Source: Escherichia phage vB_Ec-G8. Taken from it: DNA of 45,511 bases. The notes below the pieces were generated by a model that saw only the letters and a program-made list of their open reading frames with translations, searched no databases and was not told the DNA's origin. Positions 1 to 45,511 of the stretch are shown here, piece by piece. Numbering within the stretch: the first letter of the stretch is position 1; each line of letters begins with the position of its first letter. The stretch lies in the sequence record PQ433350.1; one strand, given 5' to 3'. The translations under genes and the position numbers were made by a program.

Positions 1-3
1 CAT

Positions 4-25
4 ACCCGCCTAGTGCGGGTTTTTT
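4..25 (+). terminator. Rho-independent terminator
   Basis: ACCCGC-ctagt-GCGGGT hairpin + T5. Confidence 0.6.
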
Positions 26-37
26 ATTTAGTGTAGA

Positions 38-3000
38 ATGGCACAAATGATCAAAACAAACATGAGGCTTTGTGATATGGCTGAAGAGATTAAGATTTAT
101 GGTGCCAAAGGCGGAAGCCAGAAGCAGCATCAACCAGTTGAGCAGGAAGATAACCTTATTTCACTTAACAAGGTTAAGGTGTTGCTTGCTGTAGCTGACG
201 GAGAGGTTGACCATAACTTCTCAATGAAGGATTTATACCTTGCTGACGTTCCCGTGCAAAACCAGGATGGTAGCTACAACTACGAAGGTGTTCGCGCTGA
301 GTTCCGCGCTGGTACGCAGTATCAGGATTATATCGCTGGCCTTGATGGTGCAAACTCAGAGATCCAGGCCTCCAGAGAAATCACGAACGACACCCCGTAC
401 ATCATTGCGGTTAACAATACTCAGCTATCAGCAATTCGTGTAAAGCTATACTGGCCTAGACTGGTTAAGCAAGAAAGCAATGGGGACCTGAACGGAACAA
501 CCTGCGAGTATGCAATTGACCTTTCTGTTAATGGTGGAGCATATCAGGAATACACTCGCGGAGTTGCTAACGGCAAGACAACTACAGGTTACGACCGCAG
601 CATTCGCGTGAACCTTCCTGCAGAGTTTGATAGCGCATTGGTTCGCATCCGTAAGATTACAGCAGATTCAACAAGTAGCACGCTGGTTAACGGAATGCAG
701 ATTACAACCTATCAGGAAGTAATAGACGCTAAATTCCGCTACCCGCTTACAGCACTTGTTTACGTTGAGTTCGGCTCTGACCTGTTCCCTAACGGAATTC
801 CAACAATCTCAATCAAGAAGCGATGGAAGTTAATTCAGGTCCCAACGAACTATGATCCTGAGACTAGAACCTACAGCGGCACGTGGAATGGCCTGTTCAA
901 GATGGCATGGTCAAACAACCCTGCGTGGGTTCTCTATGACTTGGTAACAAACCGCCGCTACGGCCTTGATCAGCGAGAGTTGGGTGTAGAAATTGATAAA
1001 TGGGGACTGTATGAAGCTGCGCAATTCTGCGACCAGATGGTGCCTGATGGTAAGGGTGGAATGGAACCGCGATATCTATGCGACATGGTTGTACAGAACA
1101 AGGTTGAGGCCTACACACTAATTCGTGACATTTGCTCAATCTTTCGTGGACTGACTTTCTATGATGGCGAAAAGATTGGTATCGTTGTTGATAAACCTCG
1201 CAATCCATCTTACATCTTCACTAATGATAACGTTGTAAACGGATTGTTCAGCCGCACTTTTGCCAGCGATAAAAGCCTTTACACTACGGCAAACGTTCAG
1301 TTTGATGATGTGGAGAACAACTATCAGCAGGATGTTGAGCCAGTATTTGAGCTCGAGGCTACTCGCCGATTTGGTTTTAACCCGGTCGACCTAACGGCAA
1401 TTGGATGTACGCGAAGAAGTGAAGCAAACAGACGCGGAAGATGGCTACTGAAAACCAACCTGAGAAGCGAAACTATCAGCTTCACTACCGGGTTGGAAGG
1501 CATGATTCCGATGATTGGTGAGGTGATTGCGGTCAATGACGCGGCATGGTCAAGCAACTATCAGTTAAACCTTTCTGGTCGCATTGAATCAGTTCAGGGA
1601 TTGCAGGTTTTCACCCCGTTTAAAGTTGACGCAGCGCCGGGTGACAGAATTCTTTTGAACAAGCCTGACGGAAGTCCGGAGGCAAGAACTATTGCCAGTG
1701 TTTCGGAAGATGGTAGAACAATCAACCTTAACACTGCCTTTAGCTTCGTCGCTCAACCTGATACTGTTTTTGCAATCGATAAGGATAACCTTGCTCTTCA
1801 GCAGTACGTTGTGACCGGGATTCAAAAGGCAGATACTGACGGCTCGGATTCATTCCAGTATACGATTACCGCCGTAGAGTATGACCCGAACAAGTATGAT
1901 GAGATTGACTACGGCGTTAACATCGTTGACCGCCCAACTTCAATTGTTGAGCCTGACAGATTGTCGCCACCAGAAAACCTGACCGCGTCAAGTTATAGTA
2001 AGGTTGTTCAAGGCTTATCAGTTGAGACGATGGTTATTGGATGGGATAAAGCGCCATACGCTAAAACATACAATGTTCAGTGGAGAAAAGAGAATGGCAA
2101 CTGGATTAACGTACCAAGAACAGCTAGCACAGAAGTTGATATTGAAGGTATTTACGCAGGAATCTATGACGTTAGGGTTCGCAGTGTATCAGATACTGAA
2201 AACGTGTCTGCCTGGTCTGGCATTGTAACTGTATCACTAACTGGCAAGATTGGTAGCCCATCGGCACCTACGGTTATAACGGCATCAACTGATGAAGTAT
2301 TTGGCATCCGTGTTAAATGGGGATTCCCTGAAGGATCTGGTGACACTGCTTACACTGAACTTCAGCAGGTTCCAGATAATGGTGATGGTACTTACAATCC
2401 TGATAACGCAAGTTTGCTGACGTTGCTTCCATACCCAGCCTATGAATACTGGCATACGCCAATTCAGCCAGGTAAGGTGATTTGGTATCGCGCAAGATTG
2501 ATTGACAGAATCGGGAACACATCTGATTGGTCTGATTTCGCCAGAGGCATGAGTACTGATGACGCCAACATTATCAATGATTACATCAAGGTTGATATTG
2601 AGAGCTCAGAGGGATTCAAATATCTCGAGCAGAATGCGATTCAAAAGAATCAGGACATTCAGAATCAAGCTGAGGCAATTATCGAGAACGCATTAGCTAA
2701 TGACACTGATGTGCGTCGTATGACTAAGGAGAACGGCAAACGTAAGGCCGAATATGTTCAGGCAGTGAATCTTATAGCTGATGAAACTCAGGCGCGTGTA
2801 GAAGCTCTTACGCAGCTTAAAGCGCAGATAGATGATGAAGTTGTAGCATCGATTACAGAAGTTCAGACAGCGCTAGCCACCGAGACAGAAGCAAGGACTA
2901 CTGCAGACACGGCTCTATCAGCAAGATTGGGTGATAACGAGGCGGCTCTAAGCCAGAAGTTAGACGCATTCTCCAATGCGACATCTACTGGCGTGCAATA

Positions 3001-3463
3001 CGGAATTAGTTTGGGTCTTAAATATAACGGCCAGACTTATTCATCTGGCATGAGCATGGAGCTTGTCGGCACTGGTGGAAATGTTCGTAGTCAATTCATT
3101 TTTGATGCAAACAGATTCGCAATCAGTAATGGAATTGGTTCTGGTTCTGGTCAGTGGCAACTCCCCTTCGTTGTCGAGAACGGAAACGTAATCATCCAAA
3201 GTGCAGTAATTGGTGATGGTTCAATCAGTAACGCGAAGATTGGTAACTTCATTCAGTCCAATAACTACGTAGCAGGAACCACAGGTTGGAGGATTGATAA
3301 GTCTGGAAGTGCAGAGCTAAGCAACGCCACTGTAAGAGGTAATCTTTACGCTAACAATGGTAACTTCGCATTCAACGGAACCAATAACACTGTTCAGATT
3401 AACAACAATGGAATTACGGTAAACTTACCGAACGGAGGTAGAGTTGTAGTTGGAGTGTGGTAA
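38..3463 (+). CDS. Tail tip / central tail fibre protein, lambda gpJ-like host specificity protein
   Basis: 1141-aa ORF; ATG at 38 directly after hairpin+T-run (4-25); gpJ-type conserved block (AWSNNPAWVLYDLVTNRRYGLDQ); follows the gpM/L/K/I-like genes at the window end when read circularly. Confidence 0.9.
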   Translation: MAQMIKTNMRLCDMAEEIKIYGAKGGSQKQHQPVEQEDNLISLNKVKVLLAVADGEVDHNFSMKDLYLADVPVQNQDGSYNYEGVRAEFRAGTQYQDYIAGLDGANSEIQASREITNDTPYIIAVNNTQLSAIRVKLYWPRLVKQESNGDLNGTTCEYAIDLSVNGGAYQEYTRGVANGKTTTGYDRSIRVNLPAEFDSALVRIRKITADSTSSTLVNGMQITTYQEVIDAKFRYPLTALVYVEFGSDLFPNGIPTISIKKRWKLIQVPTNYDPETRTYSGTWNGLFKMAWSNNPAWVLYDLVTNRRYGLDQRELGVEIDKWGLYEAAQFCDQMVPDGKGGMEPRYLCDMVVQNKVEAYTLIRDICSIFRGLTFYDGEKIGIVVDKPRNPSYIFTNDNVVNGLFSRTFASDKSLYTTANVQFDDVENNYQQDVEPVFELEATRRFGFNPVDLTAIGCTRRSEANRRGRWLLKTNLRSETISFTTGLEGMIPMIGEVIAVNDAAWSSNYQLNLSGRIESVQGLQVFTPFKVDAAPGDRILLNKPDGSPEARTIASVSEDGRTINLNTAFSFVAQPDTVFAIDKDNLALQQYVVTGIQKADTDGSDSFQYTITAVEYDPNKYDEIDYGVNIVDRPTSIVEPDRLSPPENLTASSYSKVVQGLSVETMVIGWDKAPYAKTYNVQWRKENGNWINVPRTASTEVDIEGIYAGIYDVRVRSVSDTENVSAWSGIVTVSLTGKIGSPSAPTVITASTDEVFGIRVKWGFPEGSGDTAYTELQQVPDNGDGTYNPDNASLLTLLPYPAYEYWHTPIQPGKVIWYRARLIDRIGNTSDWSDFARGMSTDDANIINDYIKVDIESSEGFKYLEQNAIQKNQDIQNQAEAIIENALANDTDVRRMTKENGKRKAEYVQAVNLIADETQARVEALTQLKAQIDDEVVASITEVQTALATETEARTTADTALSARLGDNEAALSQKLDAFSNATSTGVQYGISLGLKYNGQTYSSGMSMELVGTGGNVRSQFIFDANRFAISNGIGSGSGQWQLPFVVENGNVIIQSAVIGDGSISNAKIGNFIQSNNYVAGTTGWRIDKSGSAELSNATVRGNLYANNGNFAFNGTNNTVQINNNGITVNLPNGGRVVVGVW

Positions 3464-3469
3464 ATGATT

Positions 3470-3495
3470 AGGCCCCTGGTGGGGCCTTTTCTTTT
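3470..3495. terminator. Bidirectional intrinsic terminator after gpJ
   Basis: AGGCCCC-tggt-GGGGCCT hairpin + TTTTCTTTT. Confidence 0.7.
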
Positions 3496-4456
3496 AGTAG
3501 AAGTTTGGAATGAATGGAAGTGCCATTGATATATTTGTGTCGAAAGGGAACTGAGCGCCTGATTGCGTCGAGTAGTTACCAATTACAGTACCTGGCACTG
3601 CTCTAACGTTACCACCAGACATGCAAATGCCCTTGTATCGCAAGTTGTTATACCCTCCAGTAACTCTAGTCGTAGCGCCACATCTAAGAAGCGGGAAGAA
3701 TCCACCATTTATTGACTGATATACATTGCTTATTTGTATAAATCCACTAAGTACAAATGGTCGCCTAACGCTGGAGAAAACAATCTGACCAGAGCTATTT
3801 GACATTGTAAGACCAGGTCCAGCTACTGGAGGTTCATTCCTGAATATCACCAACTGAACGTAAGTGCTTGCCGCCACATCATCTATACCACCATAGTTTA
3901 CATCACGGCACCATATCGTACTCCCATCACTCTCCAGAGACACGTTTGGATTATCCCACTTACCGAATGGTATTCCACTGACTGGCAGTGCTGATGATCC
4001 GTTAACCTGAATACCACCAACCCATGCCGCTGACATTAGCCGTGAGTTGCTTGATATTGCCAAGAAGTCAGTTGAGTTTTCAACTAGTATTCCTGGGCTT
4101 GATGAAGATGAGGCTGGTAGAATTTCAAAACAATTACCAGCAAAGTCAATTATTCGACCATTGGCTCCGTTAAAGTTACTAAGTGTTATCCTGCCAGTGC
4201 CGTCATTTACCTTTTGGAATCCGTTCATGTAATAAACTTCTGGTATAACATCGTAAGCGTCAACGTGGACTGCCTTCGTTGGTAGGCAGAAAGCCGTAGA
4301 GCCATGAGACATTGTCAATCCAAAATCCCACGAACTTGCTGGGGTTGAAAGTCCATTGGTATTTATTGATCCAGTCACAGCAGGTGCCCTTAACCCTGCC
4401 GTAATCTCCATCGCTGGCCTTCCGTCATTAAGGTCAATCAATATACCCTGCGGCAT
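3494..4456 (-). CDS. Putative receptor-binding / tail-associated protein (320 aa), Gly/Ser/Asn-rich
   Basis: ORF-track start is GTG; first ATG at 4456 overlaps the TAA of the upstream lipoprotein gene (TAATG coupling); sits immediately downstream of gpJ on the opposite strand; function inferred from position only. Confidence 0.5.
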   Translation of the reverse strand: MPQGILIDLNDGRPAMEITAGLRAPAVTGSINTNGLSTPASSWDFGLTMSHGSTAFCLPTKAVHVDAYDVIPEVYYMNGFQKVNDGTGRITLSNFNGANGRIIDFAGNCFEILPASSSSSPGILVENSTDFLAISSNSRLMSAAWVGGIQVNGSSALPVSGIPFGKWDNPNVSLESDGSTIWCRDVNYGGIDDVAASTYVQLVIFRNEPPVAGPGLTMSNSSGQIVFSSVRRPFVLSGFIQISNVYQSINGGFFPLLRCGATTRVTGGYNNLRYKGICMSGGNVRAVPGTVIGNYSTQSGAQFPFDTNISMALPFIPNFY

Positions 4457-4701
4457 TATTTCCACTCCTTGCTGCCATGATCTGCAATAGAGCCACCGTA
4501 ACCTCCGCCAGCCTTGCTTTCAATTCCGGCGTAGCGAACATCAACCTCACCAGCCGGAACAACTACGCCACCTTTCCATTTAGCTACGCACACACCATTT
4601 GCTTGTGTTGCACACCAACCATCCGGGCGAGGACCAGATGAGCAACCTACCATCATGATTGCTGCTGCGGCGATGATTACTGATTTGATTAAGTTAGTCA
4701 T
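4456..4701 (-). CDS. cor: Cor/Llp-like superinfection-exclusion lipoprotein (81 aa)
   Basis: N-terminal hydrophobic signal ending in lipobox MVGC-SS, small Gly-rich mature part; AAGGA RBS 9 nt upstream; coupled to the downstream 320-aa ORF. Confidence 0.7.
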
Positions 4702-4767
4702 TTTTAAATCCTTAGTAAGTTCGTTTCGTTTCGATGTGGTAATAGTATCGCATCCCTGAGATCAGTG

Positions 4768-4787
4768 TTTAGCAATTAGTGCTATTT
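4768..4787 (-). promoter_or_regulatory. Boundary element copy (AATAGCAC-N5-TGCTAAA core), precedes cor
   Basis: Minus-oriented core; Rha TAG stop inside; leader ...CCACATCGAAACGAAACGAA then cor ATG. Confidence 0.6.
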
Positions 4788-5429
4788 CTTTTCGAGTAAC
4801 ATCTTGATGTCAATGCCGAGATTATTTTCAATCAATCCAGTCAGTGCATCCGTCTTTTCTTTAAGGGCAAAACACTGAGCTTCATACTTAAATCTTTCCT
4901 CCATCTCGTCAGAGCGACTAACCCAGCACTGGCGAGCCTCGCAAGCCAGTATGTCGAGTTTTTCATCGGTATTCTTATCCATGAGTAAGATCTCATTTAT
5001 TCTTTGCTCTGCAACAATGCGCTGACTAAGGTGTGCATTTTGCGCATTAGCCACACCAAGCATCATTCGCACTTCTTTTAACTCATCAATGCTTACCATC
5101 TGACTGATTACTTCTGCTTGTTTTTTAACTAACGCCTCAAGCTCATGAAGTCTTTTAACTACCGCGTATCGAAGTGCGGGGCTGTAACCCATAACCAATG
5201 TTTCAGTTAAATCGCGGTTAAGAAGAACTTCAGAAACAAAGCCGCGATAGTCTATAAGTGCTTGATAATCCTCATGACCCAAATTTGGGTTATGCCCCGA
5301 CGCTAGGATGTCGATTATCATATCCTCACAGTCACGAATAACGTGACCATGTCTTTTCCCAGTTAATTCCGCAATTTCTTTCGTGCTCATCATGGTTTTC
5401 GGCTGTTCTTTGTACAATTTAATCTTCAT
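4782..5429 (-). CDS. Rha-family phage regulatory protein (antirepressor-like)
   Basis: Rha-type N-terminal block (MSTKEIAELTGKRHGHVIRDCEDMI); ORF track begins at 5534 but a purine-rich SD precedes the in-frame ATGs at 5435/5429; start ambiguous; TAG stop lies inside a boundary element. Confidence 0.7.
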   Translation of the reverse strand: MKIKLYKEQPKTMMSTKEIAELTGKRHGHVIRDCEDMIIDILASGHNPNLGHEDYQALIDYRGFVSEVLLNRDLTETLVMGYSPALRYAVVKRLHELEALVKKQAEVISQMVSIDELKEVRMMLGVANAQNAHLSQRIVAEQRINEILLMDKNTDEKLDILACEARQCWVSRSDEMEERFKYEAQCFALKEKTDALTGLIENNLGIDIKMLLEKK

Positions 5430-5526
5430 TTTCATCTCTCTTTGGTTTTGTGATACGAAATTTTCGTAGCGCAAGCGGCACCATTTCCGCCATGCGCCTA
5501 AATATACGTAAAGATAGTCAGTTGTC

Positions 5527-5545
5527 TTTAGCAAATCGTGCTATT
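5527..5545 (-). promoter_or_regulatory. Boundary element copy, upstream of Rha-like gene
   Basis: Minus-oriented core AATAGCACGATTTGCTAAAG. Confidence 0.55.
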
Positions 5546-5626
5546 CATCGCCAATTTCACCATAAGTCACGGTTACACGTAACCGATGTAACTCGATGTA
5601 TACAATCTCATCCGCGGAAAATGATA

Positions 5627-5895
5627 TACGCGATGTTACGCCAATTTACGCATTTGTTACATTAAAATATCTATATATATCAACCTTTTACTCTTATTAT
5701 TATTATTATATATATTACTGTGTATATCATGTAACTACTTCTATAGAGTGTTCCGGTTATAATTTTAATATCATGTGGATTTATACAGTATTGCGCGGCA
5801 GCTATACCAATGCACCATCAGCAATAAATGATATACACGATATACACACTGGTTACATTGAGCTATAGCTGGGCTGGAACACCATTTTACGTAAC
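5627..5895. repeat. Divergent control region A (homologous to 24666-24990)
   Basis: Colinear shared blocks 5646-5685, 5694-5733 (TTA microsatellite + GTGTATATCATGTA), 5863-5877 (CTATAGCTGGGCTGG); palindrome CGGTTACACGTAACCG at 5569-5584. Confidence 0.7.
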
Positions 5896-6031
5896 GAGTG
5901 CCAATGCCTACACGGAATTACAGAGATTCACACGTAAATTCAAATCAACGATTGGCTAAACCAATTGGACTGGATACTTCGCTGAATATATAGTTAACCC
6001 ATCGAAAGCAAACAACCAGAGAGATAGAGAA

Positions 6032-6226
6032 ATGACCTACTACATTATCAAAGAGAAAAACAACGCACTTTTCGGCGACTGCTACTTTGGCGGCCCTGCG
6101 GGATACACCACAGATAAGAGCGAAGCTGACCGATTCGATACCAAAGAAGAAGCCCGGGATGTGCTGACTGGTTACTTCACTGAAGAAGATTTGAAGTATG
6201 TTAAAGTAGTTAAGGTTAAGGAATAA
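6032..6226 (+). CDS. Hypothetical small acidic protein (64 aa)
   Basis: ORF with purine-rich RBS; first rightward gene after the divergent control region. Confidence 0.5.
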   Translation: MTYYIIKEKNNALFGDCYFGGPAGYTTDKSEADRFDTKEEARDVLTGYFTEEDLKYVKVVKVKE

Positions 6227-6229
6227 AAT

Positions 6230-7195
6230 ATGAGCTTTAAAGTTTTTACGCGAGAGGAACTAAGCAACGAGGCTTACCACGCTGAAACTGATCACATCTC
6301 CGGTAGCTCACTTGTCGAGATTATCCAGGGCTCACCGGCTAAGTGGAAATTCAAACAGAGAAATAGCGATAGTAAGGCGCTTAAGTTTGGAACCCTAAGT
6401 CACACTATGATTTTGGAGCAAGATGTATTCGATAAAGAATACCTTCGAGAAACAGACTTTGATGCGATTGAGGGCTTAATTACAAGTCAAACAGGCTTAG
6501 CTTCAGCGCTTAAGAAAGTTGGTGTAGCTGGCGCGTCTGGGAAGGCCTATAGCGAGCTTGTGGAGATGATGTATCGATCTTCTGAGGATTGGCCTGTTAA
6601 GTGGCTAATTGAACAGCAGGAGAGCGCGCAGGCGCTTGTAGAGGGTAAGGAGCTAGTTAGCGCATCAGACTACGACAAGGTGGCGGCGATGCGTGAAGTT
6701 CTCTGCAACATTCCGGCATATAATGCAATTGTGAACAGCGAGACAGCGCAGAAAGAGCTATCAATCTTCGGTGAGATTCTGGGAGTTGGTGTTAAGATTC
6801 GAATTGACAACGTTGATGTTATTGATGGCGCTGTTCGGATCACAGATTATAAAACTACCGCAGACGCAAGCCCGGAAGGGTTCGGTAAATCGGCATTCTC
6901 GCACGGATACCTTGCAAAAATGGCGCTTCAGCGCGATCTTTTTGTGAAGGCATTTAACGAGAAGCGCAAGGTTGTTGTAGGCTTGCTGGCTCAGGAGAAA
7001 GTAGAGCCATATCTGCCAATGCTTTATACCTTGACGGACGAGCAGCTACGAATCGGTAGGTTGCAGTATCTTGAGGCGCTGGCTACTTACAAGAAGTGCA
7101 AGGAGCTGGATATTTGGCCTGGCTACTCGAATGGCATTACAGAGCAAGAGCTATTAGTTCCTGAGTGGGCGATTAAACAATATAGAGAGATATAA
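6230..7195 (+). CDS. PD-(D/E)xK recombination exonuclease (RecE/YqaJ/Cas4-like)
   Basis: 321 aa; D...D-Y-K nuclease motif (IRIDNVDVIDGAVRITDYKTT); AAGGA RBS; adjacent to Erf and SSB. Confidence 0.75.
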   Translation: MSFKVFTREELSNEAYHAETDHISGSSLVEIIQGSPAKWKFKQRNSDSKALKFGTLSHTMILEQDVFDKEYLRETDFDAIEGLITSQTGLASALKKVGVAGASGKAYSELVEMMYRSSEDWPVKWLIEQQESAQALVEGKELVSASDYDKVAAMREVLCNIPAYNAIVNSETAQKELSIFGEILGVGVKIRIDNVDVIDGAVRITDYKTTADASPEGFGKSAFSHGYLAKMALQRDLFVKAFNEKRKVVVGLLAQEKVEPYLPMLYTLTDEQLRIGRLQYLEALATYKKCKELDIWPGYSNGITEQELLVPEWAIKQYREI

Positions 7196-7196
7196 A

Positions 7197-7661
7197 ATGA
7201 ATAAAGATTGCTGGCAGACTCCTTTAGAGTTATTCAAACAAGTAGATGATAAATACAACTTCGAGGTTGACGTGTGCGCAAGTCCAGATAATGCTCTTTG
7301 TGAATATTTCTGGACTGAAGATGATGACTGCTTACAACAAGATTGGGGTGATGATTTCGGTTTCGTTTGGTGCAATCCTCCATATAGTAACCAACTTCCA
7401 TTTGTCGAAAAGTGCCAGCAATATGGTTATGCAGTCATGCTGTTGAATCAGGACACATCAACAAAATGGGCTAAGATAGTCTTTGAAAAGGCTTCAAAGG
7501 TTATACTCTTATCAGACAGGGTTAGGTTTATAAATCCATTAACATTGGAGGTTGGTAAGTCCAACCCCAAATGCCAGATGATCGTGATTTTCGACAAGAG
7601 AAGTAATTCTGGAGTTGATATACGTTGGTGCTCAATAAAAGAAATTCATAAGCACATATAA
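7197..7661 (+). CDS. dam: DNA N6-adenine methyltransferase (phage Dam type)
   Basis: 154 aa; motif IV NPPY (VWCNPPY) and N-terminal WQTP block typical of small phage Dam methylases. Confidence 0.85.
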   Translation: MNKDCWQTPLELFKQVDDKYNFEVDVCASPDNALCEYFWTEDDDCLQQDWGDDFGFVWCNPPYSNQLPFVEKCQQYGYAVMLLNQDTSTKWAKIVFEKASKVILLSDRVRFINPLTLEVGKSNPKCQMIVIFDKRSNSGVDIRWCSIKEIHKHI

Positions 7662-7680
7662 ATAGCACGAATCGCTAAAG
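7662..7680 (+). promoter_or_regulatory. Boundary element copy, between dam and erf
   Basis: TAA-ATAGCACGAATCGCTAAAG; downstream hairpin and CAACAACGAACGAGG leader. Confidence 0.6.
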
Positions 7681-7734
7681 ACAAAATTAAAAGGTGGGGT
7701 ATGATTACCCCATCAACAACGAACGAGGTTAAAG

Positions 7735-8385
7735 ATGCAAATTTCAGATTCATGCAAGTCAATTTTAAACGCGCTACACACTGCTAAATCGCTATTTGCG
7801 AAGGCTGAAAAGTCAAAGCAGAACTCGCACCTTAAGAACAAATACGCCACCCTAGAAGACGTATTGGCGGCTGTTGAGCCAGGACTTGATGAGTGCGGTT
7901 TGGTTATGTTCCAGAGTGTCCTAGATGATGATCAAACAAACCGCATGAAGGTTGAGACAAAGCTTTTCCATGCGGAGTCAGGCGAATGGGTTAGCTTCTT
8001 AATGATTGTCCCAATCAGCAAGAATGATGCACAAGGTTACGGCTCAGCACTTACATACGCTAGACGTTACGGAATTACGGCAGCTTTAGGTCTCAGCCAG
8101 GCAGATGATGATGGAAATCTCGCAGCAAAAGGCGTCAAGGACTTTAAAAGAGAGCTTGAGAAGTGCAATACGCTCGATGAGCTTCGTAATGTATGGAAAG
8201 AGGCAAAGCAATCACTTGATGCGGCAGGATGGAAGGTTTTCGAACCACACATCATAGAGCGCAAGGCAGAGATTGAAACAAATGCAGCAACTGGCTTCAA
8301 CCCTGCTACACCTAAGAAAGTCGCAGAAAAAAGTAGTCCTGAAGAAAAGATTGAAGTAGAATCACAACAAATCGACACATTCTAA
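7735..8385 (+). CDS. erf: ERF-family single-strand annealing protein
   Basis: 216 aa; ERF signature region (GSALTYARRYGITAALG); GAGG RBS. Confidence 0.8.
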   Translation: MQISDSCKSILNALHTAKSLFAKAEKSKQNSHLKNKYATLEDVLAAVEPGLDECGLVMFQSVLDDDQTNRMKVETKLFHAESGEWVSFLMIVPISKNDAQGYGSALTYARRYGITAALGLSQADDDGNLAAKGVKDFKRELEKCNTLDELRNVWKEAKQSLDAAGWKVFEPHIIERKAEIETNAATGFNPATPKKVAEKSSPEEKIEVESQQIDTF

Positions 8386-8426
8386 ATTTAACGGGGCTTC
8401 GGCCCCAGCAATAGAGAGATAAAAAC

Positions 8427-8843
8427 ATGCACGTAATTACTGGTCAGATTCGCCGCGCTCCGTTCACCAAAGAAGGCGCAAACTCCAATGGTACATGGAA
8501 AATGTTTGCGGTTGATTTGAGTGAGAGACACAAAGATAAAGATGGTAAGACTCAGTATAGTAACTATCGCGCCGTCTTCTTTGCTAAAGAGTCAATGTTA
8601 GATTGGTACAACGAAGCATTTCAAGAGGGTAAAGTTGTTAGCGTTAGCGCAGAGACTCTTTCTGTTGATGTTCGTGATAAAGATGGCAAGACTTACGTAA
8701 CCATCAATATGAACAACCCGCGACTTGAATTTGGTCAGCGTGGTGATGCTGGAAGTCAGCAGCAGCAACAGCAGCAACAGCAACAGCAGAAGCAAAGACA
8801 ACCGCAGCAGCAACAGCAGTTTGATGACTCTATTCCATTCTAA
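8427..8843 (+). CDS. ssb: Single-stranded DNA-binding protein with poly-Gln linker
   Basis: 138 aa; OB-fold-like N-terminus; canonical acidic SSB tail DDSIPF; long poly-Q linker; followed by terminator. Confidence 0.85.
   Translation: MHVITGQIRRAPFTKEGANSNGTWKMFAVDLSERHKDKDGKTQYSNYRAVFFAKESMLDWYNEAFQEGKVVSVSAETLSVDVRDKDGKTYVTINMNNPRLEFGQRGDAGSQQQQQQQQQQQKQRQPQQQQQFDDSIPF
8757..8820 (+). repeat. CAG/CAA trinucleotide tract encoding the SSB poly-Gln linker
   Basis: About 20 consecutive Gln codons with Lys/Arg/Pro interruptions. Confidence 0.8.
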
Positions 8844-8849
8844 AGATAA

Positions 8850-8871
8850 GGCCCCTTTCGGGGCCTTTTTT
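8850..8871. terminator. Bidirectional intrinsic terminator (ssb / tail fibre convergence)
   Basis: GGCCCC-tttc-GGGGCC + T6. Confidence 0.75.
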
Positions 8872-11701
8872 ACGAAGCTGTATTTACCTGAAGATATGCA
8901 CCATTAGTTGCACCAAACCATGCGTAAGCAGATCCGTAAGCAGATCCGTAAGTTGTTGGGTTGTCATTTAAAATGAAATCACCCGCTCTAATTACGCACT
9001 TTGCTCCATATGTATCAGTGGGTCTTGCACTAAACCCATAATCAACATATCTAAAACCAACCTTCGTTACGTTATCGTTAAGCGGGAAGATCCTTAAGAA
9101 GCTGGAATCTCTAAAGTCATTGTTCCTGAAAATTCCTCCTGTAAAGTTATCCATATCAAACATTGTGGTTAAACTTGAGGCAACAGTATTCCTGAACTTG
9201 TTGCCTTCATATGTCGGAGCTACTACTTCATAGCCAACTCTTAGCTGAACAAACCCCCCATCAATAATATTGTCCTTGACTATTGGATATTGCCCGCCGA
9301 TTGCTAAGCCACCAAACCCAGGTGTAAATTTGCAACTATTATTACTAAATATAGTGCCAACCCACGCCTGATTTGTAAGGTATGGTGCCTTGGTGTCGGT
9401 CATGGTGTTTCCGGTGATAATCAATCCATTCTTAGCCTGGGTTCCCTCCTGGCAACCCTGAATCGCTACGCCTCCACCAATCATAATGTTGTCTGATATA
9501 AGAATGTTACTTAACCCATCATTAACACCCCAATCGCTTGATGCATCATTTGTTATCAGTAGGTAGTGAGAAGAAGCTCTACCAGTAGCGTCCGTACTTA
9601 TAATACTTGTATTGCCTTTGCATATAACATTGTTTGCCGCAAAAACCTCAACAAATATACCAGCACCTTCGTAGTAGTTATCCGTAACCGTTACGTTATT
9701 GCCAGCCGGGGTTATCCTTGACTGGATAGATATTGGATAATAGAACTTGTTGGCGTGAGCGTAAGACCTTCGGCTTCTCTCGGATATTGCATAATCCTCC
9801 GCGAAAGTATGCCATGCCCTTCCTGACTGTTTTGTTGTGTTTCCTATAAACTCTGAGTAGTCACAGTTTCTTGTGATTAAGCAGTAGTTAACGTTGTATC
9901 TGAAGCTTGAATTTCTAAGAGATACGAATGCATTAGGTAAGCCATTAAGAGCATCGGCATTAACAAAGGCCCTCGAGGCATTAACCTCCATACCCTCGAT
10001 CACAACTGATGCGCATCCTTCAACCATAAAACCAAACCAGTCTTCTCTTGGTTTATGCTCTGTATCCGTTGGTTGGATTGAGTAATCTGAAAAGTCACTA
10101 TTCCAGTTTAGGCCGCTAGCTTTAAGTGTGCAATTCTTTGCGCCGAAAACAACCCTCTCAGGTGATGAACTTCCAGATATATCGATCTCAACATCATTAT
10201 TGGCAAAAATATCAACATTAAGGCCATTAAGGAAGAATGCCGTCTTCCTTAATACGTTGTACTTATCATTGTACTGAATATCAGTGGAGAATGAGACCTT
10301 CAGTCTTCCTGCGCTAATCCTTACCTTCCTGTTTGTGTTGTGACCAAGATTTATACACGCCATCACTGATGCGTTTGATTCATTAACTCCAGAAACATCA
10401 TGCCCAGCCCACTCAGTATGGATATCATCGATCCCTCCTGTAAACCTAACCCAGCAACCATTCCCCCCTGGTGATGGCTCACCAACTCCTCCAAGGAAGT
10501 CTGAAAGCGTGGAATAAGTACCATCAAATGGAACCGTTGGGCTAAAAACAGTAATCCCGTTATGTTCGCTCTTACTTACTAACGGACTCCAGTAGAACAG
10601 ACCGCCACCAGAGTTTGCTCCAGAAATGTAAGACCTTACATTTGCTAAATTTTTATTCTCATTTGTTTGTTTGATTAGTTCGTAAATTGAATCAACTGAA
10701 GATAGTCCTAAATTGCTCCTGGCAAGGCTTTTATCTGCAACATCAGATAAATTCAATGATTTTTGAAAAGTCTCATTTTTTGAGTAAACATCAAGCAAGC
10801 CTCTTACTCGCTGGGCGCTAGCGCCGCCAACCCGACTTCCTGATGCGACATAAAGAGCCTCTCTTGAATAGTAAGTTTTGTTTGGTGCCGTGCCAGTCTG
10901 AGTTAAATCAATCACCCTGTACGTATTATCGGATCCGGTTGATGCTGACACTTGTATGTTCTTAACACCAGTAATCCCCCTTGCTGACTTAACCTCAATC
11001 GCACAAAGCGCGCTATCGGAGTAGGTTATATTTATCACCTCTGGAGCGTTGATCATTGCTGACTTTTGGCATAGGTATCTAGCTCCTGATTTGAAATCAA
11101 ACGTATTCCAGTCAAGTTCTGTCAACTGAGGTGTAAGCGAGCCACCGATACCCATATTGGCAAGAGTTACCATTGTGCCAGCATCACCAGCACTATTAAT
11201 TGCCTCAATAGTAGCATCTCTCGCTGATGTGGTTGTATCCCTTGCGCTAACGGCAGTAGCGGCGCTCTCTGCGGCAGCAATCTGGCTAGCTAAAGACTCG
11301 GCAGCCCCTGTTACTGATTGGTTTGCTAATTGCTCGAAGCGAGGCCAATCGAAATTATCTTGCCCGATAAATTGCAGCAAACTTTCAATAGAAGTCTCCT
11401 TTGACTGATAGTAACGCAGAGTCTCAGCAACATCCTGAGCTAAACCCTGAACGGTAATGCCATCGTGAGCAAGAATCGCGTAACCAGTTCCGGCAGGAAC
11501 AGTTTCAGAATTAGGGTTGTAAACATTAATCTGAGTGTCGCTGATGATTTCAGAGATGGTATAAATTTTAAGTGGACTGGTTTTAAAAATAATGGTTGCA
11601 CCTACACGAATCAGTGTAAGTGGTGCTTTCCATGTTGTCCCGACGCCAGTTACCTCGCCATTTGCGGATAGCGACGCTGTTCCCAAGTCATAAATTGCCA
11701 T
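8870..11701 (-). CDS. Tail fibre / tailspike with right-handed beta-helix (pectate-lyase-like) domain
   Basis: 943 aa from ATG 11701 (GGAG upstream; ORF-track start 11731 is GTG); N-terminal adaptor-like segment, Asn/Gly-rich repetitive beta-helix-like middle; boundary element immediately upstream. Confidence 0.8.
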   Translation of the reverse strand: MAIYDLGTASLSANGEVTGVGTTWKAPLTLIRVGATIIFKTSPLKIYTISEIISDTQINVYNPNSETVPAGTGYAILAHDGITVQGLAQDVAETLRYYQSKETSIESLLQFIGQDNFDWPRFEQLANQSVTGAAESLASQIAAAESAATAVSARDTTTSARDATIEAINSAGDAGTMVTLANMGIGGSLTPQLTELDWNTFDFKSGARYLCQKSAMINAPEVINITYSDSALCAIEVKSARGITGVKNIQVSASTGSDNTYRVIDLTQTGTAPNKTYYSREALYVASGSRVGGASAQRVRGLLDVYSKNETFQKSLNLSDVADKSLARSNLGLSSVDSIYELIKQTNENKNLANVRSYISGANSGGGLFYWSPLVSKSEHNGITVFSPTVPFDGTYSTLSDFLGGVGEPSPGGNGCWVRFTGGIDDIHTEWAGHDVSGVNESNASVMACINLGHNTNRKVRISAGRLKVSFSTDIQYNDKYNVLRKTAFFLNGLNVDIFANNDVEIDISGSSSPERVVFGAKNCTLKASGLNWNSDFSDYSIQPTDTEHKPREDWFGFMVEGCASVVIEGMEVNASRAFVNADALNGLPNAFVSLRNSSFRYNVNYCLITRNCDYSEFIGNTTKQSGRAWHTFAEDYAISERSRRSYAHANKFYYPISIQSRITPAGNNVTVTDNYYEGAGIFVEVFAANNVICKGNTSIISTDATGRASSHYLLITNDASSDWGVNDGLSNILISDNIMIGGGVAIQGCQEGTQAKNGLIITGNTMTDTKAPYLTNQAWVGTIFSNNSCKFTPGFGGLAIGGQYPIVKDNIIDGGFVQLRVGYEVVAPTYEGNKFRNTVASSLTTMFDMDNFTGGIFRNNDFRDSSFLRIFPLNDNVTKVGFRYVDYGFSARPTDTYGAKCVIRAGDFILNDNPTTYGSAYGSAYAWFGATNGAYLQVNTAS

Positions 11702-11724
11702 TGTGTAAAGTCTCCATTTGTAAA

Positions 11725-11742
11725 ATAGCACGAATTGCTAAG
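11725..11742. promoter_or_regulatory. Boundary element core upstream of tail fibre gene (orientation ambiguous)
   Basis: ATAGCACGAATTGCTAAG, 21 nt upstream of the minus-strand ATG 11701. Confidence 0.5.
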
Positions 11743-11766
11743 TTGGATTGTATCATCTTTCAGGCA

Positions 11767-11789
11767 TAAAAAAACCTCCCGAAGGAGGT
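11767..11789 (-). terminator. Intrinsic terminator after primase (minus strand)
   Basis: ACCTCC-cgaa-GGAGGT hairpin with A7 on plus (T-run on minus). Confidence 0.65.
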
Positions 11790-12712
11790 TAGTCTAGTAA
11801 TTCGCTTGCTTTGTATATTCGCTTTCTTATGCCTGACTTGAAAAAATTATCATCATTTGGCATTACCACATCAAGATTGCGATCGTCAGCAACAGCGAGT
11901 AAATCAAAATCGTGGCGAGTACAAGCGATGCGTAACTTGTAGTTTCTAAGCGCGTAGGCAACCATTTCCATGTTGTAGCTGGAGTGGCAAACAAGCACGC
12001 AGCGGTTGCCAGTAGCAAGATGAACGCGAACACCATCAATCCAATTATCGACCAGATAAGCGTACTCATCACTTTTAAGGGCACCAATAACAGCAATAGA
12101 CTGGCGAGTGTAATCTTTTGCAGCATAGCTAACATCCCCCTCCTCATTGATAAACATTACATTGCACATCTCATCGGACAACCCATCACTATAGGCCATA
12201 AAACACGGTATTGCGTGTATTAGTTCGCCTGACTTCGTCCTGCCAACATCAAAACCAAACTCGCTGTAAATACCCTCGTATATACTGAGAGGAGTTGATT
12301 CTACTCTTTCCGTCCTTTCCATTATCTCTAAGCATCTTTCGTGGTCAATCTGCGCGCCCATTTTGTATGGTGATGTTCTTGAAGCTCTTTTGTTTGCTTT
12401 TGATATAACCTCTACTGGAACTAGATTCAGCCAATCACCAAGCGTATCTATTGTTTCGCTATAACTCATTCCCGAGCATTTCATAACCCAGCCAACACCA
12501 GAATCGTTGCCGCACTGGTTACATATTGCTGCGCCATTTCCCTTTTCCTGACCTAACTCATCAGTGAAGCGAAACCTATCCTTGCCAAAGCAGTGGGGGC
12601 ACGGACCATGCTTCTTGCTGAGATTCTCCTTTGTCCATCCAAGGTGCGATGAGTAGAATTCGCCCCACATTCCACTCATTTTTGCTATCACTTCATTTTT
12701 ATCATGGTGCAT
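11789..12712 (-). CDS. DNA primase (zinc-ribbon + TOPRIM)
   Basis: 307 aa; Cys/His zinc-binding cluster (HGPCPHCFGKDRF...CNQCG) followed by a TOPRIM-like acidic core; minus-strand terminator right after the stop. Confidence 0.8.
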   Translation of the reverse strand: MHHDKNEVIAKMSGMWGEFYSSHLGWTKENLSKKHGPCPHCFGKDRFRFTDELGQEKGNGAAICNQCGNDSGVGWVMKCSGMSYSETIDTLGDWLNLVPVEVISKANKRASRTSPYKMGAQIDHERCLEIMERTERVESTPLSIYEGIYSEFGFDVGRTKSGELIHAIPCFMAYSDGLSDEMCNVMFINEEGDVSYAAKDYTRQSIAVIGALKSDEYAYLVDNWIDGVRVHLATGNRCVLVCHSSYNMEMVAYALRNYKLRIACTRHDFDLLAVADDRNLDVVMPNDDNFFKSGIRKRIYKASELLD

Positions 12713-12732
12713 ATCAATCTATCTCTTAGTAA

Positions 12733-12766
12733 ATAAAAAAAGGATGTACCGATTATGGCACATCCA
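12733..12766 (-). terminator. Terminator-like hairpin after HTH gene (minus strand)
   Basis: GGATGT...ACATCC hairpin with A-run on plus. Confidence 0.45.
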
Positions 12767-12771
12767 ATTAT

Positions 12772-13245
12772 TTACTCTTTAGCTTTTCGTGCTGCTTCGT
12801 TGGCTGCCTTAATTTTGCGCCATGAGCGACACTCTGGTTTAGTTGCTAGCTCAGCCTCAGTAACAACACGCAGCATATGACGCTTCTTGCAACGTAGAGT
12901 TAGCGGTTTCCCGTTACCGTCGAATTGCAGATCTGGTCGGCAGAATGTAGCGCGAAAACCTTCTCCATTTCGCTTATAGTAGTTGTGCGACAACTGAGCG
13001 CCGCGCGCAGAAATCATCCCACGCTTAAACCATTCTTCTACAGCCTGAGGTGTCACCTTTAACTGCTTTGCGATATTTGCCTTTGTGCCGAAGAAATCAA
13101 GAACAATCTCCAGTCGCGCACGTAAACCCGCCCTTACCTCATCTTTCAAAACGTAGTAACCTGAAGGTCGTTTACGTTGCTTCTTATCTTGTGTGCGGAC
13201 GGTCCCGTTATTGCCGTTAATTGTTCGCTTGTCAACTGCATTCAT
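12772..13245 (-). CDS. Putative HTH DNA-binding protein
   Basis: Basic protein with helix-turn-helix-like segment (NIAKQLKVTPQAVEEWFKRG); start placed at ATG 13245 with GAGGT SD rather than ORF-track start 13281. Confidence 0.55.
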   Translation of the reverse strand: MNAVDKRTINGNNGTVRTQDKKQRKRPSGYYVLKDEVRAGLRARLEIVLDFFGTKANIAKQLKVTPQAVEEWFKRGMISARGAQLSHNYYKRNGEGFRATFCRPDLQFDGNGKPLTLRCKKRHMLRVVTEAELATKPECRSWRKIKAANEAARKAKE

Positions 13246-13346
13246 TTCATTACCTCGATAGCATTTTTTGTTAAAAGTCATTCTGATTTGATAGTATTAT
13301 TGTACTCAATTAAACGCTACAAGACAATTTTTATAGGAATTTAGAT

Positions 13347-15341
13347 ATGTTGCCTATCGAAAAGCTGGTTGCAAACTTCGATAAAGAAAGAATCAAGCAG
13401 ATTCAGAAAGACTATCAGTTTGGTGAGATAACCCCTTACGAGTTTCAGTGCGTGACATTTGATGCAATCGGAAAGGCTATTGGGAAGTACGAAGCACCAT
13501 TTATCGCAGACCTTTCCGTATCGGCTGGTAAGACAATCATCCTGGCTATGATTGGAAAGCGTATGGAGCAGCTTGGTCTTCCTTATATGGTTCTATCTCG
13601 ACAGTCAGAGATAATCAGCCAGAACTCAGAAGAGCTTCGTAATTTCGGCATCCGTAACAGCGTCTATTGCGCTGGCCTTAACGTTAAATCGGTTTACTAT
13701 CCAACCATAGTTGCCAGCGAGGGTACGGCTGCTAACGGATTGTTTAAGGGGCTTGGTGACTATGTTCCGGCAGTTATCGCTATCGATGAATGCCACATGC
13801 TTGATGCTATGGATATCGTTGAAGCCGAGGAGAACGAGGAAACTTTTGAGCAAATGAGCACAAAGAAGGGCGAAATGGTTTTCAAGGATGGCGTTAACAC
13901 TGGATTAATTGGTACAGGTCGCGCGCAGTACACGCTAATCATCACTGAGATGAAGCGTCGTTGTCGCGAAAAGTATGGGCGGGAGCTTCGTATATTCGGT
14001 CTTACTGGCAGCCCATATCGCAACAACGACCACATAGTCGTTAGTAATCCTAATATCCGTGGTTTCTGGCGCAAAACAGTTATTCAGGTACCGACCAATT
14101 ACCTGGTTGATTTGGGGTTCGTTGTACCAACAGTTTACGGTGAAGTTGGTGATTTGGGCTATGACCTTGCTGAGTTTACGCCAGATGGCAGCGATGGGGT
14201 TAAAGATTTTAGCAAAAAAGAAATGGACGCGATGCAGGAAAAAATTCATCAAAACCAGTCCATGACTCAAAAGATTATGCAGTTCGCAGCCAAGTTTATG
14301 GAAACTCGTAACGCAGCACTAGTAACTTGCTCAGGCAAGCGGCATTGCGAGGAAGCAGCCGCGGCGCTTCCTGATGGTGTAACCTGGGCTATAGTAACTG
14401 ACTCTACTGGTGAGAAAAAGCGTCGTGAGATTCTTTCTGACGCAGCTGAAGGTAAGTATAAATTCATCTTTCAGATTGGCTGCCTCACGACCGGCGTGAA
14501 CGTTCCGCCATGGGACACGTCAATAATTCTTCGCAAGGTTGGTAGCATCACGTTACTGATTCAGCTTTTGGGGCGAGGTATGCGAATTCTTAAGAATAAG
14601 CATAAGGAAATGGGAATGGTTAAGGATGATCACGTGGTGCTGGACTTCGCTGGTACTCTTGATGACATGGCGGAATTGTACTTTGACCCAATCATAGAGG
14701 AAGTGCAGGACCAGAAATTTAAGTCTTCACGCAAAGGCGGCGATGAGCCAAGAGTGTGCCCCGCATGCTCTTATGAGAATTCTCCTTTTGCCCGTCGTTG
14801 CAATAACGTAATTGATGGAAAGCGTTGCGAACATTTTTTTACATTTCGCTTGTGTGAAGACATAGAGGACCCGCAGACAAAGGTTATTATTAAGAAAGGT
14901 TGTGGCGAGAAGAATGACATTGCTGCTAAAAACTGTCGGTGCTGTGGCGAGATGCTAATAGACCCGAATGCAAAGTTATCTGGGAAAATGTATCGTAAAG
15001 GCGACTGGTTGAGAGTCTACGACTTTAAGATTGGATTAACAAAGAATCAATCAGGGATTGTTGCCTCATACGAGGTCATGGCTCATAGTGGGGATAGGTT
15101 CCGGGCCTATGAGACGTTTTTTCCAGAGTCAGACCATCGCGTTTGCTCTGTAAAATGGAAAGCATTTTGCTCGAGTCACATAGAGAACAGGACTGAGGCT
15201 TTTAGAATTGGCAGATTGCGTAATGCTAAGATGATTATGACTAATGCTCACCTTTTCCGTGCGCCATTAAGGATTACACACCGTAAGAACCAGAAGTCTC
15301 AAGATATTATCGCAAACAAATCATTTACTATGGAAGACTGA
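13347..15341 (+). CDS. SF2 DNA helicase (DEAD/DEAH-like) with C-terminal zinc ribbons
   Basis: 664 aa; Walker A (SAGKT), Walker B (DECH); C-terminal CxxC clusters. Confidence 0.8.
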   Translation: MLPIEKLVANFDKERIKQIQKDYQFGEITPYEFQCVTFDAIGKAIGKYEAPFIADLSVSAGKTIILAMIGKRMEQLGLPYMVLSRQSEIISQNSEELRNFGIRNSVYCAGLNVKSVYYPTIVASEGTAANGLFKGLGDYVPAVIAIDECHMLDAMDIVEAEENEETFEQMSTKKGEMVFKDGVNTGLIGTGRAQYTLIITEMKRRCREKYGRELRIFGLTGSPYRNNDHIVVSNPNIRGFWRKTVIQVPTNYLVDLGFVVPTVYGEVGDLGYDLAEFTPDGSDGVKDFSKKEMDAMQEKIHQNQSMTQKIMQFAAKFMETRNAALVTCSGKRHCEEAAAALPDGVTWAIVTDSTGEKKRREILSDAAEGKYKFIFQIGCLTTGVNVPPWDTSIILRKVGSITLLIQLLGRGMRILKNKHKEMGMVKDDHVVLDFAGTLDDMAELYFDPIIEEVQDQKFKSSRKGGDEPRVCPACSYENSPFARRCNNVIDGKRCEHFFTFRLCEDIEDPQTKVIIKKGCGEKNDIAAKNCRCCGEMLIDPNAKLSGKMYRKGDWLRVYDFKIGLTKNQSGIVASYEVMAHSGDRFRAYETFFPESDHRVCSVKWKAFCSSHIENRTEAFRIGRLRNAKMIMTNAHLFRAPLRITHRKNQKSQDIIANKSFTMED

Positions 15342-15342
15342 C

Positions 15343-15762
15343 ATGCAAATTACAGACAAAGAAGATTACATTGAGTTTTACCCAGGCCCGGTTAAGTCAT
15401 GCCCGAAAGAGGATGACGAACAAATCTTTTGCTCTGATTGGGTTAAGTATAACTACCCGGAGATGGTATTTTTCCACTGCGTAAATGAGGGCAAGAAAAC
15501 CATTGGTCAAGCAAGAAAAGATCAGGCGAAGGGGTTGCTTAAGGGCGTATCAGACTGCTTATTCCTGATACCTGAATCGCTGCGAGGGAAATATCCTTTC
15601 GGGGCTATAGAGCTAAAGAGGGCTGGTAAAACTCAAGCAAGTCCAGTCAGCGAAGAACAGAAAGCATTTCTGAAAAGTGTAATGGAATCAGGCGGTTTCT
15701 CGGCAGTCGCCTACGGACGTGAGGGTTTTCTTGCAGCATTCAAAGAAATGATTTCAAAATAG
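15343..15762 (+). CDS. VRR-NUC domain nuclease
   Basis: 139 aa; PD-(D/E)xK-type motif (SDCLFLIP...GAIELKR); start overlaps the helicase stop; TAG stop inside a boundary element. Confidence 0.7.
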   Translation: MQITDKEDYIEFYPGPVKSCPKEDDEQIFCSDWVKYNYPEMVFFHCVNEGKKTIGQARKDQAKGLLKGVSDCLFLIPESLRGKYPFGAIELKRAGKTQASPVSEEQKAFLKSVMESGGFSAVAYGREGFLAAFKEMISK

Positions 15763-15777
15763 CACGAATTGCTAAAG
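15759..15777 (+). promoter_or_regulatory. Boundary element copy, precedes 15839 ORF
   Basis: ATAGCACGAATTGCTAAAG with upstream TAG stop inside. Confidence 0.6.
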
Positions 15778-15838
15778 ACGTTTCGGTGAGTTGGTGTATT
15801 ATCTATTCATCGAAACGAAACTCAGAGAGAGAAACAAA

Positions 15839-16033
15839 ATGACCACTATCTATACCGGTAAAATCTACGAATCACGCAAAACTGGTTATGAATATGAATT
15901 AGTAATCACCGCTGATTGTTATGTTCTTGATGATGGTGAAGGTTATGCTTTCGAAGTTAGTCCAACCTACAAAGATGATTTAGAAACTGTTAAAAACGCA
16001 TTTGGCGAAAAATTTGATGAGGTGTCAGAATGA
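15839..16033 (+). CDS. Hypothetical protein (64 aa)
   Basis: ATG 15839 preceded by the conserved element leader (CATCGAAACGAAA...GAGAGAGA); ORF-track start 15791 is TTG. Confidence 0.5.
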   Translation: MTTIYTGKIYESRKTGYEYELVITADCYVLDDGEGYAFEVSPTYKDDLETVKNAFGEKFDEVSE

Positions 16034-16188
16034 GAGAGGCAATCGTAAACTGGAAAACTGGAGAGGATTCAAAATTCCTCTTCAATACATTCACGCAATA
16101 CATTGACAAGTTTGTTTTCGTAATTGATGGTGGATGTGAGGTTGTTGTGCCTATTAAGCTAATTGATGGATTTGGGGTTACGGAGTAA
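16030..16188 (+). CDS. Hypothetical small protein (52 aa)
   Basis: ATGA overlap with the upstream stop and TAATG overlap with the downstream start; below the ORF-track size cut-off. Confidence 0.35.
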   Translation: MREAIVNWKTGEDSKFLFNTFTQYIDKFVFVIDGGCEVVVPIKLIDGFGVTE

Positions 16189-16409
16189 TGAAAAAATTAA
16201 CTTTTGATAAGCAATGGGAGCTATTTCAGGCAATGGCGGCTCAGGAGTTGACTAAGGCTGGATATAAACATGATGTTTGGGATTTGGCGTGGTGCCTTGA
16301 TTATAGTTTTGAAGAAGACTACCTAAACACTGATATTGAAACATGGCGCGACCGTATAGTTGCTGATATCGAAGAAATGAAAAAAGATTGCCAGGAGGAT
16401 TTCTTATGA
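16188..16409 (+). CDS. Hypothetical acidic protein (73 aa)
   Basis: Translationally coupled ORF; strongly Asp/Glu-rich. Confidence 0.5.
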   Translation: MKKLTFDKQWELFQAMAAQELTKAGYKHDVWDLAWCLDYSFEEDYLNTDIETWRDRIVADIEEMKKDCQEDFL

Positions 16410-16606
16410 TTAACGAACGACCATTATTTATTAAATTCAAACCAAGAAATAATAAACCTAGAATTGATATTGACGAATACTTACTTAAATCAGGTGAAGA
16501 ATATTTTGTTCTTGAAATATCCCCAAATTCAGACGGGTTCATAGTTAAAAATGGCGCTGGGATATTAGTTAGAGTATCAGTATTAGACGCGGAGATTGTA
16601 AGATGA
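16406..16606 (+). CDS. Hypothetical protein (66 aa)
   Basis: ATG 16406 with GGAGGA RBS, overlapping the upstream stop (ATGA). Confidence 0.45.
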   Translation: MINERPLFIKFKPRNNKPRIDIDEYLLKSGEEYFVLEISPNSDGFIVKNGAGILVRVSVLDAEIVR

Positions 16607-16728
16607 AAATCGTAGATAAAGAGATGTTTATGGTTGCCCAGCATTTTGCTGAATTTGCAGTTGAGTTTCAATCAGAAGAGCATTGGATGTGTGCCCGTGA
16701 GTATTTGAAACTGGCATATGGCTTATGA
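16603..16728 (+). CDS. Hypothetical small protein (41 aa)
   Basis: ATGA-coupled micro-ORF between two listed ORFs. Confidence 0.3.
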   Translation: MKIVDKEMFMVAQHFAEFAVEFQSEEHWMCAREYLKLAYGL

Positions 16729-16967
16729 TAGTTGAAACAGGAAGGGCCGCAGTCTGGGCCCACTGCGCAGAGGCCGGACTTCAGGATGACATAAAGATGA
16801 TATCTAAGTATTTCGATATAAAAGATATCAGTGTCATTTTTAACGGTAAGTTTACTTACATGGATGAAAGGCCGCGTAAGTATGTCAGGGTTAAGCCTGG
16901 TATCACGATAAACACGAATGAGTTCCTTAGAGAGCAGGGATTCAAATTTAAGATAACAAAGGGTTAG
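16725..16967 (+). CDS. Hypothetical protein (80 aa)
   Basis: ATGA-coupled ORF. Confidence 0.5.
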   Translation: MIVETGRAAVWAHCAEAGLQDDIKMISKYFDIKDISVIFNGKFTYMDERPRKYVRVKPGITINTNEFLREQGFKFKITKG

Positions 16968-16969
16968 TT

Positions 16970-17221
16970 ATGTTGGGATTAGATTTTCAGCCTGAGCATT
17001 ATGATTTAGTACATGGGCAAAGTGGCGCAAAGTTTAGGGCGATACCTATTGCTGATTGGTTCCCTCCTGATTATGTAGATGTGAATGCAAAAACTAAAGA
17101 CGGTAAGTGGGTGCAGATTTACTACTCAGCAGCTTGCGGAAACCTGTGCATGACTGACCTTGACCAGAAGTTAACAATTAGTGCTGATTTGATTGACTAC
17201 TGGTTGAAAGAAGTTGAATGA
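16970..17221 (+). CDS. Hypothetical protein (83 aa)
   Basis: ORF with AAGGG RBS. Confidence 0.5.
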   Translation: MLGLDFQPEHYDLVHGQSGAKFRAIPIADWFPPDYVDVNAKTKDGKWVQIYYSAACGNLCMTDLDQKLTISADLIDYWLKEVE

Positions 17222-17304
17222 ATATCCTAATACTAGTAGCATTAGTCCCACTGTTTAGCTTTACTATCTTATATTTTATCGTAATGAATTAAGGAACTTA
17301 TATA

Positions 17305-18459
17305 ATGGCAACTGCAAAAATCACCAACGAACAATTGCGCGAAGAGCTGGAAAATGGCATGACCAACAAGGCCATCGCAGAGAAGTACGGAATGAACATT
17401 CGCAATGTTGAGTTGCGTCGCAGTAAATTGGCGAAGCAGGGTGAAGGTCACGGTCGTGATGTTAGTAACCTAATCCCTCAAGGGTATGCTGTAAAAGGTG
17501 TGTCTAGCTTAATTGGTGCAGATGGTGAGATTAAAGGGCAGTGGGTTAAATCAGAGGTTGACAAGGAACGCCAGCAAGAACTAATGCAAATTGTTGTTGA
17601 GGAGCTTAAGAAGGATTTACCTAAGTATAAGGCTGTCAACCACTCAGGAGAGATTACTAATTCTGAAATTCTCAACCTCTACACCATCACCGACCATCAC
17701 ATTGGGATGCTTGCCTGTTCAGAGGAGGGTGGTGATAATTATGACACCAAGATTGCTGAGAAATTAGCATTAGACTGGTTCAGTAGTGCCGTTGCAATGA
17801 GTCCGAACAGCGATGAGTGCATAATTAACTTTTTGGGGGACGAGGCTCACTACGACTCAATGAAAGCCGTAACCCCAATGAGTGGTCACATTCTTTCTGC
17901 TGATACTAGGTTATTCCGAATGATTCGAACTCAGATTAAATTAATCAAGTCAGCTGTAAGCATGTGTCTGGTTAAGCATAAAAAGGTTAAGTTATTGATT
18001 TGTGAGGGAAATCACAACCCGGTATCTTCATTGTGGTTGCGCGAGATGTTTCATGAAGTATTTATTGAAAATGAGCGAGTTGAAGTGAATCGCGAAGTCT
18101 CCCCTTATTACGCATATGAATTTGGAGACGTTATGATTGCTATGCATCACGGGCATTGCGCTAACTTCTCCCGAGTTGAATCAGCAATAATTGCCAAGTA
18201 TCGTGAGATGTTTGGTAAATCAAAGTTCGCATACACACATCTAGGCCACCTGCACCATAGAGCTGTTAAGGAAACTAGCTTGATGATTATTGAGCAGCAC
18301 CAAACGCTTGCTGCAAAAGATGAGTACTCATCCAAAGGTGGGTACTTCTCTGGGCGCAGCGCTAACGTTATTACGTACCACAAGAAGTATGGAGAAGTTA
18401 GTCGAGTGAGCATTCCCGTTGAAATGCTTCGTGACGCAAACCCTGAATCCAAATACTAA
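17305..18459 (+). CDS. Calcineurin-like metallophosphoesterase with N-terminal HTH domain
   Basis: 384 aa; ordered phosphoesterase motifs DHH (TDHHIG), GDxxxxD (GDEAHYD), GNH (EGNHN), HHGH, GHLHH; N-terminal ~50 aa HTH-like. Confidence 0.7.
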   Translation: MATAKITNEQLREELENGMTNKAIAEKYGMNIRNVELRRSKLAKQGEGHGRDVSNLIPQGYAVKGVSSLIGADGEIKGQWVKSEVDKERQQELMQIVVEELKKDLPKYKAVNHSGEITNSEILNLYTITDHHIGMLACSEEGGDNYDTKIAEKLALDWFSSAVAMSPNSDECIINFLGDEAHYDSMKAVTPMSGHILSADTRLFRMIRTQIKLIKSAVSMCLVKHKKVKLLICEGNHNPVSSLWLREMFHEVFIENERVEVNREVSPYYAYEFGDVMIAMHHGHCANFSRVESAIIAKYREMFGKSKFAYTHLGHLHHRAVKETSLMIIEQHQTLAAKDEYSSKGGYFSGRSANVITYHKKYGEVSRVSIPVEMLRDANPESKY

Positions 18460-18477
18460 TAGCACTTTTTGTCAAAA
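18459..18477 (+). promoter_or_regulatory. Boundary element variant, precedes HNH endonuclease
   Basis: ATAGCACTTTTTGTCAAAA followed by GAAA-loop hairpin and GAGAGGAG RBS. Confidence 0.5.
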
Positions 18478-18530
18478 CTATACCCGCGAAAGCGGGTATT
18501 ATTGTTTTATAGAAACGAGAGGAGATTGAA

Positions 18531-19004
18531 ATGAATTGGCACGATTATTACGAATATTCAGATGGTTATTTGTACAGAAAGAACCACAAGGTATCATCTT
18601 ATAACGGAGTTAAGGCCGGGTATGTTGATTTGAGAGGTTATGTTAGGACTAAGCTGTTTTCAAAGATGACTTTTGCCCATCGAGTAATATGGGAAATGCA
18701 TAACGGAGAAGTTCCTGAAGGTATGGAGATCGATCACATTAATGGAGTTAAGCACGATAATCGGATAGAGAATTTGAGATGTGTGGATAGGTTTATCAAC
18801 TGCAAGAACGCATCAAAGAGATCTGACAACAAGAGCGGAACAACTGGAGTTAGTTATTCAAGCTCAAAGCAAAGATGGATAGTGCAATTGCAAAAAGATG
18901 GCGTTAGGGAGTCAAAATCCTTTATGGATAAATTTGACGCAGAAGTCTACGCTAAAAATTTCTACGCAGCAAACCCAGAATTTACAGAGAGGCACGGTAA
19001 ATAG
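18531..19004 (+). CDS. HNH homing endonuclease with AP2-like DNA-binding domain
   Basis: 157 aa; HNH block (AHRVIWEMHNG...IDHINGVKHDNRIENLR); own upstream element and GAGGAG RBS. Confidence 0.85.
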   Translation: MNWHDYYEYSDGYLYRKNHKVSSYNGVKAGYVDLRGYVRTKLFSKMTFAHRVIWEMHNGEVPEGMEIDHINGVKHDNRIENLRCVDRFINCKNASKRSDNKSGTTGVSYSSSKQRWIVQLQKDGVRESKSFMDKFDAEVYAKNFYAANPEFTERHGK

Positions 19005-19020
19005 CACTTTTTGCCTAAAG
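19001..19020 (+). promoter_or_regulatory. Boundary element copy, precedes 19086 ORF
   Basis: ATAGCACTTTTTGCCTAAAG, hairpin, CATAAT, CACATCGAAACGAG leader. Confidence 0.6.
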
Positions 19021-19085
19021 CATGCCGTAGAAATGCGGCATAATCACCACATCGAAACGAGATGAAACAAACGAGGAAACACAAG

Positions 19086-19262
19086 ATGACTAAAATGATT
19101 TATTGCACCAAGAACAACTCCAAGACGCTTCCATTTACAGTTAACCAGCCGTACAATGCAGAGTATCAGGGTGACGGATATTACAAGATTTACGGAGATG
19201 ATATGACGTGGATTTTAGCACCGATTGATGGTTCGCTGGTTGAATTTATTATAGCAGACTAG
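19086..19262 (+). CDS. Hypothetical protein (58 aa)
   Basis: ATG 19086 preceded by the conserved leader (CACATCGAAACGAG...CGAGGA); followed by a strong terminator. Confidence 0.45.
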   Translation: MTKMIYCTKNNSKTLPFTVNQPYNAEYQGDGYYKIYGDDMTWILAPIDGSLVEFIIAD

Positions 19263-19287
19263 CGCATCTAAAACATAGCTTTACAAG

Positions 19288-19316
19288 TGGGGGGCCTTTT
19301 GGCTCCCCTTTTTTTT
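19288..19316 (+). terminator. Rho-independent terminator
   Basis: GGGGGGCC-tttt-GGCTCCCC + T8. Confidence 0.8.
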
Positions 19317-19393
19317 GCTTCTTTTCCGAACAGGGCTACTGTATCATGTTTACACTAACCTAAACATTGACAAATAGACAAATGGAGGATCGC

Positions 19394-19609
19394 ATGAGGG
19401 AGGTAATCAACGCCGCTACGGCGTCAACTGGAGGGGCAGCGGTAACTGGTGCGGCAACTGGTCAAATGACTATAGCAATAATCAGCCTTGTCGCTTTAAT
19501 CATTTTTGGCGCATGGGGTGCTTACTGGAAGTTTAAGGATAGCCAGGCGATTCGCAGAGCGCTTGAATCGGGAGACCTGAAAACAGCAATCAATATAAGG
19601 AGTAAGTAA
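19394..19609 (+). CDS. Holin (single TMD)
   Basis: 71 aa from ATG 19394 (GGAGG SD 5 nt upstream); one hydrophobic helix (IAIISLVALIIFGAWGAYW) with charged C-terminus; immediately upstream of the endolysin. Confidence 0.65.
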   Translation: MREVINAATASTGGAAVTGAATGQMTIAIISLVALIIFGAWGAYWKFKDSQAIRRALESGDLKTAINIRSK

Positions 19610-20095
19610 ATGAAGCAGAAGCTGCTAATTAGCGCGGCTACGACTGCGGCAATATACATCGCAGCGCCGCTTATTGAACTCGTTGAGGGTGTGGAGAACA
19701 AGCCTTACATTGATATTGCTGGGGTGAAAACCGTATGTGCCGGAATTACCGGTCCTGACGTTGTTTGGGGTAAGACTTACAGCAACAGGGAGTGCCGGAA
19801 CCTGCTGGAGAAACACATCCAGATTCATGCTAAGTATGTTCAGGATGCAGTTACCTACCCAATCGCGCAGCAGACAAGGGCAGCGTTAATCAGCTTTAGC
19901 TATAATGTTGGCGGCTCAGCGATGAGGAAGTCTACGGCTGTAAGGCTAATCAACCAGGGTAAAGTGGAGCAAGGTTGTAAGGCTTTGAGTATTTGGAATA
20001 AAGCTACCGTTAATGGCAAGAAGGTTGTGGTTAAGGGCTTGGTAAACCGCAGGAATGAGGAGATTAAGTTATGCTTAAGCGGATTGCAGCGTTAG
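19610..20095 (+). CDS. SAR endolysin (T4-lysozyme-like muramidase)
   Basis: 161 aa; weakly hydrophobic N-terminal signal-anchor-release segment followed by E...D...T catalytic arrangement (ELVEGVE...DIAGV...T); AAGGAG RBS. Confidence 0.85.
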   Translation: MKQKLLISAATTAAIYIAAPLIELVEGVENKPYIDIAGVKTVCAGITGPDVVWGKTYSNRECRNLLEKHIQIHAKYVQDAVTYPIAQQTRAALISFSYNVGGSAMRKSTAVRLINQGKVEQGCKALSIWNKATVNGKKVVVKGLVNRRNEEIKLCLSGLQR

Positions 20096-20460
20096 TAATG
20101 TGCGTAGCTTTATATGGATGTTCAGCAACATCTGCTCTGACCGGATTAATTGGAAGTAAGCCTGAAGTTACGGCTCAGGCTGGTGCCGAGAACAATAAGG
20201 TTGGTGTTGGGTTAACGAACAAGGTTGACTCCAGTAACTCCAGCGATGCCACAGTTAAGGATTCCAGCGTGGGCTCACTTGATAGTTCTAGCGGGAAAAA
20301 GACTGCTGATAATTCGATTAAGGCCTCTACAATCACTGCCGAAAAGATTGAGATTACCAATAACGACTCATCAGCGCTTCCGTGGATTGGAACAGGAGCG
20401 ATGGGTTTGCTTGTTCTGATTCTCCTTGCCTTAATCTTAAGACGTAAAAAAGCCTCCTAA
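20071..20460 (+). CDS. Unimolecular spanin (lipoprotein signal + C-terminal TMD)
   Basis: 129 aa; lipobox LYGC-S at N-terminus, Ser-rich periplasmic region, C-terminal TMD (AMGLLVLILLALIL) and basic tail; overlaps the endolysin 3' end; terminator follows. Confidence 0.8.
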   Translation: MLKRIAALVMCVALYGCSATSALTGLIGSKPEVTAQAGAENNKVGVGLTNKVDSSNSSDATVKDSSVGSLDSSSGKKTADNSIKASTITAEKIEITNNDSSALPWIGTGAMGLLVLILLALILRRKKAS

Positions 20461-20476
20461 TGGAGGCTATATTTTT
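20451..20476. terminator. Bidirectional terminator between lysis cassette and ATPase operon
   Basis: AGCCTCC-taat-GGAGGCT flanked by A6 and ATATTTTT. Confidence 0.7.
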
Positions 20477-20810
20477 AGCTAAATAACTCTTCGTCAGTCA
20501 TTGTCCCTATGTTCATCATCTCTTTTATGTACTGGCTTTCATACCCGTTAAGCGCCTCAAAGTTGAAACCAAATGGCCTCTTCAAGCTACCCTTACTAAC
20601 AAACTCACCGCACTTGCCATCAATGTATCCGGCACTCAACATCTTCGCGCAGAACTCCTTTGAGGCAGCGCTGCAAAACTCTCTATGTGACAATCCTGCC
20701 GCCTTACTGAATCTCTGAGAGTCCTTATGCTGGTAGATGAATCGCGCCAAATGCTGGCGCGTAAAGTATGAATACGACTCACAGAACTTAAATATATCGA
20801 GTATGAACAT
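20475..20810 (-). CDS. Hypothetical protein (111 aa), last gene of the ATPase operon
   Basis: GGAG RBS 8 nt upstream; start is 2 nt after the stop of the upstream micro-ORF. Confidence 0.5.
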   Translation of the reverse strand: MFILDIFKFCESYSYFTRQHLARFIYQHKDSQRFSKAAGLSHREFCSAASKEFCAKMLSAGYIDGKCGEFVSKGSLKRPFGFNFEALNGYESQYIKEMMNIGTMTDEELFS

Positions 20811-20812
20811 AT

Positions 20813-20899
20813 TCAGCTCCAGATTATGTCTAATACAAATATAAGCAGTGAGATTAAAATAAGGAACCCCAAAATTACAAGAAGTATTGTTTCAAGCAT
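20813..20899 (-). CDS. Putative 28-aa single-TMD hydrophobic peptide
   Basis: MLETILLVILGFLILISLLIFVLDIIWS; ATG 3 nt after the ATPase stop, GGGGTGA SD-like upstream; not in the ORF track (below cut-off). Confidence 0.25.
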   Translation of the reverse strand: MLETILLVILGFLILISLLIFVLDIIWS

Positions 20900-20902
20900 A
20901 AA

Positions 20903-22486
20903 TCACCCCAGCAGTCGCGGATTAATGTAAACTTTATCACCAATCAGGCACGTATAGTTTTTCTCATCAAGCATTGGCAGTAAGTGATCTTTAATCTTCG
21001 TCATCACTCCAGCCTGAGCCTCGAACGGCTTAACCTTGCGAGCAGCTTCATACAATGAGCGAATACCAACTACGCCCTTACCGTTTTTGCCTTGCTTGAT
21101 CAGAATATCAATCAGCTTATTCATCTCGGCATTGTCGCCAGCGTGACCAGCTGCGTTAGCAGATGACAAATAAGTCTTGCTCAGTTCCTGAAACATAATA
21201 ACAGCTTCTTGCATCGTATCTAGCTCGATCTCTCTAGACTTACGCGGACTCCCGCCATTTGGGTTAAACCAGTTACGCACGGTATGAAGAACCGCCGCAA
21301 TTCGGATGGCCTGCTTGTCGAATTTACCCAGGGCGCCGCGCAACATTGTGTGTGAATACTTACCGCCGTCAGCAAGGTGAGGTTCCATTTCCTGACGCGC
21401 GCGGTTGAGATACTTCATTGCTGAGTTGCTCACTGTCAACTTAACATCCTGCTCATTCATTATTTCGTGAACAAGTCGGAAGTAATCAGCCTTCAATGCG
21501 CCATCAATTGGCTCGTAAGTTGAATCTCCATTTTCATCAACGAATACACGTTCGCCAAGGAATGACTTCTCGCGGACCAAAAGGAAGCGCTCAGATACAC
21601 CGATACCACGCGCACCAGCGTTCATAATAGCGTTGATTGTCTCATCCTGCGCAATTACGGAGATACAGCCCATGGCAACGAAGCTCATGTTGTTTTCTGC
21701 ATTAGCACGCGCGATAGATACGTTACCAGCATCCCATGCTTTAAGCACAAGCTCGCTGTTCGTTTTCTTTGAGCCGTCACCATAGGTCATACCAAGCAGT
21801 GAGTTTACGCTAGTCGCCTCATCAGAGATCACTGCGAAATTACCCTGGCGATTGTTTATTCGCGCAAGACCCTCAGGTGTTGTATCTGATACCGGGAATA
21901 CGATATCACATAGTTTCTCCAGTTTTTCCTCCAGCTCTTCTTTTTCCTCAAAAAGAGAGGCCATCTCTGACGGAGATTTTTCCTGCTTCATCTCTTTTGA
22001 TAACGCAGATAGTTTGGCCATAATCTTTTTGCGCTCACGCTTTCTAACTTCATTCAGCCGCTCAGTCTCAGCGATCATTGGAGAAATCGAAAGTGAGTTG
22101 ATTGCTGATTTACCAGTCGAAGGAGGCTGGCTAGTCACGACGTAAAGAGATGTTGGCTGCTGAGTCCCGTGATACTCGACAGTGAATCGGCCCAGCATAG
22201 CAGCGGAAATACACCCAAGGAAGTGCATGTATGCTGAAGACTCTGGGAACTGAACAGAGCGGGCAATATTTGCTGACAGCTTACCAACAACATCAATGTC
22301 ATTACCTAGTGAGATTACAGGGTATTTATCATTAGCCGCATCAATCTCGACCGGAGCCTTCCAGAATGATTGAGACTGGCGATAGCCATTGGCATTAATG
22401 GCGACTCGCAGTGGCGGGAGGTTGTCAGCAGCAGCAATTGCCATAACCTGTTCAACAGATAGTTTATCTTCGTTGAAATCAAACAT
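20903..22486 (-). CDS. P-loop NTPase (Walker A/B), replication-associated ATPase-like
   Basis: 527 aa; Walker A (QPPSTGKS), Walker B (FAVISDEA); GGAGAG RBS; upstream element variant with TGaTATAAT extended -10. Confidence 0.7.
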   Translation of the reverse strand: MFDFNEDKLSVEQVMAIAAADNLPPLRVAINANGYRQSQSFWKAPVEIDAANDKYPVISLGNDIDVVGKLSANIARSVQFPESSAYMHFLGCISAAMLGRFTVEYHGTQQPTSLYVVTSQPPSTGKSAINSLSISPMIAETERLNEVRKRERKKIMAKLSALSKEMKQEKSPSEMASLFEEKEELEEKLEKLCDIVFPVSDTTPEGLARINNRQGNFAVISDEATSVNSLLGMTYGDGSKKTNSELVLKAWDAGNVSIARANAENNMSFVAMGCISVIAQDETINAIMNAGARGIGVSERFLLVREKSFLGERVFVDENGDSTYEPIDGALKADYFRLVHEIMNEQDVKLTVSNSAMKYLNRARQEMEPHLADGGKYSHTMLRGALGKFDKQAIRIAAVLHTVRNWFNPNGGSPRKSREIELDTMQEAVIMFQELSKTYLSSANAAGHAGDNAEMNKLIDILIKQGKNGKGVVGIRSLYEAARKVKPFEAQAGVMTKIKDHLLPMLDEKNYTCLIGDKVYINPRLLG

Positions 22487-22543
22487 TACTTCTCTCCGTG
22501 TTGTTTCTGAGCGGCCATTATATCAGCGACCGCTTATAATTCA

Positions 22544-22562
22544 TTATCAATTTGTGCTATTT
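22544..22562 (-). promoter_or_regulatory. Boundary element variant, precedes P-loop ATPase gene
   Basis: Minus-strand AAATAGCACAAATTGATAA followed by TGaTATAAT extended -10. Confidence 0.6.
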
Positions 22563-22911
22563 ACAGGTATTGAGCCTCGAAGTGGTACGTCTGGCAAAGA
22601 GTGTAGAAACCAACATCCTCGCTACGGTAGAGCTGCCAGGCATTACCATCCTCATCGTAAATGTAACCAGCATTTTGCCCCAATCCTGCATGAAGTGCCA
22701 CCTGGTAACGTTTCTCTTCTTTAAAGTCTTTTTTAACTCCTGATTTATGGTTAACCTTCGTGCAGTAAATAGTTTTGGTCTTAATGTATTTGCCGCGCTC
22801 TTCCAGGTTAATCCATTTGCCATCTTTCTTGATTTGTTCTACACCATCTTTAACTCGAGCTTTGTATAATACGTTATCGTTGCTAATGAAGTTTTTAGTA
22901 ATCGTTGTCAT
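22561..22911 (-). CDS. Hypothetical protein (116 aa)
   Basis: ORF preceded on the minus strand by element leader (TCATCGAAACGAAACACAAAAAGG); TAA stop abuts an element. Confidence 0.5.
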   Translation of the reverse strand: MTTITKNFISNDNVLYKARVKDGVEQIKKDGKWINLEERGKYIKTKTIYCTKVNHKSGVKKDFKEEKRYQVALHAGLGQNAGYIYDEDGNAWQLYRSEDVGFYTLCQTYHFEAQYL

Positions 22912-22973
22912 TTTGTTTGCCTTTTTGTGTTTCGTTTCGATGAGATGAATATATAGGAAAAGCCCAGAAGGGC

Positions 22974-22993
22974 TTTAGCAATTAGTGCTATTT
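22974..22993 (-). promoter_or_regulatory. Boundary element copy, precedes 22911 ORF
   Basis: Minus-strand AAATAGCACTAATTGCTAAA + hairpin + TCATCGAAACGAAAC leader. Confidence 0.6.
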
Positions 22994-23047
22994 CGTTACT
23001 TTTCTATCGTGCCATGAAAGTTGTCGAGCATTTTAATGTACGCCTTG

Positions 23048-23230
23048 CTATCTATAAAATTCGGCCTCTTCTGTAGTTACTGGTATTGTGTAATTATTTA
23101 CCTTAATAATCCATGTATAACCATCATAATCAATCGCATCATAAACATCACCAACATTAACGCCTATTTTGTCAAGACTATCTGAACTTGTTTCATATGT
23201 TACTGTATTATCTGTAATTATTACTTTCAT
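23048..23230 (-). CDS. Hypothetical protein (60 aa)
   Basis: ATG 23230 preceded by element leader (CCATCGAAACGTGAGG); ORF-track start 23290 rejected. Confidence 0.45.
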   Translation of the reverse strand: MKVIITDNTVTYETSSDSLDKIGVNVGDVYDAIDYDGYTWIIKVNNYTIPVTTEEAEFYR

Positions 23231-23282
23231 TTTGTACCTCACGTTTCGATGGAAAGATAATAGCGCATCCTTGCGACTCTGT

Positions 23283-23301
23283 TTTAGCAATTCGTGCTAT
23301 T
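23283..23301 (-). promoter_or_regulatory. Boundary element copy, precedes 23230 ORF
   Basis: Minus-strand AATAGCACGAATTGCTAAA; upstream ORF stops at the internal TAA. Confidence 0.6.
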
Positions 23302-23448
23302 ACGCGCCTTTTCTATCGCCTTGAGCATGACTTCATGACTTTCTAGCAAGTCCTCGCGGAACCAGTCGCCGCAAGGCCAGCCCTTTCCGCTGTAGGCGCT
23401 GATTACCTCCAGATCGAAATAATTTATTTCAGATGGCAGAAGCATCAT
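23284..23448 (-). CDS. Hypothetical small protein (54 aa)
   Basis: ATGA-coupled to the upstream gene; reads into the element and stops at the TAA inside TTGCTAAA. Confidence 0.35.
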   Translation of the reverse strand: MMLLPSEINYFDLEVISAYSGKGWPCGDWFREDLLESHEVMLKAIEKARNSTNC

Positions 23449-23687
23449 TTCACCTCGTCAAAAGTTGCAATCCCAGGAATAAACATCCAAACCTTCCAAC
23501 CAGCGATGGCAATCCAGCAAGAATCGTGCTTGTGCGGTCGCTCAGCGCCATTAATCACCCATTCGTTCGGGATTGCCTTGCCGTTAATGATTAGCGGATC
23601 AGCGTCGTATACAGAGCCTTTAACGAACGGTGTTAACACTTTCTTGTCGGTGCTATTGATAACGTTAGTGCAGATTATTTTAGTCAT
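23445..23687 (-). CDS. Hypothetical protein (80 aa)
   Basis: ORF with GAGG RBS. Confidence 0.5.
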   Translation of the reverse strand: MTKIICTNVINSTDKKVLTPFVKGSVYDADPLIINGKAIPNEWVINGAERPHKHDSCWIAIAGWKVWMFIPGIATFDEVK

Positions 23688-23871
23688 TTACAACCTCGTA
23701 CTCACCTTTATAAACAGCGACCTCTTCATTCACATTGTTGACAATCACTGCTAAACAAAGAGCACCCAAATATTTTACCACTTCGTACTCGCATCCAAAC
23801 GTCAGACCATAGTCCTCACATGAACGTCCACTGCAATCTAAATCTTCGAATTTAACTAGCTTAATTTTCAT
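23680..23871 (-). CDS. Hypothetical protein (63 aa)
   Basis: ATG 23871 with GAGGA RBS; N-terminal extension in the ORF track overlaps the next micro-ORF. Confidence 0.45.
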   Translation of the reverse strand: MKIKLVKFEDLDCSGRSCEDYGLTFGCEYEVVKYLGALCLAVIVNNVNEEVAVYKGEYEVVND

Positions 23872-23881
23872 ACCTAAATCC

Positions 23882-24058
23882 TCAAAATGGAATGCAGTGA
23901 TTACAACCTTCACCACTACAACATAAATCTTCATCTTCTGACTGGAATTGCTTTGCCAGATCAATATCCAACTTTCCGCGCAACACAAGGTCTGTATAAT
24001 CTTCGTTCAGCCCAATCAGTGTGCATTCGTGGCGTAACTCGTCTTTATTCTCTTTCAT
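23882..24058 (-). CDS. Hypothetical Cys-rich small protein (58 aa)
   Basis: ATGA-coupled; C-terminal CCSGEGCNHC cluster. Confidence 0.35.
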   Translation of the reverse strand: MKENKDELRHECTLIGLNEDYTDLVLRGKLDIDLAKQFQSEDEDLCCSGEGCNHCIPF

Positions 24059-24255
24059 TTCTCTTCACCTTTTAAATTATGACGCTTGATCAGAACTTCA
24101 ACCCATTCTTGCGCGTCTTCCTCTCTCATGAAGAAGCTTAACTTTGGGTACTTGTGAAAACCTTTAAGTTCAACAATCCAATGACCACCTTCGTAACTAT
24201 AACTAACTTTCTTCTCTGTCATTTCGTTACCTTTTGAGTTTTTTATTATCGACAT
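24055..24255 (-). CDS. Hypothetical protein (start uncertain: 24255 or 24222)
   Basis: First leftward ORF after the divergent control region; ORF-track N-terminus (to 24357) covers hairpin-rich probable leader. Confidence 0.35.
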   Translation of the reverse strand: MSIIKNSKGNEMTEKKVSYSYEGGHWIVELKGFHKYPKLSFFMREEDAQEWVEVLIKRHNLKGEEK

Positions 24256-24459
24256 CTCTTCAACGTACTCGCTACAACTCGGGATTTTACTCCCGGCCCG
24301 GCATCCTAACAAAAGGACCCGCTCGGCGCTTTGGTGGGTGAGGTAACGCTTCCTCACATTGCGCGGTAGTATTTACCCTTTTTAGTCTCTTTCGAGAGTG
24401 ACTCAGAGTCTGCTACCGTGTCGATGAGATTAAGTATACGCATAGTTATCCACACTGTC

Positions 24460-24478
24460 TTTAGCAAAAAGTGCTATT
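24460..24478 (-). promoter_or_regulatory. Boundary element copy at the leftward edge of control region B
   Basis: Minus-strand AATAGCACTTTTTGCTAAAG. Confidence 0.55.
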
Positions 24479-24492
24479 CGTTAGATTTATGT

Positions 24493-24577
24493 ATTGTTGC
24501 AGATATTGCAATGATTCACATGATTATTGCACATATAGCAATATTGTTTCAGATGCAATGATGTTTTTGATTGTTGC
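24493..24577. repeat. Iteron-like cluster of TTGCA-core repeats
   Basis: ATTGTTGC at both ends (24494, 24570), TGCAATGAT twice (24507, 24554), further ATTGCA/AGCAAT units at about 10-11 bp spacing. Confidence 0.5.
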
Positions 24578-24665
24578 GAAAAGTGAAATGAAGTGGTGAG
24601 TGAGTGAATGAAAGATGGATGGGCTACCATACAAGTTGATTTTGATTCTGGCTGAGCCATTTTTG

Positions 24666-24990
24666 CGTATACGCGTTATAAAAGTTATGCCTTGTAGATG
24701 ATGCCACCCTCCGTAGGAATCGTGTACGCCTATAACGCTGAATTACGCAATGGTTACACTATAATATCTATACATAACAACCATTTAGTAGTATTATTAT
24801 TATTATATATATTACTATGTATATCATGTATATCCCCCTTGCGGGGAGGGTCGATAGTTTTTCTATGAAAATGACATTTTCTATATATATAAGGATAGGT
24901 ATATACCCTCCGCGTTTTCCGCGGAAATTAATCTACAGGCAAATTACATGCACTATAGCTGGGCTGAGGTGGCAAAAAACGTAACCAGGG
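24666..24990. repeat. Divergent control region B (homologous to 5627-5895)
   Basis: Shared blocks 24743-24782, 24794-24830, 24953-24966; extra hairpins (CCCC-ttgc-GGGG; CCGCG-ttttc-CGCGG). Confidence 0.7.
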
Positions 24991-25082
24991 CCAATATAAA
25001 CACGAAATAACACTTGATAACGTGTATATGTGTGTTATTATGGATTCATCTTAACGAAGGGCAACCAATCAGGAGTAATGAA

Positions 25083-25601
25083 ATGTCAGAACATAAAGAA
25101 GTAGTAAGTCTCGGTGAAGTGGTTCGTTACATGGCTACCAAGGCTTTGAATGACGATACTAAATCATTTGCTGTCCCACTGCGCATGATTGCACAACAGG
25201 TGTACGGACTTGATAAGACAGAGATGACGAGAGTGTACGAAGAAGACCTGGCGCCCGGAGGCAAGTATCACCTCAAGAAGCTGAAGGCGTCATACGTTTC
25301 AAACACAGTAAGCCGGATGCCAGAAGTCAAGGCTGCTAACGTCCGGTCAATGTTCTCACTGAAGGACATGGAGTTTAATGAGAAGGAGGTTCGATGTGCG
25401 GTAATCTCACTCGTACCAGGCGCTATCAATACCGGGTCGCGCAATAAAGCAGAAGCAGAGAAGGAGGCAGCTATCATTGAAAAATTCAAATCTCGATTGC
25501 TCAAGCTGTCACCAAGCGTTGCTGGACTTGAAGGTGAAGAACTTAAGGGCGCGGTGACAATGATTAACGCTTATCAGGAAATGATTAAGGAGACTAAGTA
25601 G
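25083..25601 (+). CDS. Hypothetical early protein (172 aa)
   Basis: ATG 25083 with AGGAG SD 7 nt upstream; first rightward gene after control region B. Confidence 0.55.
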   Translation: MSEHKEVVSLGEVVRYMATKALNDDTKSFAVPLRMIAQQVYGLDKTEMTRVYEEDLAPGGKYHLKKLKASYVSNTVSRMPEVKAANVRSMFSLKDMEFNEKEVRCAVISLVPGAINTGSRNKAEAEKEAAIIEKFKSRLLKLSPSVAGLEGEELKGAVTMINAYQEMIKETK

Positions 25602-25691
25602 TAGACTACCATACCACTTGCGGTACAGTGAGGAGGAGGTTGAGAAGGCGATTGAGTTCTACCGGAAAGCTAAATCACTCCTGAATGGTAA

Positions 25692-25710
25692 ATAGCACTT
25701 TTTGCCTAAC
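25692..25710 (+). promoter_or_regulatory. Boundary element copy, precedes 25772 ORF
   Basis: ATAGCACTTTTTGCCTAAC, GCCA-agga-TGGC hairpin, TGgCATAAT, CATCGAAACGAGAG leader. Confidence 0.65.
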
Positions 25711-25771
25711 GCGGTAATGCCAAGGATGGCATAATAGCCTCATCGAAACGAGAGATACCAAGGAAAACAAA

Positions 25772-25960
25772 ATGTCTAAGCGCATCACTAAAGAACTTAA
25801 AGTACTGAACAAAGAAAACGTAATCACCATCCTGACAATGTTTGGCTACAACGAAGAATCTGCCATTGCAAAGGTTGAATCTGGTTACGATGTTGCGGTA
25901 CGAAGCATGCCGGAAGCAACCTCAAAAGGTATCGCCGACTTCCTGGCTACATGTTACTAA
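25772..25960 (+). CDS. Hypothetical protein (62 aa)
   Basis: Preceded by a complete boundary element and leader. Confidence 0.5.
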   Translation: MSKRITKELKVLNKENVITILTMFGYNEESAIAKVESGYDVAVRSMPEATSKGIADFLATCY

Positions 25961-26015
25961 GTTATCTTACAAGGCATCTCGTGGGGTGCCTCAGTAAGAC
26001 AACCGGAGATAGAGC

Positions 26016-26201
26016 ATGAAAACCAAAATGATTCACAAGTCAGAAGTAAAAATTGGCGACACGGTAATTCACTGCGGTGAGATGAAGACGGTTGGCATGG
26101 AAACATTTGGCAAGGATGAGTTTATGGGACTCCTACTGTGGGGTGATAGCTATCGCTGCGGCTACAAGATGGTTGAGGTTGTAACTGATGTTAAGTTTTG
26201 A
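26016..26201 (+). CDS. Hypothetical protein (61 aa)
   Basis: GGAGA RBS; TGA stop abuts an element. Confidence 0.5.
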   Translation: MKTKMIHKSEVKIGDTVIHCGEMKTVGMETFGKDEFMGLLLWGDSYRCGYKMVEVVTDVKF

Positions 26202-26219
26202 ATAGCACGAATTGCTAAA
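26202..26219 (+). promoter_or_regulatory. Boundary element copy, precedes 26287 ORF
   Basis: TGA-ATAGCACGAATTGCTAAA; TGaTATAGT extended -10 downstream. Confidence 0.6.
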
Positions 26220-26286
26220 CCTTCCGCAAGGCCATTTGATATAGTGGTCTTGTTGAAGCAAAACAATCAATCATGGGGTTACACAA

Positions 26287-26469
26287 ATGCAAGTTTATAA
26301 ATCACCTGGCGGCGCTCGTTACGTTGTTGTTGATGGCAGGGTGTACTGCAAGCCGCTAACCGGATTCACATTTCGCTCGTCAATGACGGTGGATCGATAC
26401 CTTGAGTTGATAGGTTGGGGATTTCTTAGGTTTGAAAAGGTAATCAAGCCTATAATGACCGTCAAATAG
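26287..26469 (+). CDS. Hypothetical protein (60 aa)
   Basis: ORF between two element copies; weak RBS. Confidence 0.45.
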   Translation: MQVYKSPGGARYVVVDGRVYCKPLTGFTFRSSMTVDRYLELIGWGFLRFEKVIKPIMTVK

Positions 26470-26484
26470 CACGAATTGTTAAAA
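26466..26484 (+). promoter_or_regulatory. Boundary element variant
   Basis: ATAGCACGAATTGTTAAAA; leader CCACACATCAACCACAAG. Confidence 0.5.
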
Positions 26485-26661
26485 TGGGATTCATCCTGAA
26501 TGGTATGATCCACACATCAACCACAAGAATGGAAGTTAAGTGACGATATACGAACATAAATTCAGCAGTAGGGGTATTGATATGCTCCTGCACTATGTAG
26601 ACGAAAAATACGCAAATCTCATGCTTAATACGCATGGCGGCACAATAACGAGGATTGAGAT

Positions 26662-26925
26662 ATGAGTAAGTACAACCGTGAGATTATCGGCCTGGATGGG
26701 GAAGTAACCACAGTGGATGTATATCGAGTCCTGGATGCATTCCAGGTAACAGACCCAGCTATACAGCACGCAATCAAGAAGATGCTGTGCACTGGACTTA
26801 GAGGGCATAAGGACTATCTTACTGACATTGAAGACTCCATTGAATCACTGCAAAAAGCCAGGGAACTTTACGATCAGCGCAAGAGTTACGAGCGGCGATA
26901 CAATTTATCTTTTACAGATAAATAG
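26662..26925 (+). CDS. Hypothetical protein (87 aa)
   Basis: CGAGGA RBS; TAG stop lies inside an element. Confidence 0.5.
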   Translation: MSKYNREIIGLDGEVTTVDVYRVLDAFQVTDPAIQHAIKKMLCTGLRGHKDYLTDIEDSIESLQKARELYDQRKSYERRYNLSFTDK

Positions 26926-26939
26926 CACGAATTGCTAAA
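26922..26939 (+). promoter_or_regulatory. Boundary element copy, precedes 26995 ORF
   Basis: ATAGCACGAATTGCTAAA, hairpin, TGtTATAGT extended -10, CACACCAAACGAGAGG. Confidence 0.65.
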
Positions 26940-26994
26940 CCCGCTCAGAAGGGTTTTGTTATAGTTAGTTCACACCAAACGAGAGGAAATAAAG

Positions 26995-27213
26995 ATGATT
27001 ACTATTAACCTGTCAGATAAACAAGCAGCAGAACTCAAGTCCATGCTTTCAATCTTTGAGAAGCCAAATGACCAGGTAATTGCCAAAGAGGTAGTGGCTC
27101 AGATTAACAACCAGCAATTCGACGTAAGTGACTTCGAGTCATCGCGCCAGTACGAGGTAATGAGTGTTAATGCTGCATACCTGACTAACTGGGATAATGC
27201 GACTAAGAAATGA
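26995..27213 (+). CDS. Hypothetical protein (72 aa)
   Basis: Preceded by element + leader (CACACCAAACGAGAGG). Confidence 0.5.
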   Translation: MITINLSDKQAAELKSMLSIFEKPNDQVIAKEVVAQINNQQFDVSDFESSRQYEVMSVNAAYLTNWDNATKK

Positions 27214-27359
27214 TTTTATACATACATGAGTACTGGACGGGGAAGTTTAACACAGTTCGACATGTCCGGGTTTACGAATATTATGTAAATGCATTCAATC
27301 AGCAGAAGGTTCTTGGTGGCACCATCAAGGTTTGCGATGTTGTGGATGAGATTTACTAA
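27210..27359 (+). CDS. Hypothetical small protein (49 aa)
   Basis: ATGA-coupled; TAA stop immediately precedes an element. Confidence 0.35.
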   Translation: MILYIHEYWTGKFNTVRHVRVYEYYVNAFNQQKVLGGTIKVCDVVDEIY

Positions 27360-27378
27360 ATAGCACGAATTGCTAAAG
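27360..27378 (+). promoter_or_regulatory. Boundary element copy, precedes 27434 ORF
   Basis: TAA-ATAGCACGAATTGCTAAAG, TGtTATAGT, CCACATCAAAACTAACGAGG. Confidence 0.65.
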
Positions 27379-27433
27379 CAGTCTTGTGGTAATTTGTTAT
27401 AGTTACCACATCAAAACTAACGAGGTTATAAGA

Positions 27434-27538
27434 ATGAGTGAATTAATTAAAACTATCGCGGACTATCCATTTGCTTCGCTTTTTCTTGCTCTTGCAATAT
27501 ATGAAATTGTAAAGATTATTGTCAAATGTATTAAATAG
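27434..27538 (+). CDS. Putative 34-aa membrane peptide
   Basis: Hydrophobic core FASLFLALAIYEIVKIIV; bounded by elements on both sides. Confidence 0.3.
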   Translation: MSELIKTIADYPFASLFLALAIYEIVKIIVKCIK

Positions 27539-27553
27539 CACTAATTTCTAAAA
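27535..27553 (+). promoter_or_regulatory. Boundary element variant, precedes 27609 ORF
   Basis: ATAGCACTAATTTCTAAAA, TGcTATAGT, CCACATCAAAACGAAACAGG. Confidence 0.6.
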
Positions 27554-27608
27554 CATTATCGGGGTATCTTGCTATAGTTACCACATCAAAACGAAACAGG
27601 AAGCAGAA

Positions 27609-27788
27609 ATGAGATTTCAACAATCAGAACCTAAACTCCAGGCTAACCACTTCGACGGATACGCAACATTCATCATCGCTCAGGCGTGCGGTGTGCGTGA
27701 GGAGCCACAGGTTCACACCATCCACTTAACCGAAGAGCAAGCTCGAGAACTGGCTTACGAAATTCTTGAGCAATTGAATCGAATTTAA
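27609..27788 (+). CDS. Hypothetical small protein (59 aa)
   Basis: Preceded by element + leader (CACATCAAAACGAAACAGGAAG). Confidence 0.4.
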   Translation: MRFQQSEPKLQANHFDGYATFIIAQACGVREEPQVHTIHLTEEQARELAYEILEQLNRI

Positions 27789-27837
27789 TTGGCCCAAGGC
27801 GCATTATAACGAACGATAATTTAAGTAAGGTGATTCT

Positions 27838-27999
27838 ATGATTAAGGTTGTTTATGTAGGCGAGAGTGATTATGTGGCACTAATTCAGCGTGGTGACGTG
27901 TTATTTGCAGAGCTGAGTGATGATGGTAATTGCTACATCGTAAAGAACAAGAATGGCGAGGATATTTACCTCTCAAAAGATGAGGTCATTATTTACTAA
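27838..27999 (+). CDS. Hypothetical small protein (53 aa)
   Basis: AAGGTGA RBS. Confidence 0.4.
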   Translation: MIKVVYVGESDYVALIQRGDVLFAELSDDGNCYIVKNKNGEDIYLSKDEVIIY

Positions 28000-28121
28000 T
28001 GGATAACTACGAATCACCAAGTCAGTGGGCCAGGCGAATGCAGGACGAAGCCAAAACTGGTGAAGAGGCGATGGCTTACTACGAGCTGGCGAAAATGTGG
28101 CAAGGACGGAGTGCAGAATGA
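27999..28121 (+). CDS. Hypothetical small protein (40 aa)
   Basis: TAATG-coupled micro-ORF. Confidence 0.3.
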   Translation: MDNYESPSQWARRMQDEAKTGEEAMAYYELAKMWQGRSAE

Positions 28122-28261
28122 GCTTCATTGAATACGCAATTGCATGTGAACGACTGGTCTTTGATATGAAGACCTTCCACTGGTTCATCATCAAGGATTT
28201 AATCAAGCCGTACAAGCAAGGTGTTACGCCAGAGGCTTTTGTTAAGTCATTCTATAAATAG
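28118..28261 (+). CDS. Hypothetical small protein (47 aa)
   Basis: ATGA-coupled; TAG stop inside an element. Confidence 0.35.
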   Translation: MSFIEYAIACERLVFDMKTFHWFIIKDLIKPYKQGVTPEAFVKSFYK

Positions 28262-28275
28262 CACGAATTGCTAAA
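28258..28275 (+). promoter_or_regulatory. Boundary element copy, precedes 28332 ORF
   Basis: ATAGCACGAATTGCTAAA, GCCA-tgga-TGGC hairpin, TATAAT, CCACATCAACACAACGAGAG. Confidence 0.65.
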
Positions 28276-28331
28276 CGCAGTCGCCATGGATGGCATATAA
28301 TTACCACATCAACACAACGAGAGATTGAGAA

Positions 28332-28571
28332 ATGTTCGGACTAAATGAAGCGATGTTCAATGCTGTAAAGCGCCAGGCCGCAAAGTTGAACGAAGAGTAC
28401 ACCAATCTATCGCCAAAGCAGCGTAAGGACGATAAGCAGGTTGCGGCATTGATTTCAAAGATGTGGGAGCCGGTTTTCACAATCATTAGTAGAGATCGAT
28501 TTGTGTGGGTATCTGGTTATCTTAAGGGCCGTGTTGGTCATGACGAAAATGGGAATAGCCTTTATGAGTGA
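28332..28571 (+). CDS. Hypothetical protein (79 aa)
   Basis: Preceded by element + leader (CACATCAACACAACGAGAGATTGAG). Confidence 0.5.
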   Translation: MFGLNEAMFNAVKRQAAKLNEEYTNLSPKQRKDDKQVAALISKMWEPVFTIISRDRFVWVSGYLKGRVGHDENGNSLYE

Positions 28572-28650
28572 GTTAACAATCTGGTTTATCGCTGGGTTGA
28601 TTACGTGGGCTTATTTTTTAATCGTTTAGACGGATATTGTTAAAAAGAGC

Positions 28651-28679
28651 TTGCATCACTGACTGGAAGTGCATAATAT
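28651..28679 (+). promoter_or_regulatory. Sigma70-like promoter upstream of the tRNA region
   Basis: TTGCAT - 17 nt - TAATAT, with TG upstream of the -10 (TGcATAATA). Confidence 0.45.
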
Positions 28680-28845
28680 TAACCACGTAGGCAAACGAGG
28701 CCACCAAGTGGCAACGGCGCACGGAGCGCAACTACTAAGTCCGTTGCTCATTAAGTAGCGTATGCGGCATTAAGACCTAGCGCAAATAGGCAGATTAACC
28801 GGCTGTATCAGGCAGCCCCGGAGCCGTAACCGGGACTCATTCAAA

Positions 28846-28923
28846 GCTCTGCTAGCTCAACGGGAAAGAAGCAACGACCTTCTAAGTCGTAGGTTACTGG
28901 TTCGAATCCAGTGCGGAGCGCCA
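28846..28923 (+). tRNA. tRNA-Arg (anticodon UCU)
   Basis: Cloverleaf folded by hand: 7-bp acceptor stem (GCTCTGC/GCGGAGC with one G-U), anticodon stem ACGAC/GTCGT, loop CTTCTAA (anticodon TCT at 28881-28883), T-arm ACTGG-TTCGAAT-CCAGT, discriminator G and encoded CCA. Confidence 0.85.
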
Positions 28924-29024
28924 ATAAAACGCCAGATTAGCTATCTGGAAGTCTTCGAGTGCAAGCCGCTGGTTATCCTTGTGGTAATTAAGCTTGCAGC
29001 GGAGCGCCAATTAAGGAGCTCATT

Positions 29025-29207
29025 ATGTGGGATGTGAAGTTGTCCATTCGCTTAATGGGCCGCTCATGCAAAAATTGCACTCAAGAATACATCGCGTCAG
29101 TTGCCGCAATCAGCGCTGAGGATGCGGTAGCAAAAGTAAAGGAGATGTCAGGCGCTGACCCTGACACCCACAAATTCCTGGTAGCTTACGTTCGTGAGCG
29201 AAAGTAA
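29025..29207 (+). CDS. Hypothetical protein (60 aa)
   Basis: AAGGAG RBS; followed by terminator. Confidence 0.5.
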   Translation: MWDVKLSIRLMGRSCKNCTQEYIASVAAISAEDAVAKVKEMSGADPDTHKFLVAYVRERK

Positions 29208-29251
29208 AAAGTGTTATACCCTCGTTAAGTTTAGTTTCTCTCGTTGTTTTG

Positions 29252-29274
29252 GCCCTCGCTTGAGGGCTTTTTTT
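29252..29274 (+). terminator. Rho-independent terminator before terminase genes
   Basis: GCCCTC-gctt-GAGGGC + T7. Confidence 0.75.
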
Positions 29275-29294
29275 CGTCTGTAATATGGTATAAT
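29268..29294 (+). promoter_or_regulatory. Promoter-like extended -10 (TGgTATAAT) upstream of the terminase genes
   Basis: TGGTATAAT at 29286-29294 directly after the terminator T-run; CGTCTGTA box shared with 35863-35870. Confidence 0.4.
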
Positions 29295-29317
29295 CTGACC
29301 TCAACAAAGGAGGATTT

Positions 29318-29824
29318 ATGAGCAAAGCAGCATTAAAGATGGGTGAGGGAAATTTCAAGGCGCTATACAACAAGAAGTATGGCGACATTGCTATGGTGGC
29401 AATCAACCGCAAGTACACGCCTGAGGAAGTTTTCGATTTCGCCGTTAGATACTTCTCCTGGGCTGAGAGCGAGGCAATTAAGGCTATTGAGACGGCTGCT
29501 TTCCAGGGTGTGGTTAGCGAGAGCCTCGTACACAAGCCTAGAGTATTCACCTTAACTGGGCTGGCGCTCTTTATGGGTGTCAATATCAATAGATTCGCTC
29601 GCTGGCGTACTGAGGCTGGATACTCTGATGTGATGGAATTCATTGATAACGTTATTTACGAGCAGAAGTACCAGCTTGGTGTCGCAGGCATCATCAACTC
29701 TACCATCGTTGGTAAAGAGCTAGGAATTGATAAGCCGCAGGAGATTAAGATTAGCAACAACTCAACAGCTAACGATGTTGACAGTATGAAGGAAGCTCTG
29801 GAATCTGTAATTAGCAAGCTATAA
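29318..29824 (+). CDS. Terminase small subunit
   Basis: 168 aa ORF immediately upstream of the large terminase; AAGGAGGA RBS; assignment by position and size. Confidence 0.7.
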   Translation: MSKAALKMGEGNFKALYNKKYGDIAMVAINRKYTPEEVFDFAVRYFSWAESEAIKAIETAAFQGVVSESLVHKPRVFTLTGLALFMGVNINRFARWRTEAGYSDVMEFIDNVIYEQKYQLGVAGIINSTIVGKELGIDKPQEIKISNNSTANDVDSMKEALESVISKL

Positions 29825-29841
29825 CAATAAGAGGGTATAAC

Positions 29842-31407
29842 ATGTCTTTAGTATGGGAAGAAATGACCATTCAGGAAAAGATGGCTGTTAAGGCGATATC
29901 AGAACACAGCTTCGAGGGTTTCCTTCGTTGCTGGTTCCAGATTACACAAGGCGAACGATACATCCCTAACTGGCATCACAAGTACTTGTGCAGAATCATT
30001 GACGAGATTATTGCAGGCGAAAGAAAGGACACCATTATCAACATAGCACCAGGCAGCGGAAAGACGGAAATTGCCTCAATCCACTTCCCGGCCTATTCGA
30101 TGGTTAAGCTTAGGAAGGTGCGCAACCTTAACATCTCTTTTGCTGACTCCCTGGTTAAGCGTAACTCGAAGCGAGTGCGTGACCTTATCAAGTCTCAAGA
30201 ATTTCAGTCACTCTGGCCATGCAAGTTTGGCACTTGCAAAGACGATGAGCTTCAGGTTCTTGATGAGAGTGGCAAGGTTAGATTTGAGTCAATATCAAAG
30301 GCGGCTGGAGGCCAGATTACTGGCGCTCGCGGTGGGTACATAACCGAAACATACAGCGGAGCCGTTCTTTTGGATGACTTTGACAAACCCGCAGATATGT
30401 TATCAGCAGTGTACCGCTCGAATAATCACGTAATGCTTAAAAATACGATTCGCTCACGTCGAGCCAGTTCTGTAAAAGGCAAAGCGACACCAATCATTTC
30501 GATACAGCAGCGGCTTCACGTCAATGACTCAACCTGGTTCATGATGGAGGGGGGTATGGGTATCGACTTTGACTTGGTTAAGATACCGGCTCTGGTTACT
30601 GAGGATTACATCGACTCGCTCCCTGACTGGATTAAAGATCAGTTTGCTGAGGACGTACTAAGCAGCGAATATATTGAGCGAGATGGCGTAAAGTACTACA
30701 GCTACTTTCCTAAAAAGGAATCCGTAAACGACCTGGTGGCAATGTGGGATAGCGACCCCTACACTTTCCTCAGCCAGTATCAGCAGGAGCCAGTAGCGCT
30801 GGGTGGCAACCTAATTAACGTGGACTGGTTCCAGCGAATCAGTGATACGTTCAGACCTCCAGCTAAGTACGACTATCGATTCATAACTTGCGATACCGCA
30901 ATGACCACTAAAAGTTACAGCGACTTCTCTGTTCTTCAGTTGTGGGGCTATAAAGATGCTAAGATTTACCTTATTGATCAGCGCAGGGGTAAATGGGAGG
31001 CCCCAGAGTTGGAGGCTGAACTGCTGGACTTCGAGAAGAAATCAAGGGCAACCAGTCAGTCAGATGGTATCCTCAGAAAGATTATTATCGAGAAGAAAGC
31101 GTCTGGTATCGGCCTGATTCAATCAGCTGGCAGGGTTATGCGAACACCGATAGAGCCATACGTACCGGATAATGACAAGCTAACCAGGGTGATGAGTGCA
31201 CTACCACAGATTAAGGCTGGTAACGTAGTTCTTCCAGAGTCATCGCCGTGGCTAAACGGATTGCTCACTGAGGTTGCGGCTTTTACGGCAGATGACTCGC
31301 ATAAGCACGACGACCAAATTGACTGTCTAACAATGGCGGTAAACCTTGTGCTTAACATCGCGGATGATCCTAAGGCGAGACTGATGCGCATAGCGGGAAT
31401 GAAATAG
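29842..31407 (+). CDS. Terminase large subunit
   Basis: 521 aa; N-terminal ATPase with Walker A (APGSGKT), C-terminal nuclease-like acidic residues; TAG stop inside an element. Confidence 0.9.
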   Translation: MSLVWEEMTIQEKMAVKAISEHSFEGFLRCWFQITQGERYIPNWHHKYLCRIIDEIIAGERKDTIINIAPGSGKTEIASIHFPAYSMVKLRKVRNLNISFADSLVKRNSKRVRDLIKSQEFQSLWPCKFGTCKDDELQVLDESGKVRFESISKAAGGQITGARGGYITETYSGAVLLDDFDKPADMLSAVYRSNNHVMLKNTIRSRRASSVKGKATPIISIQQRLHVNDSTWFMMEGGMGIDFDLVKIPALVTEDYIDSLPDWIKDQFAEDVLSSEYIERDGVKYYSYFPKKESVNDLVAMWDSDPYTFLSQYQQEPVALGGNLINVDWFQRISDTFRPPAKYDYRFITCDTAMTTKSYSDFSVLQLWGYKDAKIYLIDQRRGKWEAPELEAELLDFEKKSRATSQSDGILRKIIIEKKASGIGLIQSAGRVMRTPIEPYVPDNDKLTRVMSALPQIKAGNVVLPESSPWLNGLLTEVAAFTADDSHKHDDQIDCLTMAVNLVLNIADDPKARLMRIAGMK

Positions 31408-31421
31408 CACAAATTGCTAAA
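31404..31421 (+). promoter_or_regulatory. Boundary element copy inside late operon, precedes moron 31477
   Basis: ATAGCACAAATTGCTAAA, GCCA-cgga-TGGC, TATAGT, TTCACACAAAAGAGAGGAG. Confidence 0.65.
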
Positions 31422-31476
31422 CACTAAAGCCACGGATGGCGTATAGTTACTTCACACAAAAGAGAGGAGAAGAAAG

Positions 31477-31809
31477 ATGAAGGCAGTATTTAAAGGTTAT
31501 AAAAAAGCTGGTCGTTTGGAATTTACTATTGGTAAGATTTATGAGTTATCAGAAACACGCGGAGTGGGTGGATATATGGGGGTGACTGATGACGGTGGCT
31601 TTCGGGCAATATTTATCCCAGACAACATCTATGATTTCGAGGTGTTGATCCCAGATGAATTTATCGGTAAAGAAAGGCAATTCAAATATTACATCAATGG
31701 CGAAGCTGTTTCTAAAGTCAAGTTCGATGATACACTGTTATGCGTCAAGGAATTTAAATCTGATGGCATTGATACATCATCAATCAAGTTCGAAGTAAAA
31801 TTCGAGTAA
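31477..31809 (+). CDS. Hypothetical moron protein (110 aa), paralog of 43772-44137
   Basis: Own element + leader upstream and terminator downstream; shares GYKK N-terminal and FEV-x-FE C-terminal blocks with the 43772 ORF. Confidence 0.55.
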   Translation: MKAVFKGYKKAGRLEFTIGKIYELSETRGVGGYMGVTDDGGFRAIFIPDNIYDFEVLIPDEFIGKERQFKYYINGEAVSKVKFDDTLLCVKEFKSDGIDTSSIKFEVKFE

Positions 31810-31830
31810 CCACAAAAGCTATGATAAACT

Positions 31831-31853
31831 AGCCCCTAAATGGGGCTTTTTTA
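31831..31853 (+). terminator. Terminator-RBS module before portal
   Basis: AGCCCC-taaat-GGGGCT + T6 then ATTGGAGA RBS. Confidence 0.75.
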
Positions 31854-31865
31854 TTGGAGAAAAAC

Positions 31866-33092
31866 ATGGTCAAGACAGACAGCTACGCCAATATCTTTCT
31901 AGGCGGCAGTGATGGTAGTGAGATTTACGGGAGCTTGCAGAACCAATCGCCTACAATTCTGGCTTCGCTTTATGCGGATAATGCACTGGTGCGTCGAATT
32001 ATCGACACAATCCCGGAGACGGCATTAGCGGCAGGATTCCACATTGACGGCATTGATGACGAGCCTGCATTCTGGTCTCGCTGGGACTATCTGGAGTTGA
32101 CAAGGCACATCAACGAAGCGTGGTCGTGGGCTAGATTGTTCGGTGGAGCGGCAATTGTCGCTATCGTTAAGGACAACAGAGCTCTAACAAGCCCAGTCAG
32201 AGAAGGTTCTGAGCTTGAAACTGTTCGCGTATACGACCGCACACAAGTAAAAGTCCAAACTCGAGAGGAGAATCCGCGCAACGCACGTTTTGGTAATCCA
32301 CTAACCTATCGCATCACCACTAATGAGAGCGATATGTTTTACGATGTGCATTACAGCCGCATTCATATCATCGACGGAGAGCGAATCCCTAACGTAATGC
32401 GTCGGCAAAATGATGGCTGGGGCCGTAGCGTTCTCTCCAGTGATATTCTTGACTCAATCAAGGATTACACCAACTGCGAACGACTAGCGACTCAACTGCT
32501 CAAGCGTAAACAGCAAGCGGTCTGGAAAGTCAAGGACCTGGCATTGCTTTGTGATGATAGTGAAGGAGTTGGCGCGGCTCGTTTACGTCTCGCTCAAGTT
32601 GATAACAACAGCGGAGTTGGTCAGGCAATTGGCATTGATGCGGAATCGGAAGAATACAGCATTCTGAACTCTGATATTGGTGGGATTGATGCGTTTCTGG
32701 ATAAGAAGTTTGATAGAATCGTTGCGCTGAGCGGTATTCATGAAATCATCTTGAAGAACAAAAACGTCGGCGGCTTATCATCAAGCCAGAATACAGCGCT
32801 TGAGACATTCCATAAGCTAGTAGATCGAAAGCGTAACGCTGAACTGCTGCCGATTCTCGGGTTCCTGATTCCGTTCATTTCAGACGAGCAAGAATGGTCA
32901 GTGGAGTTTAATCCTCTGGCTCAGGAATCAAGTAAAGATAAAGCGGAGACCCTTGAGAAGAACGTAAACAGTATAGCAACACTAATTGCAGCTGGCGCTA
33001 TGGATACTAGCGAAGCGCGTGATACACTACGAACTATCGCGCCAGAGATTAAGATTGGCGATGGCAATATCGAACCTAAAGAAACAGTCTAG
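31866..33092 (+). CDS. Portal protein
   Basis: 408 aa from ATG 31866 (GGAGA SD; ORF-track start 31854 is TTG); position after terminase. Confidence 0.85.
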   Translation: MVKTDSYANIFLGGSDGSEIYGSLQNQSPTILASLYADNALVRRIIDTIPETALAAGFHIDGIDDEPAFWSRWDYLELTRHINEAWSWARLFGGAAIVAIVKDNRALTSPVREGSELETVRVYDRTQVKVQTREENPRNARFGNPLTYRITTNESDMFYDVHYSRIHIIDGERIPNVMRRQNDGWGRSVLSSDILDSIKDYTNCERLATQLLKRKQQAVWKVKDLALLCDDSEGVGAARLRLAQVDNNSGVGQAIGIDAESEEYSILNSDIGGIDAFLDKKFDRIVALSGIHEIILKNKNVGGLSSSQNTALETFHKLVDRKRNAELLPILGFLIPFISDEQEWSVEFNPLAQESSKDKAETLEKNVNSIATLIAAGAMDTSEARDTLRTIAPEIKIGDGNIEPKETV

Positions 33093-33161
33093 GAAGCAAT
33101 GTCGACGACAGAGGAACCTAATGAATGATGAATTTGATGGCTTTTAGTGAGGAGAATTGGG

Positions 33162-34247
33162 ATGTCTAAAGCCCGCTATGACAGTGTAAAGTTTAAAGCA
33201 ACAATCGACGAGAATGGATTCTTAGTTGACACTCCGGTAGTCGCTCGTCTCGGCGTGCAAGTCTACTACATGGAAGATGGTCGAACGGTTCGAGAGTTTC
33301 GCCCGGCAGAGGAGGTTTTCAATGATGAATCTCTGGCAAGCTACCAGGGTAAGCCAATGACTCTTGATCATGTTTTCGTTAACTCAGAGAACGCTAAAGA
33401 GGTAGTAGTCGGCTCAGTTGCTGGAAAGGCAGAGCCATTAGGCAGCTCCGTGGTTGCTCCAATTGTTATTTACGATAATGCCGCCATTCAGGAAGCTATG
33501 TCAGGTAACGCAAAGGAGTTATCCGTTGGATACTCATCAGTCATTGATTACACCCCAGGTTGGGGTGACCCTGTTACTGGTGAGTACTTCCTTAAGTCTG
33601 AAAGTGAGCTATTCGACGTACCAGAAGGATGGCAGGAGTTCGACGCAATTCAGCGTGACATTAAAGTGAACCATCTCGCAATGGTATATCGCGGTCGCGC
33701 AGGTATTGCCAAATTGAATATGGACGGTGAGCAGGAAAACCCGTATACTACTGACGTTGATATCAATAAAGAGGATAAACAGGAAATGATTAAGATTAAA
33801 CTCGACGGCGCGCAGGAATTCGAAGTCGCCCCGGAAATCGCTTCTCACATCGAAGCGCTGAACGCAAAGGCTGACACCGCAATCGCAGAGCGCGACTCGC
33901 TGAAAGCTAAGGTAGATGCAATGCCAGCTGAAATCGAGAAAGCAGTAGCTAAAGCTAAAGCTGATGCCGATGCCCTAGCCGCTCTGGTTGCTGTTGCTGC
34001 TGAAGCTGGTGTTAAGGCTGACGGCCTGGATGCTAAAGGCATTAAAGTTGCTTACGTTAAAGAAGTCTCCGGTCTTGATGTTTCCGAGAAGTCTGACGCT
34101 TACATCGACGCAGCGTTCGACATTGCCAAAGAATCTGATAAAATGGCTGAAGTACGTAAAGCGACTACCGCTTCCGACAAATCTGACAGCGCCGAAGAGC
34201 CTAAGAAATTAGACCCGCGTGCTCGTTTAGCTAAAATTAAGAAATAA
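33162..34247 (+). CDS. Head morphogenesis protein (putative prohead protease / scaffold)
   Basis: 361 aa from ATG 33162 (GAGGAG SD; ORF-track start is GTG); C-terminal Ala/Lys/Glu/Asp-rich coiled-coil-like scaffold tail. Confidence 0.55.
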   Translation: MSKARYDSVKFKATIDENGFLVDTPVVARLGVQVYYMEDGRTVREFRPAEEVFNDESLASYQGKPMTLDHVFVNSENAKEVVVGSVAGKAEPLGSSVVAPIVIYDNAAIQEAMSGNAKELSVGYSSVIDYTPGWGDPVTGEYFLKSESELFDVPEGWQEFDAIQRDIKVNHLAMVYRGRAGIAKLNMDGEQENPYTTDVDINKEDKQEMIKIKLDGAQEFEVAPEIASHIEALNAKADTAIAERDSLKAKVDAMPAEIEKAVAKAKADADALAALVAVAAEAGVKADGLDAKGIKVAYVKEVSGLDVSEKSDAYIDAAFDIAKESDKMAEVRKATTASDKSDSAEEPKKLDPRARLAKIKK

Positions 34248-34259
34248 GGAGTTATAAAC

Positions 34260-34769
34260 ATGGCAATTCGTTCCGTAGCACTGGCTGGTATGGTTTCTGA
34301 TACTTCTCTGTATAACATCGACGGCGCTTGCGTAGTTGGCGGCAGCGATGCAATTCCGGTTGGTACTGTTGTTGGTGTAACAGCCGCTCAGCCTATAGAT
34401 GGTCACAAAGTTGTTGGCCTTCCAGCTGTAACTGGCACGGCAGTTAAACCTTATGGTGTTGTTGTTAAATCTCATTACGAGACTCCAGATGGCACAGCTC
34501 GCGTAAATGAAGCAGTTAACGTAATGACTCATGGTCGCATCTGGGTTCGCACCACTTTAGCAGCCGCGCCAGTTTTTGGTAGCAAGGTTTTCGTAAACGC
34601 AAGTGGTGTAGTTGTTGCTGAAGCGGCTACTACTACTTGGGAAACTGGTTTTACATTTGCTGGCGGTTACATCGCAAACACTGGCACAGACCCACAAAAC
34701 CTGAGCGTTGATGGTGCCCTAGTTGAGGTTCAGCTTATCCAATCCACGGACTCAACCGTTGCAGCATAA
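34260..34769 (+). CDS. Head protein (possible decoration protein)
   Basis: 169 aa, Gly/Val/Ala/Thr-rich beta-type composition; AAGGAG RBS; between scaffold-like gene and major capsid gene. Confidence 0.5.
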   Translation: MAIRSVALAGMVSDTSLYNIDGACVVGGSDAIPVGTVVGVTAAQPIDGHKVVGLPAVTGTAVKPYGVVVKSHYETPDGTARVNEAVNVMTHGRIWVRTTLAAAPVFGSKVFVNASGVVVAEAATTTWETGFTFAGGYIANTGTDPQNLSVDGALVEVQLIQSTDSTVAA

Positions 34770-34786
34770 TAGTTAAGACTAAACTA

Positions 34787-34808
34787 ACCCGCTTCGGCGG
34801 GTTTTTTA
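34787..34808 (+). terminator. Rho-independent terminator (UUCG loop)
   Basis: ACCCGC-ttcg-GCGGGT + T6. Confidence 0.75.
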
Positions 34809-34892
34809 TTGCCTATCATCTCATCATTGCGTGGTCTAAAAACTCGTGTATAATGAACACGTAGACACCTAACTGAAAAGGAACAATAAAGA

Positions 34893-35834
34893 ATGGCCAT
34901 TAAATTTGATGCAGAACAAGCAAAAATCACCGCTCATCTCGAGCAAATGGGCGTAGACAAAGCTGATGCCGCTGGTATCTGGACCGTTAAGCAACTGACC
35001 GCCAATCTGGCACGTGCTTACGAAAAAGAATATCCAGACAACTCCGTTGTTAATATCTTCCCTGTAACCAATGAAATCCCAGGTCATGCGAAATATTTCG
35101 AATATCCAGAATTTGACGGCGTTGGCATTGCTCAGATTATCGCTGATTACTCTGACGACTTGCCGCTGGTTGATGCGTTTATGACCGAGAAACAAGGTAA
35201 AGTGTTCCGCTTCGGTAACGCGTTCCTGATCTCTACTGATGAAATCAAAGCTGGCGCTGCTACTGGTCAATCGCTGTCATCTCGTAAGCAGGCGTTGGCA
35301 TTCGAAGCGCACGATAACCTGTTGGATAAACTGGTATGGTCCGGCTCTACACCGCACGGCATTCCTAGCGTATTCGACCATCCGAACATCAACAACGTTG
35401 TTGCTGGTACGTGGAACTCCGCAGCTGCCGCCATGACTGATATTACCGCACTTATTGATGCAATCGAGACTTCGACTAATGGCACTCACACCGCAACTGA
35501 TATTCTGCTGCCTGCTTCCGCTCGCCGCCTGATGCAAGAGCTGGTTCCTAACACCTCTATCAGTTACGCGCAGCTGTTCGCCACCAACAACTCGGGTATC
35601 AATCTGCGTTACCTTCAGTTCCTGGATAACTACGATGGCGCAGGCGGCAAGGCTGCTCTGGCTTTTGAGAAGGATCCGCTGAACGCTAGCATCGAGATTC
35701 CAGAAGCTACCAACGTACTTCCTGGTCAACCGAAAGATTTGCACTTTAAGTACCCGGTAACTTCTAAAGCGACAGGTTTGATTTTATATCGTCCTCTGAC
35801 GATGGCAGTAATGAAAGGCATTACCTACCAGTAA
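34893..35834 (+). CDS. Major capsid protein
   Basis: 313 aa; strong codon usage; position and size; bracketed by terminators. Confidence 0.8.
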   Translation: MAIKFDAEQAKITAHLEQMGVDKADAAGIWTVKQLTANLARAYEKEYPDNSVVNIFPVTNEIPGHAKYFEYPEFDGVGIAQIIADYSDDLPLVDAFMTEKQGKVFRFGNAFLISTDEIKAGAATGQSLSSRKQALAFEAHDNLLDKLVWSGSTPHGIPSVFDHPNINNVVAGTWNSAAAAMTDITALIDAIETSTNGTHTATDILLPASARRLMQELVPNTSISYAQLFATNNSGINLRYLQFLDNYDGAGGKAALAFEKDPLNASIEIPEATNVLPGQPKDLHFKYPVTSKATGLILYRPLTMAVMKGITYQ

Positions 35835-35840
35835 TAAATG

Positions 35841-35862
35841 GCCCTCTTCGGAGGGCTTTTTT
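35841..35862 (+). terminator. Rho-independent terminator after major capsid gene (UUCG loop)
   Basis: GCCCTC-ttcg-GAGGGC + T6. Confidence 0.8.
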
Positions 35863-35926
35863 ACGTCTGTACCAAATGGATTTGTTGAGTTATAATCACT
35901 CAATCAGATAAACAAAGGAGACAAAA

Positions 35927-36172
35927 ATGATTCGTTTAGAACACACTGGCGCTTGCCTTATCGTTTATAAGGGTGAGAAATATCTGCCTGGTGACACTTT
36001 CGAGGCTGATGCAATTTGCGACGGACTCAAGCGCTTAATCGCAGAGGGTAAGCTCACCATTGAGGGTGACGCAAAAGCAACCAAGCAAATCGCGCAAGAA
36101 ATTGTTAGCAAGAAAAAGCGCAAAGAACCGAAAACCATCTCCGAAGCTGAGACTGGTAACGAGTACAAATAA
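35927..36172 (+). CDS. Hypothetical head-tail region protein (81 aa)
   Basis: AAGGAG RBS; terminator-like hairpin downstream. Confidence 0.5.
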   Translation: MIRLEHTGACLIVYKGEKYLPGDTFEADAICDGLKRLIAEGKLTIEGDAKATKQIAQEIVSKKKRKEPKTISEAETGNEYK

Positions 36173-36213
36173 TAAACAGGGCGCTTCGGCGTCCTTTATT
36201 GTATGGAGCTAAT

Positions 36214-36615
36214 ATGAATGATGCAATTTTGGCGTTTATGCGATCGCTTGTTCCTGCGCTCAAAGCGGTGGATGACGAATCAATTAATGTATGGATTGAT
36301 TTGGCACGTCTATACGTATGCGAAAGCAAGTTTGGCGCAGACAAAGACAAGGCTACCGCGCTTTATGCACTGCACCTGATGCTTTCTGATGGCGCGTTTA
36401 AGGGCGAGAGCGAAGGCCTTGAAGCATACAGTCGTAGAATGGCAAGTTATGCACTGAGCGGTGAATTCTCTATCACCTATGATAACCAATCAGCAATCCA
36501 AGGTGATTTATCATCTTCCTCCTGGGGCCGTATGTACAAAGCACTTCTCCGCAAGAAAGGTGGCGGCTTTGGACTGATTACTTCCGCTCGTGGCGGTGGG
36601 TGCGGTTGCCGATGA
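36214..36615 (+). CDS. Head-tail connector/adaptor protein (putative)
   Basis: 133 aa from ATG 36214 with GGAG SD (ORF-track start is TTG); position. Confidence 0.5.
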   Translation: MNDAILAFMRSLVPALKAVDDESINVWIDLARLYVCESKFGADKDKATALYALHLMLSDGAFKGESEGLEAYSRRMASYALSGEFSITYDNQSAIQGDLSSSSWGRMYKALLRKKGGGFGLITSARGGGCGCR

Positions 36616-36983
36616 ACTACAACGAAATCGAATCAATTACTCGCGCTGGCATTAACTTCTTTAGTGATGCCAATGGCTTTTACGAGATGAGCACGGGTGC
36701 TGGATATGTTGAAATCGTTAACGGCGTTGAAGTAGATGTTCCTTCGCAGACATTCCAGCTAAAAGGCTTGGTGCGAGAAATCAAGACGCGCGATATCGAT
36801 GGTGAGTTTATCCAGTTTGGCGATAAGCGCGGAATCTTCACAGCACAGGCGGAAATTAAGCAGGGTTATCAGATTAAAGTTGATGGCGAGACTTTCGTTG
36901 TTGTTGACCCTCGGCCTGTAAAACCAACCGGCACAGTTGTTGGTTATAGACCGATTCTTCGTAGGGTGGCTACTTATGGCTAG
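36612..36983 (+). CDS. Head-tail joining protein (putative)
   Basis: ATGA-coupled to the upstream gene. Confidence 0.5.
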   Translation: MNYNEIESITRAGINFFSDANGFYEMSTGAGYVEIVNGVEVDVPSQTFQLKGLVREIKTRDIDGEFIQFGDKRGIFTAQAEIKQGYQIKVDGETFVVVDPRPVKPTGTVVGYRPILRRVATYG

Positions 36984-37413
36984 AAATATTGGAAGTGTCG
37001 CTACGTTTGAGAAATCTATTGCTGACTGGATTAACAGAGCAGATAAGGGATTTGAAATTGTAGTCGCCAACACGGTTACCAAGACAGCCAACGCAATTGT
37101 TGACCTTTCTCCTGTCGACACTGGTAGGTTCAAGGCTAACTGGCAAATCACCGCAAACTCACCAGCCAAGCAGTCGCTAAATGAGTACGATCAGACTGGT
37201 GGACAGACCAAAACATATCTCTCAAGACAGGCCAGGGCTGTCGCAAACTCGCCGGCAACAAGAGTTATTTATATAACTAACCGACTTGATTACGCAGCCG
37301 ACCTTGAGTATGGCGCTTCAAACCAGGCTCCTGCTGGTGTATTAGGCGTGGTGCAAGCAAGGTTGGGCAGGTATTTTCAGGAAGCGGTGGAGGAGGCTCG
37401 TCGTGCAATATGA
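36976..37413 (+). CDS. Tail completion / head-tail joining protein (putative)
   Basis: ATG 36976 with AGGGTGG SD, 8-nt overlap with the upstream gene. Confidence 0.5.
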   Translation: MARNIGSVATFEKSIADWINRADKGFEIVVANTVTKTANAIVDLSPVDTGRFKANWQITANSPAKQSLNEYDQTGGQTKTYLSRQARAVANSPATRVIYITNRLDYAADLEYGASNQAPAGVLGVVQARLGRYFQEAVEEARRAI

Positions 37414-37804
37414 ATTGTCATTAGCAGCAAGGAAGTTCGTCAACGATTTGTTGGTGAATGAATTTCCGGTCAGGTATCCAGTTGCGTGGGAGAATACTGC
37501 ATTCACCCCTCCTGCGGATGGATCAATCTGGCTTAAGTACGACTACACGGAAGTTGATACTGTAACCTACGGATTAAGCAGGAAGTGCAAATACTACGTA
37601 GGCATGGTGCAGATTTCTGTTTTCTTCAGCCCTGGCACTGGAATTGATAGACCCAGACAAATCGCTAATCAATTGGCAGAATCTATCGTTGATGGTACAA
37701 TGCTTGACAGCGGGACCATTTATGAGTCTGGAGTTGTTAACCCCGTTATCAAATCCAAGTCTGGGTGGTTTATCCCGGTTCGTTTTTATGTTCGTCTAGA
37801 CTAA
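37403..37804 (+). CDS. Tail terminator-like protein (putative)
   Basis: GTG start with GGAGG SD; precedes the major tail gene. Confidence 0.45.
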   Translation: MQYELSLAARKFVNDLLVNEFPVRYPVAWENTAFTPPADGSIWLKYDYTEVDTVTYGLSRKCKYYVGMVQISVFFSPGTGIDRPRQIANQLAESIVDGTMLDSGTIYESGVVNPVIKSKSGWFIPVRFYVRLD

Positions 37805-37819
37805 CAAAAGGAAAAATAC

Positions 37820-38476
37820 ATGGCCCATCTCAGCAATGGCACGCAGGTCTTCGTAGAAGGCTCTCGCGGAGCTGCAATTGACGTAACAGCAATTTCTAAC
37901 GCAGTTACCCCTGTTTTAACTGTATCTGACGCATCAGGCTTGGTTGTTGGTGATTACCTGCTTTTCACCTTCTCTGCTTCGACGCTTCTGGCTGACAAGC
38001 AGGTTCGCGTAACTGCAATCTCTGGCACGTCAGTAACTGTTGAAGGTATTGATACCTCCAGCACTACCAAGTTCCCAGCTGGTTTAACTGGTGAAGTTGT
38101 TAAGATCACTTCATGGTTCGAAGTTCCGTGCGTTCAGGACGTATCCACTGATGGCGGCGAGCAGCAGTTCGTTAACTTCCAGTGTCTTTCTGATGACCGT
38201 GAACAGCAGATTCCGACTTATAAATCTGCCGTAACAAACACCTTTACATTTGCTCATGAGTACACTAACCCGGTTTATCCGGTTCTTCGCAACTACGATG
38301 AGTCGGGTCAGGTTGTTGCGATTCGACTGTTCGTACCTCGCGCTAGCGAAATGCGTTTGCAGTCTGGTACTATCGCTTTCAACGACACCCCTACCATTGG
38401 TGTTAACGAAATCGAAACGGTATCCATCGCGGTATCAATCCGCGGTCGACTGTCTTCGGTGGCGGCTGAAGTTTAA
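37820..38476 (+). CDS. Major tail protein
   Basis: 218 aa; position between connector genes and chaperones/tape measure; followed by terminator. Confidence 0.75.
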   Translation: MAHLSNGTQVFVEGSRGAAIDVTAISNAVTPVLTVSDASGLVVGDYLLFTFSASTLLADKQVRVTAISGTSVTVEGIDTSSTTKFPAGLTGEVVKITSWFEVPCVQDVSTDGGEQQFVNFQCLSDDREQQIPTYKSAVTNTFTFAHEYTNPVYPVLRNYDESGQVVAIRLFVPRASEMRLQSGTIAFNDTPTIGVNEIETVSIAVSIRGRLSSVAAEV

Positions 38477-38482
38477 AACACA

Positions 38483-38506
38483 AACCCTCTTCGGAGGGTT
38501 TTTTAT
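38483..38506 (+). terminator. Rho-independent terminator after major tail gene (UUCG loop)
   Basis: AACCCTC-ttcg-GAGGGTT + T6. Confidence 0.8.
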
Positions 38507-38509
38507 TAC

Positions 38510-38528
38510 ATAGCACTTTTTGCTAAAG
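38510..38528 (+). promoter_or_regulatory. Boundary element copy inside tail operon, precedes moron 38587
   Basis: ATAGCACTTTTTGCTAAAG, TGTATAGT, CTCATCGAAAAGAAATGAGAG. Confidence 0.65.
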
Positions 38529-38586
38529 CCTTGATTCAATCTTACTGTATAGTTATCTCATCGAAAAGAAATGAGAGATTAAAGAA

Positions 38587-38835
38587 ATGAATAACGTTAA
38601 AAACATCATCAAGCTTGCTGCAGTTCTGGTTGCTTTTTATGCAGCAGTTCAGATCGTCAACCCAACTGGCGAGGCTGATGCGAATAGCAAGGCAAAAAAA
38701 TATACTGTTGAGTTTGCTAAAGCTGAGCGAACATGCAAGGAACTTGTAGGTGGTAAAGTTGACCAAATAATGAAATATGGCAAAGAGGTTTGTAAGGACT
38801 CGGCTGCTAAGATTGCAAAAGAAAACACTAAGTAA
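38587..38835 (+). CDS. Small secreted/membrane-anchored moron protein (82 aa)
   Basis: N-terminal signal-like hydrophobic segment (IIKLAAVLVAFYAAVQIV), Lys-rich with 2 Cys; own element + leader upstream. Confidence 0.5.
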   Translation: MNNVKNIIKLAAVLVAFYAAVQIVNPTGEADANSKAKKYTVEFAKAERTCKELVGGKVDQIMKYGKEVCKDSAAKIAKENTK

Positions 38836-38874
38836 TAGAATACATACTCACAAACAATAAGAGGATTAACTAAG

Positions 38875-39189
38875 ATGGCAAAGTTCAAACTTTCACTGGC
38901 GGCACTGCCAGACTTCAAGCTACCAGTAAAATTCAAACTGGCTAACGACCAGGATGTAGAAGTTATTTTTACAGTTAAGCACAAGAAGACCTCCGAGCTT
39001 CAGGAGTTACTTCAAAAAGAAGACTTGAGTACTAAAGAATTGATTATGGCAATTGCCTCTGACTGGGACCTGGAAGAGGAGTACAACGAGGATAACGTTA
39101 ATGAGTTCTCAGACCTATTCCCAGCCTCAACAGTTGCGCTTACTACAGCTTACATGCAGGCGCTTGCTGGTCAGCGAGTAAAAAACTAA
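38875..39189 (+). CDS. Tail assembly chaperone (gpG-like)
   Basis: 104 aa acidic protein immediately upstream of the tape measure gene; ends at slippery A_AAA_AAC. Confidence 0.7.
   Translation: MAKFKLSLAALPDFKLPVKFKLANDQDVEVIFTVKHKKTSELQELLQKEDLSTKELIMAIASDWDLEEEYNEDNVNEFSDLFPASTVALTTAYMQALAGQRVKN
39180..39186 (+). other. Programmed -1 ribosomal frameshift slippery heptamer A_AAA_AAC
   Basis: X_XXY_YYZ heptamer in the G frame directly before the G stop; -1 frame continues open for 103 codons. Confidence 0.6.
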
Positions 39190-39197
39190 AACGAGCG

Positions 39198-39509
39198 GTG
39201 TATCTACAGTACCAGTCAGAGCCAACTGATGCCGAGCTGGAAGCTATTGGGATGCGCCGCTCTGATTACGAAGATGAAGAGCCTGAAGTTTTGCACTTCG
39301 ACGACAATATGATGAAGGCGTGGGACATTTACTGTTCAATGGCTACACAATGGAGAGTCGGGGCTAACGGAGCTACAGGGTTAGATTACAACGTGCTAAA
39401 TTTCCTCTTTAGAGTGTATAATGTCTCAGAAGAAGAATTGGTGCTCAGCGATTTACGCATCCTTGAAGCTAAGGCTCTTGAGATGATGGATAACCTGAGA
39501 AAAAAATAA
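39198..39509 (+). CDS. Tail assembly chaperone -1 frameshift extension (gpGT-like C-terminal part)
   Basis: -1 frame ORF with no credible independent start, reachable by -1 slip at A_AAA_AAC (39180-39186). Confidence 0.6.
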   Translation: MYLQYQSEPTDAELEAIGMRRSDYEDEEPEVLHFDDNMMKAWDIYCSMATQWRVGANGATGLDYNVLNFLFRVYNVSEEELVLSDLRILEAKALEMMDNLRKK

Positions 39510-39530
39510 CCCGCTTCGGCGGGTTTTCTA
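39509..39530 (+). terminator. Terminator/attenuator hairpin before tape measure (UUCG loop)
   Basis: ACCCGC-ttcg-GCGGGT + TTTTCT. Confidence 0.55.
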
Positions 39531-39544
39531 TTATGGAGGCTTAG

Positions 39545-42523
39545 ATGGCAACAAATGAATTAGCCGGAATCACACTAGCCGTAGACGTCTCGCAGGTAGA
39601 CAGGGGAACGCAATCCCTACAAAAGTTCAGACAGGCCAACCAACAGGCTGCATCTGGGATTAGTGAGTTCGTCAATGCTGAGCAGGTTGCTAAAAACCAG
39701 GCTAGAGATACCGCTCGCGCACTTGCTGAGCAACAGGCATCTTTAGCTAAATTGCAAACAGCTATTGACCCAACTGCGGCAAAATTCCGCAAGCTGCAGG
39801 AGGCTGCTGTAGGTCTTGATAAGGCGTTCGCTGCTGGAGTGGTTCCCGATGAGGAGTTTTTCCGCTTAGGCGAGGCACTTGAAACGCAGAATGCAAAACT
39901 TGCTCGTTCACGTGCGGCGCTAACTGAAGAGGGTAGAGCAGCTGCTCAGGCTGCAAAAGATAAAGCAAAGGCAAAGGCTGAAGCTGACAGGTTCATTGCT
40001 TCACTTGAGCGCCAGGCTCAAGCGGCAACATTGACGCGCGAGGAGTACTTAAAGTTACAGGCTGCTCAGCTTGGTGTAAGTTCCCAGGCAGCACCCATCA
40101 TTGACAGAATCGCCGATGCATCACAGAAGGCAAACACCCAGCTAATTGCTCAGAGCAAGGCTTTTCAGCGCTCTGGCTTAAGCGCAGGTCAATACAAGAA
40201 TGCCATATCTCAACTACCAGCGCAGATTACTGATATTGGCACGTCGCTTGCTGGAGGCATTCCGATTTGGCTTATTGCAATTCAGCAGGGTGGGCAGATC
40301 AAGGATGCATTTGGCGGTATTGGTAACACCTTTAGATTCGCGCTTGAAGCCTTAAACCCATTTAATGTAGCTGTTGGTGTTTTGGGTGGGGCGCTTGTAG
40401 CTCTTGGTGTTGGTGCAGCTCAGGCTGAGAGTGAATTCAGGGCGTTAAACTCCGCGATTGTGTTCTCCAACAACTCTACAATCGCATCAATCTCGCAGGT
40501 TAGAGAGTTGGTTAGCTCTGTTTCTGATGCAACAGGTGCTACCAGAGGACTTGTGACTAGCATCGCAACAAGCCTTATTGAGCAAGGGAACCTTACGCTG
40601 ACGCAGATTGACAAGATTACTAAATCGACCGCAAGATGGGCGCAGTTGACAGGTAAGGATGCGAAGGAGATTACTGGTTACTATAACCAGATTGCAAGCG
40701 ACCCAATCCAGGGTTTAGTTGATTTGGATAAGCGCTTTAACTTCCTCACACAGGGGCAGTTGACGACAATCGAAAACCTGAGAAAGACAAAGGGAGAAGT
40801 TGAGGCCGTTACTGCTGCGATTGATATTTTCAGCAAGTCTCAGGAAGCCAACCTTAACGACATAGCTGCGCAGTTAACTCCGCTTGAGCTAGCCTGGAAT
40901 GATTTCAGAAAGTACATCTCTGATATCTGGGATGCAATTAGTCGTAGAACGGTCGGGGCGCTGAACCTATTTGTTGACGTAATCGCCGGAACGATTGAAC
41001 AGATCAGGGTATTCATTAACCAGGGTGATGTTCTGATTGGTGAATTCGTAATTAGCGCAACTCAGGCATTGCAGAACATTCCTGGTCTTGATGGCGTTGG
41101 TGATGATGTTATCAAGGGGCAGCAGAAGATTATCGATGCCGCCAAGAAGCAAAACCTTGAGCTAGAGAAGTCAATCAAGGAGCGAGATGCCAGAATCAGA
41201 GAGGGAGAGCTTGGTTACGTTACTCGCAGAGAAAATCAGAATACCAATGAGCAGTCAGGTACTGATGAGGAATTTGCAAAAAGGAAGAAGGCGCTTCAGG
41301 ATGAGCTTGATGCGATCAAGAAGAACAGGAAAGAAGAAAATAGTAGGGTTAAGGAGCAAAGAGATTTAACAATTGGTTATGAATCTGGCGTTCTGGCGCT
41401 TCAGGCTCAACTCAAGGTGCTTCAGGAAAACAGGGATATTGGCGCAGTAATAAGCAATGAGCGCAAGCAGTATCTTCAGGAGGAGGCCAAATTCAGGATT
41501 CTTGAGCAGAGACAACTTGATGGCTCAATTACCAAAGAGCAAGCAAGACTTCTCATTGAAAAGGATAAAGTTCTTGAGTTAGCCAGACAGAAGGCTGAGC
41601 TAGGTGATCAGATTGTTTTGCAGGAGCGAGCTAATAAGTTAGCTGAAGATAACCGCAAGAAGATTCTTCAGATTAACAATGAGGCAAGTAACATTGATTT
41701 GGGTGCTGGTTTATCATCTCGCGAGCAGCAGAGAGCCAAAGAGATTCAGGCTCTTCAATCCAATCAGGTTAATGCTGGTGGTTCTGTTGATGATGTTGAT
41801 TTTCAGCAATTGCTGGAAGCAAGAAAGGAATACTACAAGCAGGAGGATAATCTTAGGTCAGACTGGCAATCCGGTGTAACATCCACTCTCGCCGACTTGA
41901 CAGAGAAGTACACTGACTACAACCAGATTGCTAAGGACTTAACTGTTGCGGCATTCGATGGAATTACAGACCAGATTACAAACCTTGTAACCACTGGTGA
42001 GACCAATTTCAGGGAGTTCACCGCAAGCATCCTCAAAATGATTGCGAAGATTGCAACTCAGTTGCTTTTGGTTAAAGCTATAGAATCAACACTAACTAGT
42101 TTTGGTGGTGGTGGTGGTAACGCGTTTGGCTCGCTTGCATCTGCTATAGGTTTTGCTGGTGGCGGTTACACTGGTGATGGTGGGAAGTATCAGCCAGCAG
42201 GTACGGTTCATCGAGGTGAGTTTGTATTCACAAAAGAAGCGACAAGCCGAATTGGTGTCAAAAACCTTTATGCGCTAATGAAGGGTTACGCAAACGGCGG
42301 CGCGGTTGGTGGTCCTTCAGGATATGCAAATGGCGGCTTGGTTTCTGGTGGTTCAGATGTTAATGTTAGCGGGATTACTGTTAACGTCAATGGTGGCGTT
42401 GGTAGCGACCCAGAGCATGCCAAAGCATTGCAGAGCGGCGTCAAGGCTATCGTAGCGGAAGAAATTGCTCAGTCTTTCCAGCAGGGTGGGCGTGCCTATG
42501 CTTACCTTCGCGGATTCAACTAA
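39545..42523 (+). CDS. Tail tape measure protein
   Basis: 992 aa; coiled-coil Ala/Gln/Lys/Glu-rich; Gly-rich C-terminal region; GGAGG RBS. Confidence 0.9.
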   Translation: MATNELAGITLAVDVSQVDRGTQSLQKFRQANQQAASGISEFVNAEQVAKNQARDTARALAEQQASLAKLQTAIDPTAAKFRKLQEAAVGLDKAFAAGVVPDEEFFRLGEALETQNAKLARSRAALTEEGRAAAQAAKDKAKAKAEADRFIASLERQAQAATLTREEYLKLQAAQLGVSSQAAPIIDRIADASQKANTQLIAQSKAFQRSGLSAGQYKNAISQLPAQITDIGTSLAGGIPIWLIAIQQGGQIKDAFGGIGNTFRFALEALNPFNVAVGVLGGALVALGVGAAQAESEFRALNSAIVFSNNSTIASISQVRELVSSVSDATGATRGLVTSIATSLIEQGNLTLTQIDKITKSTARWAQLTGKDAKEITGYYNQIASDPIQGLVDLDKRFNFLTQGQLTTIENLRKTKGEVEAVTAAIDIFSKSQEANLNDIAAQLTPLELAWNDFRKYISDIWDAISRRTVGALNLFVDVIAGTIEQIRVFINQGDVLIGEFVISATQALQNIPGLDGVGDDVIKGQQKIIDAAKKQNLELEKSIKERDARIREGELGYVTRRENQNTNEQSGTDEEFAKRKKALQDELDAIKKNRKEENSRVKEQRDLTIGYESGVLALQAQLKVLQENRDIGAVISNERKQYLQEEAKFRILEQRQLDGSITKEQARLLIEKDKVLELARQKAELGDQIVLQERANKLAEDNRKKILQINNEASNIDLGAGLSSREQQRAKEIQALQSNQVNAGGSVDDVDFQQLLEARKEYYKQEDNLRSDWQSGVTSTLADLTEKYTDYNQIAKDLTVAAFDGITDQITNLVTTGETNFREFTASILKMIAKIATQLLLVKAIESTLTSFGGGGGNAFGSLASAIGFAGGGYTGDGGKYQPAGTVHRGEFVFTKEATSRIGVKNLYALMKGYANGGAVGGPSGYANGGLVSGGSDVNVSGITVNVNGGVGSDPEHAKALQSGVKAIVAEEIAQSFQQGGRAYAYLRGFN

Positions 42524-42553
42524 TTAACGGGGCCTCGGCCCCTAAGGATTTTT

Positions 42554-42904
42554 ATGGCTATTGATACTTTTAATTACTGCACTCAAGTCCAAAATGGAGG
42601 CGGCTCATTCTCTAACACTAACAACGTGCGAATTGTTAGCTTCGGCAATGGTTACGAGCAGCGTGGGACTGGCGGTTATCGAAGTAACAAGCGAAGCTAC
42701 CAGATGACTTACACAAACAAGGACTGGCGGGAGGTGATGGAATTTTGCTTTAACCACATCATTACCCCGTTCTTCTGGACTACGCCGCATGGTGACACAT
42801 CAATGTTTGTGATTCAGCAAGATAGCATTAGCGTCACGCCACTCAGTAAGGAAGTTCAGACTGTAAACATGCAATTCGTGGAAGTCTTTAGCTCAATGCG
42901 TTAA
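42554..42904 (+). CDS. Minor tail protein (lambda gpM-like)
   Basis: 116 aa; position between tape measure and gpL-like gene. Confidence 0.75.
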   Translation: MAIDTFNYCTQVQNGGGSFSNTNNVRIVSFGNGYEQRGTGGYRSNKRSYQMTYTNKDWREVMEFCFNHIITPFFWTTPHGDTSMFVIQQDSISVTPLSKEVQTVNMQFVEVFSSMR

Positions 42905-42908
42905 ACTA

Positions 42909-42930
42909 AGCCCCATTAGGGGCTTTTTTA
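42909..42930 (+). terminator. Terminator-RBS module before gpL
   Basis: AGCCCC-atta-GGGGCT + T6 then ATTGGAGA. Confidence 0.7.
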
Positions 42931-42942
42931 TTGGAGAAATAT

Positions 42943-43698
42943 ATGTTAAGTCCAAAGTTTGAAAATCAGTTGCAAAGCCTTTTCCCTGGAGAGATTGTGA
43001 CACTAATCCAGGTTGACGGAACGTCCTTCGGGAGTCTCGTTTATTCGTTCCACAATGAGAACATCTCATACACGCCAGAAGAAATCATGCTTGCCCAGAT
43101 GAATGGAGAGCCATTGCCAGAGAAGACGATCACATTTCGTGGTGAAGAGTACGGACCTAGACCATTTGGAATCTCTGGTATCAATATGACTTCTGACGGA
43201 AAAGCCAACAAGGTTACATTAACAGTATCAAACGTAGACCAGCGCATTAGCGCATTGATTCGCACTTACAATGGATTGGTCAAGGCTAAGGTTACAATCT
43301 GGATTACCACGCGCGATAACATCAATGAAGACGGAAGTATTGCTGATGGGGACTATCGCAGATTTGTTTACTTCATTGAGCGACCAAAGCAGGTTGATTA
43401 CAAAACGGCATCATTTGAGCTAAGTAGCCCGATGGATATGGATGGTATTTATATCCCCGCTAGACTTGTTCAGTCTGTTTGTTATTTCGCTTCTCGCGGA
43501 TGGTATCGAAGTGGTAATGGTTGCGACTACGCTGGTAATCGTTACTTTGACAAGGATGATAATCCAGTAGCAGACCCTTCATTAGACTTCTGCGCAGGAA
43601 CTGTTAACAGTTGCAAGCTTAGATTTGGTGAGAATAATCAGCTTTCATTTGGCGGATGCGCAGCAGCAAGCCTTCAGGCAAAGGCGAATCAGAGTTAA
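42943..43698 (+). CDS. Minor tail protein (lambda gpL-like) with C-terminal Cys cluster
   Basis: 251 aa from ATG 42943 (GGAGA SD; ORF-track start is TTG); C-terminal Cys cluster (C-x...C-x...C-x...C) as in Fe-S-binding gpL. Confidence 0.8.
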   Translation: MLSPKFENQLQSLFPGEIVTLIQVDGTSFGSLVYSFHNENISYTPEEIMLAQMNGEPLPEKTITFRGEEYGPRPFGISGINMTSDGKANKVTLTVSNVDQRISALIRTYNGLVKAKVTIWITTRDNINEDGSIADGDYRRFVYFIERPKQVDYKTASFELSSPMDMDGIYIPARLVQSVCYFASRGWYRSGNGCDYAGNRYFDKDDNPVADPSLDFCAGTVNSCKLRFGENNQLSFGGCAAASLQAKANQS

Positions 43699-43717
43699 AT
43701 AGCACTTTTTGCTAAAG
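43699..43717 (+). promoter_or_regulatory. Boundary element copy inside tail operon, precedes moron 43772
   Basis: TAA-ATAGCACTTTTTGCTAAAG, hairpin, TATAGT, CTCACACAAACGAGAGG. Confidence 0.65.
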
Positions 43718-43771
43718 ACGAACAGCAAAGGATGGCGTATAGTTACCTCACACAAACGAGAGGATATAAAA

Positions 43772-44137
43772 ATGTTCTACATTGAATTCAACGGATACAA
43801 AAAAGACAAAGAAGAGTGCGGTGGTTTATTTTCTGTTGGTAAAACTTACGCATGTGATGTTGTTGACTCAGGTGTTTACTATCAGGTTATGGATGATGAA
43901 GGTAAAGCTGTAAAATTTAGAAGCATGTTTTATGATAATTATTACAGCTTTTCACGAGTTGAACATAATGAGGTGGAGGTCAATTTGTTAAGTGATACAA
44001 ATGATGGCAAGATGAAATATAGAATGAATGGTATTGATGTTACTAAGTCATTCTTTGATGAAAAACTGATTGAGGCTGAGGGGCTTAAATCCAAGGGTGT
44101 TTCAGTGCTTATAGATTTTGAGGTTTATTTTGAATAA
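43772..44137 (+). CDS. Hypothetical moron protein (121 aa), paralog of 31477-31809
   Basis: ATG 43772 preceded by full element + leader (CACACAAACGAGAGGATATAAAA); terminator downstream. Confidence 0.5.
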   Translation: MFYIEFNGYKKDKEECGGLFSVGKTYACDVVDSGVYYQVMDDEGKAVKFRSMFYDNYYSFSRVEHNEVEVNLLSDTNDGKMKYRMNGIDVTKSFFDEKLIEAEGLKSKGVSVLIDFEVYFE

Positions 44138-44156
44138 ACTAAATTAGTGTTAAACT

Positions 44157-44184
44157 AGGTCAATCGAAAGGTTGGCCTTTTTTA
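44157..44184 (+). terminator. Terminator-RBS module before gpK
   Basis: AGGTCAA-tcgaaagg-TTGGCCT (one G-U) + T6 then ATTGGAGA. Confidence 0.6.
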
Positions 44185-44195
44185 TTGGAGATAAA

Positions 44196-44954
44196 ATGTT
44201 AACACCAAAAGTTAAGCTGGAAATCTTCCAGCACGCAAAAGAAGTCTTCCCGCATGAGTGCTGCGGGATTGTTACGCAGAAAGGTAGGGCGCAGAAATAC
44301 CACAGAATCAAGAACGCCAGCAAAGACCCTGAAAATGAATTCATCCTTGATTCAAATGAGTATGCAGATGTTCTCTTTGAGTTGGCTCACAATGAATCTA
44401 TTGTTTACGTAGTCCACTCCCATACTGGTGATGGAGCGACAACGAGGCCTAGCCCAGCAGATATCTGTAGCTGCAATGAATGCGAGATCCCTTACGTTAT
44501 TGTAAGCATACCAGAGGGAGATATGCGGATTCTTGAACCATCAACCATGCCGCTGATTGGTCGACCATGGGGGCTTGGTAGCTTTGACTGCTGGGGTCTT
44601 GTGATGGGATTCCACAAGAAATACGGAGTAAAACTGAATGACTACCGAGTCAATTACCCGTGGTGGGAGAAAAGGTACAATGAAAATACCTATGACGACA
44701 ACTGGATTAAGGAAGGATTTGAGCTGGTAAAAACTTCAGATATTCCGATTGGATCAATGATTATGATGCAGGTGCAAAGTGATGTGACAAACCACGCCGG
44801 AATCTACATTGGAAATAACAGATTCATTCATCACCTTTATGGCAAAATGAGTTCAGTTGATATCTACTCCGATTACTGGCGAGAGCGCACTGTGCGAATC
44901 GTTCGCCATAAGGATTTACCAGAGGATGTAATTTATGACCCAGAAACTGATTGA
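44196..44954 (+). CDS. Tail assembly protein (lambda gpK-like; JAMM/MPN + NlpC/P60 domains)
   Basis: 252 aa from ATG 44196; JAMM motif (HSHTGDGATTRPSPADI), C-terminal NlpC/P60-like Cys-His region. Confidence 0.85.
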   Translation: MLTPKVKLEIFQHAKEVFPHECCGIVTQKGRAQKYHRIKNASKDPENEFILDSNEYADVLFELAHNESIVYVVHSHTGDGATTRPSPADICSCNECEIPYVIVSIPEGDMRILEPSTMPLIGRPWGLGSFDCWGLVMGFHKKYGVKLNDYRVNYPWWEKRYNENTYDDNWIKEGFELVKTSDIPIGSMIMMQVQSDVTNHAGIYIGNNRFIHHLYGKMSSVDIYSDYWRERTVRIVRHKDLPEDVIYDPETD

Positions 44955-45507
44955 TATTAAGCTAGGCCTGTCTCTGGGCCGTAAGTTTGGAAAGATTCAC
45001 CAGATGGCAGTGAATAGTGTGCCAGAGGCAATGAGAGCACTTTGTTCTCAGATCCCAGCATTCAAGGAGTTCATGAATAGCCATGTCGGGCAGAACACAA
45101 GGTACGCAGTATTTGTAGATGGTAAAAATGTGAACGAGCATCGAATCTCTGATTTTAGTGCCGTTCAGGAGATACGCATCTTGCCAATCCCGCAAGGCCG
45201 AAAGTCAGGCGGTTTGTTTCAAACAATTTTGGGCGCAGCACTTATCACGGTTGGTATCTTTACTGGCCAGATTTATCTTGTTGGCGCTGGTGTTTCTCTG
45301 GCTGCTGGCGGTATTGCTCAATTACTATCACCGCAAGCAACTGGATTAAAGACCCAGAATAACCAAACAAGCAACAAGGCCTCTTACGCATTCGGATCCG
45401 CAGTAAACACGGTTGCCGCTGGATATCCAGTTTGCCTGCCTTATGGTTATCGAACGGTTGGCGGCTCTGTGTTTAGTGCTGGCAGCTACGCCGAAGACAA
45501 TGCTTAA
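44935..45507 (+). CDS. Tail assembly protein (lambda gpI-like)
   Basis: 190 aa; overlaps gpK 3' end; Gly/Ala-rich hydrophobic C-terminal half; immediately precedes gpJ in the circular order. Confidence 0.8.
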   Translation: MTQKLIDIKLGLSLGRKFGKIHQMAVNSVPEAMRALCSQIPAFKEFMNSHVGQNTRYAVFVDGKNVNEHRISDFSAVQEIRILPIPQGRKSGGLFQTILGAALITVGIFTGQIYLVGAGVSLAAGGIAQLLSPQATGLKTQNNQTSNKASYAFGSAVNTVAAGYPVCLPYGYRTVGGSVFSAGSYAEDNA

Positions 45508-45511
45508 ACAT

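What the first reader, a model, noticed from the sequence alone, without database searches (positions are those of the whole stretch)
31477..31809. Paralogous moron pair inside the late operon, each with its own early-type element and terminator
ORFs 31477-31809 (between terminase and portal) and 43772-44137 (between gpL-like and gpK-like genes) share an N-terminal GYKK block and a C-terminal FEV-x-FE ending. Each is preceded by a full boundary element and followed by a hairpin+T6 terminator fused to the next gene's RBS. Two diverged copies of one small gene, independently expressed within the structural module, point to an accessory function rather than virion assembly.
Basis: seen in the sequence. 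Interest (0 to 1): 0.6.

Follow-up and report, generated by a model that had tools for sequence, protein, structure and literature searches.

The report
Mobile accessory gene cassette, two copies
Two diverged copies of one small gene, each with its own promoter and terminator, sit as optional inserts between essential virion genes of a T1-like E. coli phage. They look like accessory "moron" cassettes, not the virion parts that databases call them.

Summary
ORF1 (31477-31809, 110 aa) and ORF2 (43772-44137, 121 aa) are true paralogues: BLASTP E=7e-10, and Smith-Waterman 115 against 32±6 for 5000 shuffles. Both match phrog_14592. Each follows a near-identical copy of the T1-type 21-nt repeat plus a TATAGT -10 box. 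Each precedes a hairpin-U6 terminator fused to the next gene's RBS.

The window is a Drexlerviridae (T1-like) phage. Close relatives with about 87-90% identical flanks carry both cassettes, one, or none. T1 has neither. JulesPiccard carries the site-2-type cassette, terminator included, at a third junction (gpM/gpL).

The ORFs are AT-rich (33-37% GC against about 46%). They evolve at dN/dS 0.3-0.55, against 0.05 for terminase and portal. Homologues also lie among early or replication genes of an rV5-like myovirus and a ~42-kb podovirus.

The predicted protein is soluble and acidic. It has an SH3-like barrel, possibly DUF7244-related, joined to a conserved ββαβ domain that has no structural neighbour. 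I found no proteomic support for the "virion structural protein" label.

The moron reading is supported. Biochemical function is unresolved; my best guess is a host- or defence-interaction factor. The repeat element was already described in TLS and T1.

The parts
31402..31422 (+). 21-nt T1-type direct repeat (core TAGCACAAATTGCTAAA, 31405-31421). It overlaps the terminase stop codon TAG.
   Evidence: Consensus aaATAGCACnnnTTGnTAAAA was described for TLS/T1 in PMC11447400.
31442..31447 (+). -10-like hexamer TATAGT, 20 nt downstream of the repeat core. No canonical -35 at 17±1 nt.
31477..31809 (+). ORF1, 110 aa, pI 5.3, no transmembrane segment. SH3-like β-barrel (residues 1-57), linker, ββαβ domain (68-110). 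Member of phrog_14592.
31831..31853 (+). Intrinsic terminator (AGCCCC-loop-GGGGCT plus T6). Also present at empty sites in OzMSK and T1.
31856..31868 (+). GGAGA RBS and ATG of the portal gene, fused to the terminator tail.
43697..43717 (+). 21-nt repeat of the site-2 cassette (core 43700-43716). It starts directly after the gpL-like stop codon TAA.
43738..43743 (+). -10-like hexamer TATAGT of the site-2 cassette.
43772..44137 (+). ORF2, 121 aa, pI 4.7. Paralogue of ORF1 with the same two-domain layout. 33% GC.
44157..44184 (+). Cassette-borne terminator (GGTCAATC-loop-GGTTGGCC plus T6). Absent from the empty site in CEB_EC3a. Conserved in site-2 cassettes and in the site-3 cassette of relatives.
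44187..44198 (+). GGAG RBS and ATG of the gpK-like gene, supplied by the cassette.
42903..42937 (+). Unoccupied terminator-RBS module (AAACTA-hairpin-TTTTTTATTGGAGA) at the gpM/gpL junction. JulesPiccard carries a family member at this position.

Best explanation
ORF1 and ORF2 are two diverged copies of a horizontally mobile, dispensable accessory cassette. It is a moron in the Hendrix sense, lodged at intergenic junctions of the late operon of a virulent T1-like (Drexlerviridae) phage.

Shown:
- Each unit consists of the T1-type 21-nt repeat, a near-consensus -10 box, a conserved leader and RBS, and a small ORF.
- The site-2 unit also carries its own terminator and a replacement RBS for the downstream gene.
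- The units are present or absent independently at three or more junctions.
- They are AT-rich.
- They evolve far faster than their neighbours but still under purifying selection.
- Homologues occur in early or replication regions of unrelated coliphages.

Inferred:
- The genes are transcribed by host RNA polymerase from their own repeat-associated promoter, independently of late-operon read-through.
- The product is a soluble cytoplasmic protein, not a virion part.
- The fast-evolving N-terminal SH3-like barrel recognises a target, and the conserved C-terminal ββαβ domain is the constant module for oligomerisation or effector contact.
- It most likely binds an E. coli factor or an anti-phage defence component. 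Two divergent copies would then widen the range of targets covered.
For: - Paralogy and shared regulatory flanks.
- Empty site 2 in CEB_EC3a reads TAA-GGGGAAATAA-ATG with no terminator. Empty site 1 in OzMSK keeps only the terminator. T1 has neither gene.
- Mixed occupancy. Both cassettes: SU57, phiEB49, ACG-M12. Site 1 only: CEB_EC3a. Site 2 only: BEK6. Neither: OzMSK, BEK1-1 and most of the other phages listed, including many isolated on E. coli DSM 12242.
- The same cassette type, with the GGTCAATCGAnAGATTGGCC terminator, lies at gpM/gpL in JulesPiccard.
- GC is 37.2% (ORF1) and 33.3% (ORF2), against 45.9±3.5% for the late region.
- dN/dS is 0.30-0.55 (N domain up to 0.62, C domain 0.08-0.35), against 0.05 for TerL and portal at similar dS.
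- Amino-acid identity to JulesPiccard is TerL 94% / ORF 33% / portal 93%.
- Homologues sit next to DNA polymerase A among small genes of an rV5-like contig, and in the early small-gene block of a ~42-kb podovirus.
- The proteins are acidic and have no hydrophobic segment.
- The AF2 models are confident: pLDDT 88 for the full protein and 95 for the C domain.
Against: - There are no expression data, so the promoter is a sequence inference. It lacks a -35 box, and the role of the 21-nt repeat is an acknowledged open question.
- RefSeq and PHROGs label the family "virion structural protein".
- Published virion proteomes covered only 3-7 gel bands, so a minor 12-14 kDa component would have been missed.
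- The C domain has no informative structural neighbour.
- Elevated dN/dS may reflect relaxed constraint rather than an arms race.
Confidence: 0.6

Rival explanations
1. They are minor virion or decoration proteins, as the database label says. One would be associated with the head or portal and the other with the tail tip, each encoded next to its assembly partners.
For: RefSeq and PHROG use the label "virion structural protein", category head and packaging. Both genes lie inside the structural module. SH3-like domains do occur in phage decoration and adhesion proteins (general knowledge).
Against: - Close relatives and T1 build virions without one or both genes.
- The same family sits among early or replication genes in myo- and podoviruses with different virion architectures.
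- The genes have their own non-late promoter element.
- The label has no traceable experimental basis. The Rogue1 and AHP24-group proteomes do not list it.
- The site-1 gene is frameshifted in phiEB49 and ACG-M12.
Confidence: 0.1
2. The cassettes are essentially selfish or neutral passengers. They persist because the conserved promoter and terminator-RBS flanks let them recombine between junctions, and the protein gives the phage no benefit.
For: Distribution is patchy, with many empty sites. The same junctions host HNH homing endonucleases in relatives. dN/dS is high. Frameshifted alleles exist.
Against: - dN/dS is clearly below 1, with a strongly conserved C domain (0.08-0.35).
- The fold is maintained and confidently predicted.
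- The family is retained in three phage lineages.
- The protein encodes no nuclease or recombinase, so it has no means of driving its own spread.
Confidence: 0.15
3. The units are mainly transcriptional punctuation. Their promoter and terminator tune the expression ratios of downstream late genes (portal; gpK/gpI), and the ORF is incidental.
For: The T1 late region has been described as a series of "transcriptons" bounded by terminators. The terminator is fused to the next gene's RBS. At least nine + strand hairpins lie between late genes, by my reading.
Against: - The cassette promoter is separated from the downstream gene by the cassette's own terminator.
- Empty sites work without the promoter.
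- The ORF is under purifying selection, and its protein family exists elsewhere without this context.
Confidence: 0.05

Closest known systems
Morons of lambdoid phages (Juhala/Hendrix concept; e.g. HK97/λ lom, bor)
   Same: A promoter-gene-terminator unit lies between two genes that are adjacent in relatives. Nucleotide composition is atypical and the unit is dispensable for virion assembly. It sits within the late or tail operon.
   Different: The host phage is virulent, so there is no prophage-state expression. The promoter is the phage family's own 21-nt-repeat-associated type. The site-1 terminator pre-exists at the junction. Two paralogous copies and a third site are in use.
T1/TLS 21-nt intergenic direct repeat and "transcriptons" (PMC11447400; Roberts et al. 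2004 as cited there)
   Same: The consensus is the same, aaATAGCACnnnTTGnTAAAA. [quoted passage not shown] There are 22 copies here.
   Different: That paper lists the repeats without linking them to mobile gene cassettes in the late operon. Their function is still stated to be unknown.
Gp54 of phage Bas11 (PDB 9AXB), the CapRelSJ46 trigger (PMC11578894)
Pfam DUF7244 (PF23896) and DUF6501 small phage β-barrel proteins
   Same: They share the FTVGKxY...GY..v.DDxG motif and the predicted fold. The family profile hits tandem DUF7244/DUF6501 repeat proteins. Foldseek matches DUF7244 proteins. The window itself encodes a DUF7244 gene at 19086-19262.
   Different: ORF1 and ORF2 do not reach Pfam thresholds. 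hhalign gives only E=0.0019 and 14% probability. DUF7244 proteins lack the C-terminal domain.
PHROG phrog_14592 ("virion structural protein")
   Same: Both ORFs are full-length members (E of about 1e-34 and 1e-37).
   Different: The functional label is not supported by anything found here.

Membership tests
Moron (Hendrix/Juhala definition) | The gene lies between two genes that are directly adjacent in related phages. | tested here: met
   Site 2 is empty in CEB_EC3a, where gpL TAA-10 nt-ATG gpK. Site 1 is empty in OzMSK. Both sites are empty in T1.
Moron (Hendrix/Juhala definition) | Own promoter upstream of the gene. | tested here: inconclusive
   The conserved 21-nt repeat plus TATAGT -10 box and leader are shared with 20 other gene starts. 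There is no -35 box and no transcript data.
Moron (Hendrix/Juhala definition) | Own terminator downstream of the gene. | tested here: met
   Hairpin-U6 of -12 kcal/mol after both ORFs. It is cassette-borne at site 2 and site 3. At site 1 the terminator is also present in empty sites.
Moron (Hendrix/Juhala definition) | Nucleotide composition distinct from the surrounding genome. | tested here: met
   GC is 37.2% and 33.3%, against 45.9±3.5% in 350-nt windows of the late region.
Moron (Hendrix/Juhala definition) | Expressed independently of the late operon (classically from the prophage). | not testable with these tools
   The phage is virulent. This needs RNA-seq or 5'-end mapping.
phrog_14592 | Full-length match to the family profile. 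| tested here: met
   E=2.4e-34 and 2.2e-37, covering the whole profile.
Virion structural protein (database label) | Detected in purified particles, or required for assembly. | tested here: not met
   No proteomic record found. The genes are absent from many close relatives and from T1. Direct proteomics for this phage cannot be done here.
Pfam DUF7244 (PF23896) | Score above the Pfam gathering threshold. | tested here: not met
   No Pfam hit at E<=1. Profile-profile comparison gives E=0.0019 and probability 14%. Fold and motif resemblance only.
Gp54(Bas11)-like CapRel triggers | Sequence homology to Gp54 and activation of CapRelSJ46. | tested here: not met
T1-like 21-nt intergenic repeat | Consensus aaATAGCACnnnTTGnTAAAA, intergenic, oriented with transcription, at a fixed distance from the start codon. 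| tested here: met
   Exact core matches at 31405 and 43700. The ATG lies 55 nt after the core at both.

The most novel reading that the evidence does not exclude
The phrog_14592 family is a modular counter-defence (or defence-triggering) effector of coliphages. A rapidly diversifying SH3-like sensor or binding domain is fused to a conserved ββαβ module. It spreads as a self-contained promoter-gene-terminator cassette between landing-pad junctions of the Drexlerviridae late operon and into other phage families. Carrying two divergent copies broadens the set of host immune systems the phage can handle.
Probability: 0.25. Interest if true: 0.6.

Novelty: new member of a known kind. Interest (0 to 1): 0.4.

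Why it matters
It corrects a propagated annotation: "virion structural protein" for a family that behaves as a dispensable accessory gene. It also shows that virulent T1-like phages carry moron-style cassettes built from their own enigmatic 21-nt repeat promoter. These insert at a small set of terminator-RBS junctions, which gives a handle on how accessory genes are shuffled in this widely used phage family (BASEL Bas01-13). Finally, the cassettes are natural test constructs for the open question of what the 21-nt repeat does. They nominate a small, fast-evolving two-domain protein as a candidate host- or defence-interaction factor.

Tried and rejected
- Pfam and NCBIfam scans of both ORFs gave no hits.
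- A PDB sequence search with the family profile returned only designer "Cake" β-propeller repeats and FABP, with per-domain i-E-values of 30-60. I rejected these as repeat artefacts. The long repeat proteins P0059, P0066 and P0070 are probably similar summed-score artefacts.
- An HMM search of all six-frame window ORFs for further paralogues found none beyond the two. The best other hit was the DUF7244 ORF at E=0.1-0.2.
- An ungapped comparison of all 22 promoter elements failed to pair the two cassettes, because of a 1-nt indel. The gapped alignment and the unique 27-mer do pair them.
- A literature search for BASEL locus tags of family members found nothing.
- I searched for Drexlerviridae transcriptomes. 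The only RNA-seq found was for a T5-like phage.
- I looked for the origin of the "virion structural protein" label in the Rogue1 and AHP24-group proteomics papers. The 13.5-kDa band G there is ORF12/13, between the capsid and tail genes, so it is not this family.
- I considered a GIY-YIG or homing-nuclease reading of the KYYING motif. I rejected it on size and on the absence of any family hit.

Full report
**What the window is**

The terminase-portal and tail-tip regions match about 85-100 Drexlerviridae (T1-like) coliphages at about 80-90% nucleotide identity. The closest are vB_EcoS_CEB_EC3a, vB_EcoD_SU57, ACG-M12, phiEB49 and the BASEL "Piccard" phages. Pfam confirms the neighbours of the two ORFs:
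- terminase large subunit (29842-31407)
- Phage_portal_3 (31866-33092)
- λ M-like (42554-42904)
- λ L-like (42943-43698)
- λ K-like JAB+NlpC/P60 (44196-44954)
- λ I-like (44935-)

**The observation**

ORF1 (31477-31809, 110 aa) and ORF2 (43772-44137, 121 aa) align over their full lengths at 39% identity, E=7e-10.
- The Smith-Waterman score is 115, against 32.3±6.2 (maximum 69) for 5000 shuffled pairs. Each half is significant on its own, z=8.6 and 9.6.
- Both are full-length members of phrog_14592. A family HMM finds no third copy in the window.
- The upstream 85 nt are 86% identical. A 27-nt stretch spanning the -10 box and the leader occurs only at these two places.
- Downstream, each ORF is followed by a -12 kcal/mol hairpin plus U6, running straight into ATTGGAGA-N5-ATG of the next gene.

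**The "boundary element"**

The core TAGCACnnnTTGCTAAA occurs 22 times (0.7 expected). It is always co-oriented with the downstream gene, and where a downstream ORF was found the ATG is usually 52-71 nt (once 147 nt) after the core. It is the 21-nt direct repeat aaATAGCACnnnTTGnTAAAA already reported for TLS, T1, Rtp and Rogue1. The authors list its function as an open question (PMC11447400).

In this window a TATAAT-like hexamer lies 20 nt downstream of the core in most copies. There is no -35 hexamer at a canonical spacing. Nineteen copies lie in the non-structural 1-28.3 kb. Three lie inside the late region: at 31405, 38511 and 43700. "Early-type" is thus a reasonable inference, not a demonstrated fact.

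**Cassette behaviour**

- Empty site 2. In CEB_EC3a the gpL stop and the gpK start are separated by ten bases (TAA-GGGGAAATAA-ATG). The window instead has repeat, promoter, ORF2, terminator and a new RBS there.
- Empty site 1. In OzMSK the terminase stop is followed directly by the terminator and RBS, so at site 1 the insert is repeat, promoter and ORF only.
- T1. It has a terminator but no gene between terminase and portal, and its gpL and gpK genes overlap.
- Occupancy is mixed:
  - both sites: SU57, phiEB49, ACG-M12, SCS31, ECH1, AugustePiccard
  - site 1 only: CEB_EC3a, PCEc3, IME253
  - site 2 only: BEK6
  - neither: OzMSK, Msk, BEK1-1, BEK2/3, A110b and most of the other phages listed, including many isolated on E. 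coli DSM 12242
- Third site. JulesPiccard carries a family member between gpM and gpL. Its C domain is of the site-2 type and its terminator is the same GGTCAATCGAnAGATTGGCC sequence, so the whole unit has moved.
- Landing pads. The window has an unoccupied terminator-RBS module at that gpM/gpL junction (42903-42937). All three modules share AAACTA-hairpin-TTTTTTATTGGAGA with different stems.
- The same junctions carry HNH homing endonucleases in some relatives.

**Evolutionary signature**

- ORF1 is 37.2% GC and ORF2 is 33.3% GC. The late-region mean is 45.9±3.5%.
- Against CEB_EC3a, dS is similar for ORF1 (0.38), TerL (0.51) and portal (0.47). dN/dS is 0.36 for ORF1, against 0.05 for both flanking genes.
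- Across seven allele pairs dN/dS is 0.17-0.55. It is higher in the N domain in five of the six pairs where both could be computed (N 0.29-0.62, C 0.08-0.35).
- Protein identity to JulesPiccard is 94% / 33% / 93% for TerL / ORF / portal. To IME253 it is 97.5% / 35.5% / 92%.
- The promoter and terminator flanks stay about 90% conserved.
- In phiEB49 and ACG-M12 the site-1 gene is split by a frameshift in the linker, at the KKKQ codons. Without reads I cannot tell whether this is real or a sequencing error.

**Distribution of the family**

The family is tiny: 36 clusters at 90% identity. Of 1.84 billion 50%-identity representatives, 45 score E<=1e-3, and some of the long repeat proteins among those are probably spurious. 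All traceable members are coliphage sequences.

Two contexts are outside Drexlerviridae:
- P0033 and P0034 lie among small genes next to DNA polymerase A in an rV5/Vequintavirinae-like contig.
- P0023 lies in the early small-gene block of a ~42-kb podovirus related to vB_EcoP_P64441 and PAS7, overlapping its upstream gene and without a cassette promoter.

A protein shared by sipho-, myo- and podoviruses, and encoded among non-structural genes in two of them, is unlikely to be a virion component.

**The protein**

- Both copies are acidic (pI 5.3 and 4.7) and have no hydrophobic segment.
- AF2 with the family alignment gives pLDDT 88. It predicts a five-stranded SH3-like barrel (residues 1-57), a low-confidence variable linker, and a ββαβ domain (68-110). 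The C domain reaches pLDDT 95 when modelled alone.
- The N domain shares the motif FTVGKxY...GY.v.DDxG with DUF7244 and DUF6501 proteins:
  - the family profile hits tandem-repeat proteins of those families
  - Foldseek matches DUF7244 proteins
  - the window encodes a bona fide DUF7244 early gene at 19086-19262
  - however, Pfam itself does not hit ORF1 or ORF2, and hhalign gives only E=0.0019 with 14% probability, so the link is plausible but unproven
- Architectures with two N domains (P0069), or with the N domain alone (P0055-P0063), exist.

**The database label**

"Virion structural protein" appears in RefSeq and PHROGs, but I found no experimental source.
- The Rogue1 study identified three proteins.
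- The AHP24-group study identified seven. Its 13.5-kDa band is ORF12/13, between the capsid and tail genes.

These studies are too shallow to exclude a minor component.

**Conclusion**

The finding is real and the moron interpretation is supported. The concept (morons, T1 "transcriptons") and the repeat element are known. The new points are:
- phrog_14592 genes are mobile promoter-gene-terminator cassettes
- they use three or more terminator-RBS junctions
- their domain make-up is an SH3-like barrel plus a ββαβ domain
- the structural label is probably wrong

The biochemical function is not established. My committed guess is a cytoplasmic host- or defence-interaction factor whose variable SH3-like domain sets specificity. 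Confidence is about 0.6 for the explanation as a whole and about 0.25-0.3 for that specific mechanism.

Noticed in passing
window, 22 sites listed (e.g. 15760-15776, 28259-28275, 31405-31421): The 21-nt repeat core is a near-palindrome (TAGCA-N5-TGCTA). In most copies it lies 20 nt upstream of a -10-like hexamer, with no -35 box. If transcription starts about 7 nt after the hexamer, the dyad is centred near -42. That is the position of a class II activator site and suggests a dimeric DNA-binding protein, phage- or host-encoded. A Rha-family regulator gene lies at 4782-5474.
   Followed up: partly
window 38511-38835: This is a third repeat-promoter unit inside the late region. It drives an 82-aa protein with an N-terminal hydrophobic segment (phrog_22925). 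It lies between the major-tail-protein terminator (38482-38501) and the tail chaperone gene. T1 has no gene at this position. It is probably another moron-like insert.
   Followed up: partly
window 31826-31860, 42903-42937, 44152-44191: Three terminator-RBS modules share AAACTA-hairpin-TTTTTTATTGGAGA but have different stem sequences. They look like recurrent landing pads for cassettes. By my reading, at least nine + strand terminator-like hairpins lie between late genes, so late transcription must read through them or be re-initiated.
   Followed up: partly
L009 about 1990-2010 (phiEB49) and L010 (ACG-M12): The site-1 gene is interrupted by a frameshift in the linker, at the KKKQ codons. This leaves a stand-alone N-domain ORF (68 or 102 aa) with the C domain in another frame. 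It could be a pseudogene, a domain split, slippage or a sequencing error.
   Followed up: partly
window 19086-19262; also 15839-16033, 23048-23230, 22561-22911: The first is an early gene for a DUF7244 protein (E=1e-29). The other three are small β-rich early ORFs with a similar GxxY...DDxG-type motif, each behind its own 21-nt repeat. The phage appears to carry a set of small SH3-like accessory proteins.
   Followed up: partly
window 11726-11742 and 26203-26219: These two copies of the repeat have no obvious downstream ORF. The one at 11726 is followed by a strong hairpin (cctcccgaaggagg) instead of a gene.
   Followed up: no
L016 (JulesPiccard) 847-1221; L017 (AugustePiccard) 850-1167: N- and C-domain types recombine. 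JulesPiccard's gpM/gpL copy and AugustePiccard's gpL/gpK copy combine different N-domain types with the site-2-type C domain. This indicates domain shuffling within the family.
   Followed up: partly
window 4456-4701 (- strand): A phage lipoprotein family gene (PF24052, E=2e-38) lies behind a repeat promoter. I did not examine its function; a surface or exclusion role is only a guess.
   Followed up: no

Follow-up and report, generated by a model that had tools for sequence, protein, structure and literature searches.

The late operon of Escherichia phage vB_Ec-G8 (PQ433350.1), a T1-like phage (Drexlerviridae, Braunvirinae), contains three near-identical modules in which a hairpin and a run of six Ts lead directly into the ribosome binding site and ATG of an essential structural gene, namely that for the portal, gpL or gpK. 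We favour, with a probability of roughly 60%, the explanation that these modules are canonical intrinsic terminators whose tails run into the next Shine-Dalgarno (SD) sequence, and that they combine partial termination with read-through. The modules are largely of a known kind: they are ordinary predicted terminators and embody no new regulatory principle. Their near-identity arises from a stereotyped tail abutting a common SD, together with the paralogy of two gene cassettes, and does not imply a special control device shared by the three. Throughout, ‘the window’ denotes the whole stretch of DNA that was analysed (45,511 nt), and coordinates refer to its plus strand unless stated otherwise.

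The whole window holds exactly three copies of the 14-mer TTTTTTATTGGAGA, at 31847, 42924 and 44178, versus none in 100 dinucleotide-preserving shuffles, which rules out chance recurrence. Each copy lies 3′ of a GC-rich hairpin and 5-6 nt before the ATG of portal, gpL or gpK, just as the original prediction described. Module 1 (31825-31855) comprises the A-tract TAAACT, a stem-loop at 31831-31847 (AGCCCC-TAAAT-GGGGCT) and the tail T6ATT, followed by the SD and start of the portal gene (31856-31868; GGAG at 31856-31859, ATG at 31866; PF06381, E 2e-67). In module 2 (42902-42932) the stem-loop occupies 42908-42925 (AAGCCCC/GGGGCTT), the tail is again T6ATT, and the gpM stop codon TAA (42902-42904) falls within the TAAACTA of the module; the SD and start of gpL follow at 42933-42945 (GGAG at 42933-42936, ATG at 42943; PF05100, E 1e-44). 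Module 3 (44151-44186) has TAAACT, a 9-bp stem with a GAAA loop at 44157-44178 (AGGTCAATC/GGTTGGCCT) and T6ATT, and precedes the SD and start of gpK (44187-44198; GGAG at 44187-44190, ATG at 44196; NlpC/P60 plus JAB).

Neither ATTGGAG alone (8 observed versus 5.8 expected in the window) nor TAAACTA (7 versus 6.6) is enriched, which means that neither of them alone is a genome-wide signal. T6ATT, on the other hand, is found directly 3′ of hairpins in six of its seven plus-strand copies. The 14-mer is thus a stereotyped terminator tail (T6ATT) joined to a common GGAGA Shine-Dalgarno sequence.

All three modules have the stem and loop dimensions of intrinsic terminators (stems of 6-9 bp with 4-5 GC pairs, loops of 4-5 nt), and U6AUU begins at the final stem position in each. 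Their hairpins fold with energies of -13.7 to -15.9 kcal/mol (z from -2.6 to -3.2), the lowest value being that of module 1 with its A/U extension included, and a terminator discriminant is positive for all three (25, 14.5 and 11.9). The SD is unpaired in every fold, with a U-rich tract directly 5′ of it, and a translational hairpin that sequesters the SD is therefore rejected. For a regulated attenuator, we looked for an alternative structure: the minimum free energy and centroid folds both give a single hairpin with an A/U extension and no antiterminator structure, and upstream of the terminators lies the last part of a coding region. An Rfam search returned only a tRNA, with no put-like or other RNA element. 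Of the attenuation that had been proposed for these sites, then, partial termination with obligatory read-through appears the most economical form; no competing antiterminator fold was seen.

In the late region, about 11 co-oriented sites consist of a hairpin and T-run; the three modules are among them, and the others start at 4, 3470, 29251, 34786, 35840, 36178, 38482 and 39508; between 26 and 45.5 kb there are 32 terminator-like sites, versus 16.3 ± 4.6 expected. The hairpin between gpI and gpJ (4-28) consists of ACCCGC-CTAGT-GCGGGT and T6ATT. Upstream of TerS, a terminator at 29251-29275 is followed by TGGTATAAT. A sister terminator after a 169-aa gene (34786-34810) has TAAACTA, AACCCGC-TTCG-GCGGGTT and T6ATT, and 3′ of it come TATAAT and, 89 nt on, the start of the major capsid gene; TATAAT also follows the terminator after that gene (35840-35864). 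At 36178-36200 a weak-tailed hairpin of the SD-abutting type stands directly before the next start. The terminator after the major tail protein gene (38482-38530) has a DR element directly 3′, forming a terminator/promoter composite, and the hairpin before the TMP gene (39508-39547) overlaps the upstream stop and carries a weak tail, TTTTCTATT, an ATGGAGG SD and the TMP ATG at 39545. A further hairpin, at the TMP|gpM junction, has no U tract. The terminators that can be passed only by read-through are those before portal, the 138-aa ORF at 36199, TMP, gpL and gpK.

At two junctions, TerL|portal and gpM|gpL, the module is an ancestral trait of the family. A hairpin precedes portal in all 31 relatives (L020 included), where four unrelated stem sequences occupy the same position, and T5-7ATTGGAG is invariant there although the portal proteins are only 55% identical. 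The gpL hairpin is present in 16 of 16 relatives; two of its seven pairs have changed on both sides, so that the changes are compensatory, and 93.9% of cells are paired. Its covariation score, 0.367, compares with 0.126 ± 0.05 in shuffles, none of 500 of which reaches it, in a small sample of seven sequences; this fixed-length subset was used because varying T-runs and loops put the pooled MAFFT alignment out of register. At both sites, then, structure is conserved over sequence, as far as these few sequences go. In the relative EC3a (GenBank KY398841), ARNold terminators are annotated at the counterparts of the portal and gpL sites. Anatomy, conservation and this in-silico annotation all fit the claim that intrinsic terminators lie inside the co-oriented structural operon with the ribosome binding site in the tail. 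The portal and gpL hairpins differ independently within single genomes, for example in phiEB49 (AGCCCC versus AAGACCC), L011/L039 and L012/L040, so there is no support for gene conversion still at work between modules 1 and 2.

Module 3, at gpL|gpK, is not ancestral: it came in with a low-GC promoter-ORF-terminator cassette, of which it forms the 3′ end. This cassette, B, starts directly after the gpL stop with a promoter-like end consisting of a DR element and a TATAGT hexamer (43699-43743), continues with ORF-B (43772-44137; 121 aa, phrog_14592, GC 33.3%) and ends in the module 3 terminator. Its counterpart, cassette A, has a promoter-like 5′ end that overlaps the TerL stop (31404-31447; DR element ATAGCACAAATTGCTAA and TATAGT hexamer), followed by ORF-A (31477-31809; 110 aa, phrog_14592, GC 37.2%). 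In these promoter-like ends TTGCTA lies 22-23 nt from the TATAGT hexamer, which is not standard -35 spacing. The two ORFs are paralogs of the same PHROG, with 39% amino acid and 56% nucleotide identity. Between cassettes A and B the promoter-like ends are 81% identical, the 14-nt tail core T6ATTGGAGA is identical and the whole tail segments are 69% identical; cassette ends are 74-91% identical, versus 53-61% for the interiors. The neighbouring TerL, portal, gpL and gpK genes have a GC content of 44-48%, versus 33-37% in ORF-A and ORF-B.

Relatives without the cassettes show what each insertion brought with it. In six of them ORF-A is missing between TerL and portal, and the hairpin directly follows TerL; in ten, gpL and gpK are adjacent, 10-14 nt apart, and the empty junction reads TAA-GG(A/G)G-N7-9-ATG, with no hairpin in relatives that lack cassette B. 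Conversely, the module 3 hairpin accompanies cassette B in phiEB49, ACG-M12, BEK6, SU57 and AugustePiccard. Cassette B thus supplies its own hairpin to the junction, while cassette A relies on the portal hairpin that was already there. A third paralogous cassette occupies gpM|gpL in JulesPiccard, where its B-type hairpin stands in place of the native one of gpL. The inserts are delimited by stop-TAA|ATAGCAC on one side and ...TTTATT|GGAGA on the other. Situated between genes that are adjacent in relatives, with a terminator of their own and a deviant base composition, cassettes A and B are moron-like. The suggestion that the modules insulate morons from late transcription accordingly suits modules 1 and 3, which form the 3′ ends of paralogous promoter-ORF-terminator cassettes, but not module 2, which is no cassette end in this phage, nor the portal hairpin as such, which is present even without the cassette. 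Pfam gives no match for ORF-A or ORF-B, homologs of ORF-B were found only in T1-like contigs, and the AlphaFold model of ORF-B, the only paralog modelled, is mediocre (pLDDT 71) and has no significant fold match in the PDB. RefSeq labels the cassette protein ‘virion structural protein’.

According to the explanation we favour, the modules would be canonical Rho-independent terminators, with a GC-rich stem, a loop, an upstream A-tract and a U6AUU tail that continues straight into the SD GGAG of the next essential structural gene, and would form part of a terminator-punctuated late region typical of T1-like phages. Since the distance from stem to ATG is only 17-18 nt in all three modules, no promoter fits between, and the mRNA of portal, gpL and gpK must be read-through. 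The sites would be partial terminators: some transcripts would end in the U tract just 5′ of the SD, giving the upstream genes hairpin-protected 3′ ends and closing the cassette transcripts, and the remaining transcripts would continue, carrying an unstructured U-rich leader and the SD. The stop codon lies 3 nt from the stem at gpM|gpL, versus 19-21 nt at the cassette terminators, and distance-dependent repression of terminators by ribosomes has been reported (PMC4824070); ribosomes stopping 3 nt from the stem would probably aid read-through at gpM|gpL, with less aid at the cassette terminators. The literature searched for T1-like phages yielded no RNA 3′-end, transcriptome or expression data.

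Several observations sit awkwardly with partial termination. The A-tract pairing and the long U run make the modules look like strong terminators, and reading through up to 10 of them in series would leave little transcript for the distal tail genes, unless internal promoters or a factor compensate. Moreover, the portal and capsid genes are needed more abundantly than TerL, and a terminator that follows TerL directly and precedes them misfits a simple stoichiometric step-down.

A rival explanation is a phage-encoded processive antitermination system: RNA polymerase started at DR elements would be modified to ignore the hairpins, and unmodified early or host read-in would be stopped, yielding temporal control of late genes. 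In favour of such a system are three strong-looking terminators without a downstream promoter in a series of about ten, the conserved architecture and conserved transcribed leader of the 17 DR elements (an already known, unexplained repeat in TLS, T1 and Rtp), and the presence of genes for an HTH regulator (12772-13281, minus strand) and a Rha-like one (4782-5534, minus strand). However, the DR elements also drive early-strand genes and hence are not late-specific, and Rfam, as stated above, offers no put-like element. Nor is Q, N or another known antiterminator family found among the proteins scanned by Pfam (25 window proteins and IME253 gp14, many small ORFs having no detectable family) or in the annotations of JulesPiccard and IME253; the IME253 ‘RNA-binding protein’, considered as a candidate antiterminator, is an ASCH/DUF3850 protein. 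We therefore regard antitermination as an unlikely account, and the original prediction of antitermination control is unsupported both by these scans and by the folds. It is also improbable, if slightly less so, that the modules cause little termination and serve instead as post-transcriptional elements, that is, as 3′ stabilisers after RNase E cleavage, as a translational enhancer in which U6AUU binds S1, or both. AU-rich leaders enhance translation, and the U-rich tract directly 5′ of an unpaired SD, the T5-7ATTGGAG kept before divergent portal genes while the stems change, and the hairpin without a U tract at TMP|gpM would all suit that role. Yet the same T6ATT tail follows hairpins with no adjoining SD (34786, 38482 and window 4-20), and a stem, U run and upstream A-tract are what RNA polymerase responds to, so that some termination is hard to avoid. 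RNase III substrates are longer than stems of 6-9 bp, which counts against the post-transcriptional role and leads us to reject an RNase III site. A third possibility is a promoter overlapping each terminator. The hexamers TAAACT (in TGnTAAACT), TACAAT or TATAAT, 2-3 nt before the stem, could be read as a -10 or extended -10; TAnnnT is kept at divergent portal junctions (TAAACT, TACACT, TACAAT), often preceded by TGn, and is a perfect TATAAT in the T1 group. But TAAACTA, besides being unenriched, supplies the A-tract with which the U tail pairs, and it is missing at five of six other late hairpins examined (29251, 35840, 36178, 38482 and 39508, with 34786 the exception); a consensus scan finds no -35 or promoter there. 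We consider it very improbable that these hexamers are promoter elements, and just as improbable that transcripts start in the 5′ arm, and so run into the next gene without the hairpin.

A different kind of explanation addresses the likeness of the modules and is compatible with partial termination and read-through. Under it, the DR-promoter and terminator-tail ends would serve as recombination linkers, like the PeSL promoter/stem-loop elements of T4-like phages, through which homologous or microhomology recombination could exchange small ORFs or shift them from one late-operon junction to another. At each of the three module junctions, one phage or another has a phrog_14592 cassette: TerL|portal in the window and others, gpL|gpK in the window, phiEB49 and others, and gpM|gpL in JulesPiccard, where the B-type hairpin travels with its cassette and displaces the native one; the contrast between conserved ends and diverged interiors, the insert boundaries and the PeSL precedent (PMC4122927) point the same way. 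Against this, the portal and gpL hairpins drift independently within a genome, with no ongoing homogenisation seen, a single move between junctions is documented, only about 15-30 nt of homology is shared, and the conserved ends could reflect selection on promoter or terminator function. We hold the linker role to be tenable, but on balance doubtful. In a stronger form, the ends would be portable junctions by which the small, rapidly evolving, low-GC genes of phrog_14592 hop among at least three junctions of an essential operon; each insertion puts a strong terminator before an essential gene, so that the phage would need DR-started polymerase with an unrecognised resistance to terminators, and this we think unlikely.

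Late-gene control is poorly understood in T1-like phages, a common family that is represented in therapy collections and is a notorious laboratory contaminant. The present map separates terminators that are followed by a promoter from those that require read-through, ties three junctions to a mobile cassette family, and offers sites for the safe insertion of payload genes in phage engineering.

Partial terminators with read-through are known inside other operons, for example T-phi after the capsid gene of T7 and the attenuating terminators of E. coli rpsU-dnaG-rpoD and rplJL-rpoBC. As at those sites, an intrinsic terminator lies in a co-oriented operon and the essential genes downstream are reached via read-through transcripts only; the phage studied here differs in having many sites in series and, compared with T-phi, which acts on T7 RNA polymerase, in its presumed use of the host enzyme. 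Antitermination by lambda Q and N acts on late or early operons, where terminators likewise lie in the path of transcription needed by essential genes, but here we find no Q or N homolog, no qut- or nut-like element and no sign that the terminators are conditional.

Cassettes A and B resemble the morons of the lambdoid phages HK97 and HK022 (PMC3594210) in lying in the head or tail operon between genes adjacent in relatives, with promoter-like and terminator elements of their own and a deviant, low GC content. They differ in that their host phage is virulent, as T1-like phages are described to be (PMC11447400), so that prophage expression probably does not apply, that the promoter-like element is of the phage's own DR type, and that the family is paralogous and uses three alternative junctions. 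The PeSL elements of T4-like phages (PMC2839356, PMC4122927) are similar in that small variable ORFs are bordered by conserved stem-loop and promoter motifs, which also seem to lie at indel boundaries; the terminator and DR composite at 38482-38530 and the cassettes, with a DR element at the 5′ end and a hairpin at the 3′ end, have this arrangement. However, they belong to another phage family with another promoter consensus, the motif here being the DR of Drexlerviridae rather than a T4-type early promoter; the present elements lie inside a conserved structural operon and not in hyperplastic regions, and very few events point to recombination at them.

Closest of all are the terminators predicted in T1-like phages themselves. 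The papers searched contain no description of the family-wide fusion of T5-7ATTGGAG with the SD, of the promoterless sites or of the link to cassettes, and the earlier accounts are per-genome in-silico lists. Late ‘transcriptons’ and predicted rho-independent terminators of T1 go back to Roberts et al. 2004, as cited in PMC11447400. The terminators predicted for KY398841 and in PMC11447400 come from the same family, share the anatomy of a hairpin plus T-run and have DR repeats nearby, and the ARNold sites of KY398841 occupy the same positions as ours: before portal, after the capsid and tail-tube genes, before TMP and before gpL.

The original prediction held that a terminator, a ribosome-binding site and a start codon recur as a unit at three junctions of the late operon, and all three sites bear this description out. 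Each consists of a GC-rich stem-loop, T6, ATT, the Shine-Dalgarno (SD) sequence GGAGA, 5-6 nt and ATG. On the plus strand, the stem-loop of module 1 (31831-31847) precedes the portal ATG at 31866, that of module 2 (42908-42925) the gpL ATG at 42943, and that of module 3 (44157-44178) the gpK ATG at 44196; the downstream ORFs encode portal, lambda-L-like and lambda-K-like proteins. The 14-mer TTTTTTATTGGAGA has exactly three copies in 45.5 kb, every one on the plus strand, and is found in 0 of 100 dinucleotide-preserving shuffles. The recurrence of the three modules is real and non-random. Folded as RNA, their hairpins have energies of -13.7 to -15.9 kcal/mol (z about -3); the upstream A-tract is predicted to pair with some of the U tail, and the SD stays unpaired.

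The modules are not, however, special islands within the late region. The late half of the window holds 32 terminator-like sites, twice the expectation (16.3 +/- 4.6). Co-oriented intergenic hairpins number about 11 (29251, 31831, 34786, 35840, 36178, 38482, 39508, 42908, 44157, 4 and 3470). Because 6 of the 7 plus-strand copies of TTTTTTATT directly follow co-oriented hairpins, the terminators of this phage have T6ATT as their stereotyped tail, and the 14-mer is that tail abutting the common SD GGAGA. When the hairpins from 29251 to 44157 are classified by what comes after them, four are followed by promoter-like sequence (TGGTATAAT at 29251, TATAAT at 34786 and 35840, a DR element at 38482), and five have a start codon within about 20 nt, with no space for a promoter (31831, 36178, 39508, 42908 and 44157). 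A classical terminator discriminant, serving for ranking only, places the three modules among the strongest sites and the SD-abutting hairpins at 36178 and 39508 among the weak.

At 29251-29300, 34786-34880 and 35840-35915, a near-perfect -10 hexamer lies about 15-60 nt after each terminator (TGGTATAAT, GTGTATAAT and GTTATAAT, respectively), and the 29251 and 35840 sites have in common a 33-nt repeat, 85% identical, with CGTCTGTA inside it. All three sites resemble terminator/promoter composites placed before TerS, MCP and an 81-aa gene. The hairpin GGGGCCTCGGCCCC (42529-42542), between the tape-measure gene and gpM, has no U tract, and the gpM SD comes directly after it; its appearance is that of a pure RNA hairpin, not of a terminator.

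This T1-like coliphage belongs to the Drexlerviridae (Braunvirinae) and shares about 88% identity with Veterinaerplatzvirus T145P1, IME253 and JulesPiccard. Since gpI, at the 3' end, runs on into gpJ, at the 5' end, the window is probably a complete, circularly permuted genome; a hairpin with T6ATT between these two genes (4-28 with 45505-45511) spans its ends. A tRNA gene (28846-28920; Rfam, 56.6 bits) sits a short way upstream of the packaging genes, where relatives have an annotated tRNA-Arg(TCT), and an HNH_3 endonuclease ORF lies at 18531-19004 (+).

Among relatives, a hairpin, T4-7 and ATTGGAG(A/G) precede the portal start in 31/31 IMG/VR loci encoding a portal homolog, including one (L020) whose portal is only 55% identical. 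The stems at this site differ wholly among groups (AGCCCC/GGGGCT; GCCCCT/AGGGGC; GGGCTGTC/GACGGCCC; GGCTGG/CCAGCC); the tail and SD are invariant. At gpM|gpL, a hairpin and T-run stand in each of the 16 loci that encode a gpL homolog, and in 14 they run straight into ATTGGAG. In a small, fixed-register subset of the gpL hairpins, 2 of 7 pairs have changed on both sides (AU to GC; CG to AU or GC), 93.9% of cells are paired, and the covariation score is reached by 0 of 500 shuffles. The ORF of cassette A, which adjoins module 1, is absent from loci L003, L004, L009-L011 and L013, where the hairpin stands directly 3' of the TerL stop. We conclude that modules 1 and 2 are ancestral, cassette A having been inserted in front of module 1.

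Modules 1 and 3 are immediately preceded by ORF-A (31477-31809, +) and ORF-B (43772-44137, +), respectively, two paralogs (39% amino acid identity, E 7e-10, both phrog_14592). Each is preceded by promoter-like ATAGCACnnnTTGCTAA, 22-23 nt, TATAGT, a conserved leader and an SD; the promoter-like element starts at the TerL (A) or gpL (B) stop codon or directly behind it. Their GC content is 33-37%, versus 44-48% in neighbouring genes. Cassette B has its own hairpin, AGGTCAATC-GARA-GRTTGGCCT with T6ATT. Among paralogous cassettes, the promoter ends (67-87% identical) and the tail segments within a type (81-92%) resemble each other more closely than do the ORFs (53-61% between the diverged paralogs); tails of A- and B-type cassettes are 64-69% identical.

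A-type ORFs always lie at TerL|portal; tblastn with ORF-A matched 29 records, of which at least the AugustePiccard match is a gpL|gpK cassette. Cassette B occupies gpL|gpK in this phage as well as in phiEB49, ACG-M12, BEK6, SU57 and AugustePiccard. The 14 phage records matched by ORF-B in tblastn place it at more than one junction: four Rogunavirinae records match near 1600-2700, and Opt-79, the one inspected, has the ORF at TerL|portal. JulesPiccard has a B-type cassette at gpM|gpL, together with the B-type hairpin, in place of the native AAGCCCC hairpin. All three junctions are linked to one paralogous, apparently mobile, low-GC cassette family. Homologs of ORF-B occur only in T1-like phage contigs. 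Pfam gave no match to either paralog, and a PDB fold search with the mediocre AlphaFold model of ORF-B gave none. The family's proteins have a conserved C-terminus, I(K/D)FEV(K/Y/S)FE; its RefSeq label is 'virion structural protein', for which a keyword search of T1-like genome papers found no support.

In most relatives gpK begins 10-14 nt after gpL (TAA-GG(A/G)G-N7-9-ATG), with no hairpin, and we conclude that module 3 arrived with cassette B. Variation at this junction is seen in window 43699-44186 and loci L035, L042, L043, L047, L048, L049 and L056. In some relatives a DR-like element leads into an HNH-type homing-endonuclease-like ORF, and IME253 has a reverse-oriented Rha-like regulator gene. 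Because the junction is variously empty or filled by cassette B, an HNH-type ORF or a Rha-like gene, it is an insertion hot spot across Braunvirinae.

The promoter-like DR element, A(T/C)AGCACnnnTT(G/T)nTAA, has 17 sites in the window (for example 26202, 26922, 27360, 28258, 31404, 38510 and 43699 on the plus strand; 4785, 5544, 22560, 22991, 23300 and 24477 on the minus strand) and includes the palindrome TAGCA-N5-TGCTA. A TATAGT/TATAAT-like hexamer follows 22-23 nt downstream, so that the element's centre falls near -42, as in a class II activator site; after the hexamer come a conserved leader (TACCACATCAAAAC-like), SD and ATG. In the TLS/T1/Rtp literature the element figures as a 21-nt repeat without explanation (PMC11447400). 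Candidate DR binders are a Rha-domain protein (4782-5534, -) and a 169-aa protein (12772-13281, -) whose Cro-like HTH match is weak, below the Pfam cut-off.

How, then, might the modules act? Antitermination, one of the original suggestions, is unsupported: our search for a processive system found no known factor and no RNA element. Room for it is left by the many small ORFs without annotation and by the DR elements, for which there is no explanation yet. A purely post-transcriptional role, as a 3' stabiliser or a U-rich S1 enhancer, would account for the invariant UUAUUGGAG, but the identical tail also occurs at terminators far from any SD. A conserved TAnnnT hexamer gives a weak hint of a promoter overlapping each terminator (TGnTAAACT), but the motif shows neither enrichment nor a -35 element. 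Use of the modules as PeSL-like recombination linkers (cf. PMC4122927) agrees with the cassette breakpoints and conserved ends, despite being based on few events, and would complement the terminator reading rather than replace it.

Anatomy and conservation give good support to reading the modules as intrinsic terminators, and this reading is already part of the family's annotation and literature: related genomes have ARNold 'terminator' features at both homologous sites, ahead of portal and of gpL, and 18-21 predicted terminators have been reported in other T1-like genomes. What we add is modest, namely the decomposition of the repeat into terminator tail and SD, the family-wide conservation of their fusion, the tie of three junctions to one cassette family, and the distinction of which terminators must be read through. 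Because only 17-18 nt separate stem and ATG in the three modules, portal, gpL and gpK would be transcribed only by read-through, and such obligatory read-through would make the three sites partial terminators. RNAs that terminate would stop just short of the SD; those that read through would include it. The proposed insulation of morons suits modules 1 and 3, which have paralogous cassettes directly upstream, but not module 2. The stop codon lies 3 nt from the stem for gpM, 21 nt for ORF-A and 19 nt for ORF-B. At lambda tR2, termination is almost completely repressed when the stop codon lies a few bp before the terminator, and efficiency rises to about 0.9 beyond 30 bp (PMC4824070); by analogy, these distances suggest that ribosomes suppress module 2 more than they do the cassette terminators.

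Follow-up and report, generated by a model that had tools for sequence, protein, structure and literature searches.

A small gene with a predicted Sec-type signal occupies an exchangeable cassette between the major tail and tail chaperone genes of a T1/Rtp-like coliphage

T1/Rtp-like phages are notorious contaminants of laboratories and fermentations and serve as model small siphophages for receptor engineering; to our knowledge, only their receptor-specific exclusion lipoproteins are understood. The virulent phage T4 makes two proteins, Spackle (Sp) and RI, that consist of a signal sequence and a small helical periplasmic domain; Sp acts on superinfecting phage, and RI acts on lysis timing in response to superinfection. 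The known exclusion genes of virulent phages (T4 imm and sp, T5 llp) are early genes. Among small siphophages, T5 Llp, the Cor proteins of T1 and phi80, and Rtp45 are exclusion lipoproteins that block the receptor (bioRxiv 10.1101/2025.07.07.663478; PMC8594841). HK97 gp15 is a small YebO-like inner-membrane protein, encoded next to the G/GT tail chaperone genes, that blocks DNA entry without receptor contact (Cumby et al. 2012, reviewed in PMC3594210). [quoted passage not shown]

We analysed a 45,511-nucleotide stretch of DNA (the window; Escherichia phage vB_Ec-G8, PQ433350.1) that belongs to a T1/Rtp-like coliphage of the Braunvirinae (Drexlerviridae); its closest relatives are placed in the Drexlerviridae and described as virulent. 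An earlier note on this DNA had picked out an 82-codon open reading frame, here called ORF82, between the major tail gene and the tail assembly chaperone genes (Table 1), and had proposed it as a candidate secreted or periplasmic moron. ORF82 is a real gene under purifying selection: it has an ATG start behind a GAGAG site, aligns end to end with phrog_22925 (E 1.5e-52), has homologs annotated at the equivalent position in relatives, and shows pairwise dN/dS values of 0.11-0.27. Since this selection sits in the plus-strand frame, the minus-strand ORFs at 38542-38766 and 38649-38984 were taken to be spurious overlaps. At 39.8%, the GC content of ORF82 lies below that of the genome (44.2%) and of its two neighbours (49% and 43.5%), in the 16th percentile of 249-nt segments, and its GC3 is 0.36 against 0.44-0.49. 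To its right, a phrog_17368 match covers both the G and the GT halves of the chaperone pair.

Table 1. Features of the ORF82 region and of the exclusion lipoprotein locus in the window.
Feature	Position	Strand	Basis
Rtp44-like receptor-binding protein and Rtp45 ortholog locus, downstream of gpJ	3494-4701		homology
Rtp45 ortholog, receptor-blocking exclusion lipoprotein, 79% identity	4456-4701		homology
Major tail (tube) protein gene, left neighbour of slot	37820..38476	+	PF08813 E 4.9e-68, phrog_584
Intrinsic terminator after major tail gene: 8-bp stem, TTCG loop, T-run	38482..38507 (hairpin 38482-38501)	+	-11.5 kcal/mol, z ~-4.1
Drexlerviridae direct repeat ATAGCACTTTTTGCTAAAG, 'T' group, left end of cassette	38510..38528	+	repeat scan, SU57 alignment
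-10-like hexamer TATAGT, 22 nt after TTGCTA of repeat	38548..38553	+	motif level only, layout as in ~20 other modules
Conserved leader CATCGAAAAGAAATGAGAGATTAAAGAA	38559..38586	+	comparison with relatives
GAGAG ribosome-binding site of ORF82	38573-38577	+	sequence
ORF82, 82 aa, ATG start	38587-38835	+	ORF, homologs, dN/dS
Predicted Sec signal peptide, codons 1-32	38587..38682	+	sequence features, homolog alignment, SignalP 4.1 on MSK ortholog
Predicted mature peptide, codons 33-82 and stop	38683..38835	+	50 aa, 5.6 kDa, pI 9.5, all-helical
Cys50 codon, invariant	38734-38736	+	homolog alignment
Cys69 codon, invariant	38791-38793	+	homolog alignment
Promoter-like TTGCAA-17-TAGAAT overlapping ORF82 3' end	38813..38841	+	scan; comparison with SU57
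Tail assembly chaperone (gpG analogue), right neighbour of slot	38875..39189	+	PF08748 E 3.2e-33
Slippery A_AAA_AAC in chaperone gene	39180-39186	+	sequence
DUF1799 ORF, -1 frame, gpT part of G/GT-type frameshift product	39198..39509	+	PF08809, frame arithmetic
Next terminator-like hairpin (family D4), probable end of unit ORF82-G-GT	39508..39525	+	terminator and repeat scans

The hydrophobic, signal-like N-terminus that the earlier note had seen is present in full. An n-region with K5 and K9 is followed by a hydrophobic core of 15 residues (L10-V24, mean Kyte-Doolittle 2.39), and N25-P26 then leads to A30-D31-A32|N33, an arrangement that agrees with the Sec/signal peptidase I rules (n-region, 7-15-residue core, helix breaker, -3/-1 residues). 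Among 35 distinct homologs, position 32 (-1) is Ala in 34, position 30 (-3) is A, T, S or V in 33, and N33 (+1) is invariant. ORF82 has no lipobox, no Cys before residue 50 and no twin-Arg. Its ortholog in phage MSK (MSK_000011, 93.9% identical and the next gene after the major tail gene MSK_000010) is one of only two SignalP 4.1-positive proteins in the MSK genome, and TMHMM likewise calls a transmembrane helix in it (PMC8421802). Judged by these features ORF82 carries a bona fide Sec-type signal, and export of its product to the periplasm is very likely. In the whole proteome of this phage only four N-termini, that of ORF82 included, look export-like; the other three proteins (the exclusion lipoprotein, a SAR-like endolysin and a u-spanin) are all envelope actors.

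The signal region is nevertheless better conserved than the mature part, which is atypical of a cleaved signal and suggests that the hydrophobic region may be retained and functional. Between ORF82 alleles dN is ~0.15 in the signal region and ~0.52 in the mature part, which evolves about 3.5 times faster, with dS saturated at 1.1-1.5. If the helix stayed uncleaved, ORF82 would be a bitopic inner-membrane protein (N-terminus in, C-terminus in the periplasm) whose conserved transmembrane helix is the working part and contacts, for example, a host membrane protein or those segments of an incoming tape measure protein that insert into the membrane, as in the proposal made for HK97 gp15. Stable membrane spans are usually longer, however, than the 15-residue core between K9 and N25-P26, and the Hessa-scale sum for windows of at least 19 residues is unfavourable (+3.9 kcal/mol); an 18-residue apolar stretch, I7-V24, and the TMHMM call in the MSK ortholog point the other way. 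Residues Y18, Q22, N25 and P26 are invariant, and all three allele types retain the core motif A-x-L-x-A-F-Y-x-x-x-Q-I-x-N-P-T despite saturated synonymous divergence, as might be expected of a working helix; the tape measure protein, which has hydrophobic segments, is 98.5% conserved, unlike the periplasmic part of ORF82. On the other hand, the AxA|N site has been maintained in evolution, and SignalP 4.1, which was built to separate signal peptides from anchors, calls a signal peptide in the MSK ortholog. We take permanent anchoring seriously as a possibility, but doubt it.

The predicted mature peptide is rich in Lys and has two Cys, as the earlier note had stated: 12 Lys (24%) and one Arg stand against seven acidic residues, and C50 and C69 do not vary among the three divergent allele types, which fits the expectation for a periplasmic disulfide. 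An AF2 model of the full-length protein is a low-confidence three-helix arrangement or hairpin (pLDDT 63), and the model of the mature part by itself is one long helix (pLDDT 86); the two conflict at G55-G56, and C50 is not near C69 in either. The mature part is moderately amphipathic (muH 0.36, barely above shuffled controls). Searches of Pfam, NCBIfam and PADLOC gave no matches, and PHROGs gave only ORF82's own cluster, phrog_22925. A word search of 5.8 billion proteins returned only the same cluster of ~45-kb phages, with every homolog on a ~45-kb phage contig and no prophage copies, and an exhaustive HMM profile search of 1.84 billion representatives also returned nothing beyond it. PDB sequences searched with the ORF82 profile and with the mature peptide gave no chain at E <= 10; that set presumably includes T4 RI and Spackle, which differ from ORF82 in genomic context as well. 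By these searches the ORF82 family is an orphan. We also considered mimicry of Lpp, with which ORF82 has in common a helical form of ~50 aa, an invariant C-terminal Lys and a 'KVDQ' motif, and rejected it; the hhalign probability is only 0.5%, and the idea is weakened by the presence of a C-terminal Lys in 10 of the 45 proteins of this phage.

ORF82 lies on an optional 326-bp cassette (38510-38835) made up of repeat, -10 box, leader and ORF. The major-tail terminator flanks the cassette on the left and the original chaperone promoter on the right, and its bounds were taken from alignment with phage SU57. In SU57 the slot is empty (its order is terminator, TGCTATAAT, leader and chaperone gene, with no ORF between) and no ORF82 homolog is found anywhere in the genome, yet its tail proteins are 94-98% identical to those of the window (MTP 98%, TAC 98%, TMP 97%, J 97%). 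The earlier note had said that lambda-type tail operons have no gene at this position; a gene is indeed lacking there in the Tempevirinae, Rogunavirinae and Webervirus (KarlJaspers, Sadiya, Domnhall; loci L018-L023) and in T1, where gp41 and gp40 are adjacent by their numbering. Other phages carry different cargo: Rtp, AugustePiccard, MM01, RobRod40 and TR1 have an unrelated lipoprotein instead of ORF82, and TR3 has an extra peptide with two transmembrane segments. The Rtp34-type lipoproteins share with ORF82 the slot, terminator, repeat, leader and ribosome-binding site, and are likewise exported members of an orphan family (a search with the Rtp34 lipoprotein for a functional clue showed it to be an orphan too); they differ in being unrelated in sequence, 126-128 aa long and lipidated, with Asn after the lipid Cys (lipobox LLAGC in Rtp34 and LTGC in TR1, a distant relative).

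Because ORF82 is absent from SU57 and from other subfamilies and is replaced in Rtp-like phages, it is not a tail component. Its place inside the tail operon just before the G/GT chaperones, with which it is probably co-transcribed, could suggest a subfamily-specific minor virion protein or tail-assembly factor, but this is highly improbable and effectively refuted by SU57; moreover, ORF82 has a Sec signal whereas tails assemble in the cytoplasm, Rtp has a lipoprotein in its place, and it is not among the proteins named in the MSK or AHP/AHS virion analyses, which are shallow and could miss a small protein. The earlier note had allowed that the protein might instead lack a signal peptide and be a tail component throughout the family; we found the signal, and ORF82 occurs in 81 phage records, all of them Braunvirinae, against 1146 for the major tail protein. 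ORF82 is thus a non-structural, dispensable accessory gene, an exchangeable and rapidly diverging cargo.

The divergence is most evident in comparison with phage ACG-M12, whose ORF82 allele is ~51-56% identical to that of the window in a tail module otherwise 94-98% identical; the receptor-binding protein and the exclusion lipoprotein are 94-96% identical. This low identity in conserved surroundings, together with the fast mature part, resembles the signature of an arms race. Gene-by-gene comparison of the window with ACG-M12 and with Rtp found no tail or lysis gene that diverges alongside ORF82; TMP, J and the receptor-binding protein show no co-variation with it, so there is no sign that it specifically recognises a tail component of its own phage. 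Patchy, fast-diversifying, exchangeable cargo in a fixed slot is typical of phage counter-defence loci, and ORF82, which behaves in this way and would reach the compartment that holds the periplasmic parts of membrane-anchored defence sensors, could counter an envelope-associated antiphage defence or an envelope stress response of the host, rather than exclude other phages. We regard such a role as unlikely, given that ORF82 has no homology to known anti-defence or defence proteins (PADLOC and profile searches) and no known target, and that its probable late expression (below) is ill-suited to blocking defences at the entry stage.

The boundary element upstream, which the earlier note had assigned to ORF82 as its own, is present but generic: it is a copy of the known Drexlerviridae repeat ATAGCACnnnTTGCTAAA with a -10-like box, and the repeat stands before ~20 transcription units. 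A 21-nt direct repeat, aaATAGCACnnnTTGnTAAAA, with a putative promoter function, has been described for TLS, T1 and Rtp (PMC11447400). The copy at ORF82 is a perfect 'T'-group copy that lies 77 nt before the ATG (~76 nt in TLS; PMC11447400), and no feature distinguishes it from the other copies in the genome or makes it gene-specific. In the window, ATAGCACTTTTTGCTAAAG has 12 matches at <=3 mismatches against 0.04 expected, and there are ~22 full promoter-like modules; a simple sigma-70 scan called no full promoter at the ORF82 repeat and TATAGT box. The leader is also found 5' of the lipoprotein gene in Rtp and TR1. The major-tail terminator, which is where the earlier note had placed it, is identical in SU57, Rtp and ACG-M12, and an RNA-element scan of the region gave only a sub-threshold rsmX match over this terminator. 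At the other end of the cassette, the -10 that overlaps the 3' end of ORF82 is a remnant of the chaperone promoter, TGCTATAAT in SU57, and a phiSITE promoter is annotated at the equivalent position in CEB_EC3a.

No terminator follows ORF82 in 38836-38874, an interval less structured than shuffled controls (z +1.3), and the ORF82 transcript should therefore read into the G/GT chaperone genes; a position at the head of the tail-chaperone transcript suggests late expression. (No T1-like phage transcriptome was found in the literature.) As in a moron, ORF82 is an extra gene between genes that are adjacent in relatives. However, the phage is virulent, so that expression from a repressed prophage very probably does not apply, and ORF82 lacks its own terminator; the term therefore fits only loosely. 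The GC content of ORF82 is only mildly low; the Sec-type signal and the add-on character survive from the earlier proposal, and the moron in its strict sense is not supported.

Late co-expression, suggested by the place of ORF82 at the head of the chaperone unit, would also suit a protein that modulates lysis or the last envelope steps, whether as a periplasmic factor that acts like an antiholin or modulates endolysin or spanin, in the manner of T4 RI, or as a cationic helix that destabilises the outer membrane or shields progeny from debris. T4 RI is likewise small, secreted and helical, and is encoded away from the holin gene. The ORF82 repeat belongs to the same 'T' subgroup as the repeat at 19001, upstream of the holin region, and the endolysin, with its SAR-like N-terminus, and the u-spanin are systems sensitive to periplasmic and membrane events. 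The mature part is cationic, but its amphipathicity is only marginally above that of shuffled controls; ORF82 is unlinked to the lysis cassette (19367-20460) and resembles no PDB sequence, and SU57 lyses its host and forms plaques without it. In addition, an unrelated lipoprotein replaces ORF82 in Rtp-like phages whose lysis proteins are 89-94% identical, which speaks against a specific lysis-system partner, and we consider a part in lysis improbable.

Two of the described exclusion systems can be compared with ORF82 more closely. Llp, Cor and Rtp45 are, as predicted for ORF82, small Sec-exported, disulfide-containing periplasmic proteins of virulent siphophages, but they are lipidated, encoded beside the receptor-binding protein gene and matched to the receptor, whereas ORF82 lacks a lipobox and is encoded 10 kb away. 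Its type is common to JeanPiccard (LptD) and IME253 (FepA), and AugustePiccard (LptD) has the lipoprotein instead. A receptor-linked exclusion lipoprotein was rejected as an identity for ORF82 on these grounds (no lipobox, wrong locus, independence of receptor type) and because the phage has an Rtp45 ortholog elsewhere. HK97 gp15 (62 aa), like ORF82, begins with one hydrophobic helix and continues as a charged helical tail, and is an add-on in the tail operon adjoining the G/GT chaperone genes. It works in the envelope and makes no contact with the outer-membrane receptor, as we propose for ORF82. The likeness does not extend to sequence (hhalign probability 0.3% against gp15/YebO, and no such relatives in the exhaustive profile search). 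The gp15 gene follows G/GT and has an annotated terminator of its own, whereas ORF82 precedes G/GT and has none. The basic residues lie after the helix in gp15 and before it in ORF82, which predicts opposite topologies, and only ORF82 has a signal-peptidase site. Finally, gp15 exerts its effect from the prophage of the temperate phage HK97, whereas the family of the window phage is virulent.

Our preferred explanation, to which we give a probability of roughly 0.3, is that ORF82 is an exported, dispensable effector that acts on the envelope or in superinfection exclusion independently of the receptor. ORF82 would be transcribed in lytic infection, probably from the putative promoter associated with the repeat, with transcription continuing into the G/GT chaperone genes. 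The 8.9-kDa precursor would probably be exported by Sec and most likely be cut by signal peptidase I after Ala32 to give a 5.6-kDa, Lys-rich, all-helical periplasmic peptide, whose two Cys could be oxidised there, possibly between chains; less likely, the protein would stay anchored in the inner membrane with its N-terminus in the cytoplasm and its C-terminus in the periplasm. It would then act on the envelope of the infected cell and not on the virion, and might block or modify the envelope in a way that handicaps competing or superinfecting phages after adsorption, complementing the receptor-specific Rtp45-type lipoprotein that the phage also encodes. We favour an envelope effector because the slot carries other envelope-targeted cargo (the Rtp34 and TR1 lipoproteins behind a common terminator, repeat and leader) and because HK97 gp15 provides a precedent; the exclusion part is weakened by the apparently late expression of ORF82, since known exclusion genes of virulent phages are early.

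These comparisons point to a predicted second exported accessory protein in T1/Rtp-like phages, encoded in a slot whose contents can be swapped. Rather tentatively, the slot may be a recombination-prone site at which a strictly virulent phage exchanges unrelated Sec-exported envelope effectors (ORF82 alleles A, B and C, Rtp34-type lipoproteins, the TR3 peptide) behind a fixed repeat, promoter and leader, and so provide lytic growth with a second layer of envelope control or of competition between phages that does not depend on the receptor, with the conserved signal or transmembrane helix of ORF82 as part of the mechanism. The slot shows how the family's module of repeat, putative promoter and leader could serve as a portable expression cassette. 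SU57, with its empty slot, and Rtp and AugustePiccard, with alternative cargo, are natural controls, and a comparative system for late lytic effects on the periplasm is already present in the BASEL collection (Bas01 versus Bas02/Bas03). Should ORF82 have no measurable effect, it would be one more orphan small ORF; should it prove to shut out other phages once they have adsorbed, it would bear on the design of phage cocktails. As a clue to how lytic phages reshape the envelope of the cell that they infect, ORF82 is of modest value, and if its slot is indeed a site for envelope effectors, the slot would be a lytic-phage counterpart of prophage morons.

The window is a complete, circularly permuted genome of a phage of the Rtp/Guelphvirus group of Braunvirinae. 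The 1.8 kb surrounding ORF82, the 82-aa open reading frame between the major tail and tail chaperone genes, are 88-93% identical to coliphages JeanPiccard (Bas02), IME253, CEB_EC3a, MSK and others, all Drexlerviridae, subfamily Braunvirinae, Rtp/Guelphvirus group. Gene order is that of Rtp: head genes, tail terminator, major tail protein (MTP), ORF82, G/GT-type chaperones, tape measure protein (TMP), gpM/L/K/I and gpJ, followed on the opposite strand by an Rtp44-like receptor-binding protein and an Rtp45-like lipoprotein. ORF82 has the limits given in the earlier note, lies on the + strand and is a real gene: it aligns end to end with phrog_22925, is annotated at the equivalent position in relatives, has homologs in 81 phage records and in 38 clusters of a large protein collection (every one on ~45-kb contigs), and gives pairwise dN/dS values of 0.11-0.27 against eight homologs. 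Near-identical genomes are on public record as "Campylobacter phage A110b" and "Pseudomonas phage PsgS01F", and a truncated homolog on a 46.7-kb contig is filed under Nitratidesulfovibrio liaohensis; these are probably T1-like coliphage contaminants, the named hosts not being the true ones.

Features of the window in and around the ORF82 slot and elsewhere
Feature	Position	Remark
Major tail gene end	38476	
Strong hairpin and T-run	38482-38507	after major tail gene
Boundary element ATAGCACTTTTTGCTAAAG	38510-38528	
Cassette	38510-38835	from alignment with SU57
ORF82	38587-38835 (+)	
TAGAAT	38836-38841	-10 remnant
Chaperone gene region	38875-39509	putative gpG/gpGT frameshift
Slippery heptamer A_AAA_AAC	39180-39186	
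DUF1799 ORF	39198-39509	annotated GTG start; -1 frame
Next terminator-like hairpin	39508	after second chaperone ORF
D4 hairpins	31821-31855, 34776-34810, 38473-38507, 39498-39532, 42898-42932	after o110, o169, major tail, GT chaperone and TMP genes, respectively
Module sites (examples)	4785-, 7662+, 13258+, 15759+, 18459+, 19001+, 22991-, 23300-, 24477-, 25692+, 26202+, 26922+, 27360+, 28258+, 31404+, 38510+, 43699+	sign gives strand
HTH regulator	12772-13281	
gpL	42931-43698	
Second variable slot	43699-44137	
gpK	44172-44954	
Receptor module	3494-4701 (-)	
Rtp45 ortholog	4456-4701	lipobox MVGC
Endolysin	19610-20095	
Lipobox/TM gene	20071-20460	adjacent to endolysin

The terminator that the earlier note placed ahead of ORF82 is present as a strong hairpin with a T-run. 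The "own" boundary element is also there, its repeat 77 nt upstream of the ATG, but it is one of ~22 full modules in the window, and the repeat has been published for TLS. Matches to ATAGCACTTTTTGCTAAAG within three mismatches number 12, against 0.04 expected, and the modules are built alike. Each runs from the repeat over ~22 nt, in many cases containing a short hairpin, to TATAGT/TATAAT, and on through a CATCGAAACGA-type leader to the ribosome-binding site and the ATG; the repeat of this promoter-like unit reads ATAGCACnnnTTGCTAAA. In the re-annotation of TLS the repeat is 21 nt long, aaATAGCACnnnTTGnTAAAA, and lies ~76 nt 5' of start codons; it has A, T and G subgroups, is carried also by T1, Rtp and Rogue1, and has candidate roles as enhancer, UP-like element or "stoperator" (PMC11447400). 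An inverted repeat, TAGCA-N5-TGCTA, forms the core of the repeat, whose TTGCTA is 22 nt away from the -10, a distance too great for a sigma-70 -35; together these suggest binding by a dimeric phage factor, perhaps the HTH regulator of the window. Two features may not have been described before: the fixed spacing of repeat and -10, and a transcribed leader that is conserved. In the 39 nt from the ORF82 stop to the chaperone start there is neither terminator nor structure, and since no terminator precedes the hairpin after the second chaperone ORF, ORF82 would be the first cistron of a unit running into the chaperone genes. The first chaperone ORF ends ...GTA AAA AAC TAA, which creates the slippery heptamer, and the DUF1799 ORF follows in the -1 frame, the signature of a classical gpG/gpGT programmed frameshift; phrog_17368 covers both halves. 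Five hairpins of related sequence, all terminators of repeat family D4 (...AACCCnCTTCGGnGGGTTTTTTATT), are spread along the late operon, in keeping with the "transcripton" layout that has been proposed for T1.

ORF82 is an optional insertion. The earlier note held that lambda-type tail operons have no gene here. In Tempevirinae (KarlJaspers), in Rogunavirinae (Sadiya and loci L018-L023) and in Webervirus (Domnhall), a terminator and a -10-like box come after the major tail gene, with the chaperone gene directly behind them, and T1 numbering (gp41, gp40) likewise leaves no gene in the slot. The decisive case is SU57, an isolated Braunvirinae coliphage whose tail proteins are 94-98% identical to those of the window (MTP 98.2%, chaperone 98.1%, TMP 96.9%, gpJ 96.9%). 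Its slot reads terminator, TACCAACC, TGCTATAAT, leader and chaperone ATG, and neither ORF82- nor Rtp34-like sequence was found anywhere in its genome. Aligned with SU57, the cassette starts exactly at the repeat and stops at the ORF82 stop codon; the TAGAAT just beyond is what remains of the -10 of the chaperone promoter.

The slot also swaps envelope-targeted cargo. Rtp has the same terminator, repeat, -10 and leader as far as the ATG, and then rtp34, whose 128-aa product (MKAIIAIMATLLLAGC...) is a lipoprotein with no relation to ORF82; the same lipoprotein occurs in AugustePiccard, MM01 and RobRod40, and a 28%-identical one (LTGC) occupies the slot in TR1. In TR3 (L008 1342-1482) a 46-aa ORF with two TM/hydrophobic helices (phrog_16572) is inserted after the leader, ahead of the ORF82 homolog, so the slot can hold two membrane or exported products. 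A distant Rtp34 relative (26%, lipobox LTGC) in the Warwickvirus (Tempevirinae) phage BEK12A (L025 1441-1875) sits elsewhere in the genome, between VRR-NUC and Dam methylase genes, which argues that lipoprotein cargo is mobile between slots and subfamilies. ORF82 itself occurs as type A (window-like), type B (AN_ECEAS and TR3, ~58% identity) and type C (ACG-M12, ~51%). The entire tail module of ACG-M12 is 94-98% identical to that of the window (TMP 98.5%, gpJ 97.5%, receptor-binding protein 94%, lipoprotein 96%) while ORF82 is 51-56% identical with synonymous sites saturated, and is thus a sharp island of divergence. A second variable slot of the tail operon, between gpL and gpK, also begins with a perfect "T"-group repeat; it holds a ~121-aa cytoplasmic-looking ORF (probably starting at the ATG of MFYIEFNG...) in the window, a 60%-identical version in ACG-M12 and an HNH endonuclease (rtp40) in Rtp.

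The signal-like N-terminus noted earlier contains every part of a Sec signal: Lys5 and Lys9, a 15-residue core (L10-V24), Asn25-Pro26, and Ala30-Asp31-Ala32 ahead of Asn33. Of 35 distinct homologs, 34 have Ala at -1 and 33 have Ala, Thr, Ser or Val at -3, and Asn at +1 is invariant, as would be expected of cleavage by signal peptidase I behind residue 32. In phage MSK, SignalP 4.1 gave just two signal peptides, in the Rtp45-like lipoprotein and in MSK_000011 (PMC8421802). The latter is the ORF82 ortholog (93.9% identity), since MSK_000010 is the MTP and MSK_000014 the 992-aa TMP, so that the proposed signal-peptide check is positive for this ortholog. ORF82 would accordingly be exported via Sec and cleaved after Ala32, and Cys50 and Cys69 would be oxidised in the periplasm. 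The predicted mature peptide (50 aa, 5.6 kDa, pI 9.5) is Lys-rich with two Cys as claimed, with 24% Lys and both Cys unchanged across the three divergent allele types; it is predicted all-helical and moderately amphipathic. A disulfide-joined oligomer is possible, as the models keep the two Cys apart in the monomer. The mature part evolves fast, and between types A and B the hydrophobic region is, oddly for a cleaved signal, the more conserved (dN 0.15 versus 0.52, dS saturated); with Y18, Q22, N25 and P26 invariant, this keeps alive the alternative of an uncleaved helix that serves as a functional membrane anchor.

Several identities were rejected. SU57, the signal peptide and replacement by a lipoprotein rule out a tail component. 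A receptor-blocking exclusion factor is excluded because the Rtp45 ortholog (79% identity, adjoining the Rtp44-like protein) fills that role and slot cargo is independent of receptor: type A is common to JeanPiccard (LptD) and IME253 (FepA), and AugustePiccard (LptD) has the lipoprotein instead. Rtp45 is the LptD-directed exclusion protein; its binding to LptDE has been shown structurally. The window's receptor-binding protein shares only 39% identity with Rtp44, and 94% with its counterparts in ACG-M12 and SU57. Of the suggested secreted or periplasmic moron, the signal features and the inserted accessory gene stand, but a strict moron does not: ORF82 lacks its own terminator, its GC deviation is mild and the phage is virulent.

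Among the lysis genes, the endolysin begins with a weakly hydrophobic segment rich in Ala and Thr (MKQKLLISAATTAAIYIAAPLI...), which resembles a signal-anchor-release (SAR) domain, and the adjacent product, like the unimolecular spanin of T1, combines a lipobox (LYGC) with a TM helix at its C-terminus.

The gene family is already known, deposited repeatedly as "hypothetical protein" and existing as a PHROG; the repeat is published, and the signal peptide was incidentally reported for the MSK ortholog. In the papers searched we found no mention of a discrete optional cassette in a slot that swaps exported cargo, with a natural empty-site relative, and this observation seems to be new.

ORF82 is rated an accessory envelope gene inserted in the tail operon. 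The closest analogue in logic is the HK97 gp15 moron, which is not homologous, differs in topology and in its side of G/GT, and has its own terminator and a temperate phage, ORF82 having neither. That ORF82 is probably expressed late and does not co-vary with the tail genes speaks against a role as effector, and modulation of lysis or an anti-defence function are credible alternatives. Our best guess is nevertheless that ORF82 may be a receptor-independent envelope or exclusion effector, because the remaining exported proteins of the phage all act in exclusion or lysis, its divergence is arms-race-like, and HK97 gp15 next to G/GT provides a precedent.
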